Source: an uncultured Bacillales bacterium (lineage in GTDB: Bacteria > Bacillota_I > Bacilli_A > RFN20 > CAG-826). Taken from it: a DNA stretch of 64,000 bases. The stretch covers positions 11,484 to 75,483 of the forward strand of contig CAMOEI010000006.1 in NCBI GenBank assembly GCA_946612115.1, written 5' to 3'. Positions 1 to 64,000 of this stretch are shown here, in pieces. Positions within the stretch are counted from its first letter, which is position 1. Each line of letters opens with the position of its first letter. The notes below the pieces were generated by a model. That model saw only the letters and a list, made by a program, of their open reading frames with translations. It was not told where the DNA came from and did not search any database. Made by a program: the position numbers and the translations under genes.

Positions 1-73
1 AGAGCAGGTAAAAACCTGTTCTTTTATTTTTATTTGAATAATCGCTCTTAGTTAGTTAATATATTATTCGCTT

Positions 74-149
74 GGGTCTGTAGCTCATCTGGGAGAGCGC
101 ATCGTTCGCAACGATGAGGTAGCCGGTTCGATCCCGGTCAGATCCACCA
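74..149 (+). tRNA. tRNA-Ala (anticodon CGC)
   Basis: 76-nt cloverleaf. Acceptor stem GGGTCTG/CAGATCC with the G3:U70 Ala identity pair. D-arm GCTC...GAGC, anticodon stem CATCG/CGATG with loop TTCGCAA (anticodon CGC at 107-109), T-arm GCCGG-TTCGATC-CCGGT, discriminator A and encoded CCA. Confidence 0.9.
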
Positions 150-253
150 GAATGAAATAAATTTGTAATTATCTAAATCTAATTATTCTAAATAGAACAA
201 AACCTTCTATCCCCAATAATTAATCCCTAGATAACTACAGCCAACAATAAAAT

Positions 254-280
254 AGATCTACTAACCATAGATCTTTTTTT
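254..280 (+). terminator. weak intrinsic terminator after the tRNA
   Basis: AGATCTA-ctaacca-TAGATCT hairpin followed by TTTTTTT. Confidence 0.45.
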
Positions 281-284
281 ATAC

Positions 285-575
285 CTTCTCACCTATACTA
301 ACCCACCTGCCCAGCCTGCCTAATATAGCTTTCATACTATCTTCAACCTGCACCTGCCACACCAGCCTTCCACCTATATCCTTATATATATAATATATAG
401 CCACCTCACCAGCCGCCCTCGCACCAGACTCATTTCAGCAAGCCAAACAAGCTCACCAGCCAGCCATTCCAGCCAGCCTAAGCAAATGCCTGCCGCCCAG
501 CTCAACTCGCCCCAGATTGGCTCCCGCAAAAAAGCTCAATTCGCCCGCTCGCAAACTCAGCCCGCCGCTGCATAA
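285..575 (+). other. CA-rich, G-poor strand-skewed non-coding tract (possible ncRNA or decayed element)
   Basis: About 290 bp made of ccagcc/caccag/ccacc motifs with almost no G on the + strand, in a ~30% GC genome. No ORF of 60 aa or more on either strand. A (TA)n stretch lies at ~383-405. Confidence 0.4.
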
Positions 576-692
576 TAATGAATGGAAGCTTTTGGCCAAA
601 ACAGAATAAATGCATCTGGCCAGGCACAAAATTGTCGATGGATAAACTCATTCATTCGACTTTGCATAAAAGACATCATCCAGTAAGATTAG

Positions 693-719
693 CAGCCTTC
701 GGGTTGCTTTTCTTTTGGT
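693..719 (+). terminator. intrinsic terminator-like hairpin
   Basis: GCAGCC-TTCG-GGTTGC (UUCG tetraloop, one G-U pair) followed by TTTTCTTTTGG. Confidence 0.45.
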
Positions 720-773
720 CCACGGGGTACTTTCGGGCGAGCTGTGGCTGTATTTGTCACTTGTGGAGAGACG

Positions 774-936
774 TATAATGCATGGGCCGTATTGTATAGT
801 ATTGGCGTAAGGTGCGAAGCCATTACTTTGTAAAACTTCTACTTAACTCTTCAACTTTCTAAAAAACTCGCACCTTATAAACATCTACGAAGGCCGTCTG
901 TTCATTCTGTTCTCAGGCGGTTTTCTTTTTTTGTGT
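774..936 (+). ncRNA. candidate small RNA (about 150 nt)
   Basis: Perfect TATAAT at 774-779 (weak -35). Long-range 9-bp stem AAGGTGCGA (809-817) / TCGCACCTT (868-876). Intrinsic terminator CCGTCTG-loop-CAGGCGG plus a T-run at 892-936. No coding potential with an RBS. Confidence 0.3.
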
Positions 937-999
937 TTTTTTGTTCGATCATCAGCGTGAACACGACATAATACGAATAGAGACTTTTATGCAAAACAA

Positions 1000-1112
1000 G
1001 ATGGATGAGTTTGTGTAACTACATAAATTGTCGTTGTCCAAAGTCACTTATTCAAAATTGGACAAAAAGACTTATCCAGAATAGATTAGGCCTCTTTAGA
1101 GGTCTTTCTTGT
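1000..1112 (+). repeat. repeated ~115-bp element, copy A (palindrome plus terminator)
   Basis: Near-identical to 3073-3187. Contains the inverted repeat TTGTCCAA (1034-1041) / TTGGACAA (1058-1065) and a terminator AGGCCUC-UUUA-GAGGUCU with a U-tract (1088-1112). Confidence 0.7.
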
Positions 1113-1195
1113 AATTGAGTGCATAAAAACTGTGAGAAGCATTTGATTTACTGCATATAAAACGATAAAATATATGCAGAAAGTGAATTGATGTT

Positions 1196-2251
1196 ATGCA
1201 TAAATATACTTACGAATTTTTAAAAGATAAAACAATTACTTCCAATCTTTTTTCTTTATCAAATATCATTACGGATTTAAAAAGCAAAACAGATGAAAAA
1301 AAAGATTCAAACAAATCACTTTTTTCTAAGTTAGAAACGATCGCTATTAAAGAATCCGTTGAAGGCAGCAACGCTATTGAAGGTATTTTTACGACTGATC
1401 AAAGAATCAAGGAGATTATTGAAAATAATAGTGAACCATTAACTCATAATGAAGAAGAGATTGCTGGCTACCACGACGCTATTAAATTTGTAAAAGAGAA
1501 TTATGAGCATCTTTCCTTTAATGAAGAGACAATTAAAAGAATACACGCCATGCTTGTTTCTAGACATATTGGATACGATAGAGGCGGACAATATAAAACT
1601 AGTGACAACGTAATTGCTGAAAAGAATAATAATGGAACAATTAAACGTGTTATTTTTGTTCCAACCAAAGCAAGTGAAACCGAAAAAGCGATGAGTGATT
1701 TGTGTTTAGCTTATCAAGTTTATAGAGACGATTATGATATTCCTGCGCTTTTATTAATCCCGTGTGTAATTGTGGATTTCCTTTCCATTCACCCATTTAG
1801 CGATGGTAATGGTCGTGTTTCTAGACTCTTAACGTTATTGCTCCTTTATAAAGAAGGCTATGATATTGGCAAATATATATCATTTGAAAATCAAATCAAT
1901 AAATACAAAAGTAATTATTATGATGTTTTAGAAAGAAGCCAAAATCATTGGCATGAATCTAAAAACACATATTACCCATTCATAGAATTTACATTTCAGA
2001 TTCTTTATCAATGTTATAAAGAGATTAATAGAAGATTTATTAAAACCAAAAGTGGAAAAGATAAAAAGAACGAGCGAATTGAGGCTATTGTTTTAGATAG
2101 TATAGTTCCAATTTCTAAAGCCGATATTCAAGAGTTACTACCTGATGTTTCAGTGACCACAATTGAGGCTGTTTTAGCAAAGTTAATCAAAGAAAACAAA
2201 ATATATAAAATTGGAACTTTTAAAAACGCTAAATATTTAAAGAATAAATAG
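1196..2251 (+). CDS. Fic family protein (class II, putative AMP-transferase)
   Basis: Canonical Fic motif HPFSDGNGRVSRLL. N-terminal inhibitory-helix motif SNAIEG matches (S/T)xxxE(G/N). C-terminal winged-helix-like tail. Confidence 0.9.
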   Translation: MHKYTYEFLKDKTITSNLFSLSNIITDLKSKTDEKKDSNKSLFSKLETIAIKESVEGSNAIEGIFTTDQRIKEIIENNSEPLTHNEEEIAGYHDAIKFVKENYEHLSFNEETIKRIHAMLVSRHIGYDRGGQYKTSDNVIAEKNNNGTIKRVIFVPTKASETEKAMSDLCLAYQVYRDDYDIPALLLIPCVIVDFLSIHPFSDGNGRVSRLLTLLLLYKEGYDIGKYISFENQINKYKSNYYDVLERSQNHWHESKNTYYPFIEFTFQILYQCYKEINRRFIKTKSGKDKKNERIEAIVLDSIVPISKADIQELLPDVSVTTIEAVLAKLIKENKIYKIGTFKNAKYLKNK

Positions 2252-2360
2252 AATAAATTTCTACTTTTAGTTGGTTTTGTTTCTCCCTAGGCAACTCAAC
2301 TAACGGTATGTATATTTTCTAATTACTAAATTCTAAAGTATAAGCGAAGGAGGAAAGATT

Positions 2361-2981
2361 ATGGACTCAATCAAAATTGGAAAGTTTATTGCTGAGAAAA
2401 GAAAAGCGAAAAACTTAACGCAACTACAATTAGCGGAACGCTTATACGTCACTGATCGCGCAGTATCTAAATGGGAATGTGGTAGAAGTTTACCAGACTC
2501 ATCAATCATGTTAGAACTATGCGAAGCGCTTGATATCAGCGTTAATGAATTATTAACTGGGGAGGTATTAGAAATGGAAACATATAACAAACAAGCAGAA
2601 GAAAACCTAATTCAAATGATTAAAGAAAAAGAAGAATCAGACAAAAGACTTCTTAATCTAAAAATAGTGTTAGGCATCACTGGAACTTTGTTCTTATTAG
2701 CGATGCTGTTTACTGGAATATTAGGTTATCAATATTTAGGATTACCATTATGGGCGATGATTCTAATGGTGTCAGTGGGTTTTGTTGTCTTTATGGTTGC
2801 AATATTATTCTGTGTGCTTATTGAGCAAAAAGCCGGATATTATGAATGCAAAGAATGCCATCAAACATTTGTTCCTACTTATTTACAAGTATTATTCGCT
2901 CCACACATCAATAGAACAAGATATATGAAATGCCCACATTGTGGCAAAAGAGCGTACCAAAAGAAAGTGATATCAAAATAG
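2361..2981 (+). CDS. XRE-family HTH regulator fused to a transmembrane region and a C-terminal Cys4 zinc ribbon
   Basis: N-terminal HTH (LTQLQLAERLYVTDRAVSKWECGRSLP), two or three hydrophobic helices, and a C-terminal CKECH...CPHCG motif. RBS GGAGGAAAG precedes the ATG. Confidence 0.8.
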   Translation: MDSIKIGKFIAEKRKAKNLTQLQLAERLYVTDRAVSKWECGRSLPDSSIMLELCEALDISVNELLTGEVLEMETYNKQAEENLIQMIKEKEESDKRLLNLKIVLGITGTLFLLAMLFTGILGYQYLGLPLWAMILMVSVGFVVFMVAILFCVLIEQKAGYYECKECHQTFVPTYLQVLFAPHINRTRYMKCPHCGKRAYQKKVISK

Positions 2982-2985
2982 AAAA

Positions 2986-3013
2986 CAGCCGAGTGAAATA
3001 TCTCGGTTTTTTC
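2986..3013 (+). terminator. intrinsic terminator of the XRE gene
   Basis: AGCCGAG-loop-CTCGGTT hairpin plus a T-run. Confidence 0.6.
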
Positions 3014-3072
3014 TTATTCGCGAATAGGCTTTAACACGACAAAATATGGATAGGTAGATTTAGACAAAAGTG

Positions 3073-3187
3073 GATGGATGAGTTTGTACAACTACAAAAA
3101 ATGTCGTTGTCCAAAGTCACTTATTCAAAATTGGACAAAATGACTTATCCAGCATAGATTAGGCCTCTACGGAGGTCTTTTCTTGTG
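3073..3187 (+). repeat. repeated ~115-bp element, copy B
   Basis: Matches 1000-1112 apart from a few substitutions. Palindrome TTGTCCAA (3107-3114) / TTGGACAA (3131-3138). Terminator AGGCCUC-UACG-GAGGUCU plus a U-tract at 3161-3187. Confidence 0.7.
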
Positions 3188-3189
3188 TC

Positions 3190-3239
3190 TCGAACTCGCT
3201 ACCCCCTCGTGCGAACGAAGCTTCTCCCAACTGAGCTAA
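3190..3239 (-). pseudogene. truncated tRNA-like fragment (D-arm and anticodon-arm region)
   Basis: The reverse complement TTAGCTCAGTTGGGAGAAGCTTCGTTCGCACGAGGGGGTAGCGAGTTCGAG aligns with the tRNA-Ala at 74-149 (TAGCTCA..TGGGAGA, TCGTTCGCA anticodon-loop region, GGTAGC..GTTCGA T-arm start). It lacks an acceptor stem and a proper T-stem. Confidence 0.5.
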
Positions 3240-3312
3240 TGTCTCTTCGGTGGGGACAAAAGTTAGTAAAAAAAGTTCCATAATAAGCCTGCAAAAATCA
3301 AAGGAGCACATT

Positions 3313-3525
3313 ATGGCAAACTACTTACAACTTAAACAACAATTCAACTCAAACAAAAAATTCATTAAACAAGTTTTAAATGATCAAAAATGTCAACTCA
3401 GATTACAAGCTGAAGGTCTTTCAACATTAAATAATTTAATTAATCAAACTACTCAAAAACTTACTTCACTTCCAAAGTATGACAACTGTGAATATTCCTA
3501 TATCTTCTTTAATAATAAAACATAA
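3313..3525 (+). CDS. small hypothetical protein (70 aa, Q/N/K-rich)
   Basis: RBS AAGGAG (3301-3306) 6 nt before the ATG at 3313. Followed by a strong hairpin terminator at 3540-3566. In the same frame as the longer 3250 ORF in the track. Confidence 0.4.
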   Translation: MANYLQLKQQFNSNKKFIKQVLNDQKCQLRLQAEGLSTLNNLINQTTQKLTSLPKYDNCEYSYIFFNNKT

Positions 3526-3539
3526 ACACGAACAAAAAA

Positions 3540-3566
3540 GAACCGGATAATCGGTTCTCTACTTTT
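3540..3566. terminator. bidirectional intrinsic terminator
   Basis: GAACCG-gataat-CGGTTC hairpin flanked by an A-run upstream and a T-rich stretch downstream. Serves the convergent genes at 3313-3525 and 3591-3884. Confidence 0.55.
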
Positions 3567-3590
3567 GACGTTAAATATATTTAATGACGA

Positions 3591-3884
3591 TTATTTAGCA
3601 TCAACACTCCATTGGTATCCACATTTTCTGCATGTATTGTGGTACCAATTTTTATCATTGCTTTGATAATATCTGCTTTCAATATCATTGCTTTTACATT
3701 GTGGGCAAATAAAGTCTGATGTGATTGTGCAAGCACCACCACTAACCGCAGCTAATTGTTCATCGGAAAGTTCAATACCTTCAGACTTAGCTAAAGATAA
3801 GAGTTCTTCACTGTTTTTGCAGGCTTTAACTTTTCTAACTTGTTCTTCAGTTAATCCTTTAAGCAAATCTTTTTTCATATTCAA
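3591..3884 (-). CDS. Nif11-type double-glycine leader peptide precursor with Cys-rich zinc-ribbon-like core (paralogue 1)
   Basis: Leader MNMKKDLLKGLTEEQVRKVKACKNSEELLSLAKSEGIELSDEQLAAVSGG. Core ACTITSDFICPQCKSNDIESRYYQSNDKNWYHNTCRKCGYQWSVDAK. RBS AAAGGAGAA. Conserved operator at 3919-3938. Confidence 0.8.
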   Translation of the reverse strand: MNMKKDLLKGLTEEQVRKVKACKNSEELLSLAKSEGIELSDEQLAAVSGGACTITSDFICPQCKSNDIESRYYQSNDKNWYHNTCRKCGYQWSVDAK

Positions 3885-3918
3885 AGTTCTCCTTTGTTGT
3901 CTTTAATTTATCATAACG

Positions 3919-3938
3919 GTTGTCACAAATGTGCCACA
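3919..3938 (-). promoter_or_regulatory. conserved direct-repeat operator TGTGGCACA-TT-TGTGACAAC (copy 1)
   Basis: Identical to the element upstream of 54220. Lies ~40 bp upstream of the start codon. Confidence 0.6.
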
Positions 3939-4127
3939 GGCACTTAGAGAGAAAGCTAGTAAGCCAATGAGTGGTAATAATAATCTTTTTTTTCATAATA
4001 ATAAACCCTGTTTTTTTCTTTCTAACATTATATTTTATTTACTAATAAAAACCTAACATTTAAGAAATTAACTATAGTTTTCCTATTTATAACTTAGATT
4101 GTACAAATAGTTATGAATAAATATGTA

Positions 4128-4206
4128 AGGACAATGATATCAATATCATAGTTTGTGAAGAAAATATATTTGAACAAGCTAACGTGAGATTATAAAAAAT
4201 AATTGC
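4128..4206 (+). pseudogene. duplicated 3'-end fragment of the acyltransferase gene 6960-8204
   Basis: ~78 bp are nearly identical to 8138-8216. Both encode ...NI(K/I)VCEENIFEQANVRL* followed by the same AAAAATAATTGC tail. Confidence 0.6.
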
Positions 4207-4355
4207 GGTTGGACAATCACAAAATATTTACTTCGCAAATCAAAAAGTATAGTTTCTTGTGTTTTTTATTGAATATAGTCATTTTAAAAATTATGGTTAA
4301 AGTAATGAACATATTCTAAATATGTAAAACAATCTATTTAAAGGTGGTATTTGCA

Positions 4356-6833
4356 ATGAAAAAAACAATTGTTAAAAATGCTTCGTTATCCCTTGTTTGC
4401 TTACTAGGCGTAGGTGGACTTGTTGGACTTTCAAAATATTCTAGAAATATTGCCCAAGTTCGTGCGATAGGTGAAATTGATCTCTCCACATTAGACAGTG
4501 ACTACACTGCACATGATGGTGAAACATTAACAGGCACCATGACTGAGCATCATAAGATTTCTATTGAAGATGGAGCGACAGTTACACTACAAGATGTAAA
4601 CATAAATCTATATAGTTATAGTGACAATGATCACGAATATGCCGGAATAGAATTATTAGGAGACGGAAAACTTATTTTAAGTGGCAATAATGTTGTTTCG
4701 ACACATCATTCTAATTATGCCGCCATTTTCGTACCTAACAATAAGACAATTACAATTGATGCAGTTGATGATACTGCATCTTTAGAGTTAAACGCCACAG
4801 ATTCTCCTTACGAACACGCTTACGGCTCATGCGGTGCAGGCATTGGCGCTAATGCTACAACACCTTGCGGAAATATTATCATTGAAAAAGGCATCATTAA
4901 TGCTTATACCTGCCATGGAGCAGGGATAGGTGCCGGTGGGTTTTATGGCGGCGATTGTGGTTCTATAACCATTAACGGAGGAACTATAACATCTTATGGT
5001 GATGCTGGTGGCGGAATTGGTGGCACCGATACAGCTTCTGTCGGTAATATTACTATTAATGGAGGAAATGTCACCGCTATCAGTAACCATTATTCAGCCG
5101 GTATTGGCGGAGGAAAAGGTAATAATTGCGGAGATATTCTTATCACAGGTGGTATTGTAACCGCCACTGGTAATGGAGCATTTCCTGGCATTGGTGGTGG
5201 CGCATCTTGTGGAAACATCACCATTATGGACACTGTTGCTCTAGTTACCGCAACTAAGGGTCAAACTTCCATGTATAGTGTTGGGCCATCCGTAATGACT
5301 GACGATACTTGCGGAACCATTACTATTGGAGGAGAGGTTACAGAACCTATAACTACAAATCCTTTTGTTTACCCAATACATCACACTCATGATTGGTCGT
5401 ATACTGCAAGCGGCGCTTCTATTACTGCTGAATGTGCTAGCGCAGATTGTCCAGTTACTTCTGGTTTAACACTCACTTTAGTGGCACCTACTAATTTAGT
5501 TTATGATGGAACAGCAAAAACCGCTTCCTTCCAAACAGGTTATGATGCATCTGCTTTTAAAGATGCAACTATTGTTTATAAGAAAGACGGCGTTTCTGTC
5601 TCTCAATGTATTGACGCAGGAACTTATGAAGCTAGTGTAACTGTTGGAGGAGCAACCGCAAAACTTCAATTTGAAATTACTCAAGCTACTCCAACTGGAT
5701 ATGATGTCCCTACTGGTTTAGTGGCAACTTATGGAAATACTCTTTCTAGTGTTACTCTACCAGAACACTGGTCTTGGAAAAACCCTACTGATAAAGTCGG
5801 TAATGCAGGTGAAAGAACTCATGTAGCAATCTATACTCCAACCAATCCTAACTATCATTCAGTAGAAGAAAATGTAACCATTGATGTTGCAAAAGCAAAT
5901 CCAACTTATGAAGCACCAACCATTGATGCACCTTATAATGTTGATTTATCAACAGTTGGACTTCCAGAAGGATTCTCCTGGATGGATGGAAGCCAAAAGA
6001 CATCAACTTGGGGAGAAAACACCTTTAAAGCTAAATATACTCCAAGCGATACAGTTAACTACAACATAGTTGACAACATTGACATCAAAGTTAATGTTAA
6101 ATGGATTTTAGTAGATCCAACTGAAGGTGATGTTAGTGTTACTATTAGTGGTAGTGATAGTGAATTTACAGTTGATATCTCTGTTAAGGTTGAAGTTAAC
6201 ACTGAAGTTACTGTTGAACAAAAACGTAGTGAATACTCGGATATCGGTCGTAGATATATCAAACCAGATGAAGATATTAGCGAAATCTATTCTGTTAAGT
6301 TAATTAAGAAAGTTGGAACAACTGAAACTGAAATTCAACCTTCTGATATCAAAGAAGGAACAAAGATTATTGTTTCTATGCCTGTTCCTACCGAACTTGT
6401 TGGTCAACAATTTAGGTTACTTGAAATATTTAACTCTTCCGAGGCTAAAGAATTCAGTAATACTGAATATGCGATTACTGGTGACGGCAAAACCTTAATG
6501 GTAGAAATTGATCGTATGGGTGAATTTGCCTTTATCATTCACACTGACAGTGATAATGGATTCGTCTATACAACACCTGGGGGAGGAATTCCTGCAGTCG
6601 CGGTTGTCTTCATTGTCTTAGGTGCTATCCTTTTAGTCCTTGTTGGCGCATGGGCATTAATGATGTTTGTCTTCAATAAATGGATTAGAAGAGAAGATAA
6701 GGCTATTAGAGTATTCAAACTCTTTGGTATTAAGAAAGATGATAAATTCTTAGTTGTTTCATTCCCAGTTAAGTTTGAATACAAACTAGATAATGAAATC
6801 TTCAACACCAAGGAAGAAGCTCTTAAAGAATAA
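4356..6833 (+). CDS. surface-anchored beta-helix repeat protein (signal peptide, Gly-rich GxGAGIGG / GNITINGG repeats, C-terminal TM anchor)
   Basis: RBS AAAGGTGG precedes the ATG at 4356 (the track starts at a GTG at 4344). N-terminal signal peptide. Repeated xGxITINGGxVTA beta-helix-like units. C-terminal hydrophobic helix followed by a basic tail. Confidence 0.65.
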   Translation: MKKTIVKNASLSLVCLLGVGGLVGLSKYSRNIAQVRAIGEIDLSTLDSDYTAHDGETLTGTMTEHHKISIEDGATVTLQDVNINLYSYSDNDHEYAGIELLGDGKLILSGNNVVSTHHSNYAAIFVPNNKTITIDAVDDTASLELNATDSPYEHAYGSCGAGIGANATTPCGNIIIEKGIINAYTCHGAGIGAGGFYGGDCGSITINGGTITSYGDAGGGIGGTDTASVGNITINGGNVTAISNHYSAGIGGGKGNNCGDILITGGIVTATGNGAFPGIGGGASCGNITIMDTVALVTATKGQTSMYSVGPSVMTDDTCGTITIGGEVTEPITTNPFVYPIHHTHDWSYTASGASITAECASADCPVTSGLTLTLVAPTNLVYDGTAKTASFQTGYDASAFKDATIVYKKDGVSVSQCIDAGTYEASVTVGGATAKLQFEITQATPTGYDVPTGLVATYGNTLSSVTLPEHWSWKNPTDKVGNAGERTHVAIYTPTNPNYHSVEENVTIDVAKANPTYEAPTIDAPYNVDLSTVGLPEGFSWMDGSQKTSTWGENTFKAKYTPSDTVNYNIVDNIDIKVNVKWILVDPTEGDVSVTISGSDSEFTVDISVKVEVNTEVTVEQKRSEYSDIGRRYIKPDEDISEIYSVKLIKKVGTTETEIQPSDIKEGTKIIVSMPVPTELVGQQFRLLEIFNSSEAKEFSNTEYAITGDGKTLMVEIDRMGEFAFIIHTDSDNGFVYTTPGGGIPAVAVVFIVLGAILLVLVGAWALMMFVFNKWIRREDKAIRVFKLFGIKKDDKFLVVSFPVKFEYKLDNEIFNTKEEALKE

Positions 6834-6959
6834 ATAAATCTACCAAAATAATGGGCGTGGAAGAGATTCTGCGCCTTTTTAATGTCAATTTAATGTTATT
6901 AATTTATTGAAGAAATAGTTGGTAATTTAGATAATAAAGTAGTAACTATTGTTAAATAT

Positions 6960-8204
6960 ATGAGATATGAATTAGGTAACATGGACAAATATCCTCTTGC
7001 GGTCATGGAGACAGTGATGGAAAACGCCTCTTTTTTTAAAGCAAGTTTAGATGAAGACGTCGATGAACAAAGATTATATCAAGCAATTAAAATTGCTTTA
7101 GAATATCACCCTCTATTTAAATGCAAATTGGGCTATTACAAACAATATTATTTAGAAGATAACGATGCCGGTGAATTAAAGATATTTAATGTCGATACTT
7201 ATAATAGACCTAAAGAATTTGGTAAGAACACTAATGGATATCTATTTCAAGTTTGTTATTTTAAAAACACGATATCTTTGGAGTGGTGCCACGCAGTAAC
7301 TGATGGAAGAGGGGCCATTAGATTTTTATCGACAATATTAGATGCCTATTTTCATGTTGATTTACCAGAGATTCCAAAGGAATTTCCTCTTAAATTAGGC
7401 TTTGAAAGTATCTATGATGAATCAGTTAAATCATTTGGACAAATCAAACAACCAAAAGGATTTAACGCCAAAGATCTAAAAGTCATTAAAAATGGATATA
7501 AATGCACAAGCCATGTTTTAAAAGTTCAAACCGCAGACATCATGAAAGTGGCCAAGAAATTTGATACCACTCCTTCAGCAATCGTAGTCCCATTATTTTC
7601 TCGAGCGATTAGAGAGCATTTACCTAAGAATATTAAAAATAGAAATGTCTCATGCGGAATAGTTGTAGATTGTCGCGCTCCAATGAAAATGGACACGATG
7701 CATAATTTCATCAACACTAAAGTAATTACATACCAAGATAAATTTGATGAATTTGATTTGCAAAAAATAAGTACGATATATCGTGGGATACTCGATTTAT
7801 ATGTACTACCAGAAAACATCATTTCATCTTGTACTGAGATGAAAAAATCCACTGACTTCTTATACGACATGCGTCCGAGATTCTTTCAAAAATTGTTGAT
7901 GAAGATTGTTGGAAAGATTGTTAAAAGAACTATGGATAATATCGGGTTCACATATTTAGGAAGAGTTCCTTTTTCGGAAAAGGTAAAAAGTCATCTCATT
8001 GATTTTAATTTCCGTTCCTGGCCAGATATTGGGGACTGCGTTATTGCTGCGGTAGATTTAAACGGAACTTTAATTATCGATATATGTGAAAACTATTACG
8101 ATAAAGGTATCATCGATTCATTCATTAATATATGTAAAGACAATGGTATTAATATCAAAGTTTGTGAAGAAAATATATTTGAACAAGCTAACGTGAGATT
8201 ATAA
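6960..8204 (+). CDS. HxxxDG-motif acyltransferase (condensation / WS-DGAT / PapA5-like superfamily)
   Basis: Motif WCHAVTDGRG (HxxxDG). ~410-aa stand-alone cytoplasmic protein. Confidence 0.5.
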   Translation: MRYELGNMDKYPLAVMETVMENASFFKASLDEDVDEQRLYQAIKIALEYHPLFKCKLGYYKQYYLEDNDAGELKIFNVDTYNRPKEFGKNTNGYLFQVCYFKNTISLEWCHAVTDGRGAIRFLSTILDAYFHVDLPEIPKEFPLKLGFESIYDESVKSFGQIKQPKGFNAKDLKVIKNGYKCTSHVLKVQTADIMKVAKKFDTTPSAIVVPLFSRAIREHLPKNIKNRNVSCGIVVDCRAPMKMDTMHNFINTKVITYQDKFDEFDLQKISTIYRGILDLYVLPENIISSCTEMKKSTDFLYDMRPRFFQKLLMKIVGKIVKRTMDNIGFTYLGRVPFSEKVKSHLIDFNFRSWPDIGDCVIAAVDLNGTLIIDICENYYDKGIIDSFINICKDNGINIKVCEENIFEQANVRL

Positions 8205-8227
8205 AAAAATAATTGCAAAAAGCACAA

Positions 8228-8265
8228 AAAAACCTGACCAAGTGAAACATCTTGGTTTTTCCTTC
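8228..8265 (+). terminator. intrinsic terminator
   Basis: AAAAACC...CCAAG-loop-CTTGGTTTTT hairpin plus a T-run after the gene 6960-8204. Confidence 0.5.
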
Positions 8266-8542
8266 GCGAAAAAAAGCTGGTGTGATTGCAACCATCGTTA
8301 AAGAGACTAAAACAACTGAGATTGAGATAAATCTTTTCATGAAGGTCTCTATTATACTTTATAAATCCTATATAAAAATAAATAAAAAAATTTAACGAAT
8401 TAAAAATGCCTTTCTCTAAAGAGAAAATGATTTTGGAAAAAAATAAAAAAATTAGTTTTTTTAGACTATAAAAAAATTAACTATCAAAAGCAGAGAAACT
8501 AGTTTATTATTTAAATAGAAATAATATTTTGGAGGTAATCCA

Positions 8543-11248
8543 ATGAAAAAAATCTCAATATTATCTATTTCGTTTTTACTTGCCTTTGGATTAGGCGCTG
8601 GGCTTGCTAGTGCGAACGCTTCTGAAGCAAAAGAAGCAAAGGCATTAGATGCCACTAATTTTGAGTGGTTTGACAAATCAATTACTACAAACCATAACAC
8701 TTCAGGAAGATTGTTCGATGGCGATTTAAATACTGGTGTCACTTTCTCTAAGGACGTTTCTTCTCAAAAATATTGTCAGTTTAGAAAAAAATCGAAAGAA
8801 AGATTTAATATAAGCAGCATTGATATATATTTCCCGAAAACCTCAAACGTTTGGGAAAACGGTAGTGTTGCTGCAAAATACAAAGTAGACGATGCAACAT
8901 TTAACAATTATTTATCAAATTGGACAGTTAAGTCTGAAGTTACTGAGGATTACAAAATTGTCACAATTAATGTTCAAGGATTCGGCGTTTTTGCTGATTC
9001 ATTTACCTTATATTTTGATGGTGATGCTGGTGCTTCTGGAGAAATTTTAGAGATTGTTGTTCACGAAGAAGCTCGCGCGACATTGCCCACCTATCATGTA
9101 AATGCACAACAGTTTTCAAATAGTAGTGAATACAAATTAGCTAATTTTTATGATGGTGACGATGAAACTGAAGCGCAGTTTTGTACATATGCTAGTTCAA
9201 GCGAAGATGAAACTAATTTTATTGTTGATTTGCCAGAAGCAACAACTATCAGAGATGTAAAACTTGGATGGGCTACTGGTTATAGCAGAAGATGTCCAGG
9301 CAGCCCAGGAGTTGTTGTTTACTATTCTACCGATAATGGAGCAAATTATACTTCGATTGAAGAAAGTACAGAGTATTTTAGAGGCTATGAAGATGATTCT
9401 TCAACCACAAATCACAATAGACTAATTTATCAACTTCAAACCCCTTTGACTGGAGTTACAAATTTAAAACTTTGGTACAAAAACATTGAATCAGGTGGCT
9501 GGTATAAGTTCAGCGAATTTGCATATAACGTTACTTCCGAAGATGATCCAATTGTAAGTGCTACATTAAGCAGAGCAGAGACACAAATGAAAAATAACGC
9601 TGGACAGCTCTACAGCATTATTGATGACGATGATACAACACAATGTTGGTTTAATGGCAGATTAGGTCAATACGACTATATTAGTCTTAAATATCCTAAT
9701 ACCGTTAACGCAAACGGATGCTACATTAGAACAGGAAACATTAGCGATGGCGATCATTTTGCTGGCGATGTTAAAGGATATATTACTAGCTTGGGTGACT
9801 GGAGAAATTTAGCAACTTTCAAAAGCACTTCCAATTTATTGAAACTCCGTTTCACTCAAGTTTGGGATGTTGAAGAAATTAGAATATTTGCAGAATGGGG
9901 GCCAACAAACTGGACTGCCGTTAGACATTTTAAATTATTTAATGAATCAATCCCATGCACTGTAACACTTGGCGGCGGATATTCCACCGACTCAGATGCT
10001 CTTATTGATCCGGTTGATAACAGTGGAGGATACGATCCAGTTCACTTAGCAGATTTGGTGGATAATGATAGTTCGTCTGTTGTTTTCCTTGGCAATCCTA
10101 ACAAGGATGGATATGGACAATCCGGTAGATTATTTTTCCAATTTTCCTCTGCACAAACATTCACATCTTTAGCAATTGAATCAGTTCAACCAGAGAGCCC
10201 ATATTACTCATCTGGCGACTACGTTGCTGCAATTACACTTTTGTATTGGAACGGCGCGCAATATGTTTCATATGGAACTTTTGCTGCAAATAATAGTACA
10301 CATATTTTGACTGCATCATTAATGAACAATCCTACTATTATTACAACTGGCCTTTGTATGATTTTTGAATGGTCTTCTCACTGGATTAGAATTCAAGATA
10401 TTAAATTCAATGTACCTTTAGAATCTTATTTTGTTGGTAATTGGGATATCCCATATTTAAACGTTAATCAGAATCTTTCTCACATGACTGATGGCAATTA
10501 TTCTACTGGTGTTTGGTTTGATAGTGGAATCGCACAAAATGCTTATATCGTTATTGATTTGGGCGAATCTAAGAGAATTAATGATGTCGTATTATTCCAA
10601 CAAGGAAATGTAGCTGATGGAAATGGCGACGCGGCGACATCAAGATTCAGCACAGATTATCTTAAGCACTGCAAACTTCAATATTCTCCCGATGCAAGTG
10701 TATGGAATGATTTTGCTGATGGCGCAGAATTTGTTGAGGAAATAAATATTTTCTATAAGCCAGACGAACTTGTTAATGCGAGATATATTAGAGTTGTTAA
10801 TCTTATTGACAACACAAGTATTGGTGCGGTCATCCGTGAATTTAGAGTCAACACCACCGACGATTTAATCGATGCGATTATGAATTCTGTCACTTGTGAT
10901 GACACAGGTAAAACAGCACCATCTGGTTGGTCAAGCATCGAAGCACCTTATACTGCTTTAGATGAAGGCATTCAAAATGCATTAAAGAACGCTGTGACAG
11001 TGAAAAATGGCGCTAATCTTTTAGATAATGCTTTAGAGAAATATGATTATGTCATGTCTAAATATGGAAGTGGAACATACTCTAACTATTTAGATAGAGC
11101 AATTAGTCCATTACATTCTGGTTACTTCTTCAACACCATCTTTGGAAGTAAAGAAAGTAACAGTGTGATACTAGTTATTGTAATCTCAGCGGTTGCATTG
11201 TCTGGTATCGCAGTCTTCTTCTTATTAAGAAGAAAAAGAGAAAACTAA
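8543..11248 (+). CDS. surface-anchored carbohydrate-binding protein with F5/8 type C (CBM32-like) domains
   Basis: Signal peptide. Recurrent FDGD..T / W..F motifs typical of discoidin/CBM32 domains. C-terminal TM anchor with RRKREN tail. RBS GGAGG. Confidence 0.65.
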   Translation: MKKISILSISFLLAFGLGAGLASANASEAKEAKALDATNFEWFDKSITTNHNTSGRLFDGDLNTGVTFSKDVSSQKYCQFRKKSKERFNISSIDIYFPKTSNVWENGSVAAKYKVDDATFNNYLSNWTVKSEVTEDYKIVTINVQGFGVFADSFTLYFDGDAGASGEILEIVVHEEARATLPTYHVNAQQFSNSSEYKLANFYDGDDETEAQFCTYASSSEDETNFIVDLPEATTIRDVKLGWATGYSRRCPGSPGVVVYYSTDNGANYTSIEESTEYFRGYEDDSSTTNHNRLIYQLQTPLTGVTNLKLWYKNIESGGWYKFSEFAYNVTSEDDPIVSATLSRAETQMKNNAGQLYSIIDDDDTTQCWFNGRLGQYDYISLKYPNTVNANGCYIRTGNISDGDHFAGDVKGYITSLGDWRNLATFKSTSNLLKLRFTQVWDVEEIRIFAEWGPTNWTAVRHFKLFNESIPCTVTLGGGYSTDSDALIDPVDNSGGYDPVHLADLVDNDSSSVVFLGNPNKDGYGQSGRLFFQFSSAQTFTSLAIESVQPESPYYSSGDYVAAITLLYWNGAQYVSYGTFAANNSTHILTASLMNNPTIITTGLCMIFEWSSHWIRIQDIKFNVPLESYFVGNWDIPYLNVNQNLSHMTDGNYSTGVWFDSGIAQNAYIVIDLGESKRINDVVLFQQGNVADGNGDAATSRFSTDYLKHCKLQYSPDASVWNDFADGAEFVEEINIFYKPDELVNARYIRVVNLIDNTSIGAVIREFRVNTTDDLIDAIMNSVTCDDTGKTAPSGWSSIEAPYTALDEGIQNALKNAVTVKNGANLLDNALEKYDYVMSKYGSGTYSNYLDRAISPLHSGYFFNTIFGSKESNSVILVIVISAVALSGIAVFFLLRRKREN

Positions 11249-11272
11249 TATAAATATATAGAGATAGAAATT

Positions 11273-12715
11273 ATGGGTAAGAAAATTGAATTTGGTACAG
11301 GTGGTTTTAGAGGAGTCATCTCAGACAACTTTAATAAAGAAAACATTCAATTAATCGCTCAAGCTCTCGCCAACATCATTCATGAGAGAAATCAAGAAGA
11401 TCGTCCTATTATTGTAGGCTATGACAATCGTTTCATGAGTGATTTTGCTGCGAAATGGTTTTGCGAAGTCTTGAATGGAAACGGAATCAAAACATACCTA
11501 TACACTCACGTTGTTCCAACTCCAACCGTGATGTCAACAACAAGAGATATGTGTAACTATTATGGAGTGATGATTACCGCTAGTCACAACCCTTACTATT
11601 TTAATGGAATTAAAATCTTCACTAAGGGTGGCTATGATGCGGATGTTGAATTCACATCACTCTTAGAACAAAAGATCCAAGAAGTTGGAGAAGTTAAAAC
11701 TTTACTTGAAAGACCTGCGAGAAGAAAAGAACTTTTAGAGGATTATGAAAACCTTGGTAGTTATCTCTCTCACATCAAATCATTTATCGACCCAACAGTT
11801 ACTAAGAATAAATTAAGAGTTTTATACAATAACATGCACGGAGTGGGTGTTATTGGTCTGAAACCATTATCAGAAAAATTACACATTCATCAATTCACCA
11901 TTATTAATGAAGAGCATGATGCTTTCTTTGGATTTAATTTACCAAACCCAACTAAAGAAGCTTTACTCGGTGAATTCTCCGAAACAGTTGTGAACCAAGG
12001 CTATGACTTAGGTATTGCCACTGACAGTGATGGAGATAGATTAGGTGTTATTGATGAAAGAGGAAACTATGTTTCCGCCAATGAAATCCTTGCAGCGATT
12101 TATTATTACTTAATCACTGAAAGAGGATATAAAGGTGACATCGTTAAAAACTGTGCAACATCAGTCTTAGTGGACCTTGTTGCGGAAGACCTTGGCTATA
12201 AATGTCACGAGGTGGATGTCGGTTTTAAAAACATTACTCATGGTATTAATGAATTCGACGCTTTACTCGGTGGAGAAAGTAGTGGTGGTCTGACCATGAA
12301 AGGCTATATCTATGGTAAAGATGCAACATTCTCAGGAGCGTTATTCCTTGAGATGGTTATCAAACTAGATAAACCTGTTAGTAGAATCATTAGAGAACTC
12401 AAACAAAGAGTGGGCTATCATTACAATTGTAGTGAAGATAACATCGTTCTCGATGTCGACGCCAAGAAAGTTCTCGATTATATGGTTAATCATTTACCAG
12501 AACTTTCAATGAAACATGAAGATGTTCATATCTTTGGTAGAAATATCAAATTCTTGTTCAACGATAGACAGTGGTTACTCCTTAGATTAAGTGGAACCGA
12601 GCCAGCGTTTAGAATCTTCGCAGAATTTGAAGATGAAGAAGTCTGTGAAAAACTTACCAAAGAATTAAAGAAATATATCGATGAAGTTCAAACATTATTA
12701 ATCAAAGAAAAATAA
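11273..12715 (+). CDS. phosphoglucomutase/phosphomannomutase family (alpha-D-phosphohexomutase)
   Basis: Active-site TASHNP (ITASHNPYYFNG), metal-binding DSDGDR and sugar-binding GGESSGG motifs. Confidence 0.9.
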   Translation: MGKKIEFGTGGFRGVISDNFNKENIQLIAQALANIIHERNQEDRPIIVGYDNRFMSDFAAKWFCEVLNGNGIKTYLYTHVVPTPTVMSTTRDMCNYYGVMITASHNPYYFNGIKIFTKGGYDADVEFTSLLEQKIQEVGEVKTLLERPARRKELLEDYENLGSYLSHIKSFIDPTVTKNKLRVLYNNMHGVGVIGLKPLSEKLHIHQFTIINEEHDAFFGFNLPNPTKEALLGEFSETVVNQGYDLGIATDSDGDRLGVIDERGNYVSANEILAAIYYYLITERGYKGDIVKNCATSVLVDLVAEDLGYKCHEVDVGFKNITHGINEFDALLGGESSGGLTMKGYIYGKDATFSGALFLEMVIKLDKPVSRIIRELKQRVGYHYNCSEDNIVLDVDAKKVLDYMVNHLPELSMKHEDVHIFGRNIKFLFNDRQWLLLRLSGTEPAFRIFAEFEDEEVCEKLTKELKKYIDEVQTLLIKEK

Positions 12716-12716
12716 T

Positions 12717-14606
12717 ATGAAGAAACTAGTACTACCTGTTTGTTTGTTATTTGCTTTAACTGGGTGTGTGAGAAATTCACCATCAAAACCAGATGATCCA
12801 GACGTTCCTGTCGTGGATGACACTCAGATTGTCTTTAATAAGGACACCTTAAGTGCAGATGATCTAGCAAGAGGTAGTTTTCTTTATTCCTTTGAAGGAC
12901 TAGAGTACACCTTTAAATTTAGTGGTCTTAGTCTATCAAATGATACATTTACTTTAACTGGTGATTTTTATAATGAAACCAAAATATATGGAATGACTGA
13001 ACTCAAACTAGTGGACACAAATAGTGCATCATATCACATCTCGTATGGTTATGAGTTTAATGACTATGACTTTACAAGTAAGACATTACAAGGAGATCAC
13101 TCCTACGTCTTTAATAATGATGGACCTTCATTCTTTTCTTTAGAACCAACAGAGTCAATTACATTTAAATCCTTATACATCTATTTCTCTGGTGTAGAAA
13201 AAGTTAATCCATTCTCTAAACTTCCTGAAACTCCAAAAGTGGAAATGGAGTCACATCAATATCATCAAAAAGAATATGTTGATTTCCCATCTTTTGGTGA
13301 ACCAACCCCAGGACTTTCTTATCACCTAAGTGATGATGGAACTTATTACATTGTTGATAACTATTTTGGAACGATGGAGATGGGAGATAATCATTATGTG
13401 ATTTTCCCAAGTGAATATAACAATCTCCCTGTTAAAGAAATCGGTTCAAAAGGTTTTGCAGAGAAATGGTATATCTTTGGATTATATATTCCTTCCACGA
13501 TTGAAAAGATCGCTAATGAAGCTTTCTATATGTGTGGACTTGAAAAGATTTATTTCGATGCGATTAACTGTGAAGACTTTATTCCAAGAAACGCGATCTT
13601 TGGACCAGTTGATACCAATAATCATCAAAACATTGATTTGGTCATTGGACCAAACGTTAAACATATCCCAGCCTATCTCTTAATGCCTAATATGATGACT
13701 CCTAATGTTCATCCAAACGTGAAGAGTATTTCCTTTGATAAGAACTGTAAACTTGAATCCATTGGTGAGTATGCATTCTATGGCTTGAATCGAATTACTA
13801 GAGTAGATTTACCAGATACAGTCACTGACATTGGCGACTACGCTTTTTATGAAACAGGTTTAGAAGAGATTCAATTAGAAAAAGTTGAATCTATCGGCGA
13901 TGGAGCGTTTAGATTCTGTTCTAAGCTTGAATACATCTCATTACCAAATACATTAGAGTCTCTTGGCGATTACGCTTTTAACGCGGATAATAAACTTGTT
14001 CAAATAGATTTAAGTCAGACCAAGGTTACTGAGGTTGGCTTTGCCACTTTTAAAGATTGTTCATCTTTGAAACATTTCAAATTATCTAATGAAACAGTTA
14101 AAGTCGGAGAGTCTGCTTTTGAAGGATGTTCTTCTTTAGAAGAAGTAGTGCTTCCTGAAGATGTTGAAGTATTAGATGTAAGAACATTTAAAGACTGCGT
14201 AGCGGTTAATTATGTTGAACTTAATGAAAGTCTTAAGACTCTTGGTAATTCTGCTTTTGAAGGCTGTTTAGGTGTTAATGATTTAGTCATTAAATCAACT
14301 AACATCCATAACTTGGAATTAAATAATAAAGTCTTTATGAATTTTGGTAGTAATAAACTGAATGTTTATGTTGCTAAAACAGTTAACTACTTACCAAATA
14401 ATCTTTTCTATTCCACCTCAGTAGTGGATCGATTAGCAAAGATTAAAACATTGAGTTTCTTCTCACCAGTTAATATCGGAGACAATGCATTTTTTGGACA
14501 AGAAAATGTTGAAGTTAAATTTTGTGGATTTAAAACAGACGTTGTTAATTTCAACATCGGAATCAACAATGATGTTTTAAACGACATTCAAGGAAGGGAT
14601 GAATAA
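12717..14606 (+). CDS. lipoprotein with BspA-type leucine-rich repeats
   Basis: Lipobox LTGC. Repeated ~23-aa units of the form IGDYAF...L.L (BspA-like LRR). Confidence 0.7.
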   Translation: MKKLVLPVCLLFALTGCVRNSPSKPDDPDVPVVDDTQIVFNKDTLSADDLARGSFLYSFEGLEYTFKFSGLSLSNDTFTLTGDFYNETKIYGMTELKLVDTNSASYHISYGYEFNDYDFTSKTLQGDHSYVFNNDGPSFFSLEPTESITFKSLYIYFSGVEKVNPFSKLPETPKVEMESHQYHQKEYVDFPSFGEPTPGLSYHLSDDGTYYIVDNYFGTMEMGDNHYVIFPSEYNNLPVKEIGSKGFAEKWYIFGLYIPSTIEKIANEAFYMCGLEKIYFDAINCEDFIPRNAIFGPVDTNNHQNIDLVIGPNVKHIPAYLLMPNMMTPNVHPNVKSISFDKNCKLESIGEYAFYGLNRITRVDLPDTVTDIGDYAFYETGLEEIQLEKVESIGDGAFRFCSKLEYISLPNTLESLGDYAFNADNKLVQIDLSQTKVTEVGFATFKDCSSLKHFKLSNETVKVGESAFEGCSSLEEVVLPEDVEVLDVRTFKDCVAVNYVELNESLKTLGNSAFEGCLGVNDLVIKSTNIHNLELNNKVFMNFGSNKLNVYVAKTVNYLPNNLFYSTSVVDRLAKIKTLSFFSPVNIGDNAFFGQENVEVKFCGFKTDVVNFNIGINNDVLNDIQGRDE

Positions 14607-17600
14607 TGATGATTAGACTAGTATCTAAAATCTTAGTGTTCCTCGCTTTAGTGTTCGGAGGAGTTGGCAGAGCCAACACCAATTCATATCGAGGAAAGAA
14701 TATGACTGAGACTTATGAGATTTATCCTCTTCCTCAAAATATTGAGTATGAAGAAGAGACTTTAACTATTACCAAGAACGTCAATCTTATCACTATGGGT
14801 GAGATTGATGAAGCAACAGTAAATAAAGCCTATGATGTCATCTCTCTTAAACCTGTTTTAACAAAGAAGACTGATACAATTAGTGATGTGAACACTAATG
14901 TTGTTTTAGCGGTTTATGGAAGTAGCTATTCTTCCTTAATTAATGATGATGTCTCTTACATCCCAGATAAGATTGATGCTTACTACTTAGAGATTAATAA
15001 CAAGAACATCGTTGTTGTTGGTAAAGACACTGACGCAGTGTTCTATGGACTTGCAAGTTTACAGTTTATCTTCGAACAAACTAATAATGTAGTTAGAACT
15101 TTAAAAATCAAAGATTACTCTCAAAGCGCCCTCCGTGGATTCATCGAAGGATACTATGGTATCCCTTGGACGGCGGAAGAAAGAAAAGAGTTAATGCACT
15201 TTGGTAGTAGGGTAAAGACAAATATTTATATTTACGCTCCAAAAGATGATGTTTATCACAGCACTTCTTGGAGAAGCTTATATAGCAAAAACGATTACAA
15301 AGTCTTAAAAGATCAAGTTCAAGCTGGTATTGAATCTAAGACAAGACTTGCCTGGGCAATTCACCCATTTATGAATAAACCATTAAAAAGAGCGACATTT
15401 GCAGATGATTTACACATTATTAAAGAAAAATTTGAACAAGTCTACGCAGCAGGCGTAAGACAATTTGTTGTCTCTGCGGATGACGTTAATATGTTCGCGC
15501 CTGGAAAAGAAGCCGAACAAATTGAAGATGTACCACATCACGCAGTGCTTCATAGAGATTTACTCAATGAATTATCACAATGGGTTAAATCAAAAGGCGA
15601 TTGTTATCAATTAGTGTTCGTTCCAACTTGCTATAACAACACTGATGATCATTGTGCTTTGTATTATCAATACTTAATGCCTGGATTAGACGAATCCATT
15701 CAAATTATGTGGACTGGCCAAAAGGTCTGTTCATCGATGAATAATATGGCTTATCAAGCATTCCATAATTATTCACAATCAGAAAAGAAACCATTCATTT
15801 GGATGAACTGGCCTGTTAATGACTATGCGATTAATTACTTATTGCTTGGTGAAGGCGAAGTATTTAATAAGCAATATCAAGAAGATGACGATGTAGAGTT
15901 TGCTGGATTAGTTGTTAATCCTCTCCAATTAGCGGAAGCTTCTAAGATGTCAATCTGGGCTTGTGGGGATTATGCTTGGAACAGCAAGTCATTTGATATG
16001 CATAAGAGTTATCTCGATTCCTTAAAGTACATTGAGGATGAAGAAACTGAAGCATTTAGACAAGCTGCAGAGCATTTAACCAATGCCTCTCAATTTGAAG
16101 ATGGCTATTTCAAAGAAGCAGAATCCTTAAAACCATTAATTAAAAACTTCAAAGAAGCAGAAGATAAGACTCAGGCTACTGATGATTTACTTGCATATTT
16201 CGATAATCTTGTTAAAGCTTGTGAAAATTTCTTGGATAACGCAAGTAATAGAAAACTCGTTGTTAATATTGAACCTTGGGTTAAAGCGGAAAAATACACC
16301 GCCTTGGCAGCGATGTGGTATTTAAAGACCGCGAAAGAATTTACGGAGCACCCAGATCCATCGATTAGAACGTCTTATGACAAAGCGATGGGTTATAGAG
16401 AAGCAAGCTTATCTCAAGTTGCTCCTAACTTAATAGGCGCGCATTATGCGATTGAAGACCGACCAGCCTATGCTTGTAAGACCGTCTTAACTCCATTCGT
16501 GGAATATCTTGAAGACAACTTTATTGATGAAATCAGTATTTATCTTGGAGAAGACACTGGTGTAAAGACCAAAGGTATGGGAAGTGTTTATAGGGGTCAA
16601 ATCGGCAACATGTTTGATGGAAACCTCGAGACTTTCTGCTGGTTTGGTGATAGTTCACAAACTGATGACTACATCAGAATTGATTTAGTGACTTTAACAG
16701 AATTAAGAGATATCGAAGTTATCTTCGGAAACGAAGATCCAAATTCATTAGATAGAATGACTGGCGTTATCGAAGTGAGCAATAACGCGAAAGATTGGAC
16801 TACTGTTGGTAGTTTCACATCTAATTACAATGTTGTTGATTTAAGAAATGATCCAGTATCAACTAGATTTATTAGATTGAGATGTACTCAAGATGATACC
16901 CACTGGGTTTCAATTAGAGAGATTCAATGGAATAAGTTATCTAGTGATATTCCAACAATCACTTATAGTGGTTTGGGTGATATCGACACAGGTACTCCAA
17001 TCTTTATGTCAGATAATGACTTAAGTACTTATTGCTTATTTAACACTCCACCTCAAGTCGGAGGATATATCCTCTTTGATTATCATGAGGTAAAGGAAAT
17101 TAATGATTTATTAATTACTTTTGGTACAGGTGTTGAAAAAGGCTTAAATGATAGGTTTAGAGGTTTACTCCAATATTCATTAGATGGAGAAAACTGGACA
17201 ACACTTTATCAAATGGAATCTCTTACTGTTCAACTGGATTTAAGAAGTTCGCCTATCTCTTTGAGATATTTAAGAATGTTCGCTGATCACGAGACAACTG
17301 GGTGGACTGCGGTGAGAGATGTTCAATTTAATGTCTTAACTCCAGACACCCCACTTGTCACTTATAGTGGTTTTAATGGAATTGATGAAGGAACACCTTT
17401 AGATATGATTGATAACGATTTATCAACATATTGTTGGTTCAACTCCGCTCCTGCGGTTAATGGATATATTCTTGTTGATTATTTAGACACTAAAGAAACT
17501 AACGATTTAAAGATTACCTTTGGTACTGGTAAGTCAGTTGGAGAAAATGACCGCTTCAAAGGAAGATTACAATATTCTCTTAACGGAACAGATTGGACCG

Positions 17601-18142
17601 ATCTTGGAAAAATGGATGATTTAGTCTATCAATTAGACTTCAGAAGTTCCCCATTAACTCTTAGATATCTAAGAATGTTCGCTAACGAAGAGACTAGTGG
17701 TTGGGTTGCAGTAAGAGAAATAGAACTCAATGTTTTAGATGATAATACACCAATTGTTACTTATAGTAACATCGGAAACATTTATAAAGGCGCATTACTC
17801 AATATCGTTGATAACGACGATGATTCATTCTGCTTCTTTGACACTAATGTCACTGAAGGGAGTTGCATCCAAATTGATTACTTAACTTCTAATACAGTTA
17901 AAGGAATTAACATTCTCTTTGGAACAGGAGTTACCGAAGGATTAAACGACAAGTTTGTCGGAGAACTTCAATATTCATTAGATGGAGAAAACTGGACCAA
18001 GATTGCGGATATGAACGATCTTGAGATTCATATAGATTTAACGAGCGACCCATTATCTTTTAGATATTTAAGGATGTACGCTCCAAATTATCAGCCTGGT
18101 TGGGTTGCAGTGAGAACTGTAGCTCTAGTAATAGATAACTAA
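14606..18142 (+). CDS. GH84 beta-N-acetylglucosaminidase (O-GlcNAcase/NagJ-like) with four C-terminal CBM32 domains
   Basis: Signal peptide. GH84 catalytic region GFIEGYYGIPWT...KTNIYIYAPKDDVYH. Four repeats containing DNDLSTYCWFN-type F5/8 type C motifs. Confidence 0.85.
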   Translation: MMIRLVSKILVFLALVFGGVGRANTNSYRGKNMTETYEIYPLPQNIEYEEETLTITKNVNLITMGEIDEATVNKAYDVISLKPVLTKKTDTISDVNTNVVLAVYGSSYSSLINDDVSYIPDKIDAYYLEINNKNIVVVGKDTDAVFYGLASLQFIFEQTNNVVRTLKIKDYSQSALRGFIEGYYGIPWTAEERKELMHFGSRVKTNIYIYAPKDDVYHSTSWRSLYSKNDYKVLKDQVQAGIESKTRLAWAIHPFMNKPLKRATFADDLHIIKEKFEQVYAAGVRQFVVSADDVNMFAPGKEAEQIEDVPHHAVLHRDLLNELSQWVKSKGDCYQLVFVPTCYNNTDDHCALYYQYLMPGLDESIQIMWTGQKVCSSMNNMAYQAFHNYSQSEKKPFIWMNWPVNDYAINYLLLGEGEVFNKQYQEDDDVEFAGLVVNPLQLAEASKMSIWACGDYAWNSKSFDMHKSYLDSLKYIEDEETEAFRQAAEHLTNASQFEDGYFKEAESLKPLIKNFKEAEDKTQATDDLLAYFDNLVKACENFLDNASNRKLVVNIEPWVKAEKYTALAAMWYLKTAKEFTEHPDPSIRTSYDKAMGYREASLSQVAPNLIGAHYAIEDRPAYACKTVLTPFVEYLEDNFIDEISIYLGEDTGVKTKGMGSVYRGQIGNMFDGNLETFCWFGDSSQTDDYIRIDLVTLTELRDIEVIFGNEDPNSLDRMTGVIEVSNNAKDWTTVGSFTSNYNVVDLRNDPVSTRFIRLRCTQDDTHWVSIREIQWNKLSSDIPTITYSGLGDIDTGTPIFMSDNDLSTYCLFNTPPQVGGYILFDYHEVKEINDLLITFGTGVEKGLNDRFRGLLQYSLDGENWTTLYQMESLTVQLDLRSSPISLRYLRMFADHETTGWTAVRDVQFNVLTPDTPLVTYSGFNGIDEGTPLDMIDNDLSTYCWFNSAPAVNGYILVDYLDTKETNDLKITFGTGKSVGENDRFKGRLQYSLNGTDWTDLGKMDDLVYQLDFRSSPLTLRYLRMFANEETSGWVAVREIELNVLDDNTPIVTYSNIGNIYKGALLNIVDNDDDSFCFFDTNVTEGSCIQIDYLTSNTVKGINILFGTGVTEGLNDKFVGELQYSLDGENWTKIADMNDLEIHIDLTSDPLSFRYLRMYAPNYQPGWVAVRTVALVIDN

Positions 18143-18153
18143 AGGAGGCATTT

Positions 18154-20169
18154 ATGAGAAAAAGATTTCTTAGTGTTATTACTATTATCTCCATGTTAGG
18201 ACTTAGCTCTTGTGCCGGTGCATCAGGCCCAAAGTATTACTCAGTCCGATGGGTGGACCACGATGGAACTCTATTAGAGTTAGATGAAAAGGTCAAAGAA
18301 GGAGAAATGCCTTCTTATGATAGCGCCACCCCAACACGAGCGGCGGATGCGCAATATTCCTACGTATTTGAAGGTTGGAGTCCAGAAGTTGCAGCAGTTA
18401 GTAAAGATGTTACTTACACTGCGACTTACACTCAAACCACACGAATGTATACGGTGAGATGGGTCAACTATAATGACGTAGAACTCGAAGTTAAAACTAA
18501 TGTTCTTTATGGAACAGTTCCAGTTTATCCAGGAACAACAGATCCTAGTAAACCATCAACAACCGAAAAATCCTATAACTTTACAGGTTGGGAACCAACC
18601 CCTGAGGCAATCACAGGCGATGTGACCTATAAAGCTCAATTTGAAGAGGTTGCAAGAAAATACACCATCACGTGGGTTGATGAAAACGAAGAACCTCTTG
18701 AAACAAGCCAAGTTGCCTATGGCACTGTCCCAGAATATCCAGGTGATTATGATCCAAGCAAAGCTTCAACAGAAGACTACAATTACTACTTTGCTGGTTG
18801 GAATCCAGTTCCAGTGGCGGTTACTGGTGACGCAACTTACACCGCAACCTATACTGCTAAGAGAAAATACACCATCACTTGGAATGATGATGAAGGTCAT
18901 CTTTTAGAAACATCTAAGGCTGAAGAAGGAACAATTCCAACTTATCCTGGTACACAAGATCCTTCTAAAGAATCAACTGCACAATATACCTACACATTTA
19001 CTGGCTGGAATCCAACACCTGTCGCAGTTACTGGTGACGCAATCTATGCTGCAACATTCAGCAGCGAAGTCAACAAATACACCATTAGATGGGTTGATGA
19101 CGAGGGCGCAGAACTCGAAGTTGATGAGAATGTCGAATACGGAACGACTCCTTCATTTGAAGGCTCAACTGATAAATCAGATAGTGAACTTTATCACTAC
19201 ACATTTACTGGCTGGGATCCAGCAGTGGAAGATGTAACTGGAAATCAAACTTACACCGCTACATATGACAAGACCAGTCTTTATGAAAATTCTTCTGCAG
19301 CGTTATTAACTGATAACGGAAGAATCAATGAAACTTACACAGCAGCAAAGACTTATCAAAAGAATACATCAACTAAAGTTGACTACTTCTCTCAAGTCGG
19401 ATGGACAGTTTCTTATGGCGCAAAGAGTGATGCTGATGCAACCAAATTCCAAATTGGTAACTGCATACATCCTGATTATGGATATCACGGTGATTTAACT
19501 CCTGAACAGTCCACAATGGCAGCAGAAACTGATCAAACAACAGATACTTATAAGATTGCTGCAGCAGTCGGATCTGCTGAGACAACTCACTTAGTGTCCG
19601 CTATTTGGTCTGATACATATTTTGAAGGACTAAATGATATTCACTTCTATTGGAGAGATTGTGAAACCCCTGGTTATGTCAGAATGGTTTATCAAATCAA
19701 AGGTGAAGATGAATGGAAAGTCTTAGAACGTGACAATGGCAATAACGCTGCCGATGCTTTAAGTGGATATGCTCCTGATGGCAAGAACACCGCTAGTGGA
19801 ACCAGTGGAGATTTTAACCGCTATTCTTATGAAAACTATTTAACAAATGGTTCAAGTTTAAAGAATAGAGCGGTTAGAATTGGGTTTGTCTACACTGTTT
19901 ACAACAGTCAAAGTAAGACTTACTACATGAACCTTGGTGGTATCGTCATTAATGCTGCTCAAGAAGCAATTAACTTCGCTAATAGAATTGGCGCTAATTA
20001 TGCTGATTACAGTGCTAACTGGCAATACAAGAACACCTTAAAAATTATCTATAACTCAATCGCTCCATTTGAGGATGAATTAAAAAATACTGAAATCACA
20101 GCGTTTGATGTTGAAGATACTAATTACTACGATTTCTTAACCACAGTGAAAGCTGCTTGGAATATTTAA
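18154..20169 (+). CDS. lipoprotein with six Listeria-Bacteroides (Flg_new) repeats and a C-terminal domain
   Basis: Lipobox LSSC. Six ~75-aa repeats of the form YT(I/V)RWVD..G..LE....YGT.P.YPG..DPSK...YTF.GW.P.P.AVTGD.TY.A.Y. Confidence 0.75.
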   Translation: MRKRFLSVITIISMLGLSSCAGASGPKYYSVRWVDHDGTLLELDEKVKEGEMPSYDSATPTRAADAQYSYVFEGWSPEVAAVSKDVTYTATYTQTTRMYTVRWVNYNDVELEVKTNVLYGTVPVYPGTTDPSKPSTTEKSYNFTGWEPTPEAITGDVTYKAQFEEVARKYTITWVDENEEPLETSQVAYGTVPEYPGDYDPSKASTEDYNYYFAGWNPVPVAVTGDATYTATYTAKRKYTITWNDDEGHLLETSKAEEGTIPTYPGTQDPSKESTAQYTYTFTGWNPTPVAVTGDAIYAATFSSEVNKYTIRWVDDEGAELEVDENVEYGTTPSFEGSTDKSDSELYHYTFTGWDPAVEDVTGNQTYTATYDKTSLYENSSAALLTDNGRINETYTAAKTYQKNTSTKVDYFSQVGWTVSYGAKSDADATKFQIGNCIHPDYGYHGDLTPEQSTMAAETDQTTDTYKIAAAVGSAETTHLVSAIWSDTYFEGLNDIHFYWRDCETPGYVRMVYQIKGEDEWKVLERDNGNNAADALSGYAPDGKNTASGTSGDFNRYSYENYLTNGSSLKNRAVRIGFVYTVYNSQSKTYYMNLGGIVINAAQEAINFANRIGANYADYSANWQYKNTLKIIYNSIAPFEDELKNTEITAFDVEDTNYYDFLTTVKAAWNI

Positions 20170-20236
20170 GAAGCAAAGCAAACTATTAAAACTATTAAAA
20201 CACTTAAAAAAAGATGTCTTAAGACATCTTTTTTGC

Positions 20237-22660
20237 TTAATCAATTACTTCAATTGTTATCTTCTTAGGATAATCAGAGACATCAAATTTGTTGCTCTCT
20301 AATTTATTTCCGTTAGCTAGAATTGTTCTCTTTCCTTTACCTTTATTTCGGTAGTGAAGATCAACTCTCTTTCCTTTGATTGTTAGAGAGATGTTTGCTT
20401 CCTTAGAAGGCATTTCTCTAACTGGATTGATCTCTACTTCATCACCAATTTTTGGCTTAATACCAAACATATCAAAGATAATTGCTTTTAATAATGTATT
20501 ACTGCTACCGGTATACCAGTCGTTCATACTTTCTCCATCGATACCAAGTTCTTTGTTATAACCATAGGAGTTAGGCATTACAAACGGAGAGACAGAAATC
20601 TTATTGTGAGTAAGAGGAATTAATTTTGAAATTTGTTCAAACGCTTTCTTTCCTTCATTCATCAATAAGAGGGAACGGACCGCAAACATCGCTCCATGGA
20701 TATATGTTGCTGCGTTTTCTGCAGTTCCTTTAGGAAGATTAACAATTCTTCCAACTTTATAAGCGTCTTCTCGGTCAAAATATTCATTAAAGGTCTTGTA
20801 GCCATATTTGCTATCTAAAGCTTCATACGCTTCAAGAATAGATTCTTTTAATTCTGGATGTTTCTTATACATCTTCGAGATGACATAGAAAGCGTGAGAT
20901 GTTACAGAGTAACGGTCTTTGTTATCAACATCACATTTACTTCCGACATAGAATGATTTATCTTCACCCCAGCCGTGAACGATACGATTATCTTTAACAG
21001 CGTATTTCATAAATCCTCTAAGGACCTGTTCTGCTGTTTCTAGATAAATAGTTTCTTCACGCATAAAGTCTGCGATATCATCCATCTCTAAAAGATTGAG
21101 ATATAGGTGCTCGGTGGCCATAACGGATACACCGTTACCGTATTCTTTTCCTTTATTTGATGCGCCTAGACCATCGACTGCGTCATTCCAGTCTCCATAT
21201 AGAGTTCTAAGACAATGTGTATCTTCATCAATGTTAGAAATGAGATAGTGGATGATTCGGCATAAATGTTCATACACTGTTTCTTGTTTATCTATTAAAG
21301 TTGCTTGTTTCTTTGATTTGAGTTCCACATAGCCACATTTCTCGTTAAGAATTGAGTAGTCATTAGTGAAAGCGAGGTATTTCCAAATAGTGGAGATGAT
21401 CCATTGTCCTTGATCAATGAATTCTCTGCTATCAACAAGTGCGTCTTTTCCAGTGCTTGGAGCAGCGTATTGTCTCATCGCTCTTCCTTCGAGTGTGATG
21501 TAGTTAAGAGACTCTAGGATTTTCTTTTTGGCGTTTTCCTTGTTCCAAAGTAAAGACACCTCTAACATTTGATAGAGATCTCTAATACCTAAAAGCATTA
21601 AAGAAGAGTTCTTTGCATTAGCGCAATAATCGACTTGGTCGACTACTGACGCAATGAATTTATTAAAGAGTTCATTATTGATTTCTGAATCAGTGAATTT
21701 TCCGAAAGAAATAGCGATTTTTTCGTTTTTATTTGGTTTTTGAATGGAATTTACATCATTTTTGCTATTTTCTCCAAACCTTAATTCAAGCTCATAACTA
21801 ACTTTATAGGACTCGTTTGGTTGAAGAGTTATTTTGTTCAAATCACCATAAGCTGCCATATTAGTGAAAGTGGAAACTTGCTTGCTATTTTCAAAAGATC
21901 CTTCTCTTAAAAATCTTGATTGGGAAATGGAGTAATTCTTATTTCCAACATAATCTTTTCTAGATGAGACTGCGGAGTAATCTTTTGCTTTATTTTGAAC
22001 TTTTACATCTAGATAACTATGGAGATGTTCCTCTCTAGATAAGTCTTCAACAGAGTGGAATTCTGCTCCATTAGCTTTTAATGAGCAAGTTCTAAACCAT
22101 TTTGTTTCTTCTGTCTCAAACGCTCCGTGAGTAAGGAGTGGATTGAAATAAGAAGATAATAATACTTCTTGAAGTTTCTTTGATTTGTTGATGACTTCAA
22201 GTTCAAAAGAAGCAGCACGTTTACTATCGACCTTTCCTTTTAAACAGAAGATTACTTTCTTGTATTCTCTAATGTATTTGAATTCTTCTTTATTAAAGAT
22301 CACATAGACATCGAATTCTCTACCAAGTTCCGTATCAGCGGATCCGGACAAAGAGAAGACATCAAATCTATCTTTGTTTTTAATTCCTCCGAAGAAAGAG
22401 ACATATGGTTCTTTTCCTTCAAGTTCAGGAGGAAAGATGAAGAAGTTAGATTCATTTAATGTGATGTTTCCTGAAGAATAGGCCCATAAGGTAAACCCAT
22501 CAAGAGAATAAGGATATCGAGCGTCTCCATCAGGATTTGGCAATGCCAAAATGTTGCCGCCTTTTAAAAAGTAGCAACCACTTGGTAAAGAAGCATCTTG
22601 TGGATGCTCCTTAATTATTCTTTTAGATTCTTTTAGTAATTTGATTGCTTCGTTTTCCAT
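20237..22660 (-). CDS. cytoplasmic (alpha/alpha)6-type glycoside phosphorylase/hydrolase, GH94-like (candidate chitobiose/cellobiose-type phosphorylase)
   Basis: 807 aa, no signal peptide. GDWNDAVDGLG motif resembling the GH94 catalytic region. Located in a sugar-uptake locus. Confidence 0.5.
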   Translation of the reverse strand: MENEAIKLLKESKRIIKEHPQDASLPSGCYFLKGGNILALPNPDGDARYPYSLDGFTLWAYSSGNITLNESNFFIFPPELEGKEPYVSFFGGIKNKDRFDVFSLSGSADTELGREFDVYVIFNKEEFKYIREYKKVIFCLKGKVDSKRAASFELEVINKSKKLQEVLLSSYFNPLLTHGAFETEETKWFRTCSLKANGAEFHSVEDLSREEHLHSYLDVKVQNKAKDYSAVSSRKDYVGNKNYSISQSRFLREGSFENSKQVSTFTNMAAYGDLNKITLQPNESYKVSYELELRFGENSKNDVNSIQKPNKNEKIAISFGKFTDSEINNELFNKFIASVVDQVDYCANAKNSSLMLLGIRDLYQMLEVSLLWNKENAKKKILESLNYITLEGRAMRQYAAPSTGKDALVDSREFIDQGQWIISTIWKYLAFTNDYSILNEKCGYVELKSKKQATLIDKQETVYEHLCRIIHYLISNIDEDTHCLRTLYGDWNDAVDGLGASNKGKEYGNGVSVMATEHLYLNLLEMDDIADFMREETIYLETAEQVLRGFMKYAVKDNRIVHGWGEDKSFYVGSKCDVDNKDRYSVTSHAFYVISKMYKKHPELKESILEAYEALDSKYGYKTFNEYFDREDAYKVGRIVNLPKGTAENAATYIHGAMFAVRSLLLMNEGKKAFEQISKLIPLTHNKISVSPFVMPNSYGYNKELGIDGESMNDWYTGSSNTLLKAIIFDMFGIKPKIGDEVEINPVREMPSKEANISLTIKGKRVDLHYRNKGKGKRTILANGNKLESNKFDVSDYPKKITIEVID

Positions 22661-22666
22661 GAACGA

Positions 22667-24079
22667 TTAATATTGCCAATCATTCCAACCTGTTCTTGCA
22701 GTGTTGTAAATGGTGCTAAATAAACCATCAATTCCTGCTCCATCAATGATGTCATCATATGGTCTTAATCCAGATTGGCACCAGACATCAACGTTTCCGT
22801 TTAAGTAGCATCTAGCGCTTGAGTTGTTTGTGAAAGCGTATGTTAATGAATTTCTATAGGAAATGATTGATTCCATACAGGTGTTTTCAGCTTCATATGT
22901 TCCTTCAGAAAGGTCATATGCCATAAAGCCTTGAGCTTTTTGATTGAAAATCTTTAAGACTTGGTCCGAAACCAAAGTCTTGATAAAGGATTTGGCTAGA
23001 TCAGCCTTAATTGTTGATTTAGGAACAACGATGAATTGATCTTCACCAATAATATATCCAGCGTGTGGGTTTGTTGCACCAGTAACAGTAGGCGCACCCA
23101 TAAGCTTCATTTCAAATGTATCAGCGTAATCAGCGTAGGATTTCCCAGCAGAGGCTAAGAAGTCTCCAATTTCCTTATAGATCCAGTCACAGTTGATCAT
23201 CATTGCGGCGTGGCCTTCTAAGAAATCTGATTGAGCGTATTTCGCAGCGGTTTGTTTATGATAGTTTGCTGAGTTATTGAAAATGCTAGCCCAGAGTTGA
23301 GTAGCTTGTTTTAAGCCAGCGTATGCTGGGTGAGTAGTGCTTGCAGTGTTAAAGACATCTGAATCTTGGTAGTTGAAGAAATCAGTAATCGCCTCTTGTC
23401 CAGAGATTTGTCCCCACCATGAGAAGACTAAATAATCGAAATAGTCCGGGTTTTTTGATGTGATGACAAATGGTTTGATGACTGCGTCATCTTCGTCATC
23501 ATATTTCTTGTGGTCAGTTCTAATCTTGTTAACAGTTTCTATTAATTTTTCATAAGTGGTTGGGATTTCCCATCCATTCTTATCGAAGAGTTTTTTATTG
23601 TAATAAATACCACCGGTACCGGAGACGAATGGTAAGCGGTAAACATGAGATCCTCTTCCACCAGATAAGGTGTAATTGATGTGACCACGGTATTCTTTTG
23701 TTAACTTATCTTTGATAGCGACTCCATCTACTTCTTCATCGACAAAAGTATCGAGTTCAAGAAGTTTGCCATCATCAGCGTAGGATTTCCACGCGGCATC
23801 CGTACAGATGTATAAATCATCTATATTATTTTTACTGTAAATGTGTTTTTGAATTAAGGCACCAGCTTTGGCGTCGAGAGTTAAATTGATGGAATAACCA
23901 GGATTAGCGGCTTCCCAAATGGACTTCGCGCTTTTAATCCAATCTTCACCATAACCTCTATTTAAAACGATGACGTTTAACTTGGTCTTGTCGTTCTTTT
24001 TCTTTGTACAACCCGCTAAAGTTGAAACAGCAGCTAAAGCCACCGCAACAAAAGATAGTTTTCTTAAAACGCGCTTCAT
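22667..24079 (-). CDS. ABC transporter sugar-binding lipoprotein (SBP family 1)
   Basis: Lipobox LAGC. Size and composition typical of oligosaccharide-binding proteins. Adjacent to the phosphorylase and divergent from the permease genes. Confidence 0.8.
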   Translation of the reverse strand: MKRVLRKLSFVAVALAAVSTLAGCTKKKNDKTKLNVIVLNRGYGEDWIKSAKSIWEAANPGYSINLTLDAKAGALIQKHIYSKNNIDDLYICTDAAWKSYADDGKLLELDTFVDEEVDGVAIKDKLTKEYRGHINYTLSGGRGSHVYRLPFVSGTGGIYYNKKLFDKNGWEIPTTYEKLIETVNKIRTDHKKYDDEDDAVIKPFVITSKNPDYFDYLVFSWWGQISGQEAITDFFNYQDSDVFNTASTTHPAYAGLKQATQLWASIFNNSANYHKQTAAKYAQSDFLEGHAAMMINCDWIYKEIGDFLASAGKSYADYADTFEMKLMGAPTVTGATNPHAGYIIGEDQFIVVPKSTIKADLAKSFIKTLVSDQVLKIFNQKAQGFMAYDLSEGTYEAENTCMESIISYRNSLTYAFTNNSSARCYLNGNVDVWCQSGLRPYDDIIDGAGIDGLFSTIYNTARTGWNDWQY

Positions 24080-24243
24080 AAAGTTCTCCTTAGTTTTTTT
24101 AGAAACTGAAAAAATGATTCATCTTGATTATAATTAATTATTTTCGTAATTAAAAGAGTGAAATTTCAAAATAGTGCTAATTTTTTCACAAAATAAAAAA
24201 ATGTTAATGAATTTTACAATACTCATTCTATAATTGAGATATA

Positions 24244-25671
24244 ATGAGAACTTCTGGTAAGCGTGTAGTTTCGTTTATTTTGATGTCTTTGATGTCTTTT
24301 ACTATGACCTCATGTGTAAAAGAAGAAAAGGTTAAGAATGTTTTAAGTATGGGGGACGAAATTATTACCCTTGACGATGTCAAACTAGATTACTCCAAAG
24401 CAATCTTTGATGATTTCTCTAATGGTGTTGATTATTCAAGATGGATCATCGGTAATGGCGCGTGGGGAGAAAAAAATGGTGGAGTTGTTCCTGATAATGT
24501 CTCTTATACAGAAGATGGTGTCGTTCTTTTAGCGGGCAATGGTAACTATTACGCGAAAGAAGAGATTAAAGGTGTTGGAGAACTTAAAGATGGTCGCTCT
24601 ACAGGCGCATGCTTAGTTTCCAAATTTATTACCGGACCTGGACATTACGAAATCAGAATGAAACCTCTTCCAAGAAAAGGTGCATGTACAGCATTCTGGA
24701 CATATAACAATAGATTAGTCCCAGGACAAAAAGACCGTGACAATCACGAGATTGATATCGAACTTCCTGGTGGAAAAGAAAGCAGTGATATTTCTTTTAG
24801 AAATGTTTTGAATACTAATTATACAACAGAACTATTAAATGAATCTCAAGACGTTTCTTTAGCGGAAGCCACTAATGGAAAAACCATTTTCCTAAATGAC
24901 GGTAAGTTCCATACCTTTGGATTTGAGTGGTACACCAATCCTAAGAGAGTGGTTTATTTCGTTGATGGTTATGTTACCGCCTATAGCGATGGTGAATACT
25001 ATGTTCCTACTTATCAAACTAGAGTCTGGATTGGTAACTGGTTCCCTTCAAATGAAGCTTTTGTTGGCAATGCTGAGTTTGAAAGAGATTACTTGGAACT
25101 CGATTGGTTTAAATACATCCCATTTGATGAGAGCCAACCATCCGATAATGTCTATCCAGAAGTCACAATTAATCAAGCTCTAGAAATCCAATACCCAAAA
25201 ACACCGGTTTCTTATCCAAAGGTTAATTTATTAGCTAATGGTGATTTTGAATATATCAATAAAAAAGGAACTCAAAATGGTTTTGGCTGGAACTTTTCTG
25301 AAAACGCTCATATCGAATTAACTGGTGGACCTGATGGTAGTTCTGCCGCTTTAATTAACGGAGAAGGGAGCTTATCCACAAACATCGACTCCACATATGA
25401 TGGATTTAAATACAAGTTATCTCTCGACTATTTTTCTAGTGGCTCTGCTCCATTTGTCGAAGTTAGATTTAAAGATTTAGGAAATCACATTGTAAGTCTT
25501 AAAACCATTAAATATAATCTTCCAAACACTGGTGGTTGGACTCATTTTGAACAAGAGTTTGAAGTCCCAGAAGAGATTAACTCTTTAAATATTAGATTAA
25601 GAAGTACTGACCCAAGCACAAAGCTTTGTGTTGATAATGTTGATTTAGCGAGGATTTATGGAGAATCTTAG
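24244..25671 (+). CDS. GH16 beta-glucanase-like lipoprotein with a C-terminal carbohydrate-binding module
   Basis: Lipobox MTSC. GH16 catalytic motif EIDIE (ExDxE). C-terminal CBM4/9-like beta-sandwich. Confidence 0.8.
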   Translation: MRTSGKRVVSFILMSLMSFTMTSCVKEEKVKNVLSMGDEIITLDDVKLDYSKAIFDDFSNGVDYSRWIIGNGAWGEKNGGVVPDNVSYTEDGVVLLAGNGNYYAKEEIKGVGELKDGRSTGACLVSKFITGPGHYEIRMKPLPRKGACTAFWTYNNRLVPGQKDRDNHEIDIELPGGKESSDISFRNVLNTNYTTELLNESQDVSLAEATNGKTIFLNDGKFHTFGFEWYTNPKRVVYFVDGYVTAYSDGEYYVPTYQTRVWIGNWFPSNEAFVGNAEFERDYLELDWFKYIPFDESQPSDNVYPEVTINQALEIQYPKTPVSYPKVNLLANGDFEYINKKGTQNGFGWNFSENAHIELTGGPDGSSAALINGEGSLSTNIDSTYDGFKYKLSLDYFSSGSAPFVEVRFKDLGNHIVSLKTIKYNLPNTGGWTHFEQEFEVPEEINSLNIRLRSTDPSTKLCVDNVDLARIYGES

Positions 25672-26644
25672 AAACGTCGGAATCGATAGTGTTGTAGCGG
25701 AAAAGCCACAATACGTGAAGCATCACATCTCTAAGAAAACTAGAGACGCGATTTTCATTATTATCATGCTCGCTTATCCAATCCTTCAATTCGTTATTAC
25801 ATGGTCTTTTGTGAACATCAATTCCATTATTATGGCGTTCCAGGATGTCCAAGGAGAATTCACTTTTAACAACTTTAAAGTGATTTTTGACGATATTTTC
25901 AATGTTAATGGCACAGTTCAAAACCACACTGGAGTGTCATTCTTAAATGATCGAACAGTCATTCTTCTTAACTCCTTTGGTTTTGCGTTAGTGACTATTT
26001 TCATCTCATTACCTCTTTCACTGTTATTTGCGTATTTCTTACATAAAAAGATGCCAGCAGCGAATGTCTTTAGATTCATTTTCTTCTTACCTAACATCAT
26101 TCCTGTTGTTGCTTTAACATTCGCATTCGTTACTGGATTTAATACTGACTTTGGTGGATACTTTGCTAAGATCTTTGGAATTGATCAAGATTTATTAACT
26201 CATTACCCAACAAACCAAATCCTTGTTTATGGTTATTGTGTTTGGGCCGGCTTAGGATATAACATCATCCTCATTTCTGGAGCGATTGGAAGAATTCCTA
26301 AAGAACTCTTTGAATCCGCTGAACTCGATCACGCTGGATATTTCAAAGAATTCATCCACGTTGTCATTCCTTGCATCTGGCCAACAATCGTTACTCTCGT
26401 CGTTTTAGGAATGACCAATGTCTTAACTCTTTACTTACAACCTTACATGCTTGATTCTTTTGGAATCGGAAGATATGGAACAGGAACGATTGCCTGGAAT
26501 ATCTTTGACGCAGCACAGCATCAAAACAAACTCAATCTCCGACGCGCTAGTGCGTATGGATTATTCTTCTCGCTATTATGGGCACCAATGATTATGCTCG
26601 TTAGACACTTCTTATCAAAGAAGTTCGAAGGAGTCGACTACTAA
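25658..26644 (+). CDS. sugar ABC transporter permease (MalF/UgpA type)
   Basis: Six TM helices and an EAA-like loop (ELFESAELDHAG). Confidence 0.9.
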   Translation: MENLRNVGIDSVVAEKPQYVKHHISKKTRDAIFIIIMLAYPILQFVITWSFVNINSIIMAFQDVQGEFTFNNFKVIFDDIFNVNGTVQNHTGVSFLNDRTVILLNSFGFALVTIFISLPLSLLFAYFLHKKMPAANVFRFIFFLPNIIPVVALTFAFVTGFNTDFGGYFAKIFGIDQDLLTHYPTNQILVYGYCVWAGLGYNIILISGAIGRIPKELFESAELDHAGYFKEFIHVVIPCIWPTIVTLVVLGMTNVLTLYLQPYMLDSFGIGRYGTGTIAWNIFDAAQHQNKLNLRRASAYGLFFSLLWAPMIMLVRHFLSKKFEGVDY

Positions 26645-27534
26645 TGGAAGATTTATCAAGAGCCTATCGCGGTGAGAAATACATCACCAAAAAGAAAGAT
26701 GTCGGATATCACACTACTAAGTGGGTCGTTTTTCTTATCTTTGTTCTTTATGGCGCGACCTTATTATTCCCATTCTTATGGATGCTTCTCAACTCCTTTA
26801 AAAATGGTGTTGAATTCATCGGAAATATGTTTGGATTGCCACAAGAATTCGACGGTCTCAATTTTATTGAGGTCTTAGAATACGAGATGCCTTCAGGACA
26901 AACTATTGGTTCAATGGTTTTGATGTCGTTCTTAGTAACAATCTTAGGTACCACAATTAACATCTTCTTCTCGGCGTGTACCGCTTATATCTTAGCGAAA
27001 TACCGCTTCCCTGGAAGAAATGTGATTTACGCTATTGCCATCTTTACAATGATTGTTCCTATCGTTGGAACTCTTCCAAGCCAAATCAAGATGATGGACT
27101 TATTCTTCCCAGATAAATCGATTCTTGGAGTCTTATTCCTTTATTCCGGATGTTTCGGATTTAACTTCATCCTTCTTTATAGTGCGTTCTCTAGTGTCTC
27201 TAATTCTTATATTGAAGCTGCATCTATTGACGGAGCAGGAAGATTTAAGACCTTCTTTGGTGTTATTCTTCCACAAGTTAAAGGTTCAATCATTGCTTGT
27301 TCAGTTCTTCAAGCGATTGCCTTATGGAACGATTACACAACCCCAATGTTATTCCTTCCTGATGATCAACAAACCTTAGCGGTTGGATTGATGTCACTTC
27401 AAACGGAGTTTGATGGAGATTATCCAAAACTCTTTGCCTCAATGCTTATCGCCGTTTTACCAATTCTAATTATTTACATGATCTTCCAAAAGAAAATCAT
27501 CGAATCCACTAATGCGGGAGGTCTTAAAGGATAA
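26644..27534 (+). CDS. sugar ABC transporter permease (MalG/UgpE type)
   Basis: Six TM helices and an EAA motif (IEAASIDGAGRF). Start overlaps the upstream stop (TAATG). Confidence 0.9.
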   Translation: MEDLSRAYRGEKYITKKKDVGYHTTKWVVFLIFVLYGATLLFPFLWMLLNSFKNGVEFIGNMFGLPQEFDGLNFIEVLEYEMPSGQTIGSMVLMSFLVTILGTTINIFFSACTAYILAKYRFPGRNVIYAIAIFTMIVPIVGTLPSQIKMMDLFFPDKSILGVLFLYSGCFGFNFILLYSAFSSVSNSYIEAASIDGAGRFKTFFGVILPQVKGSIIACSVLQAIALWNDYTTPMLFLPDDQQTLAVGLMSLQTEFDGDYPKLFASMLIAVLPILIIYMIFQKKIIESTNAGGLKG

Positions 27535-30500
27535 TGAAAATCAAGACCCTTTTCGTTACTTCTTTACTAACCCTTCCTCTTTTAACTGCGTGTGTTCAGA
27601 AAGGACATATTTCATTTGCCAAGGACAGCTATCAAATACATAGCGGTGACAAAGTCAAAGTTAAACAAAACTATTCTAATGTTTCTTATTCTATTGAAGG
27701 AAATAAACCTGCTAGTTTAAGAGTCAATAGTAAAAGTGGAGTTATCACCTTTGGTGATGATGTAAATAATTATTCACAGTTTATTTATAAAGCAGCGTTT
27801 GAGAAATGGTCTTGTTCCACTGTTATCACACTTCTCAGAAGTGACCCAGTACCAGAATTAGAATTTGTTTCCCCAACAAATTATATTTGTGATGGAGATT
27901 TGGTCTTAGCTAAATCAAGCAATGATAAACTCTCAATCACTTATTCAATCACTTCAAATAATAGTGGTGTTTCAATCGATTCCTCTAGCGGAAGAGTGAA
28001 TTACACTGCAGCGGCAACAGATGGAGAAGAATTCACAGTTAAGATTTCCTCTAATGGGGCAAATAAAACTCATACCTTTATCGTGGCGAAATCTAACTTA
28101 GCAAAAGTTTATGATGTCAACCAAGTCATTGAAAAGGATGGAAGTCCCGCTGCGTTTGAACTTGATTTCAGCGAAGTCTCTCCAAGCTTTAGTCACACAG
28201 TTATGGGAATCTCTAAAGGCAATAGCATTTTAGATAACTCATATTATACATATGATTCAACTAGACAAGTTTTAGTTATCAACTCTTCTATTAATGAAAT
28301 CCTTATTCCTGGAGAAAATGAATTATCGATCATTACTCCTAGAAATAACATTAAAATTAATGTTATCAGTGCGACTAAATTAATTAGAACCCCAGAAGAT
28401 TTAGCAAGTATCAATTCCTCTCGTAGTGCGTTACAGGGTTATTACATCTTGGCTAATAACATCGACTTAACTGATTACTTAAGTAAAGGCCATGCTGGAT
28501 ATAATGACGGCAAAGGATGGGCGCCTATTGGTGTTTATCACGATGTCACCGATGGTACAGCGATGTATGACATTTTCAATGGAACATTCGATGGTAATGG
28601 TTACACGATCAGTGGACTTTATTTCAATAGATCAACTTCAGAAGAAACTAGCTTCAACTGCGGTTTATTTGGATACGCTGGTAACTTATCAATCATTAAA
28701 AACTTAGGTGTTGTTGGAGCAGATGAAACTTGCTTTGGCAAGAGTTACATTGGTGGCTTCATTGGTGTTAATGAAGGCATCATCTCTAACTGCTGGGCAG
28801 ATGTCGATATTTCAAATAACTACGAAGGTTTAGACCACAAGATGTGTGGTGGATTTGTTGGAAGAAACATTGGCACGATTGAAAATTGTTATTCATTAGG
28901 TAAAGTCGATGGAGAACTTAACTTTGGAGCGTTCATCGGAAAAAATGACAAAGGTGTTATCAAGAACTGTTTTGCAAATAAAGAATCCAGTGACCAATAT
29001 TCTGGTGATTATATCGATCCTGAAATTGAAGCTCATTGTTTCTTTAAAACATTAGACCTTATGAAGGCTCACGATTACTCTGATGATTTCTCCAGCGAGT
29101 ACTGGGATTTAAGCAAGTCTCTTCCAGAATTAAAGACACACTTGCATTCCTTCTATGCTGATCGAATTGTCTTTGATCCAATTGAAGCGGAATACACCAA
29201 AGGTGACACGATTCATTTCAATTACCATATCATTCCTTATGAATTAGAGTCTCAATACATCGACCAAGTTGAAGTGACAGTCAATGATTCACATTCAACT
29301 GCCTATCAATTTAGTGTTGTGACCACTGATGATTCTTTAAACGATATCGAAATCACTCTCTCTTTAGAGATTTATGGAATATTAATCCAAACCAAAGCCT
29401 CAGTCCATCTCTTTGATAAACCAACTGAGATCGTCTTCAGTGAAGATTTACCTCAATATGTTGAACCAGGAAAGAGATATCGTCTTAACTCTTCAGTCAA
29501 TCCAGACACCGCGTCTCAACAAGTTGTTTGGTCGCTTAAATCAACCAAAGTTCTTGGTGTTTCAATTGAAGATAATATTTTGACAGTGGGTGAGCTCGTT
29601 CAAAAATATCACAATGAAACATTTACAATTCAAGCCAAGACTCTTTCCAATAACATCACTTTTGAAAAGGTCTTAACTCTAAATCAACCTAAGTATCTCG
29701 ATAATGGTTACACCCTCTTTAAAGATGACACTAATGACTTAGTCATTGAGATGCCAAACGAAGAGAATTTAACTAACGCTCAAGTCTATCGCTATAACAA
29801 AGCGACCTCCTTCTCCGTTAGCGAACATACCATTACAATTCCTCGAAGTGTCTTAATCGAAATCCCAGATACGACAATTACGTTTAATGTTAGACTCGTA
29901 AATGGAACATATTATCGAGTCTATGGTACATATATCTCTCACGATAGGATTACTTCTGTTGAGGGAGAAGTTATTCACTTATCTTCTAAAGAAAAATTCT
30001 ATCAATATTTCAATCAAAAAGACTTCGACGAAAATAGATTTGCTAATTATGACAAAGTCTTTGTCTTAGATAACGACATTAACTTTGAAAATGAAAAACT
30101 TTACGGTATTGGCTTTACTGATGATGAAAAACACATTGAACATCAATTCACAGGAAAAATCTATGGAATGGGTCACAAGATTAAAAACGCGAGAGTGGAA
30201 GAAAGTGAAAGATACTTTGCTTTAACTCCAGAAGAAAGGGAAGAAGATCCAACTCATTATAAATACCGTTCAAGTAAATTCGTCGTTGGTTTCTTTGGCA
30301 AGTTCAATGGACAAATCTATGATGTAGTTTTTGAAAACATCAAAGTTATCGGAAGAAATTACTGTGGTGTATTCGCTGGTACTTGTGGACCTAATTCTAG
30401 AATTGAAAATGTCATCTTCAATGGTTGTTCTGTTCAAAACGCTTACAAAGTTGATTACACGGTTATCGAAGGTACATCAGTTATTAGAACGGGTGATGTT

Positions 30501-30569
30501 ACCGCGAGAAATGAAGGCGTTATCGTTGCCACAACATTTAATGGCGAAATTTATAACTTGGAGGGTTGA
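27534..30569 (+). CDS. large surface lipoprotein with GLUG-motif repeats
   Basis: Lipobox LTAC. GLUG-like repeats (GGFIGVNEGIISNCWA..., GGFVGRNIGTIENCYS..., GAFIGKNDKGVIKNCFA). Confidence 0.65.
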   Translation: MKIKTLFVTSLLTLPLLTACVQKGHISFAKDSYQIHSGDKVKVKQNYSNVSYSIEGNKPASLRVNSKSGVITFGDDVNNYSQFIYKAAFEKWSCSTVITLLRSDPVPELEFVSPTNYICDGDLVLAKSSNDKLSITYSITSNNSGVSIDSSSGRVNYTAAATDGEEFTVKISSNGANKTHTFIVAKSNLAKVYDVNQVIEKDGSPAAFELDFSEVSPSFSHTVMGISKGNSILDNSYYTYDSTRQVLVINSSINEILIPGENELSIITPRNNIKINVISATKLIRTPEDLASINSSRSALQGYYILANNIDLTDYLSKGHAGYNDGKGWAPIGVYHDVTDGTAMYDIFNGTFDGNGYTISGLYFNRSTSEETSFNCGLFGYAGNLSIIKNLGVVGADETCFGKSYIGGFIGVNEGIISNCWADVDISNNYEGLDHKMCGGFVGRNIGTIENCYSLGKVDGELNFGAFIGKNDKGVIKNCFANKESSDQYSGDYIDPEIEAHCFFKTLDLMKAHDYSDDFSSEYWDLSKSLPELKTHLHSFYADRIVFDPIEAEYTKGDTIHFNYHIIPYELESQYIDQVEVTVNDSHSTAYQFSVVTTDDSLNDIEITLSLEIYGILIQTKASVHLFDKPTEIVFSEDLPQYVEPGKRYRLNSSVNPDTASQQVVWSLKSTKVLGVSIEDNILTVGELVQKYHNETFTIQAKTLSNNITFEKVLTLNQPKYLDNGYTLFKDDTNDLVIEMPNEENLTNAQVYRYNKATSFSVSEHTITIPRSVLIEIPDTTITFNVRLVNGTYYRVYGTYISHDRITSVEGEVIHLSSKEKFYQYFNQKDFDENRFANYDKVFVLDNDINFENEKLYGIGFTDDEKHIEHQFTGKIYGMGHKIKNARVEESERYFALTPEEREEDPTHYKYRSSKFVVGFFGKFNGQIYDVVFENIKVIGRNYCGVFAGTCGPNSRIENVIFNGCSVQNAYKVDYTVIEGTSVIRTGDVTARNEGVIVATTFNGEIYNLEG

Positions 30570-30571
30570 TT

Positions 30572-31735
30572 ATGGAAAGATTAGGCAAGAATCAAAGCTT
30601 CTCAAGAGAATATAATAATTTGCTCGTTTTAAGAATGATTCAAAAAGATTCTTTAGCGGCCACTGAGATGTCTGAAAGACTATCTCTTTCTAATGCAACA
30701 TTATCATCGATTCTCCGTTCATTCTTAAAGCTTGGTGTTATCAAAATTGGAAACACTGCATCCTTAAAGGGAATTGGTAGAAAAAGAGTGTATTACGAAC
30801 TCAATGAAAACTATGGATTAGTTCTTTGTGTTAATATCTCTAACTTCCACGTTGTCATCTCTTTAAGTAACATCAAACAAGAGGTCATTAAGAGTATCGA
30901 TATTGAAATCGAGAAATACGATAGTAAATCAATCTATAAGATTATTTTAGAGGCCACGAAACTCCTTTATGGTGACAACCAATCAGGAGCGCCTTTAAAA
31001 CAAATCATCGTTTCTCTTCCTGGAAGAGTTAACACGAAGACCGGAGACTTAGTCTTATCAAAACAATTTGAAAAAGAATTATTCTCCAAGAGCCACTTTA
31101 TTCAAAGCGCTTTTGCTCAACAGTTCCCTGATGTTCCAATCATTATTACTAATGATATCAACATCTCTGCTTTAGCAGAACAACAAAATGGCTATCTTAA
31201 AAATATTCAAAATGCTTGCTATGTTTCTGTTGATTACGGTATTGGCGGATCGTTTATCATTAATAACGAAGTCTTTGGAGGAAACCAAGGCTATGCTGGA
31301 GAGTTTGGTCTTATTAAATTCTATGATGGAGAAAAATATGAATACATAGATGAATTCATTTCTCTCCGCTCTTTAGCGTGCTCCTTATTCGGAGTTAATA
31401 ATCCATCAAAGGATGATATTGAAAAGGTCTTCGAACTTTATAACAACGATAAAGAAGTTAAGGACAAAATCTTAAAGACTGCTTCTATTTTAGGAAGAAG
31501 CTTAAGAAATGTTATGGATGTCTGTGACATTTCAACCTTTATCATCAGAGGAAGAGTGAAGAGATTTGGCAAAGACTATCTCGACACGATTAATAAACAA
31601 TTTGAAGGAATGATCTATTCTCCAACGATTAAGTTTGCCTCATTAGATTCTCGTTCAGAGATTATTGGTGCGACTTATTTTGGAGTTGAAAACATTATTT
31701 TAGATGCGGCAAGGAGGGCAACAAGTGAAGAATAA
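30572..31735 (+). CDS. ROK-family transcriptional regulator (NagC/XylR type)
   Basis: N-terminal wHTH plus ROK sugar-kinase-like fold. ATG at 30572 with RBS GGAGGG (the track starts at a TTG at 30566). Confidence 0.8.
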   Translation: MERLGKNQSFSREYNNLLVLRMIQKDSLAATEMSERLSLSNATLSSILRSFLKLGVIKIGNTASLKGIGRKRVYYELNENYGLVLCVNISNFHVVISLSNIKQEVIKSIDIEIEKYDSKSIYKIILEATKLLYGDNQSGAPLKQIIVSLPGRVNTKTGDLVLSKQFEKELFSKSHFIQSAFAQQFPDVPIIITNDINISALAEQQNGYLKNIQNACYVSVDYGIGGSFIINNEVFGGNQGYAGEFGLIKFYDGEKYEYIDEFISLRSLACSLFGVNNPSKDDIEKVFELYNNDKEVKDKILKTASILGRSLRNVMDVCDISTFIIRGRVKRFGKDYLDTINKQFEGMIYSPTIKFASLDSRSEIIGATYFGVENIILDAARRATSEE

Positions 31736-33278
31736 AAAAGTATTTCTTTCTCTTGGTGTTTTTACTCTTACTGCGGTTGTCAGTATTCCTTTTATTACGG
31801 CAAAAAAGAAAATTAATTTGGTTTTTGCTGAAGAATTACCAGATATTAATGACTCTGTAAGAATGCCTTCGATGACTTTCTATGGCAATACCTCATCTCA
31901 AATGGCGTTCACTTGGAACACGACAAATTACACCGACAGTGATCTTCAAGTTGTTGCTAAATCAATTGGTGATTTTGCAGATCCTAGTGTCATTAATTTC
32001 AGAGGGACAATTGAAAAGTCTAAGGTCCTTGATGATGGATATATTCATCGTGTTGTTGCTACTGAGTTAACTCCTAACACTGAATATATGTATCGTATTG
32101 GTGACATTGAACTTAACACCTTTGCGGAATCTGGTGAATTTAAAACTACTTCTAACACAAATAGAGATTTCAAATTTGTTCATATTTCTGATCCTCAAGG
32201 GCATAATGCCCAACACTATGAGCAATATCACTCGTTATTAGAACAAACCTCGACAGTGGAACCTGAGTTCTACGCTTTAACTGGTGATATCGTTGATTAT
32301 TCCTGGATTAACTATAACCCAACCCTTCAACAATGGGAGTGGGCGTTAACCGATCAATGGAGCATCTTTAAAAACGCTCCTGTTATGCCCGTCGCTGGTA
32401 ATCACGAAGAAGCAAACTATGATTTCCATTCTAGATTTTCTTTAAATCATCCAGAGGGAAGCGACTATATGTCTGGTGAATATTATTCAGTTGATTATGA
32501 AGGCGTCCACTTCACTTGTATTAACACTAACGATTCATCTGGTAGAAAGTCAGCAGAAACAGCGGTTGGTCTTTCAGATGAACAATTGACTTGGATTAGA
32601 AATGATTTAAATAGTCATAAGGACGATAGATTCAAAATCGTTTTAATGCATAAAGGGATCTTTGATAGTGGAGCGCATTGCGCTAACGTTGATGGAAACG
32701 ATTACGACATTGCAATTATTAGAAATCAATTAGCCCCATTATTTACAATGTATGGTGTCGACCTTGTATTGCAAGGTCATGACCATCTCTATTCCTTGTC
32801 TTATCCAGTTGTTGCGAATGAACAAGGACATCAGATAGATCCAACTTACACGATGAAGGAAGTTGATTATAATGGTCAGTCAATTAGAACGTTCTATAAT
32901 CTAAATGGAACCTTCTATTTAAACAGCGGAACTTCTAGTGGCAGTAAGTACTATGTTCCTGTTGGACAAGAAACAACTTATCACATTATGGAAACTGAAA
33001 ATCCTAGCTCTCCAATGTTTAGTGAAGTCGAAGTGAAGGACATGGTCCTTGTGGTGAAAACTTATACACTCGTTAATGGAATTAAATCTTTAATACATTC
33101 ATTCGCAATTGATAAGAATCCATATACTCCAGAACCTACCCCTGAGCCTGAGCCAGATCCAGACCCAACGATTAGAACTGGATGTAATGGTAATATTATG
33201 GTTTGTTCATTAACCATCTCACTTTTATCACTTGTTGGTGTCTCATTAATCTTATTTAGAAGAAAGAAGAAAAACTAA
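31725..33278 (+). CDS. membrane-anchored calcineurin-like metallophosphoesterase
   Basis: GNHE motif (PVAGNHE) and GHDH motif. Signal peptide. C-terminal PEPTPEPEPDPDP linker plus TM anchor. Probable GTG start at 31725 (the track ORF starts at 31704 and overlaps the ROK gene). Confidence 0.75.
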   Translation: MKNKKVFLSLGVFTLTAVVSIPFITAKKKINLVFAEELPDINDSVRMPSMTFYGNTSSQMAFTWNTTNYTDSDLQVVAKSIGDFADPSVINFRGTIEKSKVLDDGYIHRVVATELTPNTEYMYRIGDIELNTFAESGEFKTTSNTNRDFKFVHISDPQGHNAQHYEQYHSLLEQTSTVEPEFYALTGDIVDYSWINYNPTLQQWEWALTDQWSIFKNAPVMPVAGNHEEANYDFHSRFSLNHPEGSDYMSGEYYSVDYEGVHFTCINTNDSSGRKSAETAVGLSDEQLTWIRNDLNSHKDDRFKIVLMHKGIFDSGAHCANVDGNDYDIAIIRNQLAPLFTMYGVDLVLQGHDHLYSLSYPVVANEQGHQIDPTYTMKEVDYNGQSIRTFYNLNGTFYLNSGTSSGSKYYVPVGQETTYHIMETENPSSPMFSEVEVKDMVLVVKTYTLVNGIKSLIHSFAIDKNPYTPEPTPEPEPDPDPTIRTGCNGNIMVCSLTISLLSLVGVSLILFRRKKKN

Positions 33279-33279
33279 T

Positions 33280-34740
33280 ATGTCCATCTTAAAACTTGAA
33301 AACGTTACAAAAGTCTATCCTGGTAGCAAAAGAAAAGAACCAGACGTTTTAGCGGTTGATAATTTCTCTTTGGATGTCAAAGAAAAAGAATTCATCGTCT
33401 TCGTTGGTCCTTCTGGATGTGGTAAATCCACAACTTTAAGAATGATCGCAGGATTAGAAGAGATTACCAAAGGTAAATTATACATTCACGATGAGTTGGT
33501 TAATTCAATCGAACCTAAATATCGTAATATCGCGATGGTCTTCCAAAACTACGCTTTGTACCCACATATGACCGCTTATCAAAATATGGCATTCGGACTT
33601 AAAAACATGAAAGTTCCAACTCCTAAATTAGATAAGGAAGGAAAACAAGTTGTAGGAATTAACAAAAAGATGGTTTCCGCAATTAACGATGAAATCAGAA
33701 GAATCAACAAACAACTTCGTAAATTGGATGAAGGAGATAAGAAACTTGAAAAGTTAAAAGCTGAAGAACAAAACGATCAAGTCAAACTCCAAATTGAAAA
33801 GGTTAATAACCGTTATGACTTTGCGATGAGACCAATTCTTCTTTCTAAACTAGATGAAGCAAAGAAAGATTTAGAGTATTTCTCTACCACTCAAGTTCCA
33901 CTTATGGTGGATAAACACCTTCCAAAAGAAGAGATTGATAAGAAGATTAAAGATGCTTCTAAGGTTTTATGTATTGAAGAACTTCTTTATAAAAAACCAA
34001 AGAATATGTCTGGTGGACAAAGACAAAGAGTGGCCCTTGGAAGAGCAATTGTCAGGACCCCTAAATTATTCCTATTGGATGAACCATTATCTAACCTCGA
34101 CGCTAAACTTCGTGCTCAAATGAGAGTGGAAATAACTAATTTATACAATAAATTAAATACGACATTTGTCTATGTCACTCACGATCAAGTCGAAGCGATG
34201 ACGATGGGAACTAGAATCGTTGTTATGAGAAAAGGCGTTGTCCAACAAATTGATACACCAACAAACTTATACGACTATCCTGCTAATAGATTTGTCGCTG
34301 GATTCTTAGGAACTCCTCAAATGAATTTCTTTGAAGCTGAGATGAAATCATCCAAAGATAAAGTCAATGTGAAATTTGCTAATCAAGATGTTGATTTCAA
34401 ACTTAAAGATCTCAGAAAAATCAAGGATGAATTCTTAGATGAAAAAGAACATAAAGTCATCATTGGTATTAGAAGTGAAGACATCTCTCTTGATCTAAAA
34501 GGCAGTTACAAAGCTTATGTCAAGTTGGTGGAACCATTAGGTTCAGAAACATTAATTTATGCGGATTTTGCTAAGGAAAATATTGAAAATGCTGAATCTT
34601 CCACGATGATTGTTATCAAGTGTCAAGAAAGAGCGTCATACAAAATTGGCGATGAGATTTCCTTCTCATTTAACAATAGCAAGATTCATTTATTTGAAGA
34701 CTCCGAAGAAAAAGGTGAGCCTTCCATTATGGAGAATTAA
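33280..34740 (+). CDS. sugar ABC transporter ATP-binding protein (MalK/MsmK type) with a ~105-aa coiled-coil insertion
   Basis: Walker A GPSGCGKST, Q-loop MVFQNYALYP, signature MSGGQRQR, Walker B LLDEP, and a C-terminal TOBE domain. A Lys/Glu-rich insertion lies between the Q-loop and the signature motif. Confidence 0.9.
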   Translation: MSILKLENVTKVYPGSKRKEPDVLAVDNFSLDVKEKEFIVFVGPSGCGKSTTLRMIAGLEEITKGKLYIHDELVNSIEPKYRNIAMVFQNYALYPHMTAYQNMAFGLKNMKVPTPKLDKEGKQVVGINKKMVSAINDEIRRINKQLRKLDEGDKKLEKLKAEEQNDQVKLQIEKVNNRYDFAMRPILLSKLDEAKKDLEYFSTTQVPLMVDKHLPKEEIDKKIKDASKVLCIEELLYKKPKNMSGGQRQRVALGRAIVRTPKLFLLDEPLSNLDAKLRAQMRVEITNLYNKLNTTFVYVTHDQVEAMTMGTRIVVMRKGVVQQIDTPTNLYDYPANRFVAGFLGTPQMNFFEAEMKSSKDKVNVKFANQDVDFKLKDLRKIKDEFLDEKEHKVIIGIRSEDISLDLKGSYKAYVKLVEPLGSETLIYADFAKENIENAESSTMIVIKCQERASYKIGDEISFSFNNSKIHLFEDSEEKGEPSIMEN

Positions 34741-34741
34741 T

Positions 34742-35554
34742 ATGGCAAACAAAATCTTATATCTACCAAAGAATAGAAATCCAAACAAAGTTGAATATCT
34801 TTGCATCTGTGCCCACCAAGACGACAACGAAATTATGGCGATGGATGGAGTGCTTAAAGGATATGATTCTAAAGATTTCTCTTTCGCTTTAGCGGTTACC
34901 GCTGATGGAGGAGGAAGTGCTCGGACAGGTAAATTTAAAGACTTTACTGACGAGATGATGAAAGAGATCCGTATCAAGGAGCAGGAAAAGGCTGCAGAGA
35001 TTGGTAGATACAATAAATTGTATTTACTTGGGTATCCTTCAAAAGAAATCAAAGATAAAAATAACGAAGAAATCGTTAATGATTACATCGAGATTATTAA
35101 AGAGCTAAGGCCAAAAGTGATTTACACTCACTCAATCTTAGATAAGCATCCAACACATATTGGAGTTGCTCTTAAAGTTATCGAAGCTCTTAGAAGATTA
35201 TCTAAAGAATATATGCCAGAAGAGTTCTATGGATGTGAAGTTTGGAGAGGTCTTGACTGGATTAGCGATGATAAGAAAGTTGGATTTGATATGTCGAACC
35301 ACTTAGATTTACAAAAGGACATTCTCAATGTCTTTGAATCTCAAATCGCTGGCGGAAAGTCTTACACCGAAGCATCGATTGGTAGAAGATACGCAAATGC
35401 GACATATTTCCAAAGCCATTCAGTTGATTCTTATAAATTAGTTAATTACGGCATTGATATGAAAGAGTTATTAACAAACAAAAAATTAAGCGTTAAAGCT
35501 TTTGCCTTATCGTTTGTTGATGATTTGAAAAAAGAAATTGAATCCAATTTATAA
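34742..35554 (+). CDS. PIG-L/LmbE-family N-acetylglucosaminyl deacetylase
   Basis: Motif CAHQDDNEIM (AHxDDE). ATG at 34742 immediately after the upstream stop (the track ORF at 34610 is an upstream extension). Confidence 0.75.
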   Translation: MANKILYLPKNRNPNKVEYLCICAHQDDNEIMAMDGVLKGYDSKDFSFALAVTADGGGSARTGKFKDFTDEMMKEIRIKEQEKAAEIGRYNKLYLLGYPSKEIKDKNNEEIVNDYIEIIKELRPKVIYTHSILDKHPTHIGVALKVIEALRRLSKEYMPEEFYGCEVWRGLDWISDDKKVGFDMSNHLDLQKDILNVFESQIAGGKSYTEASIGRRYANATYFQSHSVDSYKLVNYGIDMKELLTNKKLSVKAFALSFVDDLKKEIESNL

Positions 35555-35644
35555 AAAATAATTGATTTTATTTGGCCTAATCACAAAATGACTTACCCAA
35601 AATAGATGACAGCCTTGGTCTGTGGATTTTGATATAATAGTTGC

Positions 35645-36247
35645 ATGGACGAAAAAGAAAAAATGCTTAAAGGGCAAATATACGACCCTGCAAATGAAGA
35701 ATTGGTTAAACTAAGAGTAAAGGCTCATAAACTTTGTTTAAAATATAACAACACAGTAGAAGAAGAAACTGAACAGAGACAAGAGATACTTAAAGAATTA
35801 GGAATAAAACTCGGCTCAAATATCTATTTACAAGGTCCAATTTATTTTGATTATGGGTGTTTTATTGAGATTGGAGATAATTCTTATGCTAATTTCAATC
35901 TAACTATTTTGGATACATGCCCTGTAAAAATTGGAAATAATGTATTTATTGGTACAGGAGTGAGTATCGTAACACCTTTACATCCTCTTAGATATCAAGA
36001 AAGAAATATTTTCCTAAGTGATAAAGGCTACTACACAGACAATGAGTATGGCAAACCAATTACAATTGAAGATAATTGTTGGATTGCATCTAATGTCACA
36101 ATTTGTGGTGGAGTAACAATTGGCGAAGGCTCAGTTATTGGAGCAGGATCTGTAGTTGTTAAATCAATTCCAAAAAATTCTTTCGCAGCAGGTAATCCTT
36201 GTCATGTTATCCGTGAAATAACTGAAAAAGATTCAATTTATAAGTAG
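35645..36247 (+). CDS. maa: maltose/galactoside O-acetyltransferase (hexapeptide-repeat family)
   Basis: Typical Maa/LacA N-terminus and left-handed beta-helix hexapeptide repeats. Confidence 0.85.
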   Translation: MDEKEKMLKGQIYDPANEELVKLRVKAHKLCLKYNNTVEEETEQRQEILKELGIKLGSNIYLQGPIYFDYGCFIEIGDNSYANFNLTILDTCPVKIGNNVFIGTGVSIVTPLHPLRYQERNIFLSDKGYYTDNEYGKPITIEDNCWIASNVTICGGVTIGEGSVIGAGSVVVKSIPKNSFAAGNPCHVIREITEKDSIYK

Positions 36248-36393
36248 CAAAATCAATGAATCCAACAAGAAAGTGATATCAAAATAGAAAATATCCGGGT
36301 GTAAAAGCCCGATTTTTTTGTTTTGATATATCAAGTTGTAAGAAAATAATATAAATATTACAATATTATGCGTTTAAGAAATGGAGCACGATT

Positions 36394-37905
36394 ATGATTG
36401 TTAGCTTATTGGGTTCTAGTGGTCACATGGGAATTAAAACTTTGGAAGAGTTTTTGAAAATTCCTGAAATAGATAAAATCAAAGTACTATTAGAAAGAAA
36501 CGAAAAACGTAATAAATTAGTAAAGAAACTCGCTAAAGAAAATAAAGGTAGAGTGGAAATATTATTTGGTGACATCTCTAATAAAGAGGATTGCGAAAAA
36601 TTGGTGGAAGGAGCCACTTATGTTTTTAATTTAGCTGCTGTTATTCCACCTAAAAGTGATAAGCATCCTGATTTAGCGACATTAGCGAATGAAGTCGGTC
36701 CAAAAAACCTCGTGGAAGTTATCGAGAAGAAACCGGATATTAAGTTTATTGATATTACTTCTGTTGCTTTATACGGACATAGAAATGAAAAACATCCTTA
36801 TGAAAGAGTGGGAGATCCACTTCTTCCTAGTGTGTTTGATGTTTACGCGGCTAACAAATTAAGAAGTGAATATCATATTTTGGAAAGCGATATTGATAAC
36901 TTTGTTATCATTAGACAAACTGCGATGATTTATTTAGAAATGTTAAATGCTAATATGTCAGATGGTTTGATGTTTCATACTTGTTTTAATGACCCACTTG
37001 AATGGTCAACTGCCGAAGATAGTGGACTATTAATGGCCAACATCATTAAAGAAGATTTAAAAGGTAATTTAAATAAAGATAATTTCTGGAGAAAAGTATT
37101 TAATCTAGGTGCTATAAAAGAAAACCGTGTATCTGGATATGAAACCATTAACGCAGGCTTTAGACTTATGGGCGGGAGCACTGATAAGTTTTTTGATCCA
37201 AACTATAACGTTACTAGAAACTTCCATGGTGGTTTCTATTATGATGGTGATGAATTAGATAAATTGTTCCATTATCAGCATGATAATCTTGATGATTATT
37301 GGGCAAAAATTGGTAAGAAATATCCTTATATCAAAATGGGGAGAATTTGCCCAAAAGGACTTATTAAGTCTTTAGCGATTAAGCGCTTATTTAAAGATAA
37401 CAATTCTCCTGCTTATTGGTATAAACATAATGATGTCGCTAGAATTACTGCCTTCTTTGGTAGTATGGAAGCATATGAAAACCAACCTAAAAAGTGGGAA
37501 GATTTTAAATTTTGGGACTATTTGCCATATCAAGATTTAAGTAAATACGAGCCAATCGACTATGGCTTTGATATTGAAAAGAGTGATCGCGATATCACTA
37601 TTGAAGATTTGAAAAACGTCGCTAAATTACATGGTGGTAAACTCCTTTCAAAAGAGTTTAAAAAAGGCGATGTTTATACAAAACTTGAATGGGAAAATAG
37701 CGATGGAGAAAAGTTTATTGCTAGACCATACACTGTTATTAGAGGCGGTCACTGGTGGAACCCATTATATGTTTCTAACACTTGGGATTTTGATCGATTA
37801 GCGAAAAAGGACGCTTTATTTGCAGCGTATTGGTATGATTCCCACAAAGAAGATGAAGACCATTGTTATTATATGAATGATGAATATGAGGCTTTCATAA
37901 AATGA
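36394..37905 (+). CDS. NAD(P)-binding Rossmann (atypical SDR/NmrA-like) protein with a large C-terminal domain of unknown function
   Basis: N-terminal LGSSGHMG glycine motif. ~250-aa W/Y-rich C-terminal extension. Confidence 0.55.
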   Translation: MIVSLLGSSGHMGIKTLEEFLKIPEIDKIKVLLERNEKRNKLVKKLAKENKGRVEILFGDISNKEDCEKLVEGATYVFNLAAVIPPKSDKHPDLATLANEVGPKNLVEVIEKKPDIKFIDITSVALYGHRNEKHPYERVGDPLLPSVFDVYAANKLRSEYHILESDIDNFVIIRQTAMIYLEMLNANMSDGLMFHTCFNDPLEWSTAEDSGLLMANIIKEDLKGNLNKDNFWRKVFNLGAIKENRVSGYETINAGFRLMGGSTDKFFDPNYNVTRNFHGGFYYDGDELDKLFHYQHDNLDDYWAKIGKKYPYIKMGRICPKGLIKSLAIKRLFKDNNSPAYWYKHNDVARITAFFGSMEAYENQPKKWEDFKFWDYLPYQDLSKYEPIDYGFDIEKSDRDITIEDLKNVAKLHGGKLLSKEFKKGDVYTKLEWENSDGEKFIARPYTVIRGGHWWNPLYVSNTWDFDRLAKKDALFAAYWYDSHKEDEDHCYYMNDEYEAFIK

Positions 37906-38771
37906 AATTCTTAGGGATTTACTTCACAGGAACTGGTAATAGTAAAAAGACGATGGAGGTTATAAATAATAACCTTCTTAGTTTAGGTCATTCCCTAGAT
38001 ATGGTGGATGTAATCTCAAATGATATTAGAGATTTAAAAGAATATGACGCCTTAATTATTGTCTATCCGATTTATGGCTTTAACGCGCCTAAACCAATCA
38101 TTCAATATGTGAAGAAACTTAGTAAGTTAGATACTCAAAAACCATGTTTAATCATGAAACAATCTGGTGAGCATTTATTCTGGAACAATGCTTCAAGTTT
38201 GTATCTCACATCTTTGTTAAAAAGAAAAAATATTAGAGTAACAAATGAATACCATTATTTGATGCCATACTCATTTATCTTTAGGCATACAGACTTTATG
38301 GCCTTTCGCATGTATCGCGTTATGCAAGAGTTAATTCCGTTAGACTTAAAGAATTTCTTGGATGGTAAAGAAAGTCATTTAAAGAGGTTCTTCCTTGATC
38401 GATTATTCGCATGGGTATTACGTATCCAGTGGTGGGGTGGAAGATTTAACGGACTATTCTACAAAGTAGAAAAGAACAAGTGTGTTAAATGTATGAAGTG
38501 CGTTAATGATTGTCCTTCTCATAACATTAGATATGACAAAGAAAAGGGCAAATTTATATTTGGCTATCAATGCTTAATGTGCCAAAGATGTGTGATGTAT
38601 TGTCCAAAACACGCGATTAAGGTTGGACTATTTAACTCCTGGAGAGTGGATGTTCCTTATACATTTAAGGAAGCTTCTTATCAAAAAGAAAAACATCCTA
38701 ATTACTGCAAAAAGAATTATATTAAATACTTTGAAACAAGCGAAAAAAGGATTAAAGAAAGTAAGGTATAA
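37902..38771 (+). CDS. flavodoxin-like protein with two C-terminal 4Fe-4S ferredoxin motifs
   Basis: N-terminal GIYFTGTGNS flavodoxin loop. CVKCMKCVNDCP and CLMCQRCVMYCP cysteine clusters. Overlaps the upstream gene by 4 bp (same operon). Confidence 0.65.
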   Translation: MKFLGIYFTGTGNSKKTMEVINNNLLSLGHSLDMVDVISNDIRDLKEYDALIIVYPIYGFNAPKPIIQYVKKLSKLDTQKPCLIMKQSGEHLFWNNASSLYLTSLLKRKNIRVTNEYHYLMPYSFIFRHTDFMAFRMYRVMQELIPLDLKNFLDGKESHLKRFFLDRLFAWVLRIQWWGGRFNGLFYKVEKNKCVKCMKCVNDCPSHNIRYDKEKGKFIFGYQCLMCQRCVMYCPKHAIKVGLFNSWRVDVPYTFKEASYQKEKHPNYCKKNYIKYFETSEKRIKESKV

Positions 38772-38809
38772 TACCTTACTTTTTTCTGGTCTGAACTTCG
38801 TAACAATGT

Positions 38810-39388
38810 TTATTCAATAGACACAACAGCCTTCGCTAATAAGCGACATAGTTTTCTATTGTCTTCCTTTACTTTCTTCTTATTCTTTTTGTTTTTTAGC
38901 TGTTGAGCGTAATATAAGCTAGTTTCATATAATCCTTCAAAACAAAAGATGGATATATAATCACTAGGAATGTCGTATCCACCAATACTAATCAATTCAG
39001 TTATGTATCTACTATAGTTATCGAATAACGCTCTTTTAAATATTTGCAAAGGAAGAGTTTCACCTTTGTAAGTGAGATTAATGATTTGATTATAATGTTT
39101 CGCTACCAAATCATATGTTGCGATTAATGAAAGATATTCAATCTCTTCTAAGTCAGTAACTTCGCTTACTATCTTGTCATATTCAGCATTAAATTCAGTA
39201 TTGATTAAGTTAATAGATGCGATTGCTAATAAAGCGTCCTTGTCTTTGTAGTAATGATAAAACGTCATCTTAGTCTTATTAGCTAAAGCAGAGATTTCGT
39301 TAATAGTGATATCGTGATAGTTCTTCTTTTCTAATAAAGTGAACAACGCTTTTTCAAACTCTTTTGTTGTTTTAGTGTTATCTCTCAT
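38810..39388 (-). CDS. TetR-family transcriptional regulator
   Basis: N-terminal TetR HTH (YHDITINEISALANKTKMTFYHYY). Confidence 0.85.
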   Translation of the reverse strand: MRDNTKTTKEFEKALFTLLEKKNYHDITINEISALANKTKMTFYHYYKDKDALLAIASINLINTEFNAEYDKIVSEVTDLEEIEYLSLIATYDLVAKHYNQIINLTYKGETLPLQIFKRALFDNYSRYITELISIGGYDIPSDYISIFCFEGLYETSLYYAQQLKNKKNKKKVKEDNRKLCRLLAKAVVSIE

Positions 39389-39547
39389 ACATAAAAAGTA
39401 ATCCCATTCTTACTGTAAGTAAACAAAAAACTTTACTTTGAATACTTGGAAGTATAGTTTTGGCATGTTTCTTTTGATTGCGCCTATGTGCGATGTTATT
39501 CTTTACTTGAATTTTGATATTTTGTCTAACAAAAGGGGTAATTTGTT

Positions 39548-42500
39548 ATGAAAAAATCAGTTATTAAAAATATATCGTTACCTATTGCTGGTTTATTAGG
39601 TCTTGGCGTTATAACATTTGGCGCTGTTTCATATAGTGAATATAAAAAAGATAACATTAATGTCGCTTTAGCAGATGAAGGAACTGAATTACCTTCCTCA
39701 GGAGGTGCGTTATCTTCGGGCACTTATTATATAAATACAAATACAACTTTAACTAATTACATAACAGTCGCTAGTGGTAAAAATATTGTTATTAATCTTA
39801 ATGGTTGTTCATTAAGTGCCAACCCTAATTCTACTCAACCTATTGTATATGTTAATGGTGGAACATTAACGGTTAATGGTGATAATGGCAAATTAACTGG
39901 GGGAACGGGTTACTCTAGCAACTTTAAAAGAGGTGGCGCATTTCATCTTGCTTCTGGCAATGTAACAGTTAATAGTTGTAATTTTGAAAATAACACAGCT
40001 GAATATGGCGGAGCCATATATCTAGGTGGAGGCACTATTACTCTTAATGATTGTAAACTATATAACAATACAGCAACTAGTCAATGGGGAGATTATGGCG
40101 CTATCTTTGCTGAAGGCGCAAATTCTAACGCAAGTGTAATTGTTAATGGTGGTGAAATATATTCTAATGATTCAGGAATAATGCTAGCGGGTTGGAAAGA
40201 TAATACATCAAGCGCTCAGCTAAATGGAGTCAATATCCACAACAACCCTAAATATGGTGTTGATGTTAGAGGCGACAATGCTGGTCGCGCTGCTGTAAGT
40301 GTATCTGGCAATACTATTATAGAAAGCAATACATTAGGAAATTTACGTCTACAGGGCAATAGCGCTAGCACCCAACCTAAGTTTAGTGTTGCATCTGAGT
40401 TAGGTGATAATGCATCAATTGGTATCTCTATGGCTCATAAAGGTGTTTTCACCAAAAGCACAGACACATCATTAAATGATGCTAGCAAATTTTTTAGTGA
40501 TGATAGTGGTTATGCAGTCGGCAAGAACGATGATGGGCAATTGTTTTTAGACTCTCCTAAAACAGTTACCTATAGCACCGAACATGGTACTGCACCTGAT
40601 CCTGTAAAAGTTGCCACTGGCTCTACCATTCCTAGCGAACCAATTTCCCCAACTGCGGAAGGATATGATTTCGTTGGTTGGTATAAAGAGAGTACTTTTG
40701 ACAATGCCTGGGATTTTGCTACTGATGTAGTGACATCAGATATAACTTTATATGCAAAATGGCTCACACTACCAACCGCATCTATTACGAAAGGCACAGA
40801 TGTTACATATTATGATAGTTTTGGTGAGGCGTTATCTCACTGGGAAGTTGACTCAATTTTAACCTTGCATAAAGATGTTACAACATCAACCACTATTACA
40901 ATCAATAATAATGTTATTCTTGACCTTAATGGTCATGGTATTAGAATGACTAACACCAACACTAGATTGTTCTATATCAATAGTGGTAAAACATTAACTG
41001 TTAATGATAGTAACTCAACCCACGCTCACGCAGTAACTCTTTCAGGCTGGCGTGGTACAGCTGTCACTGATGGAACTGGAACAAGTTCTGTGAATAATGG
41101 TAGTGGTACAGCTTATATCACTGGCGGATATATCACTGGTGGGTATTCAACTAGTAGTTCTGTAAAAGAAGGTTTAGCTTTCTATATCAATGGTGGCACC
41201 CTCGTTTTAAATGGCGGAAATATTATTGGTAACTATGTTAAGGTTACAAACAATTCTGGTGCCGGTGTTTATATGACAGGCGGAGCTCATCTAAGCATGT
41301 ATGACGGAGCAGCGCTTATATATAACTATGCTCAAAATTCGGCCGCTGCAATTGAAGCAGTTAACTCTTATGTCGAAATTTATGGCGGCACTATCGCACA
41401 TAATAGAAATGACTGGGGAGATGGAGTTGCAATTTCTGCCGCTGGAGCCACTTCAATCAAATTATATGGTGGTGTCATTGAGGACAATAGCACTAAAAAT
41501 AATGGAGCTATTAGCCTTGCCCGTTATAGCTTGTCGGCTGATCAATACTTCGGAATTAAAGGATCACCGACTGTCACTAATAATTATTCTTGGAATAATA
41601 ACAATAATCCTGCAAACATCAATCTCTATACAAAAGCTCATATTGAAGGAGCATTAACCAATACAGAAAAGATTGGCATTAATCTCCATAGTAAAGGCGC
41701 TGGCAATATATGGAATAACGGTACTGGCTGTTTTACTATCGGTTGGTCGACTTATATGGAGGGGAAAGATCCTAGAGATTATTTCTTTAGTGATAAATCA
41801 GATTACATTATTGGATTAAATGCAGAAGGAGAAGTAGTTTTAGACTCTCCTAAAACAGTTACCTATATCACTGAACATGGTACCGCTCCTGATTCAGCTA
41901 CAGTTGCGTCTGGTTCTATTATTCTAGATGAACCAACTGAACCAACTGAAGGAGACTATGTTTTCGGTGGTTGGTATAAAGAGAGTACCTTTGAAAATGC
42001 CTGGGATTTCACCACTGATGTAGTGACATCAGATATAACTTTATATGCTAAATGGTATGATCCCGCGACTCTCAATGTTATTAAATTAATTAATGATATT
42101 GGTGAAATTACATATGATGGCGGAGTCGATGACTCTCAAAACGATATCATTGCAGCAAAAACCGCTTACGATGCTTTAACTCCAGGACAACAAGCAGATG
42201 TCGGTGGAACTAATAAAGATATTTTGGATCACGATATTGTGACTTATAACCATGTTGATAATGCTGGAGATTTAATTAAAGCTATTCCTGAGGCTAGTGA
42301 TTCTCAAGAATATTATGATGCAGTTGTTGCTGCTGAAGCAGCATATAAAGCTTTAACCGATGAAGAAAAAGCTATTTTAAATGCTGATCCTAACTTTGAT
42401 TATTTAAAGGCATTAAATGATAATGTCACCGCTAAAGAAGTTATCGAACTCATCAAAGATATTGGAGAAGTAACTTACAAAGGTGGTCAAGATGATTCTA

Positions 42501-45325
42501 AAGATGATATTAATAATGCCTTAAATGCGTATAACAATTTAACTGACGATCAAAAGGCAATCGTTGATAACGTTAATAAAGATGATTTAGATGACGCAAA
42601 AGAAACATATGATGATGTTGATGATGCAATTAAACTAATTGAATCTATCGGTGATGTCTCTCATGGTGGAGCATCTGATTCTCAAGAAGCGATTGAAGCC
42701 GCTAGAGAAGCATATGATTCTTTATCTGATGAACAAAAAGCTTTAGTGGATTCATATAATGATTCTGGTAAGACCTTACAAGATGATGAAGCTGTCTATG
42801 AAGCGATGGAAGCAATTGACGCTATTGGTGATGTCAGTTATGACTCAGATAGCGAAGAAACTGTCGCTCACGCTAGAGAAGTCTATGATTCATTAACCGA
42901 TGATCAAAAAGCTCAACTTGGTGAAGCTTATGTCAAGATTCTCACCGATGCTGAAAGCAAATATTCTTCTTTAGGACAAAAAGGTGACATCTTATTTATC
43001 ATTTTGATTATTGTTGCTTCACTTGCTCTTATCGGTGGCTTAGTCTTCTTATTCTTCCTCATTAAAAAGAAAAAGAATAAAGATGACGATGACCAAAATA
43101 ATGGAAACCTTAAAAAAGGACAACCAGCAAAAGCTTATTCCTTTGGTGGTTTACTCCCATTAGTGGTTTTAGTGAGTCACTATCTAGATACCAAATACAT
43201 CATCCTTTATGTTGTTGCAGGACTTGCGGTGCTCGTTTGGATTTCTTGCCTTGTTCTTTTCTTAACTAAAAAGAAGGCTAAAGCCGCTATACAAGTTAAA
43301 GATGATGTAAAAGTGGAGGAGAATGCATTACCACAAAATGAAGATGAAGAAGAAGTGGTGACAGTCACTGATGAAAAAGGAAACATCTTCCAAATCAGAT
43401 TCATTAAATCATTCACTGCAAAACTTATTCAATCTCCTAAAGAAACTAAAAAGTATTATGAAGAACTTAAAAATGAAGTTCTCTCTTATAAAAAGACTAA
43501 TACGAGAGTTAGTTGGCATTATGATGCGATTAACTCTGGTAGAAATTATGTTCTTAAATTTGCAGTTAGAGGAAAAACACTTTGTGTTTATTTCCCTCTT
43601 AATGCAGATGATTACGTTGATTCTAAATATAAAGTCGAAAAGTCCGAAAGCAAGAGATACGAAGATGTTCCTTGCTTATATCGAATCAAAAACGATCGAA
43701 GACTTGGCTATGCAAAAGAACTTATTGCGGTGGTCGCTAATAAGCTTGGCCTAGAAAAAGGCGAAGAACAACATGAAGTTTACTCTAATCTTCCTTATGA
43801 GCCGAATAAACCACTTATTGCTAGAGGTTTAATCAAAGAACTTAAGATTCAAGTCAATAAACCAATAGAGCAAGTTCTTGAAACTAAAGTCAATAGCGAG
43901 GGCGATGAGATTGTTGTCAGTAAGGACGAAAAAGGAAATATCTTTGAGATTAGATTTGTGAAGTCGTTCACTGCGAAGCTCATCCAGTCACCAGAAGAAA
44001 CGAAGAAATATTACGAAGAGCTTAAGAATTATGTTCTCTCATATAAGAAAACAACTTCTAGAGTTTCTTGGCATTATGATTCAATTAATTCTGGTAGAAA
44101 CCAAGTCTTGAAGTTTGCGGTTAGAGGTAAAACACTTTGTGTTTATTACCCACTTAATGCGGATAGTTACTCCGAAAGTAAATATAAAGTTGAAAAAGTG
44201 GAGTCTAAGAAGTTCGAAGATGTTCCTTGCCTTTATAGGATTAAGAATGATCGAAGACTTGGCTACGCAAAAGAATTGATCGATGTTGTTTGTGAATCTC
44301 TCGGCTTAGTTAGAGGTGAAGAGCAACATGAAAGTTACGCCAATCTTCCATATGAACCAAATAGACCATTAATCGCTAGGGGTTTAATCAAAGAACTAAA
44401 AGTTCAGGTTAATAGACCAAGCGAACCAGAAGTGTTAGAAAGTAAGACTAACATAGAAGGCGATGAAATTGTGGTCACTAAAGATGCATCTGGCAACATC
44501 TTTGAAATCAGATACATCAAATCGTTTACTGCTAAACTATCTCAATCCAGTGATGAAGTTAAAGACTACTACACCGAGCTTAAAAATTACGCGCTTTCAT
44601 ATAAAAAAGCTAATTCTAGAGTAAGCTGGCACTATGACTCAGTTAATGTTGGTAGGAACCAAGTTCTTAAATTCTCTATTAGAGGAAAGACTTTATGTCT
44701 CTATTATGCATTAGACGCTGAGAGATATGCGGACAGCAAATACAAGGTAGAGAAAGTCGAATCTAAGAAGTTTGAAGATGTCCCTTGCTTATATCGAATC
44801 AAAAACGATCGAAGAAGAGACTACGCAAAAGAACTCATCGATGTGGTGATGGAGAGAGTTGGAGCGGTTAAAGGTGAGGAGCCAAACGAAGATTATCGCA
44901 TTCCATATGAAAAGACTAATGTTCTCTTAGGAAAAGGTCTCATCAAAGAAGTGAAAACTAAAGTTAATAATCCTGAACCAAAGTCTGTAGAAGTTCATGA
45001 ATCAATCACTGCGATAGAAGCAGACATTAAAATGTCTGATGAAAAAGCTGAATCTTTGATTGAAGAGAGTAATGAAACTTCTAGTAGAGGTGGTAAAAAA
45101 GAGATTATTAATATCGACACACTCTCAGAGCATTATCAAGATGGTGATGAAGTCACCTTAGATTCATTGATAAAAAAGAAACTCGTGTCTAATAAAGCCG
45201 GATATATCAAGGTTTTAGCAAGAGGCACATTAGATAAAAAACTAACAGTGGTTTTAAATGATTTCTCACTCCAAGCTGTTAAGATGATCGTTCTTGTCGG
45301 CGGAAAAGTGAAGAAAGTCAGATAA
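39548..45325 (+). CDS. giant surface protein: beta-helix, Listeria-Bacteroides repeats, ~45-aa repeats, 3 TM segments, cytoplasmic tail with three ~187-aa repeats and a uL15-like C-terminal domain
   Basis: Signal/anchor sequence. Parallel beta-helix-like Gly/Asn-rich repeats. Two Flg_new repeats (GWYKESTF.NAWDF.TDVVTSDITLYAKW). Six DIGEVTY.GG.DDS... repeats. Hydrophobic segments at aa ~1150-1250. Three repeats beginning DEKGNIF(E/Q)IRF(I/V)KSFTAKL. The last ~75 aa align with the C-terminal half of bacterial RplO (INID..GDEVT...AGYIKVLARGTLDKKLTV...FS..A......GG). Confidence 0.8.
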   Translation: MKKSVIKNISLPIAGLLGLGVITFGAVSYSEYKKDNINVALADEGTELPSSGGALSSGTYYINTNTTLTNYITVASGKNIVINLNGCSLSANPNSTQPIVYVNGGTLTVNGDNGKLTGGTGYSSNFKRGGAFHLASGNVTVNSCNFENNTAEYGGAIYLGGGTITLNDCKLYNNTATSQWGDYGAIFAEGANSNASVIVNGGEIYSNDSGIMLAGWKDNTSSAQLNGVNIHNNPKYGVDVRGDNAGRAAVSVSGNTIIESNTLGNLRLQGNSASTQPKFSVASELGDNASIGISMAHKGVFTKSTDTSLNDASKFFSDDSGYAVGKNDDGQLFLDSPKTVTYSTEHGTAPDPVKVATGSTIPSEPISPTAEGYDFVGWYKESTFDNAWDFATDVVTSDITLYAKWLTLPTASITKGTDVTYYDSFGEALSHWEVDSILTLHKDVTTSTTITINNNVILDLNGHGIRMTNTNTRLFYINSGKTLTVNDSNSTHAHAVTLSGWRGTAVTDGTGTSSVNNGSGTAYITGGYITGGYSTSSSVKEGLAFYINGGTLVLNGGNIIGNYVKVTNNSGAGVYMTGGAHLSMYDGAALIYNYAQNSAAAIEAVNSYVEIYGGTIAHNRNDWGDGVAISAAGATSIKLYGGVIEDNSTKNNGAISLARYSLSADQYFGIKGSPTVTNNYSWNNNNNPANINLYTKAHIEGALTNTEKIGINLHSKGAGNIWNNGTGCFTIGWSTYMEGKDPRDYFFSDKSDYIIGLNAEGEVVLDSPKTVTYITEHGTAPDSATVASGSIILDEPTEPTEGDYVFGGWYKESTFENAWDFTTDVVTSDITLYAKWYDPATLNVIKLINDIGEITYDGGVDDSQNDIIAAKTAYDALTPGQQADVGGTNKDILDHDIVTYNHVDNAGDLIKAIPEASDSQEYYDAVVAAEAAYKALTDEEKAILNADPNFDYLKALNDNVTAKEVIELIKDIGEVTYKGGQDDSKDDINNALNAYNNLTDDQKAIVDNVNKDDLDDAKETYDDVDDAIKLIESIGDVSHGGASDSQEAIEAAREAYDSLSDEQKALVDSYNDSGKTLQDDEAVYEAMEAIDAIGDVSYDSDSEETVAHAREVYDSLTDDQKAQLGEAYVKILTDAESKYSSLGQKGDILFIILIIVASLALIGGLVFLFFLIKKKKNKDDDDQNNGNLKKGQPAKAYSFGGLLPLVVLVSHYLDTKYIILYVVAGLAVLVWISCLVLFLTKKKAKAAIQVKDDVKVEENALPQNEDEEEVVTVTDEKGNIFQIRFIKSFTAKLIQSPKETKKYYEELKNEVLSYKKTNTRVSWHYDAINSGRNYVLKFAVRGKTLCVYFPLNADDYVDSKYKVEKSESKRYEDVPCLYRIKNDRRLGYAKELIAVVANKLGLEKGEEQHEVYSNLPYEPNKPLIARGLIKELKIQVNKPIEQVLETKVNSEGDEIVVSKDEKGNIFEIRFVKSFTAKLIQSPEETKKYYEELKNYVLSYKKTTSRVSWHYDSINSGRNQVLKFAVRGKTLCVYYPLNADSYSESKYKVEKVESKKFEDVPCLYRIKNDRRLGYAKELIDVVCESLGLVRGEEQHESYANLPYEPNRPLIARGLIKELKVQVNRPSEPEVLESKTNIEGDEIVVTKDASGNIFEIRYIKSFTAKLSQSSDEVKDYYTELKNYALSYKKANSRVSWHYDSVNVGRNQVLKFSIRGKTLCLYYALDAERYADSKYKVEKVESKKFEDVPCLYRIKNDRRRDYAKELIDVVMERVGAVKGEEPNEDYRIPYEKTNVLLGKGLIKEVKTKVNNPEPKSVEVHESITAIEADIKMSDEKAESLIEESNETSSRGGKKEIINIDTLSEHYQDGDEVTLDSLIKKKLVSNKAGYIKVLARGTLDKKLTVVLNDFSLQAVKMIVLVGGKVKKVR

Positions 45326-45345
45326 AAATATAAAGGAGAAATTTT

Positions 45346-46374
45346 ATGAAAAGTAAAAACAAAAAAGTATCACTATTTGAAAAGATCTTTGGCTATGTCT
45401 TTTTAGGCCTACTCGTAGTCTATGTGGTCTTATTCGCTTTTGGAAAGTGGATTTTCCCTGCAAATAGCAGTTTCTATCGCAGCTTAAATCTATTCTCAGG
45501 AGCAGGAGATCCAAATGTCTTTGTAAGAATTTTAAGTTATTCATTCTTTATCTTTGGCATTAGCTTTGTCCTACGAATGTTATTAGGCTTTTGCTTACCA
45601 TTATTAAAGAAAACCAGAGGTTTATTAACAATTCTTATCTCTGTTATCAAATACGCTGCTGTATTAGTCTGGCTATTCTTTGTTTTATCTAGCTTTGGAG
45701 TTAATACCACAGTTATCTTAGCAGGTATTGGAATCGTTTCCTTAATTGTTGGCTTAGCCATTCAACCATTACTCTCAGATATTATTGCTGGTTTATTCAT
45801 CGTCTTTGAAGATGTCTTCAACGTTGGCGATGTTATCGTCGCTGATGGATTTAGAGGCGAAGTTATTGAAATCGGTATGAGACACACTCAACTCAAAGAC
45901 GCTGGCGGAAATATCAAAGTTATTAATAACTCTGATATCCGTAGCATGGTTAACTTAACTGACCAATTATCTTTAGTTTCCATCGATATGTCGATTGAAT
46001 ATGGTGAATCACTTGAAAGAGTGGAAGCTATCATCGCTCAAAACATTGATGAAATTAAGAAATCCATTCCAAAAATTGTTGAAGGACCTTTCTATAAAGG
46101 CGTTTCTTCTTTAGGAGATTCTTCTGTTAACTTAAGATTCTTTGCAACGTGTGAAGAAAACGATCGCTTCCAAGTTGAAAGAGACTTAAATAGAGCCTTT
46201 AAACTCTTATTTGATAAGAACAATATCAATATTCCATTCCCACAAGTGGTGGTCAATCAACCAGTTTCTTTTGAGAATGCAACTTCTAAAGATAAGAAAA
46301 TCGCTGAAGCGTTTGTTAACGAACAAAAAGAAGTTTCTGGCAATTTAGAAGAAGTAAATACAGATATTAAATAA
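45346..46374 (+). CDS. MscS-family mechanosensitive channel
   Basis: Three N-terminal TM helices plus the conserved MscS beta-domain (GDVIVADGFRGEVIEIGMRHTQLKDAGGNIKVINNSDI). Confidence 0.85.
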   Translation: MKSKNKKVSLFEKIFGYVFLGLLVVYVVLFAFGKWIFPANSSFYRSLNLFSGAGDPNVFVRILSYSFFIFGISFVLRMLLGFCLPLLKKTRGLLTILISVIKYAAVLVWLFFVLSSFGVNTTVILAGIGIVSLIVGLAIQPLLSDIIAGLFIVFEDVFNVGDVIVADGFRGEVIEIGMRHTQLKDAGGNIKVINNSDIRSMVNLTDQLSLVSIDMSIEYGESLERVEAIIAQNIDEIKKSIPKIVEGPFYKGVSSLGDSSVNLRFFATCEENDRFQVERDLNRAFKLLFDKNNINIPFPQVVVNQPVSFENATSKDKKIAEAFVNEQKEVSGNLEEVNTDIK

Positions 46375-46376
46375 TC

Positions 46377-48029
46377 ATGAATCAAGAAAAAAACGTTTTT
46401 AAAATTGATAATGAAGGCGGAATCTATAAGGCTGAAGAGATAAACAAGATTCAGCAAGGTAGAGAATATTTTCATCATGACCAAGAACGTTTCTCTTCAT
46501 CCGAAAAATTTGATAATTCTAAAGAATTAAATGATTTCTCTTCTGATATTGAGAAAAAAGAGGAGAAAGAGATTAAACATCAAAACACTAACGCCTCTAG
46601 TGGCGCTAGCGGAGCAAGTAGTGCTGGAAGTGCTGCTGGAGCGGTTTCTGGAGTTGGAGCAACTGTTGCTCTTCCTGGAATTGTTGTCTCTTTAGTTGGC
46701 GCGGTCGCGGTTATTGGAGTGACTACTGGAATTATTCCTACCCCTCCAACCAATCACGTCTCCGTCTTTATGTCTAGAAGCACAGAGTTAGGATTTGAAA
46801 TTGATCGCGATCCGAATAAGAGCTATGTGATGTATCTTTACAATGAAGAAAACTCTTATTTTGAGGCTGTTGATTTTATCGACCAAATCGTCTTTACTGA
46901 TTTACTTCCTAACACTGTTTATAACTTGACTGTTTACGATACAAGCGTTGATCCAAATGCTCTAGTGTATTCTGGTAATTATTTAACTGCTTCACACGAT
47001 GATTGTTCTTCTAGTGTCACTGCTAGTGAGGTAGAAGATGGTTATTTAACATTAAATGTTGAATATGAAGGTGAAAACATCGAATTCGTTACAATCTACG
47101 TTATCGGTGATGACAATGAAGTTATCTATACATATGAAGGCGCTCCTGTGAGTGAATTAACCGTCAATGTTGAGGGTTATCAAAATGTCACCTGCCAGAT
47201 TTCCGTTAACGGACAAGTAACTGAATTTGAACACCTTGTTTCCCCTGGTGAAATCGTTCATGTTCAAAGTGTTAATTTAAGTGAAGCTTCTTTAGAATTA
47301 GGAGTTGGCGAAACAAAAACTGTTACCGCAACCGTGTTACCGGAAAATGCGACGAATAAGGAACTTATTTGGTCTAGTAGTAATAATTCCGTTGCCACAG
47401 TGGAAAACGGGCTTATTACCGCCTTAAAAGAAGGAAAAACCACTATTACAGTTAAATCAAAAGATGGTTATAAATCATCTTCGTTAGAATTAACTGTTAA
47501 TAAGAAACCTTCTATCATCCATGTTGAATCTATTTCATTAGATGAAACAGAACTTAATATGCTAACTGGTGATAGAGCCACTCTTTCTGCGACTGTCCTA
47601 CCAGATAACGCAAAAAATAAATCTGTTACCTGGAGTAGTAGTGATGAAAGTGTTGCCACTGTTAATAATAAAGGAAGAGTAACCGCAGTTGGAGCAGGAA
47701 CAGCGACAATTACTGCTACTAGTGTAGATGGTGGGTTTACCGCCATATGTACTATTAATGTTACTCAAAAGAATGTTCCAGTCGTTGGCGTGAGCTTAAA
47801 CGTTGATGAATTAGAAATTAATGTTGGTGAAACCAGTTCATTAGTGGCGTCAGTCTTACCAGTTAACGCTACTAATAAAGGAGTGATTTGGTCTATCGCT
47901 GATGAGGAAGTCGCTAGTGTTGACGAAAACGGAAAAGTAACTGCGCTTAAAGTCGGTGAAACTGTGATCACTGTTACAACTCTTGATGGCGGTTATAAAG
48001 ACTACTGTATAATCAAAGTAACTGCTTAA
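46377..48029 (+). CDS. membrane protein with four extracellular Big_2 (bacterial Ig-like) domains
   Basis: Cytoplasmic N-terminus, one Gly/Ala-rich TM segment, and four repeats with the Big_2 signature (A.VLP.NATNK...WSSS...VATV...G.VTA...G.ATITA). Confidence 0.7.
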   Translation: MNQEKNVFKIDNEGGIYKAEEINKIQQGREYFHHDQERFSSSEKFDNSKELNDFSSDIEKKEEKEIKHQNTNASSGASGASSAGSAAGAVSGVGATVALPGIVVSLVGAVAVIGVTTGIIPTPPTNHVSVFMSRSTELGFEIDRDPNKSYVMYLYNEENSYFEAVDFIDQIVFTDLLPNTVYNLTVYDTSVDPNALVYSGNYLTASHDDCSSSVTASEVEDGYLTLNVEYEGENIEFVTIYVIGDDNEVIYTYEGAPVSELTVNVEGYQNVTCQISVNGQVTEFEHLVSPGEIVHVQSVNLSEASLELGVGETKTVTATVLPENATNKELIWSSSNNSVATVENGLITALKEGKTTITVKSKDGYKSSSLELTVNKKPSIIHVESISLDETELNMLTGDRATLSATVLPDNAKNKSVTWSSSDESVATVNNKGRVTAVGAGTATITATSVDGGFTAICTINVTQKNVPVVGVSLNVDELEINVGETSSLVASVLPVNATNKGVIWSIADEEVASVDENGKVTALKVGETVITVTTLDGGYKDYCIIKVTA

Positions 48030-48052
48030 TAAATTTATTATTAAAGCAATCA

Positions 48053-48080
48053 GGCCTCTTCGGAGGTCTTTTCTTGTACC
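48053..48080 (+). terminator. intrinsic terminator (third copy of the AGGCCUC-loop-GAGGUCU terminator module)
   Basis: caGGCCTCTTCGGAGGTCTTTTCTTGT matches 26 of 27 positions with the terminators of the repeated elements at 1088-1112 and 3161-3187. Confidence 0.6.
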
Positions 48081-48188
48081 TCAAACAAGATTAAAACAAA
48101 AAACTGAAAATTTTTAATATTAACTAATTCTTTGAATTAAAAAATATTAATAAAAATTATTTTTAAAAAAATCAAAAAAATACCCTAT

Positions 48189-48209
48189 GGAAAATACATA
48201 GTATTTTCC
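48189..48209 (+). promoter_or_regulatory. perfect 9-bp inverted repeat operator GGAAAATAC-ata-GTATTTTCC abutting a TATAAT -10
   Basis: The palindrome lies immediately upstream of TATAAT (48214-48219) and the RBS AGGAGG of the KilA-N gene. Confidence 0.45.
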
Positions 48210-48230
48210 TAAATATAATAGGAGGTATTT

Positions 48231-49055
48231 ATGAAAAATATTAAAGTCAAAAACATTGTTATCAGCATCACTGGAATTGGTGACGATGATTTTGTCAATC
48301 TTACTGATATAGCGAGAATTGTTAACCCAGAGTTTCCTTCTTATGTGGTTAGAAACTGGATGAGATTAAGAGCCACTATTGAATTTTTAGGAATTTGGGA
48401 GAAATTAAACAATGAATATTTTAATTTGACCGAATTCGATCAAATAAAAAATGCTTCAGGATCTAACGCATTTGTTATGACTGCTACAAAATGGGTAAAA
48501 GAAACTAACGCAATCGGAATAAAACCAAGACGTGGTAAATATAGTGAAGGCACTTTTGCTCATCGTGATATTGCGTTAGAATTTGCGTCTTGGATTTCTG
48601 CTGAAGTAAAGCTTTATATTATCAAAGAGTTCCAAAGACTAAAGATTCAAGAATCAGAACAACTTGAATGGCAAGGGAAGAGGTTGTTAACGAAGTTAAA
48701 TTATCTGATTCATACGGATGCCGTTAAGGAATATTTGGTTCCTGTTGAATTATCAAATGAACAAAAGAATTTTATTTATGCTAGTGAAGCAGATCTTTTG
48801 AATGTTGCCCTGTTTGGTAGAACTGCAAAAGAGTGGAGAGATACGAACATAGGCAAAGAAGGCAATATACGAGATTACGCAAATACTATTGAATTAGCGA
48901 TTCTTAGTAACCTTGAATATTTGAATTCAATGCTAATTACGCAAAAACTATCACAACAAGAAAGGCTAGTTATTCTTAATAAAGAAGCAAATAGAGAAAA
49001 AGAACTATTCAATAAGAATAGTGTTAAACCAATTAAGATGATTGAAAAGAAGTAA
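48231..49055 (+). CDS. KilA-N domain protein (phage-associated DNA-binding family)
   Basis: FVNLTDIARIVNPEFPSYVVRNWMRLRATIEFLGIWEKLNN matches the KilA-N signature (...NW.R...T.EFLG.WE..NN). Confidence 0.5.
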   Translation: MKNIKVKNIVISITGIGDDDFVNLTDIARIVNPEFPSYVVRNWMRLRATIEFLGIWEKLNNEYFNLTEFDQIKNASGSNAFVMTATKWVKETNAIGIKPRRGKYSEGTFAHRDIALEFASWISAEVKLYIIKEFQRLKIQESEQLEWQGKRLLTKLNYLIHTDAVKEYLVPVELSNEQKNFIYASEADLLNVALFGRTAKEWRDTNIGKEGNIRDYANTIELAILSNLEYLNSMLITQKLSQQERLVILNKEANREKELFNKNSVKPIKMIEKK

Positions 49056-49184
49056 ACCCCTCGATATTGGTAGGTTTAAATTGATCGATTTCTATCAAAT
49101 TGATAAAGGGGTCGAATTCGACCCCCTATTATCGGAGTCAGGCAGGAATTCATTTACAATGTCGCCGACAAGGTGGATTAATGA

Positions 49185-49226
49185 TTTTAACGCAATCGGA
49201 ATCAGAACAACTTGAATGGCAAGGGA
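49185..49226 (+). pseudogene. mosaic fragment of the KilA-N gene
   Basis: TAACGCAATCGGAAT (matching 48507-48521) fused to CAGAACAACTTGAATGGCAAGGGAA (matching 48656-48680). Sits inside the short ORFs at 49095-49301. Confidence 0.5.
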
Positions 49227-49278
49227 AAATGATGCCCTGCTTGTGTAGAATAACTGAGCAAAATAGAACCTATTTTTT

Positions 49279-49298
49279 TGTGGCACATTTGTGACAAC
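49279..49298 (+). promoter_or_regulatory. conserved direct-repeat operator TGTGGCACA-TT-TGTGACAAC (copy 2)
   Basis: ~35 bp upstream of the 49333 start. Same element as at 3919, 53782, 54166, 55018 and 62893. Confidence 0.6.
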
Positions 49299-49332
49299 CA
49301 ATGTGTTAGGATTTATTTAGCAAAGGAGAACT

Positions 49333-49626
49333 TTGACAATGAGAAAAGATTTACTAAAAGGTTTAACTGAAGAACAAGTTAAAAAAGTTGAATCATGCAA
49401 AAACCAAGATGAAATTTTAGCGTTAGCAAAAGCCGAAGGCGTTGAATTAACCGAAGAACAATTAAACGCGATTAATGGTGGATGCGGAAAAAGCAAAGAA
49501 TGGTATGAAATCGATGAGATGCAATGCCCAGAATGTTTAAATAGACACTGCATGGAAAAAGTTTCTGATGCTTGGTATAGATGCAAGTGGTGTAACAAAA
49601 TCACGGTCAACAAAAATCTCGAATAA
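49333..49626 (+). CDS. Nif11-type double-glycine leader peptide precursor with Cys-rich core (paralogue 2)
   Basis: Leader MTMRKDLLKGLTEEQVKKVESCKNQDEILALAKAEGVELTEEQLNAINGG. Core CGKSKEWYEIDEMQCPECLNRHCMEKVSDAWYRCKWCNKITVNKNLE. RBS AAAGGAGAA. Terminator at 49641-49666. Confidence 0.8.
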   Translation: MTMRKDLLKGLTEEQVKKVESCKNQDEILALAKAEGVELTEEQLNAINGGCGKSKEWYEIDEMQCPECLNRHCMEKVSDAWYRCKWCNKITVNKNLE

Positions 49627-49698
49627 TCAAAATGACGAAACAACCGAGTGAATGGCTCGGTTTTTCTTATACAAGAAAAGTGTGTTATAATATCATAG

Positions 49699-51006
49699 AT
49701 GAGAAGAAGTAATTTATTTAGTTTAGTTTCTTTATCAATTGTCACTATATTAACGAGTTGTCAATCCGCTTCTGCGATTAAAGTCCCTTTTGATACTGGA
49801 GAGAATATTAAAGTTAATGGCTACACATTAAGACAGGCTGTTGTTTTAAGCAGACACAACATCCGTTCTCCATTAAGTGAACCAGGATCTATTTTAAATA
49901 GATTAACTCCACATTCTTGGTATCCATGGTCTTCTAAAGCTGGAGAACTATCCTTAAAAGGTGGGGCGTTAGAAACTGAAATGGGCCATTATTTTAGAAA
50001 GTGGCTTGAAGATAGTAAATTATTTCCACTTAACTATCATCCAAGCGGAGAAGAAGTAAGAATCTATGCGAATGCGAAACAAAGAACCATCGCTACTGCG
50101 AATTATTTTTCTACCGCTTTACTTCCTAGCGCGGACATCGATGTTGAAGTAAAAGTTCCTTACGATACGATGGATCCAGTTTTTAACCCGCAGATGACTT
50201 TTTTAAGCGATTCATATATCAAAGCTGCTAAAGATGAAATCTTTGCTAATTATGGAGATGATATCGAAGGGCTTAAAGATGAATATGCTTTATTAAAAGA
50301 TGTTCTTTCTTTTAAGAAATCTGAAGCATATTTAAGTGGAGAATTTACTGATTTTAGATTAGATGACACTGAATTAGAATACGTGATGAATAGAGAACCA
50401 ATTATGAGCGGTTCATTAAGTATTGGAGTTCTCGCTAGCGATGCTTTAGTGCTTCAACATTATGAAGAAATAGATAACGCCAAATCAGCGTTTGGTAAAA
50501 ATCTTTCCTTTAAGCAGTGGCAAGATATTTGTCGTATTAAAGACACATATATGAAAGTTAATTTCTTCTCCCCTTTAGTGTCTTTAATGGTTGCTCATCC
50601 ATTATTAGAAGAAATTGAAAAAGAATTAACTAATGATGAACGTAAATTCTCTTTCTTATGTGGTCATGATTCTAATTTAGGTACATTACTTACATCTTTA
50701 GATGTTAAGGAATATGAATTAGTTGGTTCAGTGGAAAGCGAAACTCCAATTGGTTCAAAGGTAGTATTCTCTACTTTCTCTAATATTCATGATGAAGAGT
50801 TTGTTCGCGCTGATCTGGTATATCAAAATGTTGATTATTTAAGAAATGTCACCTTACTTGATTTAGACACTCATCCAAGTGTCACTCCTTTATATTTCAA
50901 TGGATTAACCATGAATGAAGATGGGTTATATAGAAAAGATGAGTTTGTTTCCCATCTCCATAATAGTGTCCTTGAATACGATAGAATCGTAGAAAGGTAC
51001 TCATAA
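49699..51006 (+). CDS. histidine acid phosphatase family lipoprotein (glucose-1-phosphatase/phytase-like)
   Basis: Lipobox LTSC. RHNIRSP (RHGxRxP) catalytic motif and CGHDSN (HD) motif. Own promoter with an extended -10 (TGTGTTATAAT). Confidence 0.8.
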   Translation: MRRSNLFSLVSLSIVTILTSCQSASAIKVPFDTGENIKVNGYTLRQAVVLSRHNIRSPLSEPGSILNRLTPHSWYPWSSKAGELSLKGGALETEMGHYFRKWLEDSKLFPLNYHPSGEEVRIYANAKQRTIATANYFSTALLPSADIDVEVKVPYDTMDPVFNPQMTFLSDSYIKAAKDEIFANYGDDIEGLKDEYALLKDVLSFKKSEAYLSGEFTDFRLDDTELEYVMNREPIMSGSLSIGVLASDALVLQHYEEIDNAKSAFGKNLSFKQWQDICRIKDTYMKVNFFSPLVSLMVAHPLLEEIEKELTNDERKFSFLCGHDSNLGTLLTSLDVKEYELVGSVESETPIGSKVVFSTFSNIHDEEFVRADLVYQNVDYLRNVTLLDLDTHPSVTPLYFNGLTMNEDGLYRKDEFVSHLHNSVLEYDRIVERYS

Positions 51007-51130
51007 AATAATTTATATAGACTTCCTAGTGTCTTTTCTTTTTACGTCATAAGACGTCATATTTTCATATAACTAGAAAAGTTATGAGATAAATATTAAA
51101 ATATTTCTTGCAAAATAAGAGGTAAAAATT

Positions 51131-53728
51131 ATGAGCGATGTCAAATCAACAATTGACTTAATGGTTAAAAAAGGACTTAAGGCCCTTGATGTTTTATCAA
51201 CATTTGACCAAGAAAAAATTGACTATATCGTCGCTAAAATGTCGGTCGCTGGATTAGACCATCACGGCGATTTAGCAAAGCTCGCGGTTGAAGAAACTGG
51301 AAGAGGTGTTTTTGAAGACAAAGCGACAAAAAACTTATTCGCGTGTGAATATGTTGTTAACAACATGAGACACTTAAAAACCGCTGGAATTATTGATGAA
51401 AATCCAGTTACCGGTATTTCTGTAGTTGCAGAACCAGTTGGAGTTATCTGCGGAGTGACACCTGTCACTAACCCAACTTCAACAGTGATCTTTAAATCAT
51501 TAATCGCGATTAAAACAAGAAACCCAATTATCTTTGGTTTCCATCCAAAAGCCCAACAATGTTCTAAAGAAGCCGCTAAAGTGATGCTTGAAGCCGCTAT
51601 TAAAGCTGGTGCACCAGAAAACTGCATTCAATGGATTGAAGAACCATCAATTGATGCGACTAGAGAATTAATGAATCACCCTGATGTGGCGACTATTTTA
51701 GCTACTGGTGGACCAGGAATGGTTAAAGCTGCTTATACATCTGGTAAACCAGCCATGGGTGTTGGCCCTGGTAATGTTCCAGTTTATGTTGATAAAACCG
51801 CGAATATTGAAAGGGCGGTCAATGATATTTATATCTCTAAGTCATTTGATAATGGAATGATTTGTGCTTCTGAATCAGTGGCATTTGTTCATAAAGATAT
51901 CTACGATGAATTCGTTAAGAAATTAAAAGAATATACAGTCTATTTCGCTAGTAAAGAAGAGCAGCAAAAACTAAGCGATTACATGTTTAAAACTCATAAG
52001 GGCGATAAAGATGTCAAACTTGCCGCACTTAACGCGGATGTCGCTGGAATGGATGTTGTAAAAATCGCTAAAAATTCTGGATTTGAAGTTCCAGAAAACA
52101 CCAAAATCATCGCTGTGAAATTAGATGAAATTGGAGAAAACGAACCTCTTTCTAGAGAAAAATTATGTTCAGTATTAGGAATATACAAAGTCAAAGATGA
52201 AGAAGAGGGGCTAGAGCTCAGTGAAAAACTCCTTGAGTTTGGAGGATTAGGACACTCTGCAGCGATTCATTCTCAAAACGAAGAACTTGTTAAAAAGTTC
52301 GGAGATAAGATGAAAGCTATTAGAATCATTTGGAATTCTCCTTCCACATTTGGAGGAATTGGTAATATTTATAACTCATTCCTTCCATCACTAACCCTAG
52401 GATGTGGAACATACGGAGGAAACTCAGTCGGAGGAAATGTTTCCGCGGTCAACTTAATCAACTATAAACAAATCGGAAAAAGGAGAAACACCATGCAATG
52501 GTTCAAAGTACCACAAAAGATCTATTTTGAAAGAAATTGTATCCAATACTTACGTTCATGTAAGACTGTTGGTAAAGTTTTCATCGTTACTGATAAGAGC
52601 ATGGTGGAATTAGGTTTCTTAAAGAAAATCATTGATGAATTAGAAGCTAGAAGAAATCCAGTGACTTATCAACTCTTCTCTGATGTTGAACCAGATCCAG
52701 ACATCAAAACAGTCATGAAGGGTGTTGAACTAATGAATCAATTCAAACCTGATACGATTATCGCTTTAGGTGGTGGTTCTCCAATGGACGCTGCTAAGGG
52801 AATGTGGATTTTCTATGAACATCCAGAAATCAACTTTGATGATTTAAAACAAAAGTTTATGGATATTCGTAAAAGAGCGTTTAAGTATCCTGAATTAGGA
52901 AGAAAGACCAAATTAATTTGTATTCCAACGACTTCAGGTACTGGTAGTGAAGTCACTCCATTTGCGGTTATCTCTGATAAGGAGAATAAAAAGAAATATC
53001 CTCTCGCGGATTATTCTTTAACTCCATCAATTGCAATTATCGATGCAGAATTCACCACCAATATTCCTCCAAAAGCTACTGCTCAAACAGGATTAGATGT
53101 CTTAACTCACGCTATTGAAGCTTATACTTCCGTTATGGCGAGCGACTATACTGATGGCTTAGCGTTACAAGCTATCTCATTAGTTTTTGAATATCTACCA
53201 CGCGCTGTTAAAGATGGTAGAAATGATTTAGAAGCTAGAGAAAAGATGCATAACGCTGCTACTATTGCGGGTATGGCGTTTGCAAATGCTTTCTTAGGTA
53301 TTGTTCACTCTCTTGCTCATAAAGTAGGGGCGGAGTTCCATACAGTGCACGGAGAAACCTGTGGAATCTTATTACCACATGTCATTAGATATAACGGCAC
53401 TCAACCTTCTAAACTCGCTGTCTGGCCAAAATATGAAACATATTGCTGCGATAAGAAATATCAAAAGATTTGTCAGACTATTGGATTAAAATGCGATAAG
53501 AAAGAAGACGCGAAAGATGTCTTATCTAATGCAGTACTTAAACTTGGAAAAGACATTGGCATTGATATGAATTTGTGTGCGATTATTCCAAACGAAGAAG
53601 AATTCATGTCCAAGATTGAAGAATTATCTTATCTTGCTTATGAAGATCAATGTACCCCTGCTAATCCTAGAGAACCACTTGTTTCTGACATGATGGAAAT
53701 CTTAAAAAAAGCTTATAAAGGAAACTAA
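51131..53728 (+). CDS. adhE: bifunctional acetaldehyde-CoA / alcohol dehydrogenase
   Basis: 865 aa. N-terminal aldehyde dehydrogenase domain plus C-terminal iron-containing alcohol dehydrogenase domain (GGGSPMDAAK, HSLAHKVG). Confidence 0.95.
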   Translation: MSDVKSTIDLMVKKGLKALDVLSTFDQEKIDYIVAKMSVAGLDHHGDLAKLAVEETGRGVFEDKATKNLFACEYVVNNMRHLKTAGIIDENPVTGISVVAEPVGVICGVTPVTNPTSTVIFKSLIAIKTRNPIIFGFHPKAQQCSKEAAKVMLEAAIKAGAPENCIQWIEEPSIDATRELMNHPDVATILATGGPGMVKAAYTSGKPAMGVGPGNVPVYVDKTANIERAVNDIYISKSFDNGMICASESVAFVHKDIYDEFVKKLKEYTVYFASKEEQQKLSDYMFKTHKGDKDVKLAALNADVAGMDVVKIAKNSGFEVPENTKIIAVKLDEIGENEPLSREKLCSVLGIYKVKDEEEGLELSEKLLEFGGLGHSAAIHSQNEELVKKFGDKMKAIRIIWNSPSTFGGIGNIYNSFLPSLTLGCGTYGGNSVGGNVSAVNLINYKQIGKRRNTMQWFKVPQKIYFERNCIQYLRSCKTVGKVFIVTDKSMVELGFLKKIIDELEARRNPVTYQLFSDVEPDPDIKTVMKGVELMNQFKPDTIIALGGGSPMDAAKGMWIFYEHPEINFDDLKQKFMDIRKRAFKYPELGRKTKLICIPTTSGTGSEVTPFAVISDKENKKKYPLADYSLTPSIAIIDAEFTTNIPPKATAQTGLDVLTHAIEAYTSVMASDYTDGLALQAISLVFEYLPRAVKDGRNDLEAREKMHNAATIAGMAFANAFLGIVHSLAHKVGAEFHTVHGETCGILLPHVIRYNGTQPSKLAVWPKYETYCCDKKYQKICQTIGLKCDKKEDAKDVLSNAVLKLGKDIGIDMNLCAIIPNEEEFMSKIEELSYLAYEDQCTPANPREPLVSDMMEILKKAYKGN

Positions 53729-53781
53729 GATAAGTAATATCAAGAATATATCGTTACATATAATGTAACGATTTTTCTTTT

Positions 53782-53800
53782 TGTGACACATTTGTGGCAA
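53782..53800 (+). promoter_or_regulatory. conserved direct-repeat operator TGTGACACA-TT-TGTGGCAA (copy 3)
   Basis: ~40 bp upstream of the ATG at 53842. Confidence 0.6.
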
Positions 53801-53841
53801 TAAAGATGTTAAATTATGTTTACCAAAGGAGAACTTTGAAT

Positions 53842-54123
53842 ATGAAACAAGAATTATTAAAAGGATTAAGCGAAGAACAAATCGCTAAAATTAAATCGTG
53901 TAAGAACAGTGAAGATTTACTTTCCTTAGCAAAAGTTGAAGGAGTAGAACTTACTGATGAACAACTTTCCGCGATCAGTGGAGGAGGATGTTTCTCGACG
54001 ATTAAATGTCCAAAATGTGGATGTACAAAGCATTATAAAGAAGAAAAGTATGTTGGAACAGCTGGAGCCTCTACAATAACAACTTATACTTGTAAAGATT
54101 GCGGATATAAGTGGATCGAATAA
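53842..54123 (+). CDS. Nif11-type double-glycine leader peptide precursor with Cys-rich core (paralogue 3)
   Basis: Start at the internal ATG 53842, which has RBS AAAGGAGAA (the track ORF starts at 53794). Leader MKQELLKGLSEEQIAKIKSCKNSEDLLSLAKVEGVELTDEQLSAISGGG. Core CFSTIKCPKCGCTKHYKEEKYVGTAGASTITTYTCKDCGYKWIE. Terminator at 54143-54165. Confidence 0.8.
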   Translation: MKQELLKGLSEEQIAKIKSCKNSEDLLSLAKVEGVELTDEQLSAISGGGCFSTIKCPKCGCTKHYKEEKYVGTAGASTITTYTCKDCGYKWIE

Positions 54124-54165
54124 ACTCGTTTATAGTATTAAGAAGCCCTTTGGGCTTTTTATTTT

Positions 54166-54185
54166 TGTGGCACATTTGTGACAAC
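54166..54185 (+). promoter_or_regulatory. conserved direct-repeat operator TGTGGCACA-TT-TGTGACAAC (copy 4)
   Basis: The 70 bp upstream of 54220 are identical to the region upstream of paralogue 1. Confidence 0.6.
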
Positions 54186-54219
54186 CGTTATGATAAATTA
54201 AAGACAACAAAGGAGAACT

Positions 54220-54513
54220 TTGAATATGAAAAAAGAATTACTTAAAGGATTAACTGAAGAACAAGTTAGAAAAGTTAAGGCCTGCAAAAATAGTGAAGAA
54301 TTATTATCTTTAGCAAAGAGCGAAGGTATTGAATTAACCGATGAACAACTCGCTGCGGTCAGTGGTGGAGGATATTGTAGAAGCACTCCAACATTCGTCT
54401 GCCCAAAATGTGGCTCAGGAAAAATCAAAACCAAATATAACGAAAACTCCATTAATGAGTGGTATAACAATACCTGCCAAGATTGTGGATTCGTTTGGAT
54501 TGTTGACGCTTAG
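54220..54513 (+). CDS. Nif11-type double-glycine leader peptide precursor with Cys-rich core (paralogue 4)
   Basis: Leader is identical to paralogue 1 except S/T and K/E changes. Core GYCRSTPTFVCPKCGSGKIKTKYNENSINEWYNNTCQDCGFVWIVDA. Terminator at 54538-54563. Confidence 0.8.
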   Translation: MNMKKELLKGLTEEQVRKVKACKNSEELLSLAKSEGIELTDEQLAAVSGGGYCRSTPTFVCPKCGSGKIKTKYNENSINEWYNNTCQDCGFVWIVDA

Positions 54514-54614
54514 TATTTAATAAAATAACTTAGAATCGCCACTAAAAAAGTGGCTTTTCTTTTGCAATAAAAAATGAGATGAAATCTCACCTCATTTATT
54601 TTCAATAAAACTTA

Positions 54615-54947
54615 TTAGTCGTTACCGGCGATTAAACCGAATAATCCGCCTAAGAAATAGAAGATGTTCGCTCCAATAATGCCACAAATAAGGAAGAAAA
54701 CATCCCATCCTTTGCTGGTTCCTTTTTTCTTCGCTCTTCTAACCATGGAAATTGTGATGATTCCAACTAAGAAGATGATGATGAAGTACACTAAGGTGCC
54801 AACAGTGAATTGTGACATATCAATATTTGGAATTTGAACATGTGCAATGTTAAGACTGCAGAAGACAATACCAGCAATACTAACTAAGACTAGTAACCAG
54901 GTAAAGAAGTTTGCAATGCTATACATTACCGCAGAAGCTTTATGCAT
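54615..54947 (-). CDS. small polytopic membrane protein (110 aa, 3-4 TM)
   Basis: Hydrophobic helices and a basic loop (RRAKKKGTSKG). Convergent with the peptide gene pair. Confidence 0.5.
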   Translation of the reverse strand: MHKASAVMYSIANFFTWLLVLVSIAGIVFCSLNIAHVQIPNIDMSQFTVGTLVYFIIIFLVGIITISMVRRAKKKGTSKGWDVFFLICGIIGANIFYFLGGLFGLIAGND

Positions 54948-55017
54948 AATTATCTCTCCTTTTAAATACTTTATAAGTATATATCAAAATCTATGAATGT
55001 TTACACTTTTTCAAAAG

Positions 55018-55034
55018 TGTGGCACTTTTGTGCG
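55018..55034 (+). promoter_or_regulatory. variant direct-repeat operator TGTGGCAC-TTT-TGTGCG (copy 5)
   Basis: ~45 bp upstream of the ATG at 55078. Confidence 0.45.
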
Positions 55035-55077
55035 TTATATTTGTTAGAATAGTTCGACCTTCATGGAGGAAGTATCA

Positions 55078-55740
55078 ATGTTTTCAAAGAAAATAATAAT
55101 TACAACAGCCTTAGTTGGCACCTCACTTGCCTTAGTTGGCACATTAATCGGTACAAATACGTTTGCATTTACTATTTCAAGAGCCGCTGCAACAGATAAA
55201 GATTTTACTTTTAACCAAAGTGTTGCAAGCAAAGTTACATATAGCGGTAGTCCAACAAATCCTGTAGTAAGCAATGTGACCACTGATGTTAGCACTCCTA
55301 TATCTGTAAAATTCTATAGAGAATCCGCGCCTAGTGGTGCATACAGTCCTGGTCCTGGCGAAAACGGCTCTTTTCTTTATGATAAATTTTCATGCGAGAA
55401 GACTTATGCATTTGAAGCCGGGATTAATAATCTAACTAAATTTGAGATACAATTTAAATACATTTATAGCAGCGAAATTTACGATGATTTCGACGATCAC
55501 TTTAATTATAATGTGCAGTTGACTTTCTATAATGGTAACACAGTTGTCGATACTGCATATTATTCATCTGATAGAACTACTAAGGGAGTAATTTATACCC
55601 ATACTTGGGATAAGAGCGGCGAAGTTAGTCAGAAGATTGATTATTTTAAATGTACGTTATATAGCGGAGGCGGCGGAGGAGGAAGAGATACATTTAGAGA
55701 ACTGTTCCTCTATTACTATAAAGTTTGGTGGAGCTGCTAA
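55078..55740 (+). CDS. secreted hypothetical protein (220 aa)
   Basis: ATG at 55078 with RBS GGAGGAAG (the track start at 55063 falls in the RBS region). N-terminal signal peptide MFSKKIIITTALVGTSLALVGTLIGTNTFA. Gly-run near the C-terminus. Confidence 0.5.
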   Translation: MFSKKIIITTALVGTSLALVGTLIGTNTFAFTISRAAATDKDFTFNQSVASKVTYSGSPTNPVVSNVTTDVSTPISVKFYRESAPSGAYSPGPGENGSFLYDKFSCEKTYAFEAGINNLTKFEIQFKYIYSSEIYDDFDDHFNYNVQLTFYNGNTVVDTAYYSSDRTTKGVIYTHTWDKSGEVSQKIDYFKCTLYSGGGGGGRDTFRELFLYYYKVWWSC

Positions 55741-55776
55741 CTCTTAAAATAGAACCCTTCAATCTAGGGTTCTTTT

Positions 55777-56724
55777 TTGTTATTATGTTTTAAGAATATG
55801 AAAGCGGACGACAAAAAGACAAAAGCTTTTTATATCGTTGGATTAACTAGTGGAATTTTAGCGATTGTTTTCTGCTTGATTTCTATTGGTCTATCAGTGG
55901 TTAATAACTATGTTGGGATTTATACGTTGTCAACCGCGTTAACGATGTTAGGTGTTAACCGTATTGGTTTCCACGTTAGCAATGTTAAGGAGAATATGTT
56001 CGAGAATATCTTCTTAACTGTTTTCATCTTTATATTGGCAGTATTAGTTGGATTAACCAAATATGGAATATACTTCCTTATTTCTTCTATGTTCTTATAT
56101 TCTCTTACAGTCATCGCAGCGAGAATGTTAAAGATTAAAGAAGATCATTCTACTCAATCGATTGTTTTTAATGTTTTAAGTTCAGCGTTTTGTTTCTTAT
56201 TTTCTTTTGTGTTTTTCTTCCCTGAGATTTACGCAAAACACGCGACCAGTGTTAGCAATTCAAACTTCATCGTTTTCTGCTTCTCAATAATGATTATTAT
56301 TTCTAGTAGCAAAAACGTTTTATTCCCATATCACAAAACTTTGAAGATTAATGTCATTACTAAAGTTATTAAGAAGTCTCTTGTTTATGAAATCATCTTA
56401 GCGTTATTAATTCTTGTTATTTTGTGCTCCATATATTTCACTCTTGTGGAACCAAATATGACAAGCTATGTTGACGCCTTATGGTATTCGTTCTCAGTTA
56501 TCACAACGATTGGATTCGGAGATGTTGCAGTCACCACAACTTTAGGAAGAATTCTATCAATTATTTTAGGTGTCTGTGGAATCGTAGTGGTGGCCTTATT
56601 CACCTCGGTTATTGTTAACTTCTACAATGAGATGAACAAGAAAAGAGAACTAAAAGAAATTGAAAAGGCTGTTGAGAAAGCCGGACAAAAAGAAGAAGAT
56701 AAAGAGCAAGAAAAATCGAAATAA
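55777..56724 (+). CDS. potassium channel (Ion_trans_2 family)
   Basis: Selectivity filter TTIGFGDV, multiple TM helices, charged C-terminal tail. Exact start is uncertain (MKADD at 55798 is also possible). Confidence 0.75.
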   Translation: MLLCFKNMKADDKKTKAFYIVGLTSGILAIVFCLISIGLSVVNNYVGIYTLSTALTMLGVNRIGFHVSNVKENMFENIFLTVFIFILAVLVGLTKYGIYFLISSMFLYSLTVIAARMLKIKEDHSTQSIVFNVLSSAFCFLFSFVFFFPEIYAKHATSVSNSNFIVFCFSIMIIISSSKNVLFPYHKTLKINVITKVIKKSLVYEIILALLILVILCSIYFTLVEPNMTSYVDALWYSFSVITTIGFGDVAVTTTLGRILSIILGVCGIVVVALFTSVIVNFYNEMNKKRELKEIEKAVEKAGQKEEDKEQEKSK

Positions 56725-56865
56725 TCAGTATTTTTTCGCTCAAAACGCCATTTATTTGTAAATTTTTTGAATTTTGACGAATTAGTGAACAACATTTTAT
56801 ATGTTTAACAATTCAATTTTTATAGTAAAATTTATTTCGTTAGATTATAGAGGTTAGTTATTAAT

Positions 56866-58044
56866 ATGGAAAAACATCGTACTAGAGCGCAAGACATTGC
56901 AAAGGGAATGATGATTATCGCTGTTGTCTTTTTTCACTGTCATTTAGTGACTTTTGATCCACCAGTTGCAGCCTTATCTCAATTCAATATTTTATCGGCG
57001 ATTTTTCCGTTTTTATTAAGTTCATTCTTTTTCTATTCTGGATATAATTACAATTCTCACGAGAGAACATTTAAAGAAAAGCTCATAAGAAGAGTCAAAC
57101 AATTGCTTATTCCTTTAGTTATTGCTTTTGTGACATCGACGATTTTAATCACTGCGATGGAACTAGCTTATAACCATAATGATGTAGGTGGTACTTTCTT
57201 AGCGGTTGGTAATACCATTTTATATAGTTTGATGTCTGAACCATTTGCCTTGCTACTTCAATACCCAACTGGTCCATTTGTGTTTGAACTTGTCGTCGCT
57301 TTAGGCTTACTTTGGTTCTTATATTCTCTATTTATTTGTTCGATTTTCTTCTATTTGTTAGTGGATCACACGAATAAGAGTCCGAAGACTTTGGTCTCTG
57401 TAGTAGTGGGTCTACTCCTTATAGCATTTGCGTTAGGACAATTTGTTGGAGTGTATCTTCCATATACAGTTCAATGTTATCCAGTTATTTTAGCGATTAT
57501 GCTTACTGCCTCATATTTAAGACAATCTCATTTCTTAAATAGAAGAACAGTTAGTAAAAAAGATGTCCTCGTTAGAGGAATTAACGTTGTCATTGCTGAA
57601 GGAGTTATTATTGGAACTTGTTTCCTTTGCTATTACTTATTTGGAGCGACCACAACTGGTAATTTGCCAGGAGGAAGATTTGATCCAATCCTTAAAGGAT
57701 TTGATGCATTTATTGCTTACGCCTTTGGCATTTTAGGAACATATTTCTTACATTCTTTATGTCGATTAATCAAACATGTCCCAGTTGTTGGTAAGTGCTT
57801 GCAGTGGGTTGGTAATCATTCGGCGATGTTTTATTTATTCCATCCAATCTTTTTAGATTTAGCGGCGATAGTTATTTTCCAAAAGAAAATCATTTGGGGA
57901 CAAGGACAAGCTTATTTCTATGTCTTTGTTGTTGTTGGCTTACTCACTATTACATGTTTATTAATGGATTTCATCATTAAGAAAGTTCACAAAAAAGAAA
58001 TTACTGATGAAGTTAGAAATAGAGAAGCTCCAGAAGATATTTAA
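56866..58044 (+). CDS. acyltransferase family 3 (OatA/OafA-like) integral membrane protein
   Basis: About ten TM helices. N-terminal motif AKGMMIIAVVFFHC typical of AT3 O-acyltransferases. Confidence 0.75.
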   Translation: MEKHRTRAQDIAKGMMIIAVVFFHCHLVTFDPPVAALSQFNILSAIFPFLLSSFFFYSGYNYNSHERTFKEKLIRRVKQLLIPLVIAFVTSTILITAMELAYNHNDVGGTFLAVGNTILYSLMSEPFALLLQYPTGPFVFELVVALGLLWFLYSLFICSIFFYLLVDHTNKSPKTLVSVVVGLLLIAFALGQFVGVYLPYTVQCYPVILAIMLTASYLRQSHFLNRRTVSKKDVLVRGINVVIAEGVIIGTCFLCYYLFGATTTGNLPGGRFDPILKGFDAFIAYAFGILGTYFLHSLCRLIKHVPVVGKCLQWVGNHSAMFYLFHPIFLDLAAIVIFQKKIIWGQGQAYFYVFVVVGLLTITCLLMDFIIKKVHKKEITDEVRNREAPEDI

Positions 58045-58045
58045 G

Positions 58046-59704
58046 ATGAGTGAAGAAAGAAAAATAGATTATTATCTATTTGAAGATATCTATAATGTGG
58101 ATGAATCCGATTCTAATAAGATCGCGATTCATTTTAAAGATGCTTCTTATTCTTTTTTAGAAGTTAGAAAAAGCGTTGATTATTACTGTCATTACTTAAA
58201 TAGTAAAGGTGTTAAAAAAGACGACCATGTCGCGATTATTTCGATGAATAGTTTTAATGATTTAATCGCCTTTTATTCAGTAATCAAACTAGGTGCGGTG
58301 GCGGTCTTGTTTAACTATATGGCTAGACATGACACCTTAGTGAAACTAGTGAAACATACAGACTGTAAATATCTATGTTATGGTTCATATAACGCTTCGA
58401 TTAAAGATGAAAAAGAATTAGATGCTTTATTAGAAGAAACCGAAATTAAAAAGGAAAATGCTTTTTCTATTCGAAATAGAGAATTAAATTTCAAAGAAAT
58501 TTTATCTAAAGAAATTGAGATTCCTTCATTTACTTCCCCATATTCTAGAGAAGAGGATAGTAAAAGAACTTCTTATATCATTTTCACGACCGGCACAACT
58601 GCAGATCCTAAAGCAGCGATGTTATCTCAATATAGTTTGATGAATATCATCTATCTTAACTTTGCAAAGTTAGACCCAATCTTCCCTCAAAAGTTTATGT
58701 GTCTACTTCCAATGTTTCACTGCTTTGGCTTATTAGTGGTTAATGCTTATTTAGCCTTTAAAAGGACAGTTTATCTCAATTCATTAGAAGACAAAGTTCA
58801 AATCTATAAAGAATTTATCAAACATAAATGTGGAGATTACGCTTCAGTAGCGATTATCTTTGATAAATTAGCGAAAGCTCCTTTCTGGTGGCTTCATAGA
58901 GGAAGTTTTGTTAGACACTGTATCGTTGGAGGAGGATTTACCTCTGAACAAGAATTTAAATTCTTGGAAAGAAAATACGGCAAAGGTAAGTTCATGAACG
59001 GATATGGTCAAACTGAATGCTCTCCAATGATTTCTTTGGTCTATCCTGATTCTCCAAAAGAAAAACAAATGACCACAGTGGGAACAGTGATGAAAGATAT
59101 TGAAATTGCTTTTATGGATCCTGGTAGTAAAAAGATTTTACCAAAAGGACAAGTTGGAGAAATTTTAATTAAAGGATATAACGTTTTTAATGGCTACTAT
59201 AAAATGCCTAAAGAAAAACAACCATTTGATAAAGATGGCTATTTACACACTGGAGATCTTGGCTATTTAGATAAAGATGGTTATCTCGTATTAAATGGGA
59301 GAATTAAAGATACGATTATTCGATATGGAGAAAATATTTCTCCAAAAGAAATTGAAGCGGAGCTAGAGAAGTTTCCTGAATTCGGTCATGTAAGAGTGTT
59401 AGGTTTCCCTTCAATTGATGAAGGAGAATATATCATCGCTTGTGTTGAATTAAAAAAGAAACCACCTCACTTTATCGAAGAGAAGTATTTCGAAGAAATG
59501 CATAAGACTCTCCCTTCAGTAAAGATTCCTTCTCACATCATTTATATGAAGAAGTTCCCATTAACTGCAAGTGGAAAACTTGATGAAATCAAGCTTAGAG
59601 AAATATGTATGACTAAACTAGCTTTATATCTAGATGAAGAAATGCTTGCGATTAAAACAAAAAAATTAATGTACAAACAAAATGAAAAGAAGCGTCGTAA
59701 ATAG
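58046..59704 (+). CDS. AMP-binding enzyme (acyl-CoA synthetase / adenylate-forming ligase)
   Basis: Motifs IIFTTGTTADPKAAMLS (AMP-binding A3), YGQTE, GDLGYLDKDGYLVLNGRIKD. The ATG at 58046 directly follows the upstream stop. Confidence 0.9.
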   Translation: MSEERKIDYYLFEDIYNVDESDSNKIAIHFKDASYSFLEVRKSVDYYCHYLNSKGVKKDDHVAIISMNSFNDLIAFYSVIKLGAVAVLFNYMARHDTLVKLVKHTDCKYLCYGSYNASIKDEKELDALLEETEIKKENAFSIRNRELNFKEILSKEIEIPSFTSPYSREEDSKRTSYIIFTTGTTADPKAAMLSQYSLMNIIYLNFAKLDPIFPQKFMCLLPMFHCFGLLVVNAYLAFKRTVYLNSLEDKVQIYKEFIKHKCGDYASVAIIFDKLAKAPFWWLHRGSFVRHCIVGGGFTSEQEFKFLERKYGKGKFMNGYGQTECSPMISLVYPDSPKEKQMTTVGTVMKDIEIAFMDPGSKKILPKGQVGEILIKGYNVFNGYYKMPKEKQPFDKDGYLHTGDLGYLDKDGYLVLNGRIKDTIIRYGENISPKEIEAELEKFPEFGHVRVLGFPSIDEGEYIIACVELKKKPPHFIEEKYFEEMHKTLPSVKIPSHIIYMKKFPLTASGKLDEIKLREICMTKLALYLDEEMLAIKTKKLMYKQNEKKRRK

Positions 59705-59729
59705 ATGCTTCTTTCTTATATATAAGAAG

Positions 59730-62099
59730 CTATTCTCTTTCTTTAACTGATTCTGGTAAGTTCCATTTCCTCATTGAACTCATTACTATAAAGTGAGAGA
59801 TGAGTAAGAACACTAGAACAAGCACTGTTGTAGCGACATACATCACCCAACTTTTTGGGAATGGATGAATTTGACTTGGCACTGAAATAGAATGTAATAG
59901 TCCTTTAGAGAGCAATATTCCTATTGGAATCGCAAAAACCATCGCAATGAGATATTGGAACAAACTAACAAATAAGTTAGCGTTAGAAATCGAACTTCTT
60001 TGATAACCTAACGTTCTCATTGTAGCGAAGGTTCTTTTTTGCTCTTTTAGGTTTGTCTGCATCATATTAAAGACAATCATAAAGCCGATGACAATCGCCA
60101 TGACGGTTAATAATCTACTCGAGATTTCAAACGCTGCGAGTCGATCATTAAATTCACCTTTAATCACATTAGTGTAGGCGATATAAGTCACGTGATTAGT
60201 GTCTTTATATTTATTAAAGAATTCGTTTTGGTTATTTACTTTTACTAGTAAAGACCCTCGAGAATATTCAGGAGAATAGTCCTCATAATTAGTGTAACTA
60301 ACTTGAAATAAGTATTGATTAGAAATACATGACACGGTTAAAGAAACATCATTAGCCTTAATGACATCTCCAACCTTCGCGTCTAATAGATGCGCGTGAT
60401 AACTAGATAAAACAATTGAGTTTTCTGGAATAGTGATCGTGTGTTGGTAGTCATCAACTACACGGATTAGGTTTTGTTCGCTTTTAATCCCGTTGATTAA
60501 CGCGGTGGTCTTTTTGTTATTTGAAGTATTGACTATCTCACTAGGGAGATATTTGATCAATGTCTTTGATTTAATGTTTTTGTCACTGCTAGGGAAATAG
60601 GTTTCTATATCAGAATCACTTGGTAAATTATCAAAATAGACTTGAACATCATAGTTGAGTCTCGTCTCAAATAATTGAGACATCATTGTGACTTTACTCT
60701 CGCCTATAGACATCGCAATAAAGATTAACATTCCACTGGCTAATAAGCAGATTCCAGAAAGGATATATCTTCTAAAATTTCTTAATGTTTGAGAAATAGT
60801 TACTTTTAAAGTAATTGGAGATTTTTTAAAGACGGTTCTAGTTAATAAAGGAGTTTCATTATTACTAGGAGGTAAAGCTTTCATTGCCTCCACTGGCTTA
60901 ATTCTTGAGATGTTAAGTGAGGCCAAGAAAGAAGTTAATAAAGTGACAATGACAATTATTCCTAAAGAAATAAACATCGCGCCTGGATGCATAACAAATG
61001 GTTGAGGGAAAAGCTTTAACGCACTTCCATAGGCGATGTTTGCAATCGCGGTGAAAGCGGAACCGATTCCAATACCTAATATCCAGGCTAAAACACCCAC
61101 CACAAGTCCTAGTGACATGTAGACTAGAGAAATACTTTTGGTGCTTTCTCCTAACGCTCTCATAACTCCGATATCTTTACGGCACTGTTTTACGATTTGA
61201 GATAAGAATAAAGCGGTGACGATTAAAACAACGATAAAGAAGACTCCAGGAGCGAGCAAGGTAATTAAATTAACTGCGTTTAAGGCATTATTATAATAAT
61301 CCATGACTTCAGAATCATCATAAGTAGTCGCGTAGGAGATGTTTTTTCTCATCTGAGCGACCATTTCTTCAGTGATTTCAATTCCAGTTTTTTCATGGAT
61401 ATATTCTTTTAATTTATCAATAGTCTGGTCAATGTTCATTTCTTGACCATCTTTAAAGTTATATAAAACTTCATTGAAATAAGCTTTATCTGAATGATTA
61501 ATAATTGTTTCTTTTGGAACATATAAATAGGCGAAGTCTCTATTAGAGGCAATAGAATATGGATCCGCTTTAACCATTGAGGCTTCAGGAGAAACAATAG
61601 TAGAGTTAATCGTATATTCTAATAAATCTCCATTAGGCATCTTCGCGGAGACAACATCTCCAACTTTTAATCCGTTAGAGGTAGCAAAATAATATTCTAA
61701 TAAGTTAGAATCTTCTTCGATTTTTCCTGTTACTGAATGATGTTTTAAAATACTAGTTTCATCATAACCAATTAATTTGACTGAATATGATTTTTTACCT
61801 CTAGTAAATGTAGTGGTGTAAGCGGTGCGATATTCCGCTTTTTCAATCCCCATATAGTCGTTATAATCACTAGGTAAATAATCTAAATAAGAAGATTCCA
61901 CCCCTTCGATAGTTTGAGCGTATAAATCTGGATATCCACATTCTTGAATTAAAGAATGGATGTTTGTGTCTATCGAATGATAGGCATTTCTTAATCCAAT
62001 TAGGATTCCACAGCCAAACGCTCCAACGAGGATGACGCTAAGAAGCATCAACCAGAAACGCTTAAAATATGGTAATAAAAGCGATTTTACTAATCTCAT
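59730..62099 (-). CDS. BceB/MacB-type ABC transporter permease with duplicated FtsX domains and two large extracellular domains
   Basis: 789 aa. Two 4-TM FtsX bundles, each preceded by a ~200-aa extracytoplasmic domain. Immediately downstream of its ATPase gene. Confidence 0.8.
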   Translation of the reverse strand: MRLVKSLLLPYFKRFWLMLLSVILVGAFGCGILIGLRNAYHSIDTNIHSLIQECGYPDLYAQTIEGVESSYLDYLPSDYNDYMGIEKAEYRTAYTTTFTRGKKSYSVKLIGYDETSILKHHSVTGKIEEDSNLLEYYFATSNGLKVGDVVSAKMPNGDLLEYTINSTIVSPEASMVKADPYSIASNRDFAYLYVPKETIINHSDKAYFNEVLYNFKDGQEMNIDQTIDKLKEYIHEKTGIEITEEMVAQMRKNISYATTYDDSEVMDYYNNALNAVNLITLLAPGVFFIVVLIVTALFLSQIVKQCRKDIGVMRALGESTKSISLVYMSLGLVVGVLAWILGIGIGSAFTAIANIAYGSALKLFPQPFVMHPGAMFISLGIIVIVTLLTSFLASLNISRIKPVEAMKALPPSNNETPLLTRTVFKKSPITLKVTISQTLRNFRRYILSGICLLASGMLIFIAMSIGESKVTMMSQLFETRLNYDVQVYFDNLPSDSDIETYFPSSDKNIKSKTLIKYLPSEIVNTSNNKKTTALINGIKSEQNLIRVVDDYQHTITIPENSIVLSSYHAHLLDAKVGDVIKANDVSLTVSCISNQYLFQVSYTNYEDYSPEYSRGSLLVKVNNQNEFFNKYKDTNHVTYIAYTNVIKGEFNDRLAAFEISSRLLTVMAIVIGFMIVFNMMQTNLKEQKRTFATMRTLGYQRSSISNANLFVSLFQYLIAMVFAIPIGILLSKGLLHSISVPSQIHPFPKSWVMYVATTVLVLVFLLISHFIVMSSMRKWNLPESVKERE

Positions 62100-62105
62100 T
62101 ATTTT

Positions 62106-62816
62106 TTACCAGTCGATATCTTTTGCGTCTATTGGATTATCATTAACTTTTTCTTTGATAATCTTTCCGTTTTTTAAAGTGATGATACGATTTGCCATTC
62201 CAGCGATTGGAGTGGTGTGAGTGACAATGATCATTGTTTGACCTTGTTTTCTAACGATATCTTGAAGTAACTCAAGAATCTTTCTGCCAGTTTTATCATC
62301 GAGCGCTCCTGTAGGTTCATCACATAGGATGATATCCGCTCCTTTAACAAGCGCGCGAGCGATAGAGACTCTTTGCTGCTCTCCTCCACTCATTTGGGAA
62401 GGATATTGCTTCATTTTTTGGTCTCCCAAACCTACTAATTCAAGAGTCTTTTCACTGAGATGATTCTCATCTTTTTTATTGAGGCTCATCCTGACATTTT
62501 CTAAAGCGGTTAAATCAGGTAAGAGGTTGTAGAATTGGAAAATAAAGCCGATTTTTTCTTTACGATATTTGGTTAAAGCTTTGTCTTTATATTGAGTGAT
62601 GTCCACTCCGTTAAGAAGGACCTGTCCTTCTGTTGGAGAGTCCATTCCTCCAATGATGTTTAATAAAGTGGATTTTCCACATCCAGAATTACCAAGTAAA
62701 ACGAGCATTTCTCCTTTATAGACATCAAAAGAGACGTCATCAAGAGCTTTGACTTGGGAATCACCTTTACCGTAGTATTTTTTTAAGTTTTTAATCTCTA
62801 ATAATTTTTCCGCCAT
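62106..62816 (-). CDS. ABC transporter ATP-binding protein (MacB/BceA/FtsE type)
   Basis: Walker A GNSGCGKST, signature MSGGEQQRVSIARA, Walker B ILCDEPTGALD. Confidence 0.9.
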   Translation of the reverse strand: MAEKLLEIKNLKKYYGKGDSQVKALDDVSFDVYKGEMLVLLGNSGCGKSTLLNIIGGMDSPTEGQVLLNGVDITQYKDKALTKYRKEKIGFIFQFYNLLPDLTALENVRMSLNKKDENHLSEKTLELVGLGDQKMKQYPSQMSGGEQQRVSIARALVKGADIILCDEPTGALDDKTGRKILELLQDIVRKQGQTMIIVTHTTPIAGMANRIITLKNGKIIKEKVNDNPIDAKDIDW

Positions 62817-62892
62817 AAGTTAACCTCTTAGTCATTAACCATTTTATAACTACTTACTCTTTTTTTTGAGAGAAATTTCTACCTTTTTTACT

Positions 62893-62910
62893 GTGACACT
62901 TTTGTGGCAG
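62893..62910 (+). promoter_or_regulatory. direct-repeat operator TGTGACAC-TTT-TGTGGCAG (copy 6) in the divergent intergenic region
   Basis: ~50 bp upstream of the lipoprotein ATG at 62962, and divergent from the ABC ATPase gene. Confidence 0.5.
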
Positions 62911-62961
62911 TAAGAGTGATAACATATATTTGTTAATATATTAAAGGAAGGATGGTAAATT

Positions 62962-64000
62962 ATGAAAAATAAACTATTACCTTTATTACTAGTTGGAGCG
63001 TTTGTCTTAACTGGATGTACGATTAAATTGGAAGGACGTGGTTCATCTAATCCAGTTGATCCCGCTCACGAAGAAGAGGAAGAAGAAATCTATCCAGAAC
63101 ACAACCATTATTGGGAAGCCCCTATTTGGTCTTGGAGTGAAGACAATCAAACCGCTAGAGCGAAGTTCAGATGTTCAGTTTATAACCATTACCACATTGA
63201 AACCGCAACAGTGGAAGATGAACAAATTGAAATCGAAAACATTAAAGAAGCCGACCACTATGAAGATGGCTTAGACAAATATGTCGCTACTGTGACCTTT
63301 AGTGGAGCGACATATACTTCTCCAGATCATTTCGTAGTCATCAATCAAGGTCAACACGAATTTAATGAATATGGAATCTGTTTAGCGGATGGAGAATTCC
63401 TCTATAAGGAAACCAATGAACTTGATTACGACTTTGAATGGATGCAAATGTATGGCGAATATAAAGCTGAAGTCAATGTCGATAGTGAAGACTATGTCGC
63501 TGTTGGAGATAAGATCATCTTCAAATTTCATCTTGATCATAAAGGGCACGAGATTAAACTTAGAGATTTAGTGAACATTACAGTTGATGATATAACCATT
63601 GGTTATGTTTGGTATGAAGATTTCTATGAAGTCAAATATACAGAATATTATGAACATACCTTTGAAGACTTCCCATCAAATAACGTTTTTGCGATTGTTG
63701 ATAAGAATTCCGAACAGACAAATCGTAGTTTCTCAATTGTTGAATGCCACACATGTAACAAAATAGGAATTTGTGAAGATTGTGAAAGATACTTTGGCGC
63801 ATATTTTGGTACAACTCAAGCAATTACCTTCAGCTTTACTGCTGGAAAAGTAATTAACTTCCGTTTCCAAGCTTGGCCAGGAAGAAAATATTATGTATTC
63901 TTCCAAAGAGACTTAGAGGGTCATGAAGATGAATTTGAAATCTATACGGTTGATCAATATTTCAATCCAGTCCCTTATGATTTAAATGATCCATTCCCAG
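62962..64000 (+). CDS. lipoprotein of unknown function (partial, runs off the window end)
   Basis: ATG at 62962 with RBS AAAGGAAGGATGG. Lipobox LTGC. The frame stays open to position 64000. Acidic, His/Tyr-rich. Confidence 0.6.
   Translation, partial: MKNKLLPLLLVGAFVLTGCTIKLEGRGSSNPVDPAHEEEEEEIYPEHNHYWEAPIWSWSEDNQTARAKFRCSVYNHYHIETATVEDEQIEIENIKEADHYEDGLDKYVATVTFSGATYTSPDHFVVINQGQHEFNEYGICLADGEFLYKETNELDYDFEWMQMYGEYKAEVNVDSEDYVAVGDKIIFKFHLDHKGHEIKLRDLVNITVDDITIGYVWYEDFYEVKYTEYYEHTFEDFPSNNVFAIVDKNSEQTNRSFSIVECHTCNKIGICEDCERYFGAYFGTTQAITFSFTAGKVINFRFQAWPGRKYYVFFQRDLEGHEDEFEIYTVDQYFNPVPYDLNDPFP

Follow-up and report, generated by a model that had tools for sequence, protein, structure and literature searches.

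The window, by which we mean the whole 64,000-nucleotide stretch of contig CAMOEI010000006.1 analyzed here, carries near its start a series of short cassettes arranged head to tail behind a tRNA-Ala(CGC) gene (Table 1). These are a miniature element, ORF-less cassettes, a cassette encoding a Fic-domain protein and an XRE-type helix-turn-helix (HTH) protein, and a fourth cassette that starts at position 3102. A preliminary description of the window had reported a tRNA-Ala upstream of two copies of a repeated element, and the tRNA-Ala(CGC) gene is called by both ARAGORN and Rfam. Two further members of the family had been missed, namely the miniature element and a degenerate junction of a right end (RE) and a left end (LE) at 569-715. 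Because these are also present, the array begins 14 nt past the tRNA gene.

Table 1. Features of the cassette array and related sequences in the window
Feature	Position	Strand	Basis
tRNA-Ala(CGC), array anchor	74-149	+	ARAGORN, Rfam
76-bp miniature element, TGTAATTATCTA...TAGATAACTACA	164-239	+	Aligns with other window ends
Terminator-like hairpin, ATAGATCTA-loop-TAGATCT and T-run	252-281	+	Read from sequence
Degenerate RE of an ORF-less cassette	569-628	+	nhmmer with RE profile (match 569-629, E = 3.5e-6); alignment
Degenerate LE with its own terminator (691-708)	633-715	+	Reverse RE-profile match; terminator scan; alignment
RE_A, right end of the preceding ORF-less cassette, 3' end ...AACTACA	932-1023	+	nhmmer (E = 7.8e-20); alignments
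Junction spacer TAAAT	1024-1028	.	Read from sequence
LE_A, left end of the Fic-XRE cassette	1029-1112	+	Sequence comparison, terminator scan, alignment
Cargo gene 1, Fic-domain protein	1196-2251	+	Pfam Fic (E = 4.9e-16); PADLOC SoFic (E = 1.5e-37)
Cargo gene 2, XRE-type HTH protein	2361-2981	+	Pfam HTH_3 (E = 2.8e-12)
T1, cargo terminator (CCGAGTGAAATATCTCGG and T-run), inner edge of RE_B	2987-3014	+	Terminator scan
RE_B, right end of the Fic-XRE cassette, 3' end ...CAACTACA	3006-3096	+	nhmmer (E = 4e-23); alignment
Junction spacer AAAAA	3097-3101	.	Read from sequence
LE_B, left end of the following cassette (T2, 3161-3178); core of copy B	3102-3187	+	Comparison, alignment
Inverted truncated tRNA-Ala(CGC)-like pseudogene	3189-3245	-	Match to phage tRNA-Ala; recurrence
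orf70, 70-aa cargo ORF of the LE_B cassette	3313-3525	+	Homologues in L072 and L065
T2-only remnant (terminator and tail, without repeat units)	48052-48077	+	Window comparison

The two copies of the repeated element, A and B, are real (1000-1095 versus 3073-3168, 93.75% identical), and their similarity reaches further upstream than the preliminary description had it (933-1107 versus 3006-3180, 82% over 175 nt). Both contain the inverted repeat TTGTCCAA-N16-TTGGACAA, and both end in an intrinsic terminator (1088-1105 and 3161-3178) with the same 7-bp stem, a different loop, and a T-run behind it. The third, partial copy was also recovered in a search within the window, where it is identical to the copy B terminator at 25 of 26 positions (E = 1e-6); a KilA-N/PDC-S22 gene (48231-49055) lies 3' of it. 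Inspection by eye agrees that the element has no conserved ORF. A small ORF was rejected because the frame of copy A stops after 5 codons and because 5 of the 6 differences between copies A and B are, by our own count, non-synonymous.

We show that each repeated element is a junction, composed of the RE of one cassette, a spacer, and the LE of the next. The spacers measure 4 to 5 nt in the element copies and 2 to 8 nt, with differing sequences, across arrays. An LE opens with 5'-TGTCG, continues with two contiguous 24-nt direct repeats (consensus TTGnnCAAAnTnACTTATYCAnnA), and closes with a portable intrinsic terminator that we call T2; in LE_A, the TGTCG is followed by unit 1 (1034-1057), unit 2 (1058-1081), and T2 with its T-run. 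The RE is an imperfect inverted copy of the LE repeats with the 3' end ...CAACTACA, and its inner side holds a conserved segment and the cargo terminator T1. RE_A, which forms the upstream part of copy A, holds this conserved TCG..AACACGACATAAT segment. The TTGTCCAA-N16-TTGGACAA "palindrome" arises from the quasi-palindromic first 8 nt of both direct repeats. All seven ends in the window are collinear as LE or as reverse-complemented RE, with invariant TGT termini and a mean column identity of 71%, so that each cassette has the terminal inverted repeats (TIRs) at both ends that characterize non-autonomous elements such as MITEs and mobile insertion cassettes. Among the four 24-nt units that make up the LE and RE consensus sequences, 13 to 18 of 24 positions agree, compared to 6.8 ± 2.2 for random 24-mers, and variant subfamilies have both units altered together (GATCGNCC twice or CCGATTATCCGGAA twice). 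Every end presents TGTNG plus two 24-nt repeats, and the repeats are putative transposase-binding sites. A third 24-nt repeat in the RE, within the TTCGCGAA...ACACGACA segment, was considered and is not supported, as it matches at only 5 to 8 of 24 positions; this segment may be an outward-directed promoter or a site of binding.

The suggestion that the Fic and XRE genes form a small inserted cassette or the footprint of a mobile module is supported, although its boundaries have to be moved. The true unit spans 1029-3096, from the LE in the core of the left copy to the end of the RE in the upstream arm of the right copy, and the core and terminator of the right copy belong to the next cassette. 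The miniature element reproduces the layout without cargo. Its 12-nt TIR agrees at 11 of 12 positions and encloses two 24-nt units, and homologues of 74 to 76 bp occur in two related contigs, L021 (with a perfect 11-bp TIR) and L028. An AGATCT-type hairpin stands 3' of the miniature element in these contigs, as it does in the window, where the hairpin may be the native terminator of the tRNA-Ala gene. The spacer TAAAT in front of LE_A is the same pentamer as that at 158-162 in the linker behind the tRNA gene, as expected of a target-site duplicate.

That the element ends in a terminator, as first proposed, is borne out by homologues that keep a hairpin and a T-run at the same place with different yet self-complementary stems (GGCCTC/GAGGTC, GTCCTC/GAGGGC, GCCGTCC/GGGCGG, and GCCGTG/GCGGC). 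T2 is thus predicted to be a Rho-independent terminator whose stem is kept by compensatory change. The T1 hairpin also precedes the RE in L003, L004, L008, and L020, where the cargo differs. In L066, a group II intron lies directly 3' of T2.

The cargo genes of the window were largely described correctly. The Fic and HTH domains are confirmed, while the zinc ribbon of the XRE protein matched only weakly (E = 0.007). In translation, the Fic protein has the motif HPFSDGNGRVSR and the N-terminal inhibitory motif SNAIEG, in agreement with class II Fic proteins (HxFx(D/E)GNGRxxR with an N-terminal (S/T)xxxE(G/N)), and it matches the SoFic profile. Because its score against the NCBIfam equivalog (43.6) is far below the cutoff of 550, we refer to it as SoFic-like only. 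Fic proteins that are 95.7 to 96.6% identical to it occupy LE-Fic-RE cassettes in L015, L019, and L040, in which the XRE region of the window (2241-2970) has no counterpart. The XRE protein is hydrophobic in its central segment and has a CxxC...CxxC at its C terminus. Profile searches gave no family match for orf70. Across cassettes, which range from 0.08 to 2.6 kb, the cargo includes SoFic-like Fic proteins, RhuM, XRE regulators, a DUF4143 ATPase, and Nif11-type secreted peptides, from which we infer that the cargo is accessory, with defense-type genes among it.

The preliminary description would have been contradicted by an element that was a simple local tandem duplication. This is not the case: 78 related contigs yielded about 90 more copies, spread over many genomes and contexts. 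Given that these loci were retrieved with LE-derived sequence patterns, the conservation of the LE and its hairpin among them is biased. The start of the LE lies 12 to 14 nt past the CCA end of tRNA-Ala in 26 of 34 unique cases and 11 nt past the rpsR stop codon in 6 of 7 rpsR-linked loci, and its orientation relative to the upstream tRNA or rpsR gene is always the same. Such orientation-specific insertion at a fixed distance behind the end of a conserved gene is a property of Tn7 and Tn5053. The same cassette can be found at different sites. The segment from LE_B through orf70, which is distal in the window, has counterparts of 81 to 88% identity right behind rpsR in L072 and behind another tRNA-Ala in L065, and the Fic cassette also occurs in a context that is neither tRNA nor rpsR.

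Sequence breakpoints coincide with the ends of the units. L015, L019, and L040 are 97 to 98% identical across the Fic cassette and lose all similarity no more than ~13 nt away from the end of the RE. L008 and L020 are 98.9 to 99.2% identical apart from one 1.76-kb segment, which begins (T)TGTCGTTG, ends CAACTACA, and has ATATT at both flanks. The two contigs thus differ by exactly one unit, which has no internal transposase, as is typical of MITEs and mobile insertion cassettes, although a deletion between LE copies in direct orientation, instead of an insertion, could have produced the difference. Some arrays end in an RE alone, and in those that were read through, an unrelated terminator follows 2 to 13 nt further on. 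In 10 of the 24 cassettes compared, the pentamer left of the LE agrees with the one right of the RE at no fewer than 4 of its 5 positions, more often than by chance (permutation P ~ 5e-5). Duplications are clear in L020 (ATATT), L023 (TCACA), and L053 ((C)TATT) and lacking in the miniature elements and in many further cassettes. In a systematic test, LE and RE did not match more closely within one cassette than across junctions (0.6385 versus 0.6387), and the single co-varying LE/RE example (L020) is therefore anecdotal. By eye, the LE looks far more conserved than the RE, in scans that selected for the LE; because the LE also always has a terminator, RNA-level constraint on it is possible.

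On balance, we favor the view that the repeats are junctions between neighboring non-autonomous, transposon-like cassettes, which were probably built up by insertion behind tRNA-Ala and rpsR and moved in trans. A transposase supplied in trans would bind the 24-nt repeats at both ends of a cassette, which would then enter in one orientation, 12 to 14 nt past the tRNA-Ala CCA or 11 nt past the rpsR stop codon, and so upstream of the host gene's own terminator. Each insertion would duplicate ~5 bp of target. Repeated insertion at one spot would push older cassettes outward and leave array spacers that repeat the target pentamer. T2 in the LE could substitute for the terminator that the insertion cuts off from the tRNA or rpsR gene and could also shield the cargo from read-through.

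No enzyme of the kind that this requires was found beside the ends that we surveyed. Apart from unrelated secondary IS3 and IS200-like genes, neither the ~30 delimited cassettes nor the rest of the 78 loci yielded a transposase or recombinase; a phmmer search with the rve domain over all ORFs of the window and the loci returned only IS3 fragments, and no autonomous element with LE/RE ends was present in the same sequences (about 0.45 Mb). The IS3 copy inside the L023 cassette was rejected as mobilizer, since its inverted repeats (TAAAAGTAGAC) are unrelated to LE and RE. So were the IS200-like TnpA genes near partial REs: such Y1 genes occur in 3 loci, none is bracketed by LE/RE, and the IS200/IS605 family is not known to have TIRs or to duplicate its target. 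REP/BIME-REPIN sequences with a RAYT were likewise dismissed, given the few copies per contig and the Y1 genes not flanked by LE/RE. The element had no BLAST match among curated plasmids and curated phages, the latter matching the tRNA fragment alone, and a pattern scan of IMG/VR gave 0 matches.

Among the closest parallels are mobile insertion cassettes (MICs), such as MIC231 of Bacillus cereus, and cargo MITEs. These too consist of TIRs around passenger genes without a transposase, coexist with cargo-less miniature versions, and are presumed to be mobilized in trans. However, no cognate autonomous IS was found here (window and 78 loci), the ends comprise a pair of 24-nt direct repeats and a terminator of their own, and site- and orientation-specific insertion behind tRNA-Ala or rpsR yields ordered arrays. 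Transposons of the Tn7 and Tn5053 (Tn402) superfamily and their attachment-site islands are similar in their 5'-TGT termini, in having more than one subterminal repeat at each end, in defense-gene cargo, in tandem accumulation at the attachment site, and in fixed-distance, orientation-specific insertion downstream of a conserved gene or tRNA; the putative target duplication of ~5 bp would be a further likeness. In our own comparison, the first 17 nt of the LE equal the IRi sequence of Tn402/class 1 integrons, TGTCGTTTTCAGAAGAC (PMC8248536), at 13 of 17 positions, which we treat as a lead only. In contrast to these transposons, searches of the cassettes and loci turned up no tnsA/B/C or tniA/B/Q genes, the cassettes measure only 0.08 to 2.6 kb, and the distance to the tRNA is shorter (12 to 14 nt) than the 30 to 33 nt of TnsD-directed homing (PMC10293859). 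We take the ends to resemble those of the Tn7/Tn5053 type in architecture, as far as sequence comparison goes, and regard membership as a possibility only.

Islands mobilized by tyrosine recombinases, such as tycheposons at tRNA genes and SaPI-type islands at rpsR, also stack cargo in tandem behind tRNA genes and at rpsR 3' ends. The present cassettes differ from them in that they are not flanked by tRNA 3'-end repeats, nor was an integrase detected. The tRNA 3' remnants in L006, L007, L012, L016, and L079 may stem from a separate event of this type.

An integron-like process is an unlikely alternative source of the arrays. It would make the RE-spacer-LE palindrome an attC-like site, at which circular cassettes are joined to a resident LE by an unlinked site-specific recombinase. 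As in integron attC arrays, small 1- or 2-gene cassettes without a linked transposase follow each other in one direction, split by imperfect palindromes of ~100 to 190 bp; the junction spacers within one array resemble each other; and the accessory and toxin-type cargo is typical of chromosomal integrons. Yet no IntI, attI, or Pc was seen, and no integrase-looking ORF was noticed by eye among clustered neighbor ORFs and Pfam-scanned cargo proteins. The GTTGTCC/AGACAAC core does not fit the GTTRRRY/RYYYAAC of attC, and the spacers (2 to 8 nt) vary in sequence also. Arrays may end in a half-site, a lone RE with a host terminator directly after it, and the free-standing LE-RE miniatures, like the cassettes with their flank duplications, have outward-facing inverted termini. 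First insertions behind tRNA or rpsR, moreover, need no resident LE.

We give little credence to a primary role as a small-RNA gene, a possibility raised in the preliminary description. Such an RNA would be a 3' trailer of tRNA-Ala or rpsR or, in the RE-LE form, be transcribed from a promoter of its own, with the inverted arm as a pairing partner in cis or in trans. In its favor, the LE invariably shares the orientation of the tRNA or rpsR gene before it and closes with an intrinsic terminator, the folding z score of copy B is -6.3, certain stem changes are compensatory (GCCC/GGGC and ATCT/TAGA), and a conserved promoter-like TCGCGA-N16-CATAAT lies upstream, in the RE. Covariation between subfamilies nonetheless involves the two direct repeats. 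The outer stem lacks covariation (positions 6-7 vary as TT, TA, or TC, while their putative partners stay AA), loop and tail co-vary as direct repeats, and a variant with TTGGACAAA opening both repeats (L046, assigned by eye) keeps the repeats and loses the hairpin. At gathering score, Rfam gives only the tRNA, and for positions 150-3600 it gives nothing relevant at E ≤ 5. A long RE-LE hairpin as conserved RNA was rejected because an RE may adjoin the LE of another subtype (L020) or stand alone before unrelated terminators. Breakpoints and presence/absence differences, finally, coincide precisely with the TGT and ACA termini.

Just as doubtful is an origin of the repeats as passive spacers of tandem-duplicated gene families, spread by unequal crossing-over or homologous recombination without mobility machinery. 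Cassettes can be lost or duplicated through recombination between LE copies in direct orientation, and the arrays of Nif11 peptides (L003 and L004), whose spacers are similar, resemble tandem LE-gene-RE duplications. The same ends, however, enclose unrelated cargo and recur at fixed distances behind both tRNA-Ala and rpsR, and neither the TIR structure and the miniature elements nor the flank duplications at cassettes with differing neighbors suit passive spread. It is very improbable that the element is an operator for the cassette-encoded XRE regulator, as had also been suggested. Half-site-like TTGTCCAA/TTGGACAA motifs are repeated near the HTH gene in the window, but none of the other 78 element-bearing loci encodes a close homologue of its XRE protein, and most cassettes (Fic-only, Nif11, and RhuM-only ones included) encode no XRE.

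If the trans-mobilized cassette reading holds, the cassettes could represent an undescribed family, an idea that we advance tentatively: site-specific gene-cassette transposons with their own terminator and Tn7/Tn5053-like ends, whose non-autonomous members, in uncultured Bacilli of the rumen and gut, form integron-like arrays of defense, toxin, and secreted-peptide genes at a set distance downstream of tRNA-Ala(CGC) (12 to 14 nt) and rpsR (11 nt) and are mobilized in trans by a targeting machinery. These low-G+C bacteria would then own a cassette system that plays the part of integrons in Proteobacteria by lining up small genes (defense, toxin, and bacteriocin-like) in order at a safe harbor, with transposon-type ends that, unlike integrons, bring their own terminator. 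The LE and RE profiles would provide a simple signature for variable defense islets in metagenome-assembled genomes, two precise and conserved attachment sites would be gained, and the arrays would hint at a site-specific transposase or target selector that awaits discovery and may be of use as a tool. The repeats around the Fic-XRE "module" would be reread as cassette boundaries, not as regulatory RNA or operator.

Directly behind LE_B lies the inverted tRNA-like fragment of the preliminary description. Its presence is confirmed. Neither ARAGORN nor Rfam calls it as a tRNA; it is 84% identical to phage tRNA-Ala genes over 55 nt, is truncated in the T-loop, has an anticodon loop of 6 nt, and lacks a complete cloverleaf. 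Its junction, TCTTGTGT|CTCGAAC, recurs in ~15 loci, rpsR-linked ones included. A local scar or att remnant was rejected because the fragment travels with the cassette and is found also behind rpsR and behind a tRNA-Ala(GGC). The fragment is part of the left portion of the orf70-type cassette. The fragments of the window and L065, the only pair compared base by base, have a 1-nt loss in the anticodon loop in common.

The two repeat copies near positions 1000 (copy A) and 3073 (copy B) of the window were recovered by BLAST (1000-1095 versus 3073-3168, 93.75% identity), and both contain the inverted repeat TTGTCCAA-N16-TTGGACAA and a terminator-like hairpin (1088-1105 and 3161-3178) with a shared stem and different loops. 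Their extent, given as 115 bp in the preliminary description, was too short, as the similarity covers 175 nt (933-1107 versus 3006-3180, 82% identity). In GTDB species representatives, a pattern scan identified 15 related loci in rumen and gut metagenome-assembled genomes labeled "Bacilli" or "Erysipelotrichaceae", and a looser pattern scan of JGI metagenomes identified 63 more (L-numbers below denote these 78 loci). Of the 88 copies in these loci, 83 are unique. Because the patterns were derived from the left end (LE) of the element, apparent LE conservation is inflated.

Across homologues, conservation of the core (LE) begins sharply at TGTCG. The core lies 12-14 nt 3′ of tRNA-Ala(CGC), counted from its CCA end, in 26 of 34 unique cases. 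Behind rpsR, its distance from the stop codon is 11 nt in 6 of 7 cases; tRNA-Ala(GGC) or tRNA-Gly is rarely found upstream. In a third setting, to which copies A and B both belong, the core follows an arm of about 95 nt that is an inverted copy of it, the imperfect right end (RE). The arm terminates in ...CAACTACA, and 2-8 variable nucleotides separate it from the next TGTCG. Reverse-complementing the three arms of the window places them in one collinear alignment with its four cores (71% column identity), in which TGT is invariant.

Each end consists of TGTNG and two contiguous 24-nt direct repeats, and the four 24-nt units share 13-18 of 24 positions, compared with 6.8 ± 2.2 in random 24-mers. 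The 8-bp inverted repeat noted earlier is the quasi-palindromic start (TTGnnCAA) of two such units. In variant subfamilies, both units change together as direct repeats, and one variant has lost the inverted complementarity but kept the direct repeats. Positions 6-7 vary (TT, TA, TC), while their would-be pairing partners remain AA. At the level of sequence, an RNA helix explains this behavior less well than putative binding sites for a protein, repeated within a transposon end. The covariation as direct repeats, the hairpin-less variant, and the absence of a matching RNA family in Rfam also argue against the suggestion that the element is primarily a small RNA. The hairpin and T-run 3′ of the core are kept across homologues with stems that differ and are each self-complementary, and for this reason we regard them as a genuine plus-strand terminator module, as had been claimed.

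Pairs of closely related loci delimit the unit. L008 and L020 are 98.9-99.2% identical apart from one 1.76-kb segment, which starts with (T)TGTCGTTG, ends with CAACTACA, has ATATT on either side, and is placed between the tRNA and a resident cassette. Identity among loci L015, L019, and L040 is 97-98% across LE-Fic-RE, and all relatedness ends no more than about 13 nt from the RE terminus. In L023, the arrangement is rpsR...TCACA|LE...RE|TCACA. Flanking pentamers are identical at 4 or more of 5 positions in 10 of 24 delimited cassettes (permutation P ~ 5e−5), and flank duplications are missing from many cassettes. The spacer that follows RE_A, the right end at copy A, equals the pentamer at 158-162 in the tRNA linker. 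Free-standing LE-RE miniature elements of 74-76 bp, with terminal inverted repeats of 11-12 nt, occur in the window, L021, and L028. The cassette that starts with LE_B, the left end at copy B (LE, pseudo-tRNA, and orf70), is 81-88% identical to cassettes in L072, where it lies directly behind rpsR, and in L065, where it lies behind a tRNA-Ala only 75% identical to that of the window. An RE search of the window found none for this last cassette. Elsewhere, RE without LE occurs at array ends; in the cases read through, an unrelated terminator, which probably belongs to the host gene, follows after 2-13 nt.

Layout of the cassette array at the start of the window (T1, cargo terminator at the inner edge of RE)
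Feature	Position	Remark
tRNA-Ala(CGC)	74-149	near copy A, as described earlier
Miniature element	164-239	
Terminator-like hairpin	about 252-281	
C-rich stretch	about 282-568	plus strand
Degenerate RE	569-628	
Degenerate LE	633-715	
RE_A	932-1023	then spacer TAAAT (1024-1028)
LE_A	1029-1112	
Fic	1196-2251	
XRE	2361-2981	
T1	2987-3014	
RE_B	ends 3096	then spacer AAAAA
LE_B	3102-3187	
Inverted pseudo-tRNA	3189-3245	(−) strand
orf70	3313-3525	

The proposal of a mobile cassette is thus upheld with corrected boundaries: the unit is LE...RE, not the module bracketed by the two repeats. On balance, we favor the interpretation that the elements are transposon-like, transposase-less gene cassettes that would insert site-specifically behind tRNA-Ala or rpsR, each bringing its own terminator. 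No transposase or recombinase was detected within the cassettes except for an IS3 copy, which is unrelated and has inverted repeats of its own. None was recognized outside them in the fetched DNA, where the screen consisted of an rve-domain search and visual inspection of clustered neighboring ORFs. LE and RE are no more similar within a cassette than across junctions. Because of these two results, the often missing flank duplications, and the LE-biased retrieval, the mobilizing enzyme and the exact chemistry are what we infer.

The 30 delimited cassettes span 0.17-2.6 kb, and their genes almost always run from LE to RE. Among their cargo are the Fic protein (PADLOC SoFic, E = 1.5e−37; Pfam Fic), a second Fic type, RhuM, an XRE-hydrolase, a DUF4143 ATPase, an HTH-nucleotidyltransferase, a GNAT protein, and numerous Nif11-like leader peptides whose cores are Cys-rich. 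Fic cassettes that are 92% identical and XRE-less occur in L015, L019, and L040; relative to these, the window carries some 730 extra bp (2241-2970) between the Fic stop codon and T1, which include the XRE gene. By this comparison, an XRE gene has been added in the window to a Fic cassette found elsewhere without one, and no close homologue of its protein turned up in the other loci. These two observations argue against the suggestion that the element is a dedicated XRE operator.

The commonest cargo is a family of about 95-aa peptides with a Nif11-like leader (weak TIGR03798 match, E ~ 4e−4), a GG motif, and a Cys-rich, zinc-ribbon-like core (window 3591-3884 [−], 53794-54123 [+], and 54220-54513 [+]; up to 12 tandem genes in L004, 1880-6483). 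Six loci (L003, L004, L029, L033, L061, and L075) have a conserved palindrome resembling an operator, TTGTGGCAC-N4-GTGACAA, in the interval from T2, the terminator within LE, to the Nif11-type peptide genes.

The cassettes work like non-autonomous terminal-inverted-repeat elements with passengers (MICs). In end architecture and targeting they resemble the Tn7/Tn5053 superfamily. Features in common are orientation-specific insertion at a fixed distance behind a tRNA or conserved gene (PMC10293859), attachment-site stacking, TGT termini with several subterminal repeats, and a probable target duplication of about 5 bp. The first 17 nt of LE match the Tn402/class 1 integron IRi (PMC8248536) at 13 positions, which is a lead and not class membership. 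Membership among integron attC sites was rejected: no IntI-like integrase was recognized by eye among the clustered neighboring ORFs and the Pfam-scanned cargo proteins, the core motif does not correspond, and half-site array ends occur. Targeted literature searching found no earlier description of these elements.

The inverted tRNA-like piece behind LE_B matches phage tRNA-Ala genes but received no ARAGORN or Rfam call. This tRNA-Ala(CGC) pseudogene is joined to T2 at an identical junction in about 15 loci and moves with cassettes, even behind rpsR or tRNA-Ala(GGC). The window and L065 copies, compared base by base, have a common 1-nt anticodon-loop deletion; longer versions in L025, L032, L074, and L027 keep the T-arm. 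Degenerate tRNA 3′ halves (...TCAGATCCACCA) lie 13 nt before LE in L006 (~4030-4060, with an intact tRNA-Ala 1.3 kb upstream), L007, L012, L016, and L079, and suggest that insertions at this tRNA also arise by a second mechanism, of the integrase type.

Other observations concern individual loci. Within an RE repeat unit, L008 (~6775-6800) and L020 (~8485-8510) show roughly 8 differences (by eye) in about 30 nt, set in otherwise 99%-identical DNA; the pattern resembles a patch of gene conversion from one end subtype to another. Secondary IS3-family or IS200-like (Y1) transposase genes, whose ends are unrelated to LE and RE, lie within or beside cassettes in L023 (3617-4878 [−]), L048 (3142-3585 [−]), L027 (3372-3830 [−]), L006, and L032. 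Some bacterial group II introns target terminators, and L066 has one directly downstream of the LE terminator (2116-2375 [−], Rfam D1-D4; RVT_1 and GIIM protein, 695-1981 [−]). The C-rich stretch of the window, which separates the degenerate RE from the terminator of the miniature element, has about 42% G+C against a background of roughly 33% and no convincing ORF; a search of the 78 loci found no homologue except one 44-nt match. The third, partial copy claimed earlier is a T2-type terminator without repeat units (48052-48077, 25 of 26 positions identical) 3′ of a gene's stop codon. The next gene (48231-49055) encodes a KilA-N protein matching the PADLOC candidate defense family PDC-S22 (E = 3e−110), and the two may be the leftover of another cassette.

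Follow-up and report, generated by a model that had tools for sequence, protein, structure and literature searches.

A giant surface protein of an uncultured Bacillales bacterium is fused to a membrane-anchored module with tandem repeats and a uL15-like C-terminal domain

The stretch of DNA analysed here (the window) comprises 64,000 nucleotides from an uncultured Bacillales bacterium and includes a long open reading frame whose parts are listed in Table 1. Its N-terminal 1171 aa are typical of the TM-anchored Flg_new/Big-domain surface proteins of Firmicutes, being secreted, acidic and repeat-rich and ending in a TM segment with a lysine-rich stop-transfer sequence; however, ordinary proteins of this type end a few residues past the TM segment, whereas the window protein runs on for about 750 aa. 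The ectodomain contains two Flg_new (Listeria-Bacteroides) repeats (PF09479, E 1.5e-33, two stretches), whose conserved cores lie near aa 377 and 808; aa 850-1140 are taken up by helical DIGEVTY-type repeats. It is 35-50% identical to the product of a separate upstream gene (1058 aa) at the syntenic locus L001. The first of four hydrophobic segments is presumably a Sec signal, and the other three precede the tail as originally predicted, although the middle one (TM2, GGLLPLVVLVSHYL) is weak. TM1 aligns with the C-terminal TM segment and EKKKK end of the separate upstream gene of L001, and a TM segment with a K-rich C-terminus is common to other surface proteins in the window; TM1 is the C-terminal stop-transfer anchor that the surface protein had originally. 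An LPXTG C-terminal anchor motif is absent from the 1925-aa protein, in which LP.[TSA]G-like strings occur only at aa 11 and 48, and the surface protein is predicted to be anchored by TM segments, unlike the sortase-anchored (LPXTG) adhesins. Exact-sequence look-ups returned no record for the window protein or for protein P0241.

Table 1. Parts of the fused open reading frame and the two genes downstream of it, in window positions.
Feature	Position	Strand	Description
Whole ORF	39548..45325	+	1925 aa; surface protein fused in frame to a hairpin-R3-L module
N-terminal signal peptide or anchor	39569..39634	+	aa 8-29; hydropathy peak 2.04
Acidic ectodomain	39635..42985	+	aa 30-1146, pI 4.3
TM1	42989..43060	+	aa 1148-1171, then KKKKNK
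Fusion junction	43061..43132	+	aa 1172-1195, KKKKNKDDDDQNNGNLKKGQPAKA
Module membrane hairpin	43133..43267	+	TM2 aa 1196-1211, DTK turn, TM3 aa 1216-1240, then KKKAK
Acidic spacer, membrane to R1	43268..43363	+	aa 1241-1272; pI 4.65
Repeat R1	43364..43921	+	aa 1273-1458
Repeat R2	43922..44479	+	aa 1459-1644
Repeat R3, L-proximal repeat subtype	44480..45040	+	aa 1645-1831
Acidic helical linker before L	45041..45097	+	starts ITAIEADIKMSDEKAESLIEE
L domain, uL15 C-terminal globular homologue	45098..45322	+	aa 1851-1925, pI 9.6
Downstream MscS-like gene	45346-46374	+	Pfam hit
Downstream Big_2 surface-protein gene	46377-48029	+	Pfam hit

The tail carries three tandem repeats (R1-R3) with a period of 186-187 aa. 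The original prediction of three diverged repeats of about 187 aa thus stands as to their number and divergence, the unit being 186 aa rather than 187. Amino-acid identity is 81% between R1 and R2, 60% between R1 and R3 and 68% between R2 and R3, and the copies are 66-74% identical in nucleotide sequence. Tandem Repeats Finder reported nothing on the ORF because the 558-nt period exceeds its longest period of 500 nt, and protein alignment was used in its place. R2 looks like a lineage-specific extra copy, since the relative P0010 has two repeats only. R1 is made up of a basic YjbR/YdhG-like core (pI 9.5) and an acidic helix-strand extension; the R cores have pI values of 9.2-9.5, and the spacers are acidic. 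An AlphaFold2 model of R3 plus L (mean pLDDT 90.8) predicts that R is a double-wing/frataxin-like alpha/beta sandwich of the YjbR/YdhG type. This fold is common to MmcQ/YjbR (PF04237), YdhG/DUF1801 and DUF5655, but R has no significant Pfam match: neither PF04237, PF08818 nor PF18899 matched the repeats at E<0.05 in the window protein or 38 homologues, and the only weak signals were DUF3788 on the window tail (E 0.035) and a summed DUF5655 match on the soluble relative P0151. Relative to the MmcQ/YjbR-YdhG group, R adds a conserved helix-strand extension (PYE..L...GLIKE), occurs in 1-7 tandem copies and, in this branch, is membrane-anchored. We conclude that R is a large domain family without a Pfam model.

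The last 75 aa (the L domain) match PF00828 with an E-value of 1.5e-14 (54.6 bits against a cut-off of 21.5). L covers only positions 73/74-144 of the 144 positions of TIGR01071 (rplO_bact), scoring 40.3 and 46.2 bits, below the equivalog cut-off of 77.95 bits, and the N-terminal Gly/Arg/Lys-rich extension (model positions 1-72) is absent. Using phmmer, L matches residues 75-144 of Listeria uL15 (E 2.8e-9), Foldseek places it with Firmicute uL15 (E 9e-6, 36-41% identity), and a PROSITE-type uL15 signature pattern matches aa 1888-1918 but none of 2000 shuffles of the protein. Together with the AlphaFold2 model, which has a uL15-like fold, these matches bear out the earlier claim that the final ~75 aa correspond to the C-terminal half of uL15, and L is a paralogue of the uL15 C-terminal globular domain. 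It is homologous to residues ~74-144 of uL15 (RplO), with the same fold and its best matches in Firmicute uL15, and it retains the K-[IV]-L-x-x-G, S-x-x-A and G-G positions. It departs from uL15 in lacking the whole N-terminal Gly/Arg-rich extension, the part that threads into rRNA, in being more basic than the Listeria C-domain (by hand count from the phmmer alignment), and in forming the C-terminus of a membrane protein. The gene for uL15, rplO, usually lies beside secY in the spc ribosomal operon, whereas the window gene is flanked by TetR, flavodoxin/Fer4, MscS-like and Big_2 genes; there is no second L or rplO copy in the 64-kb window. The acidic linker, which always precedes L, is modelled as helices at model residues 180-186 and 189-194 (block pLDDT 80-88). 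It is conserved in alignment A1, consisting of the window segment and the 38 homologues, and all 39 members of this alignment contain PF00828. To our knowledge, the uL15/eL18 fold is not otherwise employed outside the ribosome. NCBI automatically gives the name 'uL15 family ribosomal protein', a label at the domain level that is no proof of a ribosomal protein; it is misleading here, and marker-gene or ribosomal-protein counts in MAGs could be distorted by it.

The tail belongs to a family that we define by a membrane anchor, a K/R cluster, an acidic spacer, one to three R repeats, an acidic helix and a C-terminal L, and every one of these elements is present in the window protein in the family order. 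The tail as a query gave 767 matches, and phmmer with R1 alone gave 2,857 cluster representatives at E<=1e-3, all of them from uncultured Bacilli, Clostridia and Acholeplasmatales of the gut and rumen. A single peptide pattern located 203 loci in GTDB species genomes, and the loci with L are spread across several classes. L always accompanies a membrane anchor: 119 of 126 L proteins have a TM segment, the other seven have no detectable TM and those inspected are N-terminally truncated, and L is found in none of 44 soluble R-repeat proteins. There are also TM-helix-L proteins that have the acidic linker but no R, which were found using the linker and L segment alone as the query (52 candidates only). 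Conversely, L is absent from 70 of 189 membrane-anchored members and is therefore dispensable for the family. Giant surface proteins with TM, R and L number dozens of cluster representatives of up to 4721 aa, and 24 non-redundant fused hairpin-type homologues have the same layout. The combination of an adhesin with a uL15-like tail, first noted as unusual, is thus not a one-off. The hairpin motif S..P...SHY.D..LY is conserved across 22 aligned homologues, and in stand-alone family members the hairpin is the N-terminus. The hairpin-R(n)-L unit (tail aa ~1196-1925) is an old, widespread and self-contained membrane-anchored module. No description of the family came to light in literature searches, whether under uL15 fusions, PF00828, 'uL15-like' or the name given by NCBI.

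Three arrangements of the module are seen in gut Firmicutes: joined to giant, unrelated ectodomains, directly downstream of genes for giant TM-anchored proteins with a stop/start overlap (ATGA or TAATG, with a Shine-Dalgarno sequence), or free-standing. Among 57 classifiable loci there are 25 fused, 6 coupled and 26 free-standing examples, and the tie to surface proteins is thus not obligatory. Polar residues are conserved inside the TM segments of both partners: the upstream anchors share a GE motif, and the anchors of the module have GG(Y/F)...D. The single gene of the window corresponds to two separate genes in the syntenic relative L001, and the window junction takes the place of the stop codon, intergenic spacer and start codon of L001, with the relic start 'KAMS' reading 'KAYS'. 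In the window lineage a whole TM-anchored surface-protein gene has been joined in frame, and recently, to a whole downstream hairpin-R-L gene. Separate expression of the tail from an internal start was considered and rejected, as there is no in-frame ATG and no convincing Shine-Dalgarno plus GTG near the junction.

As to function, we tentatively favour the view that the tail is a membrane-tethered binder of a large polyanion. The acidic spacer would hold the basic R cores and basic L off the membrane, and the likeliest partner would be rRNA or ribosomal particles, because the uL15 fold natively binds rRNA; failing these, mRNA or DNA may be bound. At the inner membrane face, the membrane anchors of the surface proteins would then be coupled to ribosomes or the nucleoid (see below). 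The earlier suggestion that the tail tethers the protein to ribosomes or RNA is a plausible hypothesis. Polyanion binding is consistent with the basic R cores and L, the acidic spacers, the retained uL15 signature positions and the DNA binding predicted for the YjbR fold. Against it, R matches neither YjbR nor DUF1801 nor any other Pfam family at the sequence level, frataxin/CyaY and YdhG employ the same fold for iron or protein binding, L is present in only 119 of the 189 membrane-anchored members, and there is no translation-linked conserved neighbour.

Because the frataxin/YdhG-type fold has functions other than nucleic-acid binding, the tail could instead be a cytoplasmic protein-protein or mechanical module that simply re-uses these folds, a stopper or scaffold that stabilises, clusters or signals. 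Repeated fusion or coupling to unrelated giant ectodomains, the plain TM anchor without LPXTG and the polar residues kept in both partner TMs would all fit such a role. We regard it as possible but doubtful, as nearly half of the classifiable loci have neither an ectodomain nor a coupled surface-protein gene, and basic cores beside acidic spacers, with the uL15 signature positions kept, suit a polyanion better.

An unlikely alternative is that the partner is DNA, with the double-wing R keeping chromosomal, plasmid or incoming DNA at the membrane and L being an accessory. R is similar to YjbR and to the C-terminal domain of T4 MotA, and DNA binding has been predicted for YjbR from its likeness to the latter (PMC7641849), although this is itself a prediction only, which also weighs against the polyanion reading. 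DUF2357, the N-terminal domain of McrC, is found in soluble R-repeat proteins, whose R repeats are matched by PDC-S18, a PADLOC profile for defence candidates. However, the DUF2357 matches are partial and barely over threshold, the genes adjoin EAL-domain and S26-peptidase-like genes with no McrB seen, PADLOC gave no significant defence-family match on the window tail, PDC-S18 included, and L alone among the domains here has a known ligand, which is rRNA. We note that the soluble DUF2357-R proteins were considered as McrBC-type restriction systems and rejected as firm evidence on the same neighbours, and that a Csx21 signal from PADLOC on the window tail (E 0.0057, no stretch passing) is noise.

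It is rather improbable, in our estimate, that Firmicutes have in the module a membrane receptor for ribosomes, in which a surrogate uL15 domain and YjbR-like RNA-binding domains dock the 50S or pre-50S particle and are delivered beside surface proteins. Docking would be, for example, on particles without uL15 or at a neighbouring site (that of eL18 in archaea), ribosomes would be held or silenced at the inner membrane face, and gene fusion or stop/start-coupled translation at the same translocon would bring the module beside the giant surface proteins. The mature 50S already has uL15 in the uL15 site, and L is without the rRNA-threading extension; both points tell against the favoured polyanion reading. 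The eukaryotic ER ribosome receptor p180/RRBP1 has an N-terminal membrane anchor followed by cytoplasmic tandem basic decapeptide repeats. Its likeness to the module is one of layout only, as sequence and fold are unrelated and the p180 repeats are not folded domains. In Proteobacteria, the small membrane-anchored ribosome-binding (hibernation) proteins YqjD, ElaB and YgaM attach the 50S to the membrane by their cytoplasmic part (bioRxiv 10.1101/2024.08.16.608256). They are a possible functional analogue, ribosome binding by the module being hypothetical, but are not homologous: the window protein has no Pfam match to a DUF883-type domain, and YqjD, ElaB and YgaM are C-tail anchored whereas the anchor of the module is N-terminal or internal, with the cytoplasmic array at the C-terminus. 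If the partner is the ribosome, the module would represent a bacterial membrane-ribosome tether of a new kind.

In an AlphaFold2 model of the TM region (pTM 0.43) helices lie at the expected positions, although TM2 is only a 12-residue helix with pLDDT 55-67, so that the three-TM topology of the window protein rests on inference. Across 189 proteins the net charge of the 15 aa past the last TM is +2.5, and positive in 84%, compared with -0.2 before it, and the spacer between membrane and R is net acidic in 98% of 188 family members. Some fused forms have a signal peptide and exactly one TM, which forces the tail inside. By the positive-inside rule and these single-TM forms, the ~700-aa tail most likely lies in the cytoplasm, in agreement with the original prediction. 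An extracellular tail, with a wall-spanning linker followed by binding domains, is very improbable: the spacers resemble the wall-spanning regions of Gram-positive surface proteins in being rich in E, P and A, and if only the two strong TM segments of the window protein counted the tail would be left outside, but the conserved third hydrophobic segment returns the hairpin forms to an odd TM count, and the tail has seven Cys and a ribosomal-protein-derived fold.

The long ORF is genuine, since another sample holds a gap-free 1925-aa copy that is 97.4% identical with an identical junction, its 90% cluster has three members, all of 1925 aa, and dN/dS against this allele is 0.16 for the whole ORF and 0.116 for the tail (range 0.12-0.18), with no indels. 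Although the gene truly is a fusion of two ancestrally separate genes, so that this part of the proposed recent fusion or 3'-end capture stands, it is exceedingly improbable that the uL15 end is a newly captured rplO 3' half or the ORF an assembly or frameshift artefact, given the independent copy, the dN/dS values, the 24 fused homologues, the identity of only 36-41% between L and Firmicute uL15, and PF00828 throughout alignment A1 with L loci in several classes.

In many uncultured gut and rumen Firmicutes, a uL15 globular-half paralogue is thus a standard domain at the C-terminus of membrane proteins. Repeated fusion and coupling constitute a Rosetta-stone signal that points to a link of surface proteins with a cytoplasmic partner, probably nucleic acid or the ribosome. 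Clustering of ORFs across 80 loci yielded only antisense ORFs and generic ABC ATPases as conserved neighbours, none of them translation-linked. The order of the MscS-like and Big_2 genes is kept in L001 and L086 but the pairing is not conserved across the family, and these genes are syntenic context without a shown functional link. PNPase lies upstream in 4-5 closely related Christensenella-like genomes, an adjacency that is probably plain synteny.

The tail of the 1925-aa surface protein was predicted originally to follow three hydrophobic segments and to carry three tandem repeats, and both are present in the single ORF, with two of the segments strong and one weaker (see table). The repeats, R1–R3, share 60-81% pairwise identity as protein and 66-74% as DNA. 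There is no LPXTG motif in the protein, and a plain transmembrane (TM) segment with an RRKR-type tail also forms the C-terminus of other surface proteins in the window.

Coordinates of the surface protein and its parts, and examples of loci with overlapping genes among its relatives
Feature	Amino acids	Nucleotides (window) or loci	Strand	Basis
Single ORF, 1925 aa		39548-45325	+	
N-terminal signal or anchor	8-29			hydropathy
Strong TM, then KKKKNK	1148-1171			hydropathy
Fusion junction	1172-1195	43061-43132		
Weaker hydrophobic stretch	1196-1211			hydropathy
Strong TM, then KKKAK	1216-1240			hydropathy
Tandem repeat R1	1273-1458			
Tandem repeat R2	1459-1644			
Tandem repeat R3	1645-1831			
Stop/start overlap, module gene		L030, L051, L056, L059, L060, L064, L079		
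Stop/start overlap, TM-helix-L gene		L087, L089		

The final 75 residues (the L domain) are indeed uL15-like, matching Pfam PF00828 (E 1.5e-14, well over the gathering score), the bacterial rplO model over positions 73/74-144, and Listeria uL15 over residues 75-144 (E 2.8e-9). Residues 1888-1918 match a pattern that we take to be the uL15 signature of PROSITE, which was matched by 0 of 2000 shuffles, and the domain is basic (pI 9.6). The protein is not itself uL15, because its score falls below the cut-off of the uL15 equivalog, the N-terminal extension of uL15 is missing, and the gene lies outside any ribosomal operon. We note that membrane proteins of 180-950 aa (P0001, P0003, P0005, P0062, P0259 and others) are named 'uL15 family ribosomal protein' by the NCBI pipeline, and some are labelled 'ribosomal protein L15' by JGI; these are domain-level misnomers, and could muddle ribosomal-marker counts in metagenome-assembled genomes (MAGs).

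The R repeats lie outside every Pfam and NCBIfam model. A Foldseek search added Bacillus subtilis YdhG as a structural match, and the fold is the 'double-wing', a proposed but unproven DNA-binding fold (PMC7641849). R shares this fold with YjbR/DUF1801, but a sequence-family relation is undetectable. A conserved, acidic helix-strand extension comes after each R core, which is itself basic (pI 9.2-9.5); conserved K/R residues of R lie in KSF.AKL, RVSW, GR, RGK, KYKV and YRIKNDRR.

The tail is no local accident, but an old and widespread module. A search with the whole tail recovered 767 proteins, many of them automatically named 'uL15 family ribosomal protein', and with R1 alone the yield was 2,857 cluster representatives (50% identity) at E<=1e-3 and 1,956 at E<=1e-10. 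GTDB species genomes contain 203 loci with a single L-derived peptide pattern; of the 80 that were listed, nearly all belong to uncultured genomes or MAGs, with gut and rumen as the source of many and with labels including Erysipelotrichaceae/Bacilli, Clostridia (Christensenella-like, Borkfalkiaceae, Coproplasma and Gallimonas), Acholeplasmatales and Mollicutes. The usual layout is a membrane anchor, a K/R cluster, an acidic spacer, one to three R domains, an acidic helix, and L. Among 240 proteins, 119 with L have a TM segment and seven have none detectable, with N-terminal truncation in those inspected; L is found in none of 44 soluble R-repeat proteins, is absent from 37% of membrane-anchored members, and occurs in small TM-helix-L proteins without R (P0259, P0268). 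R and L are therefore separable modules, and L is restricted to membrane-anchored proteins.

The soluble R-repeat proteins have a partial match to the McrC N-terminal domain DUF2357, and the R repeats of four (P0149, P0157, P0174, P0232) match the PADLOC defence-candidate profile PDC-S18 (positions ~190-327; E 1e-11 to 1e-25), which has no match in the window tail. Two examples (L084:6001-8694 and L085:6001-8892, both outside the window), with 2-7 R repeats and the partial DUF2357 match, lie in a conserved cluster that also encodes EAL-domain proteins and two S26/S24 signal-peptidase-like proteins and contains several genes without a Pfam match. The DUF2357 and PDC-S18 matches argue weakly for DNA binding, because the neighbours are EAL-domain and S26-peptidase-like proteins and no McrB-like GTPase was seen near the soluble R-repeat genes; the cluster may be a separate, uncharacterised system using the same repeat.

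What is recent in the window is that two complete genes have fused. At L001, a syntenic relative with the same downstream MscS-like and Big_2 genes, the two are separate: the first encodes a 1058-aa surface protein ending in a TM segment and EKKKK, and the second, beyond a spacer containing a ribosome-binding site, encodes a 549-aa hairpin-R-R-L protein (P0010). The 1058-aa protein aligns with residues 2-1150 of the window protein, and residues 2-549 of P0010 with 1195-1925. The former start is often visible as K-A-M-S in an alignment of 22 fused sequences (the window protein and 21 homologues); in the window it is K-A-Y-S, and no in-frame ATG is left at the junction. Many fused ORFs retain K-A-M-S at this point (alignment A3, column of window residues 1194-1197, where Met is now Tyr in the window), and free module might be made from such genes by an internal start. 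An assembly artefact is ruled out by an allele from an independent metagenome (L086) that is also 1925 aa, 97% identical without gaps, and unchanged in junction and synteny; all three members of its 90% cluster are 1925 aa long. dN/dS is 0.18 in the ectodomain and 0.12 in the tail.

Ties to surface proteins recur across the family. Many proteins with R are very large (1,200-4,700 aa), and the R/L tail forms their extreme C-terminus. In other genomes the module has a gene of its own, whose start overlaps the stop codon of a large preceding gene (ATGA or TAATG) and has a Shine-Dalgarno sequence 6-9 nt before it; the product of the preceding gene terminates in a TM segment and a K/R tail. The 57 classifiable loci comprise 25 that are fused, six that are stop/start-coupled and 26 that are free-standing. 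The terminal TM segments of the upstream giants at L030, L056, L059, L060, L064, L079, L087 and L089 share a conserved G-E (or C-E/A-E) within the membrane, with Y/F..YRK after it, and the module's own TM at coupled loci has GG(Y/F)...D; conserved motifs in both partners hint at specific TM-TM pairing. At four loci (L063, L068, L069, L075) in Christensenella-like and Borkfalkiaceae MAGs, a ~697-aa gene located 127-144 nt upstream of the stand-alone gene is polynucleotide phosphorylase-like, as judged by end sequence alone. This is the only RNA-metabolism neighbour encountered, and is probably lineage synteny.

The charge distribution bears on topology. In 189 members the 15-residue stretch that follows the last TM has a net charge of +2.5 (above zero in 84%), vs -0.2 before this TM, and the spacer that follows is acidic in 98%. 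Fused forms such as P0230 and P0237 combine a signal peptide with a single TM, an arrangement compatible only with a cytoplasmic tail. In hairpin-type fusions a third hydrophobic segment, weaker but conserved (S..P...SHY.D), would restore an odd number of crossings. AF2 models the TM region as three helices, and we infer the three-TM topology of the window protein rather than take it as settled, because the middle helix is short and of low confidence.

We tentatively propose, at somewhat less than even likelihood, that the module binds ribosomes, RNA or DNA while tethered to the membrane and is physically associated with surface-protein anchors. The proposal follows from uL15, the ancestor of L, binding 23S rRNA at the 50S surface (L is the only domain in the module with a known native ligand), from the predicted nucleic-acid binding of an R-fold relative, and from both domains being basic and on acidic spacers, which would hold them at the inner membrane face. 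Stop/start coupling would bring the partner's TM to the same translocon right after the upstream stop-transfer anchor. However, L is missing from over a third of anchored members as noted, the uL15 site is already filled in mature ribosomes, no conserved neighbour linking the module gene to translation was found, and the frataxin/YdhG fold also has non-nucleic-acid roles. The nearest functional analogues of the module would be the membrane-bound, ribosome-binding YqjD/ElaB/YgaM of Proteobacteria, which are unrelated to it; eukaryotic p180 has a similar layout. The folds are already known and TM-anchored surface proteins are ordinary, but full-text literature searches returned no account of the module family or of any non-ribosomal uL15 domain, and the module, its membrane-bound uL15 paralogue and the recurrent coupling to surface proteins are undescribed.

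Elsewhere in the window, an 829-aa ORF (4344-6833, +) with no Pfam match and a signal-peptide-like N-terminus has a ~50-aa cytoplasmic tail (KWIRREDKAIRVFKLFGIKKDDKFLVVSFPVKFEYKLDNEIFNTKEEALKE) beyond its C-terminal TM, in contrast to the short RRKR tails of its neighbours, and may be one of the other cases of 3'-end capture mentioned in the original prediction. Glycan-related and surface-protein genes are abundant (8543-20169; 20237-22660, -; 27534-30569), including a GH84-type beta-N-acetylglucosaminidase with F5/8 type C domains, a GH94-family protein, a BspA-type LRR lipoprotein and a GLUG-motif protein, and this content fits a host-glycan-foraging gut or rumen Firmicute.

What the first reader, a model, noticed from the sequence alone, without database searches (positions are those of the whole stretch)
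53842..54513. Family of four Nif11-type GG-leader peptides with zinc-ribbon-like Cys cores and no maturase in sight
Four paralogous small genes (3591-3884 on the minus strand, 49333-49626, 53842-54123, 54220-54513) share a highly conserved ~50-aa leader, (M)KKDLLKGLTEEQV.KVK.CKNSEELLSLAK.EG(I/V)EL(S/T)(D/E)EQL.A(V/I)(S/N)GG(G). The leader ends in a double glycine and matches the Nif11/nitrile-hydratase-type leaders of RiPP and bacteriocin precursors. The cores are hypervariable, but each has a Cys right after the GG, then CPxC, then about 20 aa later (T/R)CxxC(G/N)(Y/F/K)xW. That is a C-x2-C...C-x2-C zinc-ribbon-like spacing, with 5-6 Cys in total. Conserved leaders with diversified cores are the hallmark of secreted, modified or disulfide-bonded peptides. 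No LanM, radical-SAM enzyme, cyclodehydratase or C39-peptidase ABC exporter is present in these 64 kb. A secreted zinc-ribbon mini-protein behind a Nif11 leader is not a class I recognise.
Basis: partly seen in the sequence, partly recalled or inferred. Interest (0 to 1): 0.85.

Follow-up and report, generated by a model that had tools for sequence, protein, structure and literature searches.

The report
Exported zinc-ribbon mini-proteins with Nif11-like leaders
Four small genes in this rumen-bacterium fragment belong to a large, unnamed family of precursors in which a Nif11-like export leader ending in Gly-Gly is fused to a 45-residue zinc-ribbon domain; related genomes place the family next to a radical-SAM enzyme and a leader-cleaving ABC exporter, which makes it an unusual variant of a known peptide-export system.

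Summary
Four paralogous genes of 93-95 aa share a 48-aa leader ending in GG. Each core has one Cys 0-2 residues after GG and a CxxC...CxxC zinc ribbon. Each gene has its own conserved promoter box, RBS and terminator.

The leader is a shortened Nif11-type leader: 35 of 41 family members hit PF07862, but the four window proteins score below the curated cut-offs. The core is a zinc ribbon by Pfam, AlphaFold2 (pLDDT about 90) and Foldseek.

No maturase or exporter lies in the 64 kb, but that is typical of Nif11-derived precursors. In related rumen Erysipelotrichaceae/Bacilli and Lachnospiraceae genomes the family has up to 21 or more dispersed copies. It is physically linked to one conserved cluster: a HipA-like protein, a short-core precursor, a radical SAM/SPASM enzyme, a small HlyD-like protein, a C39 PCAT (TIGR03796-like), ABC2 (TIGR03797-like), STAS and SpoIIE. 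The same promoter box precedes cluster genes and dispersed copies.

Most likely mechanism: leader-guided GG cleavage and export of zinc-ribbon mini-proteins, possibly after radical-SAM modification at the conserved Cys-Ser/Thr motif.

No library model or paper describes this family. Verdict: new variant of a known kind, moderately high interest.

The parts
3591..3878 (-). Precursor gene 1 (95 aa): 48-aa Nif11-like GG leader plus core ACTITSDFICPQCKSNDIESRYYQSNDKNWYHNTCRKCGYQWSVDAK
   Evidence: Translation; leader tblastn E 3e-26; sub-threshold Nif11 and zinc-ribbon Pfam hits.
3920..3939 (-). Conserved promoter/operator box CTGTGGCACATTTGTGACAA upstream of gene 1
   Evidence: 4 matches in the window, 0 expected by chance; alignment; read as -35-like GTGGCA, 16 nt, TATGAT by the scan.
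3537..3560 (-). Intrinsic-terminator-like hairpin after gene 1
49339..49626 (+). Precursor gene 2 (95 aa): the most divergent core, CGKSKEWYEIDEMQCPECLNRHCMEKVSDAWYRCKWCNKITVNKNLE
   Evidence: Translation; Nif11 at 22.5 bits, E 1.5e-4; leader tblastn E 6e-20.
49278..49297 (+). Conserved box TTGTGGCACATTTGTGACAA upstream of gene 2
49642..49662 (+). Terminator-like hairpin after gene 2
53842..54123 (+). Precursor gene 3 (93 aa): core GCFSTIKCPKCGCTKHYKEEKYVGTAGASTITTYTCKDCGYKWIE
   Evidence: Translation; Zn_ribbon_TFIIS at 26.4 bits, above the gathering score of 21.
53781..53800 (+). Conserved box TTGTGACACATTTGTGGCAA upstream of gene 3
54139..54161 (+). Terminator-like hairpin after gene 3, immediately before the box of gene 4
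54226..54513 (+). Precursor gene 4 (95 aa, = P0001): core GYCRSTPTFVCPKCGSGKIKTKYNENSINEWYNNTCQDCGFVWIVDA
   Evidence: Translation; gene call in the public contig; AlphaFold2 model with core pLDDT about 90; zinc-ribbon fold matches.
54165..54184 (+). Conserved box TTGTGGCACATTTGTGACAA upstream of gene 4
54538..54554 (+). Terminator-like hairpin after gene 4
62892..62909 (+). Fifth copy of the box (TGTGACACTTTTGTGGCA), 53 nt upstream of a predicted lipoprotein gene, so the same putative regulon
62962..64000 (+). 5' part of a 382-aa predicted lipoprotein gene (MKNKLLPLLLVGAFVLTGC...) driven by the fifth box; it runs off the window end
   Evidence: no Pfam or NCBIfam hit.
54615..54947 (-). 110-aa protein with three hydrophobic segments, convergent with gene 4; weak candidate immunity or accessory protein
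   Evidence: Recurs at the end of member arrays in L006 and L007; hydropathy analysis; no family hit.

Best explanation
The four genes encode precursors of a large family found in rumen Firmicutes. Each precursor has three modules.
(1) A 48-aa helical leader derived from the Nif11 domain, ending in the double-glycine motif ELTDEQLAAVSGG.
(2) A short junction that always holds one Cys within 0-4 residues of GG, followed by a Ser/Thr-rich stretch.
(3) A CPxCG...CxxCG zinc ribbon of about 40 residues.

Proposed mechanism (inferred, not shown): each gene is transcribed on its own from a shared promoter/operator box, so the genes form a regulon. The leader docks the precursor on a C39-peptidase ABC exporter of the NHLP/Nif11 class, a PCAT working with a peptidase-less ABC2 partner and a small HlyD-like protein. 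This exporter is encoded elsewhere in the genome. It cuts after GG and exports a zinc-ribbon mini-protein of about 45 aa.

Before export, the radical SAM/SPASM enzyme of the same cluster probably modifies the conserved Cys-Ser/Thr junction, most plausibly by a thioether cross-link. Its natural neighbour is a short-core precursor that carries the same leader and the same Cys. The four ribbon Cys bind zinc and stabilise the exported domain in the anoxic rumen.

The many diverged but individually conserved cores suggest distinct extracellular targets, either competitors or receptors.
For: Shown by tool results:
- The family is large: at least 602 clusters at 90% identity and 851 representatives at 50% identity found with the leader alone.
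- Invariant G47 and G48, four ribbon Cys, and near-invariant C51 after GG.
- All 316 unique cores have their first Cys 0-4 residues after GG, and 304 of them have CxxC...CxxC.
- Canonical knuckles: Pro after the first Cys in 322 of 365 cores, CxxCG in 274 of 365, and an aromatic residue after knuckle 2 in 327 of 365.
- Nif11 is hit by 35 of 41 members, and every other Pfam hit is a zinc-ribbon family.
- AlphaFold2 gives a three-stranded core with pLDDT about 90, a helical leader and a disordered GG junction. The core matches Pol I A12.2, NrdR and ELOF1 zinc ribbons at 1.6-2.0 A over 40-43 columns.
- Gene neighbourhoods across 78 loci from 33 genomes show a conserved cluster: HipA_C-like protein, short-core precursor, rSAM/SPASM, HlyD-like protein, PCAT, ABC2, STAS.
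- Cluster annotations: Peptidase_C39 at 4e-31; TIGR03796 at 828.5 bits against a cutoff of 853.3; TIGR03797 at 652 against 709.
- A zinc-ribbon member lies inside the operon in L016.
- The reverse test starting from the rSAM enzyme finds the same cluster every time.
- Genomes with one cluster also have dispersed arrays on other contigs.
- The promoter box occurs 4 times in the window with 0 expected. Across the loci it gives 166 hits, 115 of them directly upstream of members and others upstream of cluster genes.
- Both leader and core are under purifying selection, dN/dS about 0.13.
- The closest solved relatives of the rSAM enzyme are the peptide maturases SkfB, SuiB and CteB.

From the literature:
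- A Lachnospiraceae PCAT protease domain (LahT150) cuts Nif11-type leaders and needs only the last 13 leader residues (PMC6363468).
- N11P precursors form dispersed paralogous families tied to TIGR03794/6/7 (PMC2887384).
- A PCAT-type system exports diverse small proteins, limited mainly by length (PMC10231218).
Against: - No exporter or maturase lies in the 64 kb or in the 10 kb beyond it.
- At the position where the syntenic relative L083 has the cluster, the window has other genes, so the window genome may carry the cluster elsewhere or lack it.
- The four window leaders score below the curated cut-offs of PF07862 and TIGR03798. The transporters also fall just below their equivalog cut-offs.
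- Nothing shows that the rSAM enzyme acts on the zinc-ribbon members rather than only on the short-core precursor, and its chemistry is unknown.
- Zinc binding, cleavage and export are untested.
- The cores are close to neutral in charge, median +1, which is unlike many cationic bacteriocins.
- No clearly conserved immunity gene was found.
Confidence: 0.55

Rival explanations
1. Export only. The zinc-ribbon members are unmodified cargo, like class II bacteriocins or microcins, that borrow the leader to use the PCAT. The radical SAM enzyme acts only on the short-core precursor, which may be a signal peptide. The conserved post-GG Cys has another role, for example as a spacer or cleavage-site determinant, or in dimerisation.
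For: The short-core precursor, not a zinc-ribbon member, is the gene directly upstream of the rSAM enzyme in L008, L016, L047, L082 and L083. L063 shows a member next to the HlyD-like, PCAT and ABC2 genes with no rSAM gene in view. PCAT-type exporters accept diverse unmodified small proteins (PMC10231218). A folded zinc ribbon needs no further cross-link.
Against: The same leader and the same Cys-Ser/Thr junction are conserved in both classes. Leader-binding maturases normally act on every peptide that carries their leader. In L016 a zinc-ribbon member lies between the rSAM gene and the exporter genes.
Confidence: 0.27
2. No zinc. The CxxC...CxxC cysteines are substrates of the rSAM/SPASM enzyme and end up in sactionine- or ranthionine-type thioether bridges, so the product is a multiply cross-linked sactipeptide or ranthipeptide rather than a metalloprotein.
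For: An rSAM/SPASM enzyme with an N-terminal extension lies in the linked cluster, and its best solved relative is the thioether-forming SkfB. Peptides 3 and 4 give weak hits to the Cys-rich, rSAM-associated family TIGR04165.
Against: The cores carry canonical zinc-knuckle signatures, CPxCG and CxxCG plus a conserved aromatic residue. They hit many zinc-ribbon Pfam families, one above its gathering score. They are predicted with pLDDT about 90 to fold as a zinc ribbon. The short-core substrates next to the enzyme have only the single junction Cys.
Confidence: 0.1
3. Intracellular proteins. The Nif11-like part is a structural domain rather than a leader, and the proteins act inside the cell as small zinc-ribbon regulators, antitoxins or defence-island components.
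For: Zinc ribbons are typically intracellular nucleic-acid or protein binders. Dispersed copies often sit next to KilA-N, Fic, AbiEii-like and HipA-like genes. No exporter lies in the window.
Against: The GG is invariant and the leader length is fixed, with the spacing of hydrophobic residues that C39 recognises. The family recurs next to a C39 PCAT/ABC2 cassette, including inside the operon. The same leader is fused to unrelated short cores. The GG junction is predicted to be disordered. There are up to 21 or more paralogues per genome.
Confidence: 0.06

Closest known systems
Nif11-derived precursor peptides (N11P, TIGR03798), including prochlorosin ProcA and LahA substrates (Haft et al. 2010, PMC2887384; Bobeica et al. 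2019, PMC6363468)
   Same: A Nif11-related leader that ends in an ELxDEELxAVxGG-type double-glycine motif. Sequence similarity stops at GG. The following region is rich in Cys, Ser and Thr. Families are large and paralogous, with copies dispersed away from the enzymes. The precursors associate with the TIGR03794/6/7 export cassette.
   Different: The leader is 48 aa rather than about 69 and matches only the C-terminal half of the model, so the window proteins score below cutoff. The leader has a near-invariant Cys. The core is a folded zinc-ribbon domain of about 45 aa rather than a short peptide of about 23 aa. The linked enzyme is an rSAM/SPASM protein, not LanM or a cyclodehydratase. The hosts are rumen Firmicutes rather than cyanobacteria.
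Class II bacteriocins and class II microcins exported by peptidase-containing ABC transporters (PCAT)
   Same: A double-glycine leader cut by a C39 domain during export. The cargo is a gene-encoded small protein, and the transporters tolerate many different cargos (PMC10231218).
   Different: Those leaders are 15-25 aa and unstructured, the cargos are usually cationic or hydrophobic membrane-active peptides, and an immunity gene lies next to them. Here the leader is long and helical, the cargo is a near-neutral metal-binding fold, and no clear immunity gene is present.
Radical SAM/SPASM-modified Cys-containing RiPPs (sactipeptides, and ranthipeptides such as SCIFF, thermocellin and freyrasin)
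   Same: An rSAM/SPASM enzyme with an N-terminal extension lies next to a short precursor that has a conserved Cys. The closest solved homologues are SkfB, SuiB and CteB.
   Different: The enzyme reaches no NCBIfam equivalog cutoff, so it is a separate subfamily. The adjacent substrate has a single Cys. Most family members carry an added zinc-ribbon domain. The chemistry is unknown.
Proteusins and NHLP precursors with large protein-like leaders
   Same: Long structured leaders derived from a protein domain, and the same class of NHLM export genes.
   Different: There the leader is the large folded part and the core is a short peptide. Here the core itself is a folded domain.

Membership tests
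Nif11-derived leader peptide precursors (N11P; TIGR03798 / PF07862) | Score at or above the curated cutoff of TIGR03798 (32.3 bits) or PF07862 (23.8 bits) | tested here: not met
   The four window proteins score 15.0-21.2 bits on TIGR03798 and 16.2-22.5 bits on PF07862, matching only model positions 21-50. Across the family, 35 of 41 members hit PF07862 at E<=0.01, best 2.7e-6, and some database members carry a precomputed PF07862 hit. The family is related but divergent and truncated.
Nif11-derived leader peptide precursors (N11P; TIGR03798 / PF07862) | Leader ends in motif 2 (ELSDEELEAVAGG) with Gly-Gly, where family-wide similarity stops | tested here: met
   The window leaders end in ELTDEQLAAVSGG, ELSDEQLAAVSGG, ELTEEQLNAINGG or ELTDEQLSAISGG. 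G47 and G48 are invariant and conservation ends there. The motif is taken from PMC2887384.
Nif11-derived leader peptide precursors (N11P; TIGR03798 / PF07862) | Variable region rich in Cys, Ser and Gly after GG, and large paralogous families in one genome | tested here: met
   Core identity among the four is 9-43% against 65-96% for the leader. A Cys plus a Ser/Thr-rich stretch follows GG in all 316 cores. The minimum copy number per genome reaches 21.
Nif11-derived leader peptide precursors (N11P; TIGR03798 / PF07862) | Association with the TIGR03794/TIGR03796/TIGR03797 export cassette | tested here: inconclusive
   The cassette is absent from the window. It is present next to members in L008, L016, L036, L047, L063, L082 and L083. 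The transporters score just below cutoff: TIGR03796 at 828.5 against 853.3 and TIGR03797 at 652 against 709.4. The HlyD-like protein is only a 127-138-aa fragment match.
Double-glycine (C39/PCAT) leader substrates | GG, GA or GS at -2/-1, hydrophobic residues at -4, -7 and -12, and an acidic residue at -8 or -9 | tested here: met
   V/I at -4, L at -7, L at -12 (100%), E at -9 (98%) and I/V at -14 in 424 unique leaders. Positions -8, -7, -4, -2 and -1 were partly fixed by the search pattern, whereas -12, -14 and -9 were not. TIGR01847 scores 13.6-15.8 bits against a cutoff of 15.7, and only peptide 3 reaches it.
Double-glycine (C39/PCAT) leader substrates | Actual cleavage after GG and export | not testable with these tools
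   This needs protease assays or peptidomics.
Zinc ribbon (rubredoxin-like zinc beta-ribbon) | Two CxxC knuckles (typically CPxCG) on a three-stranded sheet, plus sequence or fold similarity to known zinc ribbons | tested here: met
   Peptide 3 scores 26.4 bits on PF01096, above the gathering score of 21. Zinc-ribbon families are the only non-leader hits in the family. The AlphaFold2 core has pLDDT about 90. Foldseek gives rmsd 1.6-2.0 A to 4c2m_I, 7p37_A and 8b3d_M at probability 0.97-1.0, but the E-values (0.07-0.25) are weak because the domain is short.
Zinc ribbon (rubredoxin-like zinc beta-ribbon) | Binds one Zn through four Cys | not testable with these tools
   This needs metal analysis of the purified core.
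Sactipeptide / ranthipeptide RiPPs | Precursor encoded next to an rSAM/SPASM maturase with a peptide-binding N-terminal domain | tested here: inconclusive
   This is not so in the window. It is so in L003, L008, L016, L036, L047, L082 and L083, but the adjacent gene is the short-core precursor. The enzyme has CxxxCxxC at residue 98, a Cys-rich SPASM tail and about 85 N-terminal residues not covered by the rSAM models. It reaches no equivalog cutoff.
Sactipeptide / ranthipeptide RiPPs | Cys sulfur to carbon thioether bridges in the product | not testable with these tools
   This needs MS/MS or NMR.
Lanthipeptides with Nif11 leaders (prochlorosin / Lah type) | A LanM or other lanthionine synthetase in the genome or cluster | tested here: not met
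   No LanM-like protein is present in the window, and none appears among the recurrent neighbours in the 78 loci. Whole genomes were not searched.

The most novel reading that the evidence does not exclude
These are a previously unrecognised class of secreted metallo-mini-proteins. Zinc ribbons are normally an intracellular fold. Here they would be exported by a PCAT behind a Nif11-like leader and remain zinc-bound outside the cell in the anoxic rumen, where zinc would do the stabilising job that disulfides do in oxic secreted peptides. They would carry a radical-SAM-installed cross-link at the N-terminal Cys-Ser/Thr junction. They would be deployed as a regulon of 10-20 or more diverged paralogues per genome, each with its own extracellular target.
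Probability: 0.3. Interest if true: 0.8.

Novelty: new variant of a known kind. Interest (0 to 1): 0.62.

Why it matters
If the model holds, it extends the Nif11/NHLP precursor system, in which one export and maturation cluster serves many dispersed precursors, in two ways. The hosts change from cyanobacteria to abundant uncultured rumen Firmicutes. The cargo changes from short modifiable peptides to a folded metal-binding domain.

It would be the first case known to me (from my own knowledge plus the searches run here) of a zinc ribbon used as an exported bacteriocin-like or signalling scaffold. It points to a highly conserved, uncharacterised rSAM/SPASM subfamily with simple single-Cys substrates that could be tested readily. 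It also gives a defined regulon, marked by a conserved promoter box and a STAS/SpoIIE partner-switching module, that may control part of the secretome of these bacteria.

In practical terms, the family has hundreds of natural variants on a 45-residue scaffold. It is a ready-made library for studying interference between rumen microbes or for engineering small binders.

Tried and rejected
1. Sigma-54 promoter reading of the box (TGGCAC...). Rejected because the -12 TTGC element is absent at the required spacing (sequence). The box remains an unassigned promoter/operator. The scan reads its first half as a -35-like GTGGCA with a 16-nt spacer to TATGAT.

2. Diversifying selection on the cores. 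Tested with Nei-Gojobori counts on 302 alignable pairs and rejected: dN/dS is 0.13 in the core, the same as in the leader. The pair selection favours conserved subtypes.

3. The ABC pairs of about 590 aa in L011, L021 and L055 clustered with the exporters, but they lack a peptidase N-terminus. I treated them as unrelated ABC transporters.

4. The 463-466-aa proteins that carry the box (L037, L072) were suspected to be rSAM paralogues. They have one Cys and a signal peptide, so they are secreted proteins.

5. The FtsX/ABC pair in the window (59730-62816) as a dedicated exporter or immunity pump. It is syntenic with L083 but is not conserved next to the cluster in the other loci. There is no evidence for a role.

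6. Lipoprotein-like reading of the 'GG-x-Cys plus Ser/Asp/Lys-rich linker' junction. The leader has no hydrophobic h-region, so processing by signal peptidase II is unlikely. I kept this only as an idea.

7. Literature searches pairing zinc ribbon or zinc binding with RiPP, leader peptide, PCAT, Nif11 or rumen found no description of the family. Public databases give no meaningful names.

8. One search failed on wrong coordinates. The ORFs concerned were annotated.
Full report
**1. Observation.**

A tblastn search of the window with the 48-aa leader finds exactly these four (E 6e-20 to 8e-27), and the next hit has E 2.1.

A DNA alignment of the four genes with their flanks shows an identical ribosome-binding block, CAAAGGAGAACTTTGA, ahead of an ATG. 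For the fourth gene this start agrees with the public gene call. The real coding regions are therefore 3591-3878 (-), 49339-49626 (+), 53842-54123 (+) and 54226-54513 (+), giving proteins of 95, 95, 93 and 95 aa.

Small corrections to the description:
- The Cys lies 0-2 residues after GG rather than always next to it.
- Peptide 2 lacks the final Trp of the stated motif.
- There is a further near-invariant Cys in the leader (KACKN).

Leader identity among the four is 65-96% and core identity 9-43%. Peptides 1 and 4 differ in the leader by 10 synonymous and 2 non-synonymous codons, so the leader is kept by selection rather than by recent duplication.

**2. The two protein modules.**

Against Pfam and NCBIfam the leaders hit Nif11 (PF07862, 16.2-22.5 bits against a gathering score of 23.8) and TIGR03798 (15.0-21.2 bits against 32.3). 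These scores are below the cut-offs and cover only the C-terminal half of the models. Across a 41-member alignment, 35 members hit Nif11 at E<=0.01 (best 2.7e-6), and every other family hit is a zinc ribbon.

The last 13 leader residues, ELTDEQLAAVSGG, match the published N11P motif ELSDEELEAVAGG (PMC2887384). They also have the hydrophobic pattern at -4, -7 and -12 that C39 proteases read. LahT150 needs only the last 13 leader residues (PMC6363468).

Peptide 3 passes the gathering score of Zn_ribbon_TFIIS (26.4 against 21). AlphaFold2 run on the alignment gives a three-stranded core at pLDDT about 90, lower-confidence leader helices and a disordered GG junction. The core superimposes on the zinc ribbons of Pol I A12.2, NrdR and ELOF1 at 1.6-2.0 A over 40-43 columns. 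The probability is high, but the E-values are weak, as expected for so short a domain.

In 365 unique cores, Pro follows the first Cys in 322, the second knuckle is CxxCG in 274, and an aromatic residue follows it in 327. The spacer between knuckles is 9-28 residues and the median net charge is +1.

**3. Size and distribution of the family.**

The full protein finds at least 602 clusters at 90% identity, almost all unnamed or given spurious names by automatic annotation. The leader alone finds 851 representatives at 50% identity.

Among the best 149 of these, 78 have zinc-ribbon cores and 27 have short cores. The short cores fall into two recurrent types, which end in ...(H/K)RKI(E/D)(S/N) or in ...P(I/V)xNPF. 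Most of the remaining sequences look fragmentary. A Cys 0-2 residues after GG is common to all classes.

In reference genomes the family occurs in rumen MAGs labelled Erysipelotrichaceae, Bacilli or Bacillales, and in rumen Lachnospiraceae and Pseudobutyrivibrio. I found 222 members in 80 loci. They are often in tandem arrays of up to 10-11, and the minimum count per genome reaches 21. The window itself is from a rumen metagenome scaffold.

**4. Surroundings in the window.**

All ORFs of 90 aa or more were scanned. The window holds Fic, HTH, KilA-N, histidine phosphatase, AdhE, an ion channel, an acyltransferase, an AMP-binding enzyme, a MacB-like FtsX/ABC pair, surface proteins and a block of carbohydrate-utilisation genes.

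**5. Surroundings elsewhere.**

I clustered all neighbouring ORFs of the 78 loci and mapped them. This shows a conserved cluster in L008, L016, L047 and L003, with variants in L036 and L063. Its gene order is:
- a protein of about 395 aa with a weak HipA_C hit (E 0.002);
- a short-core precursor with the same leader, for example ...GGACSNTSTKERPKFES;
- a 464-aa radical SAM/SPASM enzyme;
- a 127-138-aa protein matching only the N-terminus of TIGR03794;
- a 722-aa PCAT (Peptidase_C39 4e-31; TIGR03796 at 828.5 bits against 853.3, full length);
- a 727-aa ABC2 (TIGR03797 at 652 bits against 709);
- a STAS protein.

Zinc-ribbon members lie just upstream of the cluster. In L016 one lies inside the operon, between the rSAM gene and the exporter genes.

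The reverse test started from the rSAM enzyme. It has 1708 homologues at E<=1e-30, and the top 120 are 80-92% identical and unnamed. The four contexts examined all show rSAM, the 127-aa protein, PCAT and ABC2, with STAS and SpoIIE/HATPase_c_2 genes directly downstream or nearby. L082 has five zinc-ribbon members and a short-core precursor upstream. L083 has one of each. L080 has none within 21 kb.

Genomes such as RGIG9687, Pseudobutyrivibrio UBA3626 and SRR11861928_bin.55 have one cluster plus dispersed arrays on other contigs. That is the layout expected for the window genome.

L083 is syntenic with the right-hand part of the window (Acyl_transf_3 at about 66% and FtsX at about 77% amino-acid identity). 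In L083 the cluster lies directly upstream of the acyltransferase. In the window that position holds other genes plus peptides 3 and 4. Whether the window genome carries the cluster elsewhere cannot be decided here.

**6. A shared regulatory element.**

All four window genes are preceded by TTGTGGCAC(A/T)TTTGTG(A/G)CAA, then a -10-like GTGATAAnATA, then the RBS (four matches, none expected). Each gene is followed by a terminator-like hairpin, so each is a separate transcription unit.

Across 1.14 Mb of loci the box occurs 166 times, 115 of them directly upstream of members. Most other copies precede member variants, the HipA-like gene that heads the cluster, the short-core precursor, or secreted proteins, including a roughly 665-aa protein whose L082 counterpart is a Lipase_3 protein.

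A fifth copy in the window (62892-62909) precedes a 382-aa predicted lipoprotein. The dispersed genes and the cluster therefore look like one regulon. The cluster-encoded partner-switching proteins (STAS, SpoIIE/HATPase_c_2, and an ECF-type sigma factor in L036) are candidate regulators, but that link is inference. The Lachnospiraceae loci I inspected lack the box.

**7. Selection.**

For 302 pairs of members that can be aligned without gaps (core DNA identity 72-98.5%), dN/dS is 0.13 in the leader and 0.13 in the core, with pS 0.45-0.53. The cores are very different between paralogues, but each subtype is conserved across genomes. This shows that the genes are real and functional. It also argues for many distinct, stable specificities rather than a fast arms race. 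The pair selection favours conserved subtypes.

**8. Most likely mechanism.**

Shown:
- the modular precursor architecture;
- the Nif11-like GG leader;
- the zinc-ribbon fold prediction;
- the physical and regulatory linkage of the family to an rSAM/SPASM plus NHLM-type PCAT cluster in related genomes.

Inferred:
- the leader directs GG cleavage and export by the PCAT/ABC2 pair;
- the four ribbon Cys bind zinc;
- the rSAM enzyme modifies the shared Cys-Ser/Thr junction. Its closest solved relatives are the peptide maturases SkfB, SuiB and CteB, and its natural neighbour is a single-Cys substrate;
- the exported products act outside the cell.

A PCAT-type system has been shown to export diverse small proteins, limited mainly by length (PMC10231218), so a 45-aa domain is a plausible cargo. 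I put 0.55 on this overall model. The main uncertainty is the rSAM step, and the export-only rival has 0.27. The rival in which the cysteines form thioethers instead of binding zinc has 0.10. An intracellular role has 0.06.

**9. Comparison with known systems and novelty.**

The system works like the N11P/prochlorosin and NHLP systems of Haft et al. 2010. Shared features are a conserved protein-derived leader, a GG cleavage site, a variable core, many dispersed paralogues and one export cassette.

As to membership, the window proteins do not reach the curated cut-offs of TIGR03798 or PF07862, and the leader is about 20 residues shorter. It is best called a divergent relative.

The distinctive features are the folded zinc-ribbon cargo, the invariant junction Cys shared with a short-core subfamily, the uncharacterised rSAM/SPASM subfamily and the promoter-defined regulon. 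No Pfam or NCBIfam model covers the family, and six literature searches found no description. That is absence of evidence within the libraries available here.

I rate it a new variant of a known kind, with interest 0.62.

Noticed in passing
window 62892-62909 and 62962-64000 (+); full gene in L001 18737-19885: A fifth copy of the conserved promoter box precedes a 382-aa predicted lipoprotein (lipobox LTGC) with no family hit. In other loci the box also precedes secreted proteins (about 665 aa, matching the Lipase_3 protein of L082, and about 465 aa). The regulon therefore seems to cover part of the secretome, not only the peptides.
   Followed up: partly
L083 8255-21395 compared with window 54000-61500: The relative L083 is syntenic with the window at Acyl_transf_3 and the 789-aa FtsX gene, but it has the whole rSAM-PCAT-ABC2-STAS-SpoIIE cluster directly upstream of the acyltransferase. 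The window has an ion channel, a 225-aa protein, a 110-aa membrane protein and peptides 3 and 4 there, plus an extra AMP-binding gene (58007-59704).
   Followed up: partly
L008 9664-9900, L016 2059-2259, L047 6533-6718, L082 9792-9986, L083 9817-9999; P0129, P0131, P0173, P0207 and others: A short-core subfamily has the same leader and a single Cys after GG, then an acidic/basic linker and a conserved C-terminus, either ...(H/K)RKI(E/D)(S/N) or ...P(I/V)xNPF. It is the gene directly upstream of the rSAM enzyme. It may be the enzyme's primary substrate, and it could be a signalling peptide.
   Followed up: partly
window 48231-49055 (KilA-N), 49699-51006 (His_Phos_2), 1196-2251 (Fic); L010, L043, L049, L058, L063, L071, L077 (AbiEii-like): Dispersed family copies recur next to conflict-system-type genes: KilA-N in 6 loci, an AbiEii-like nucleotidyltransferase in 7 loci (median 61 nt away), Fic in 3 loci, and a branch-2 histidine phosphatase directly downstream of a member in both the window and L036. 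It is unknown whether any of these act on the peptides.
   Followed up: partly
window 54615-54947 (-): A 110-aa protein with three hydrophobic segments converges on peptide 4 and recurs at the end of member arrays in L006 and L007. It is a possible immunity or accessory protein, but it was seen only in these syntenic loci.
   Followed up: partly
window 39548-45325 (+): A 1925-aa protein with Listeria-Bacteroides repeats carries a C-terminal match to Ribosomal_L27A (PF00828, residues 1853-1921, E 1.4e-12). This is an odd domain for a giant surface-type protein.
   Followed up: no
window 54198-54470 (-), 49317-49745 (-); 27 other loci: Long antisense ORFs overlap the peptide genes and form the largest 'neighbour' cluster (27 loci). 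They are shadow ORFs of the conserved leader sequence, not genes.
   Followed up: yes
L080 1-9856: In one rSAM-PCAT context, the cluster is preceded by an NRPS gene, a MatE-HATPase_c_2 fusion, two SpoIIE phosphatases, several STAS proteins and a STAS-APH kinase fusion. This is an unusually elaborate partner-switching module next to a peptide exporter.
   Followed up: no
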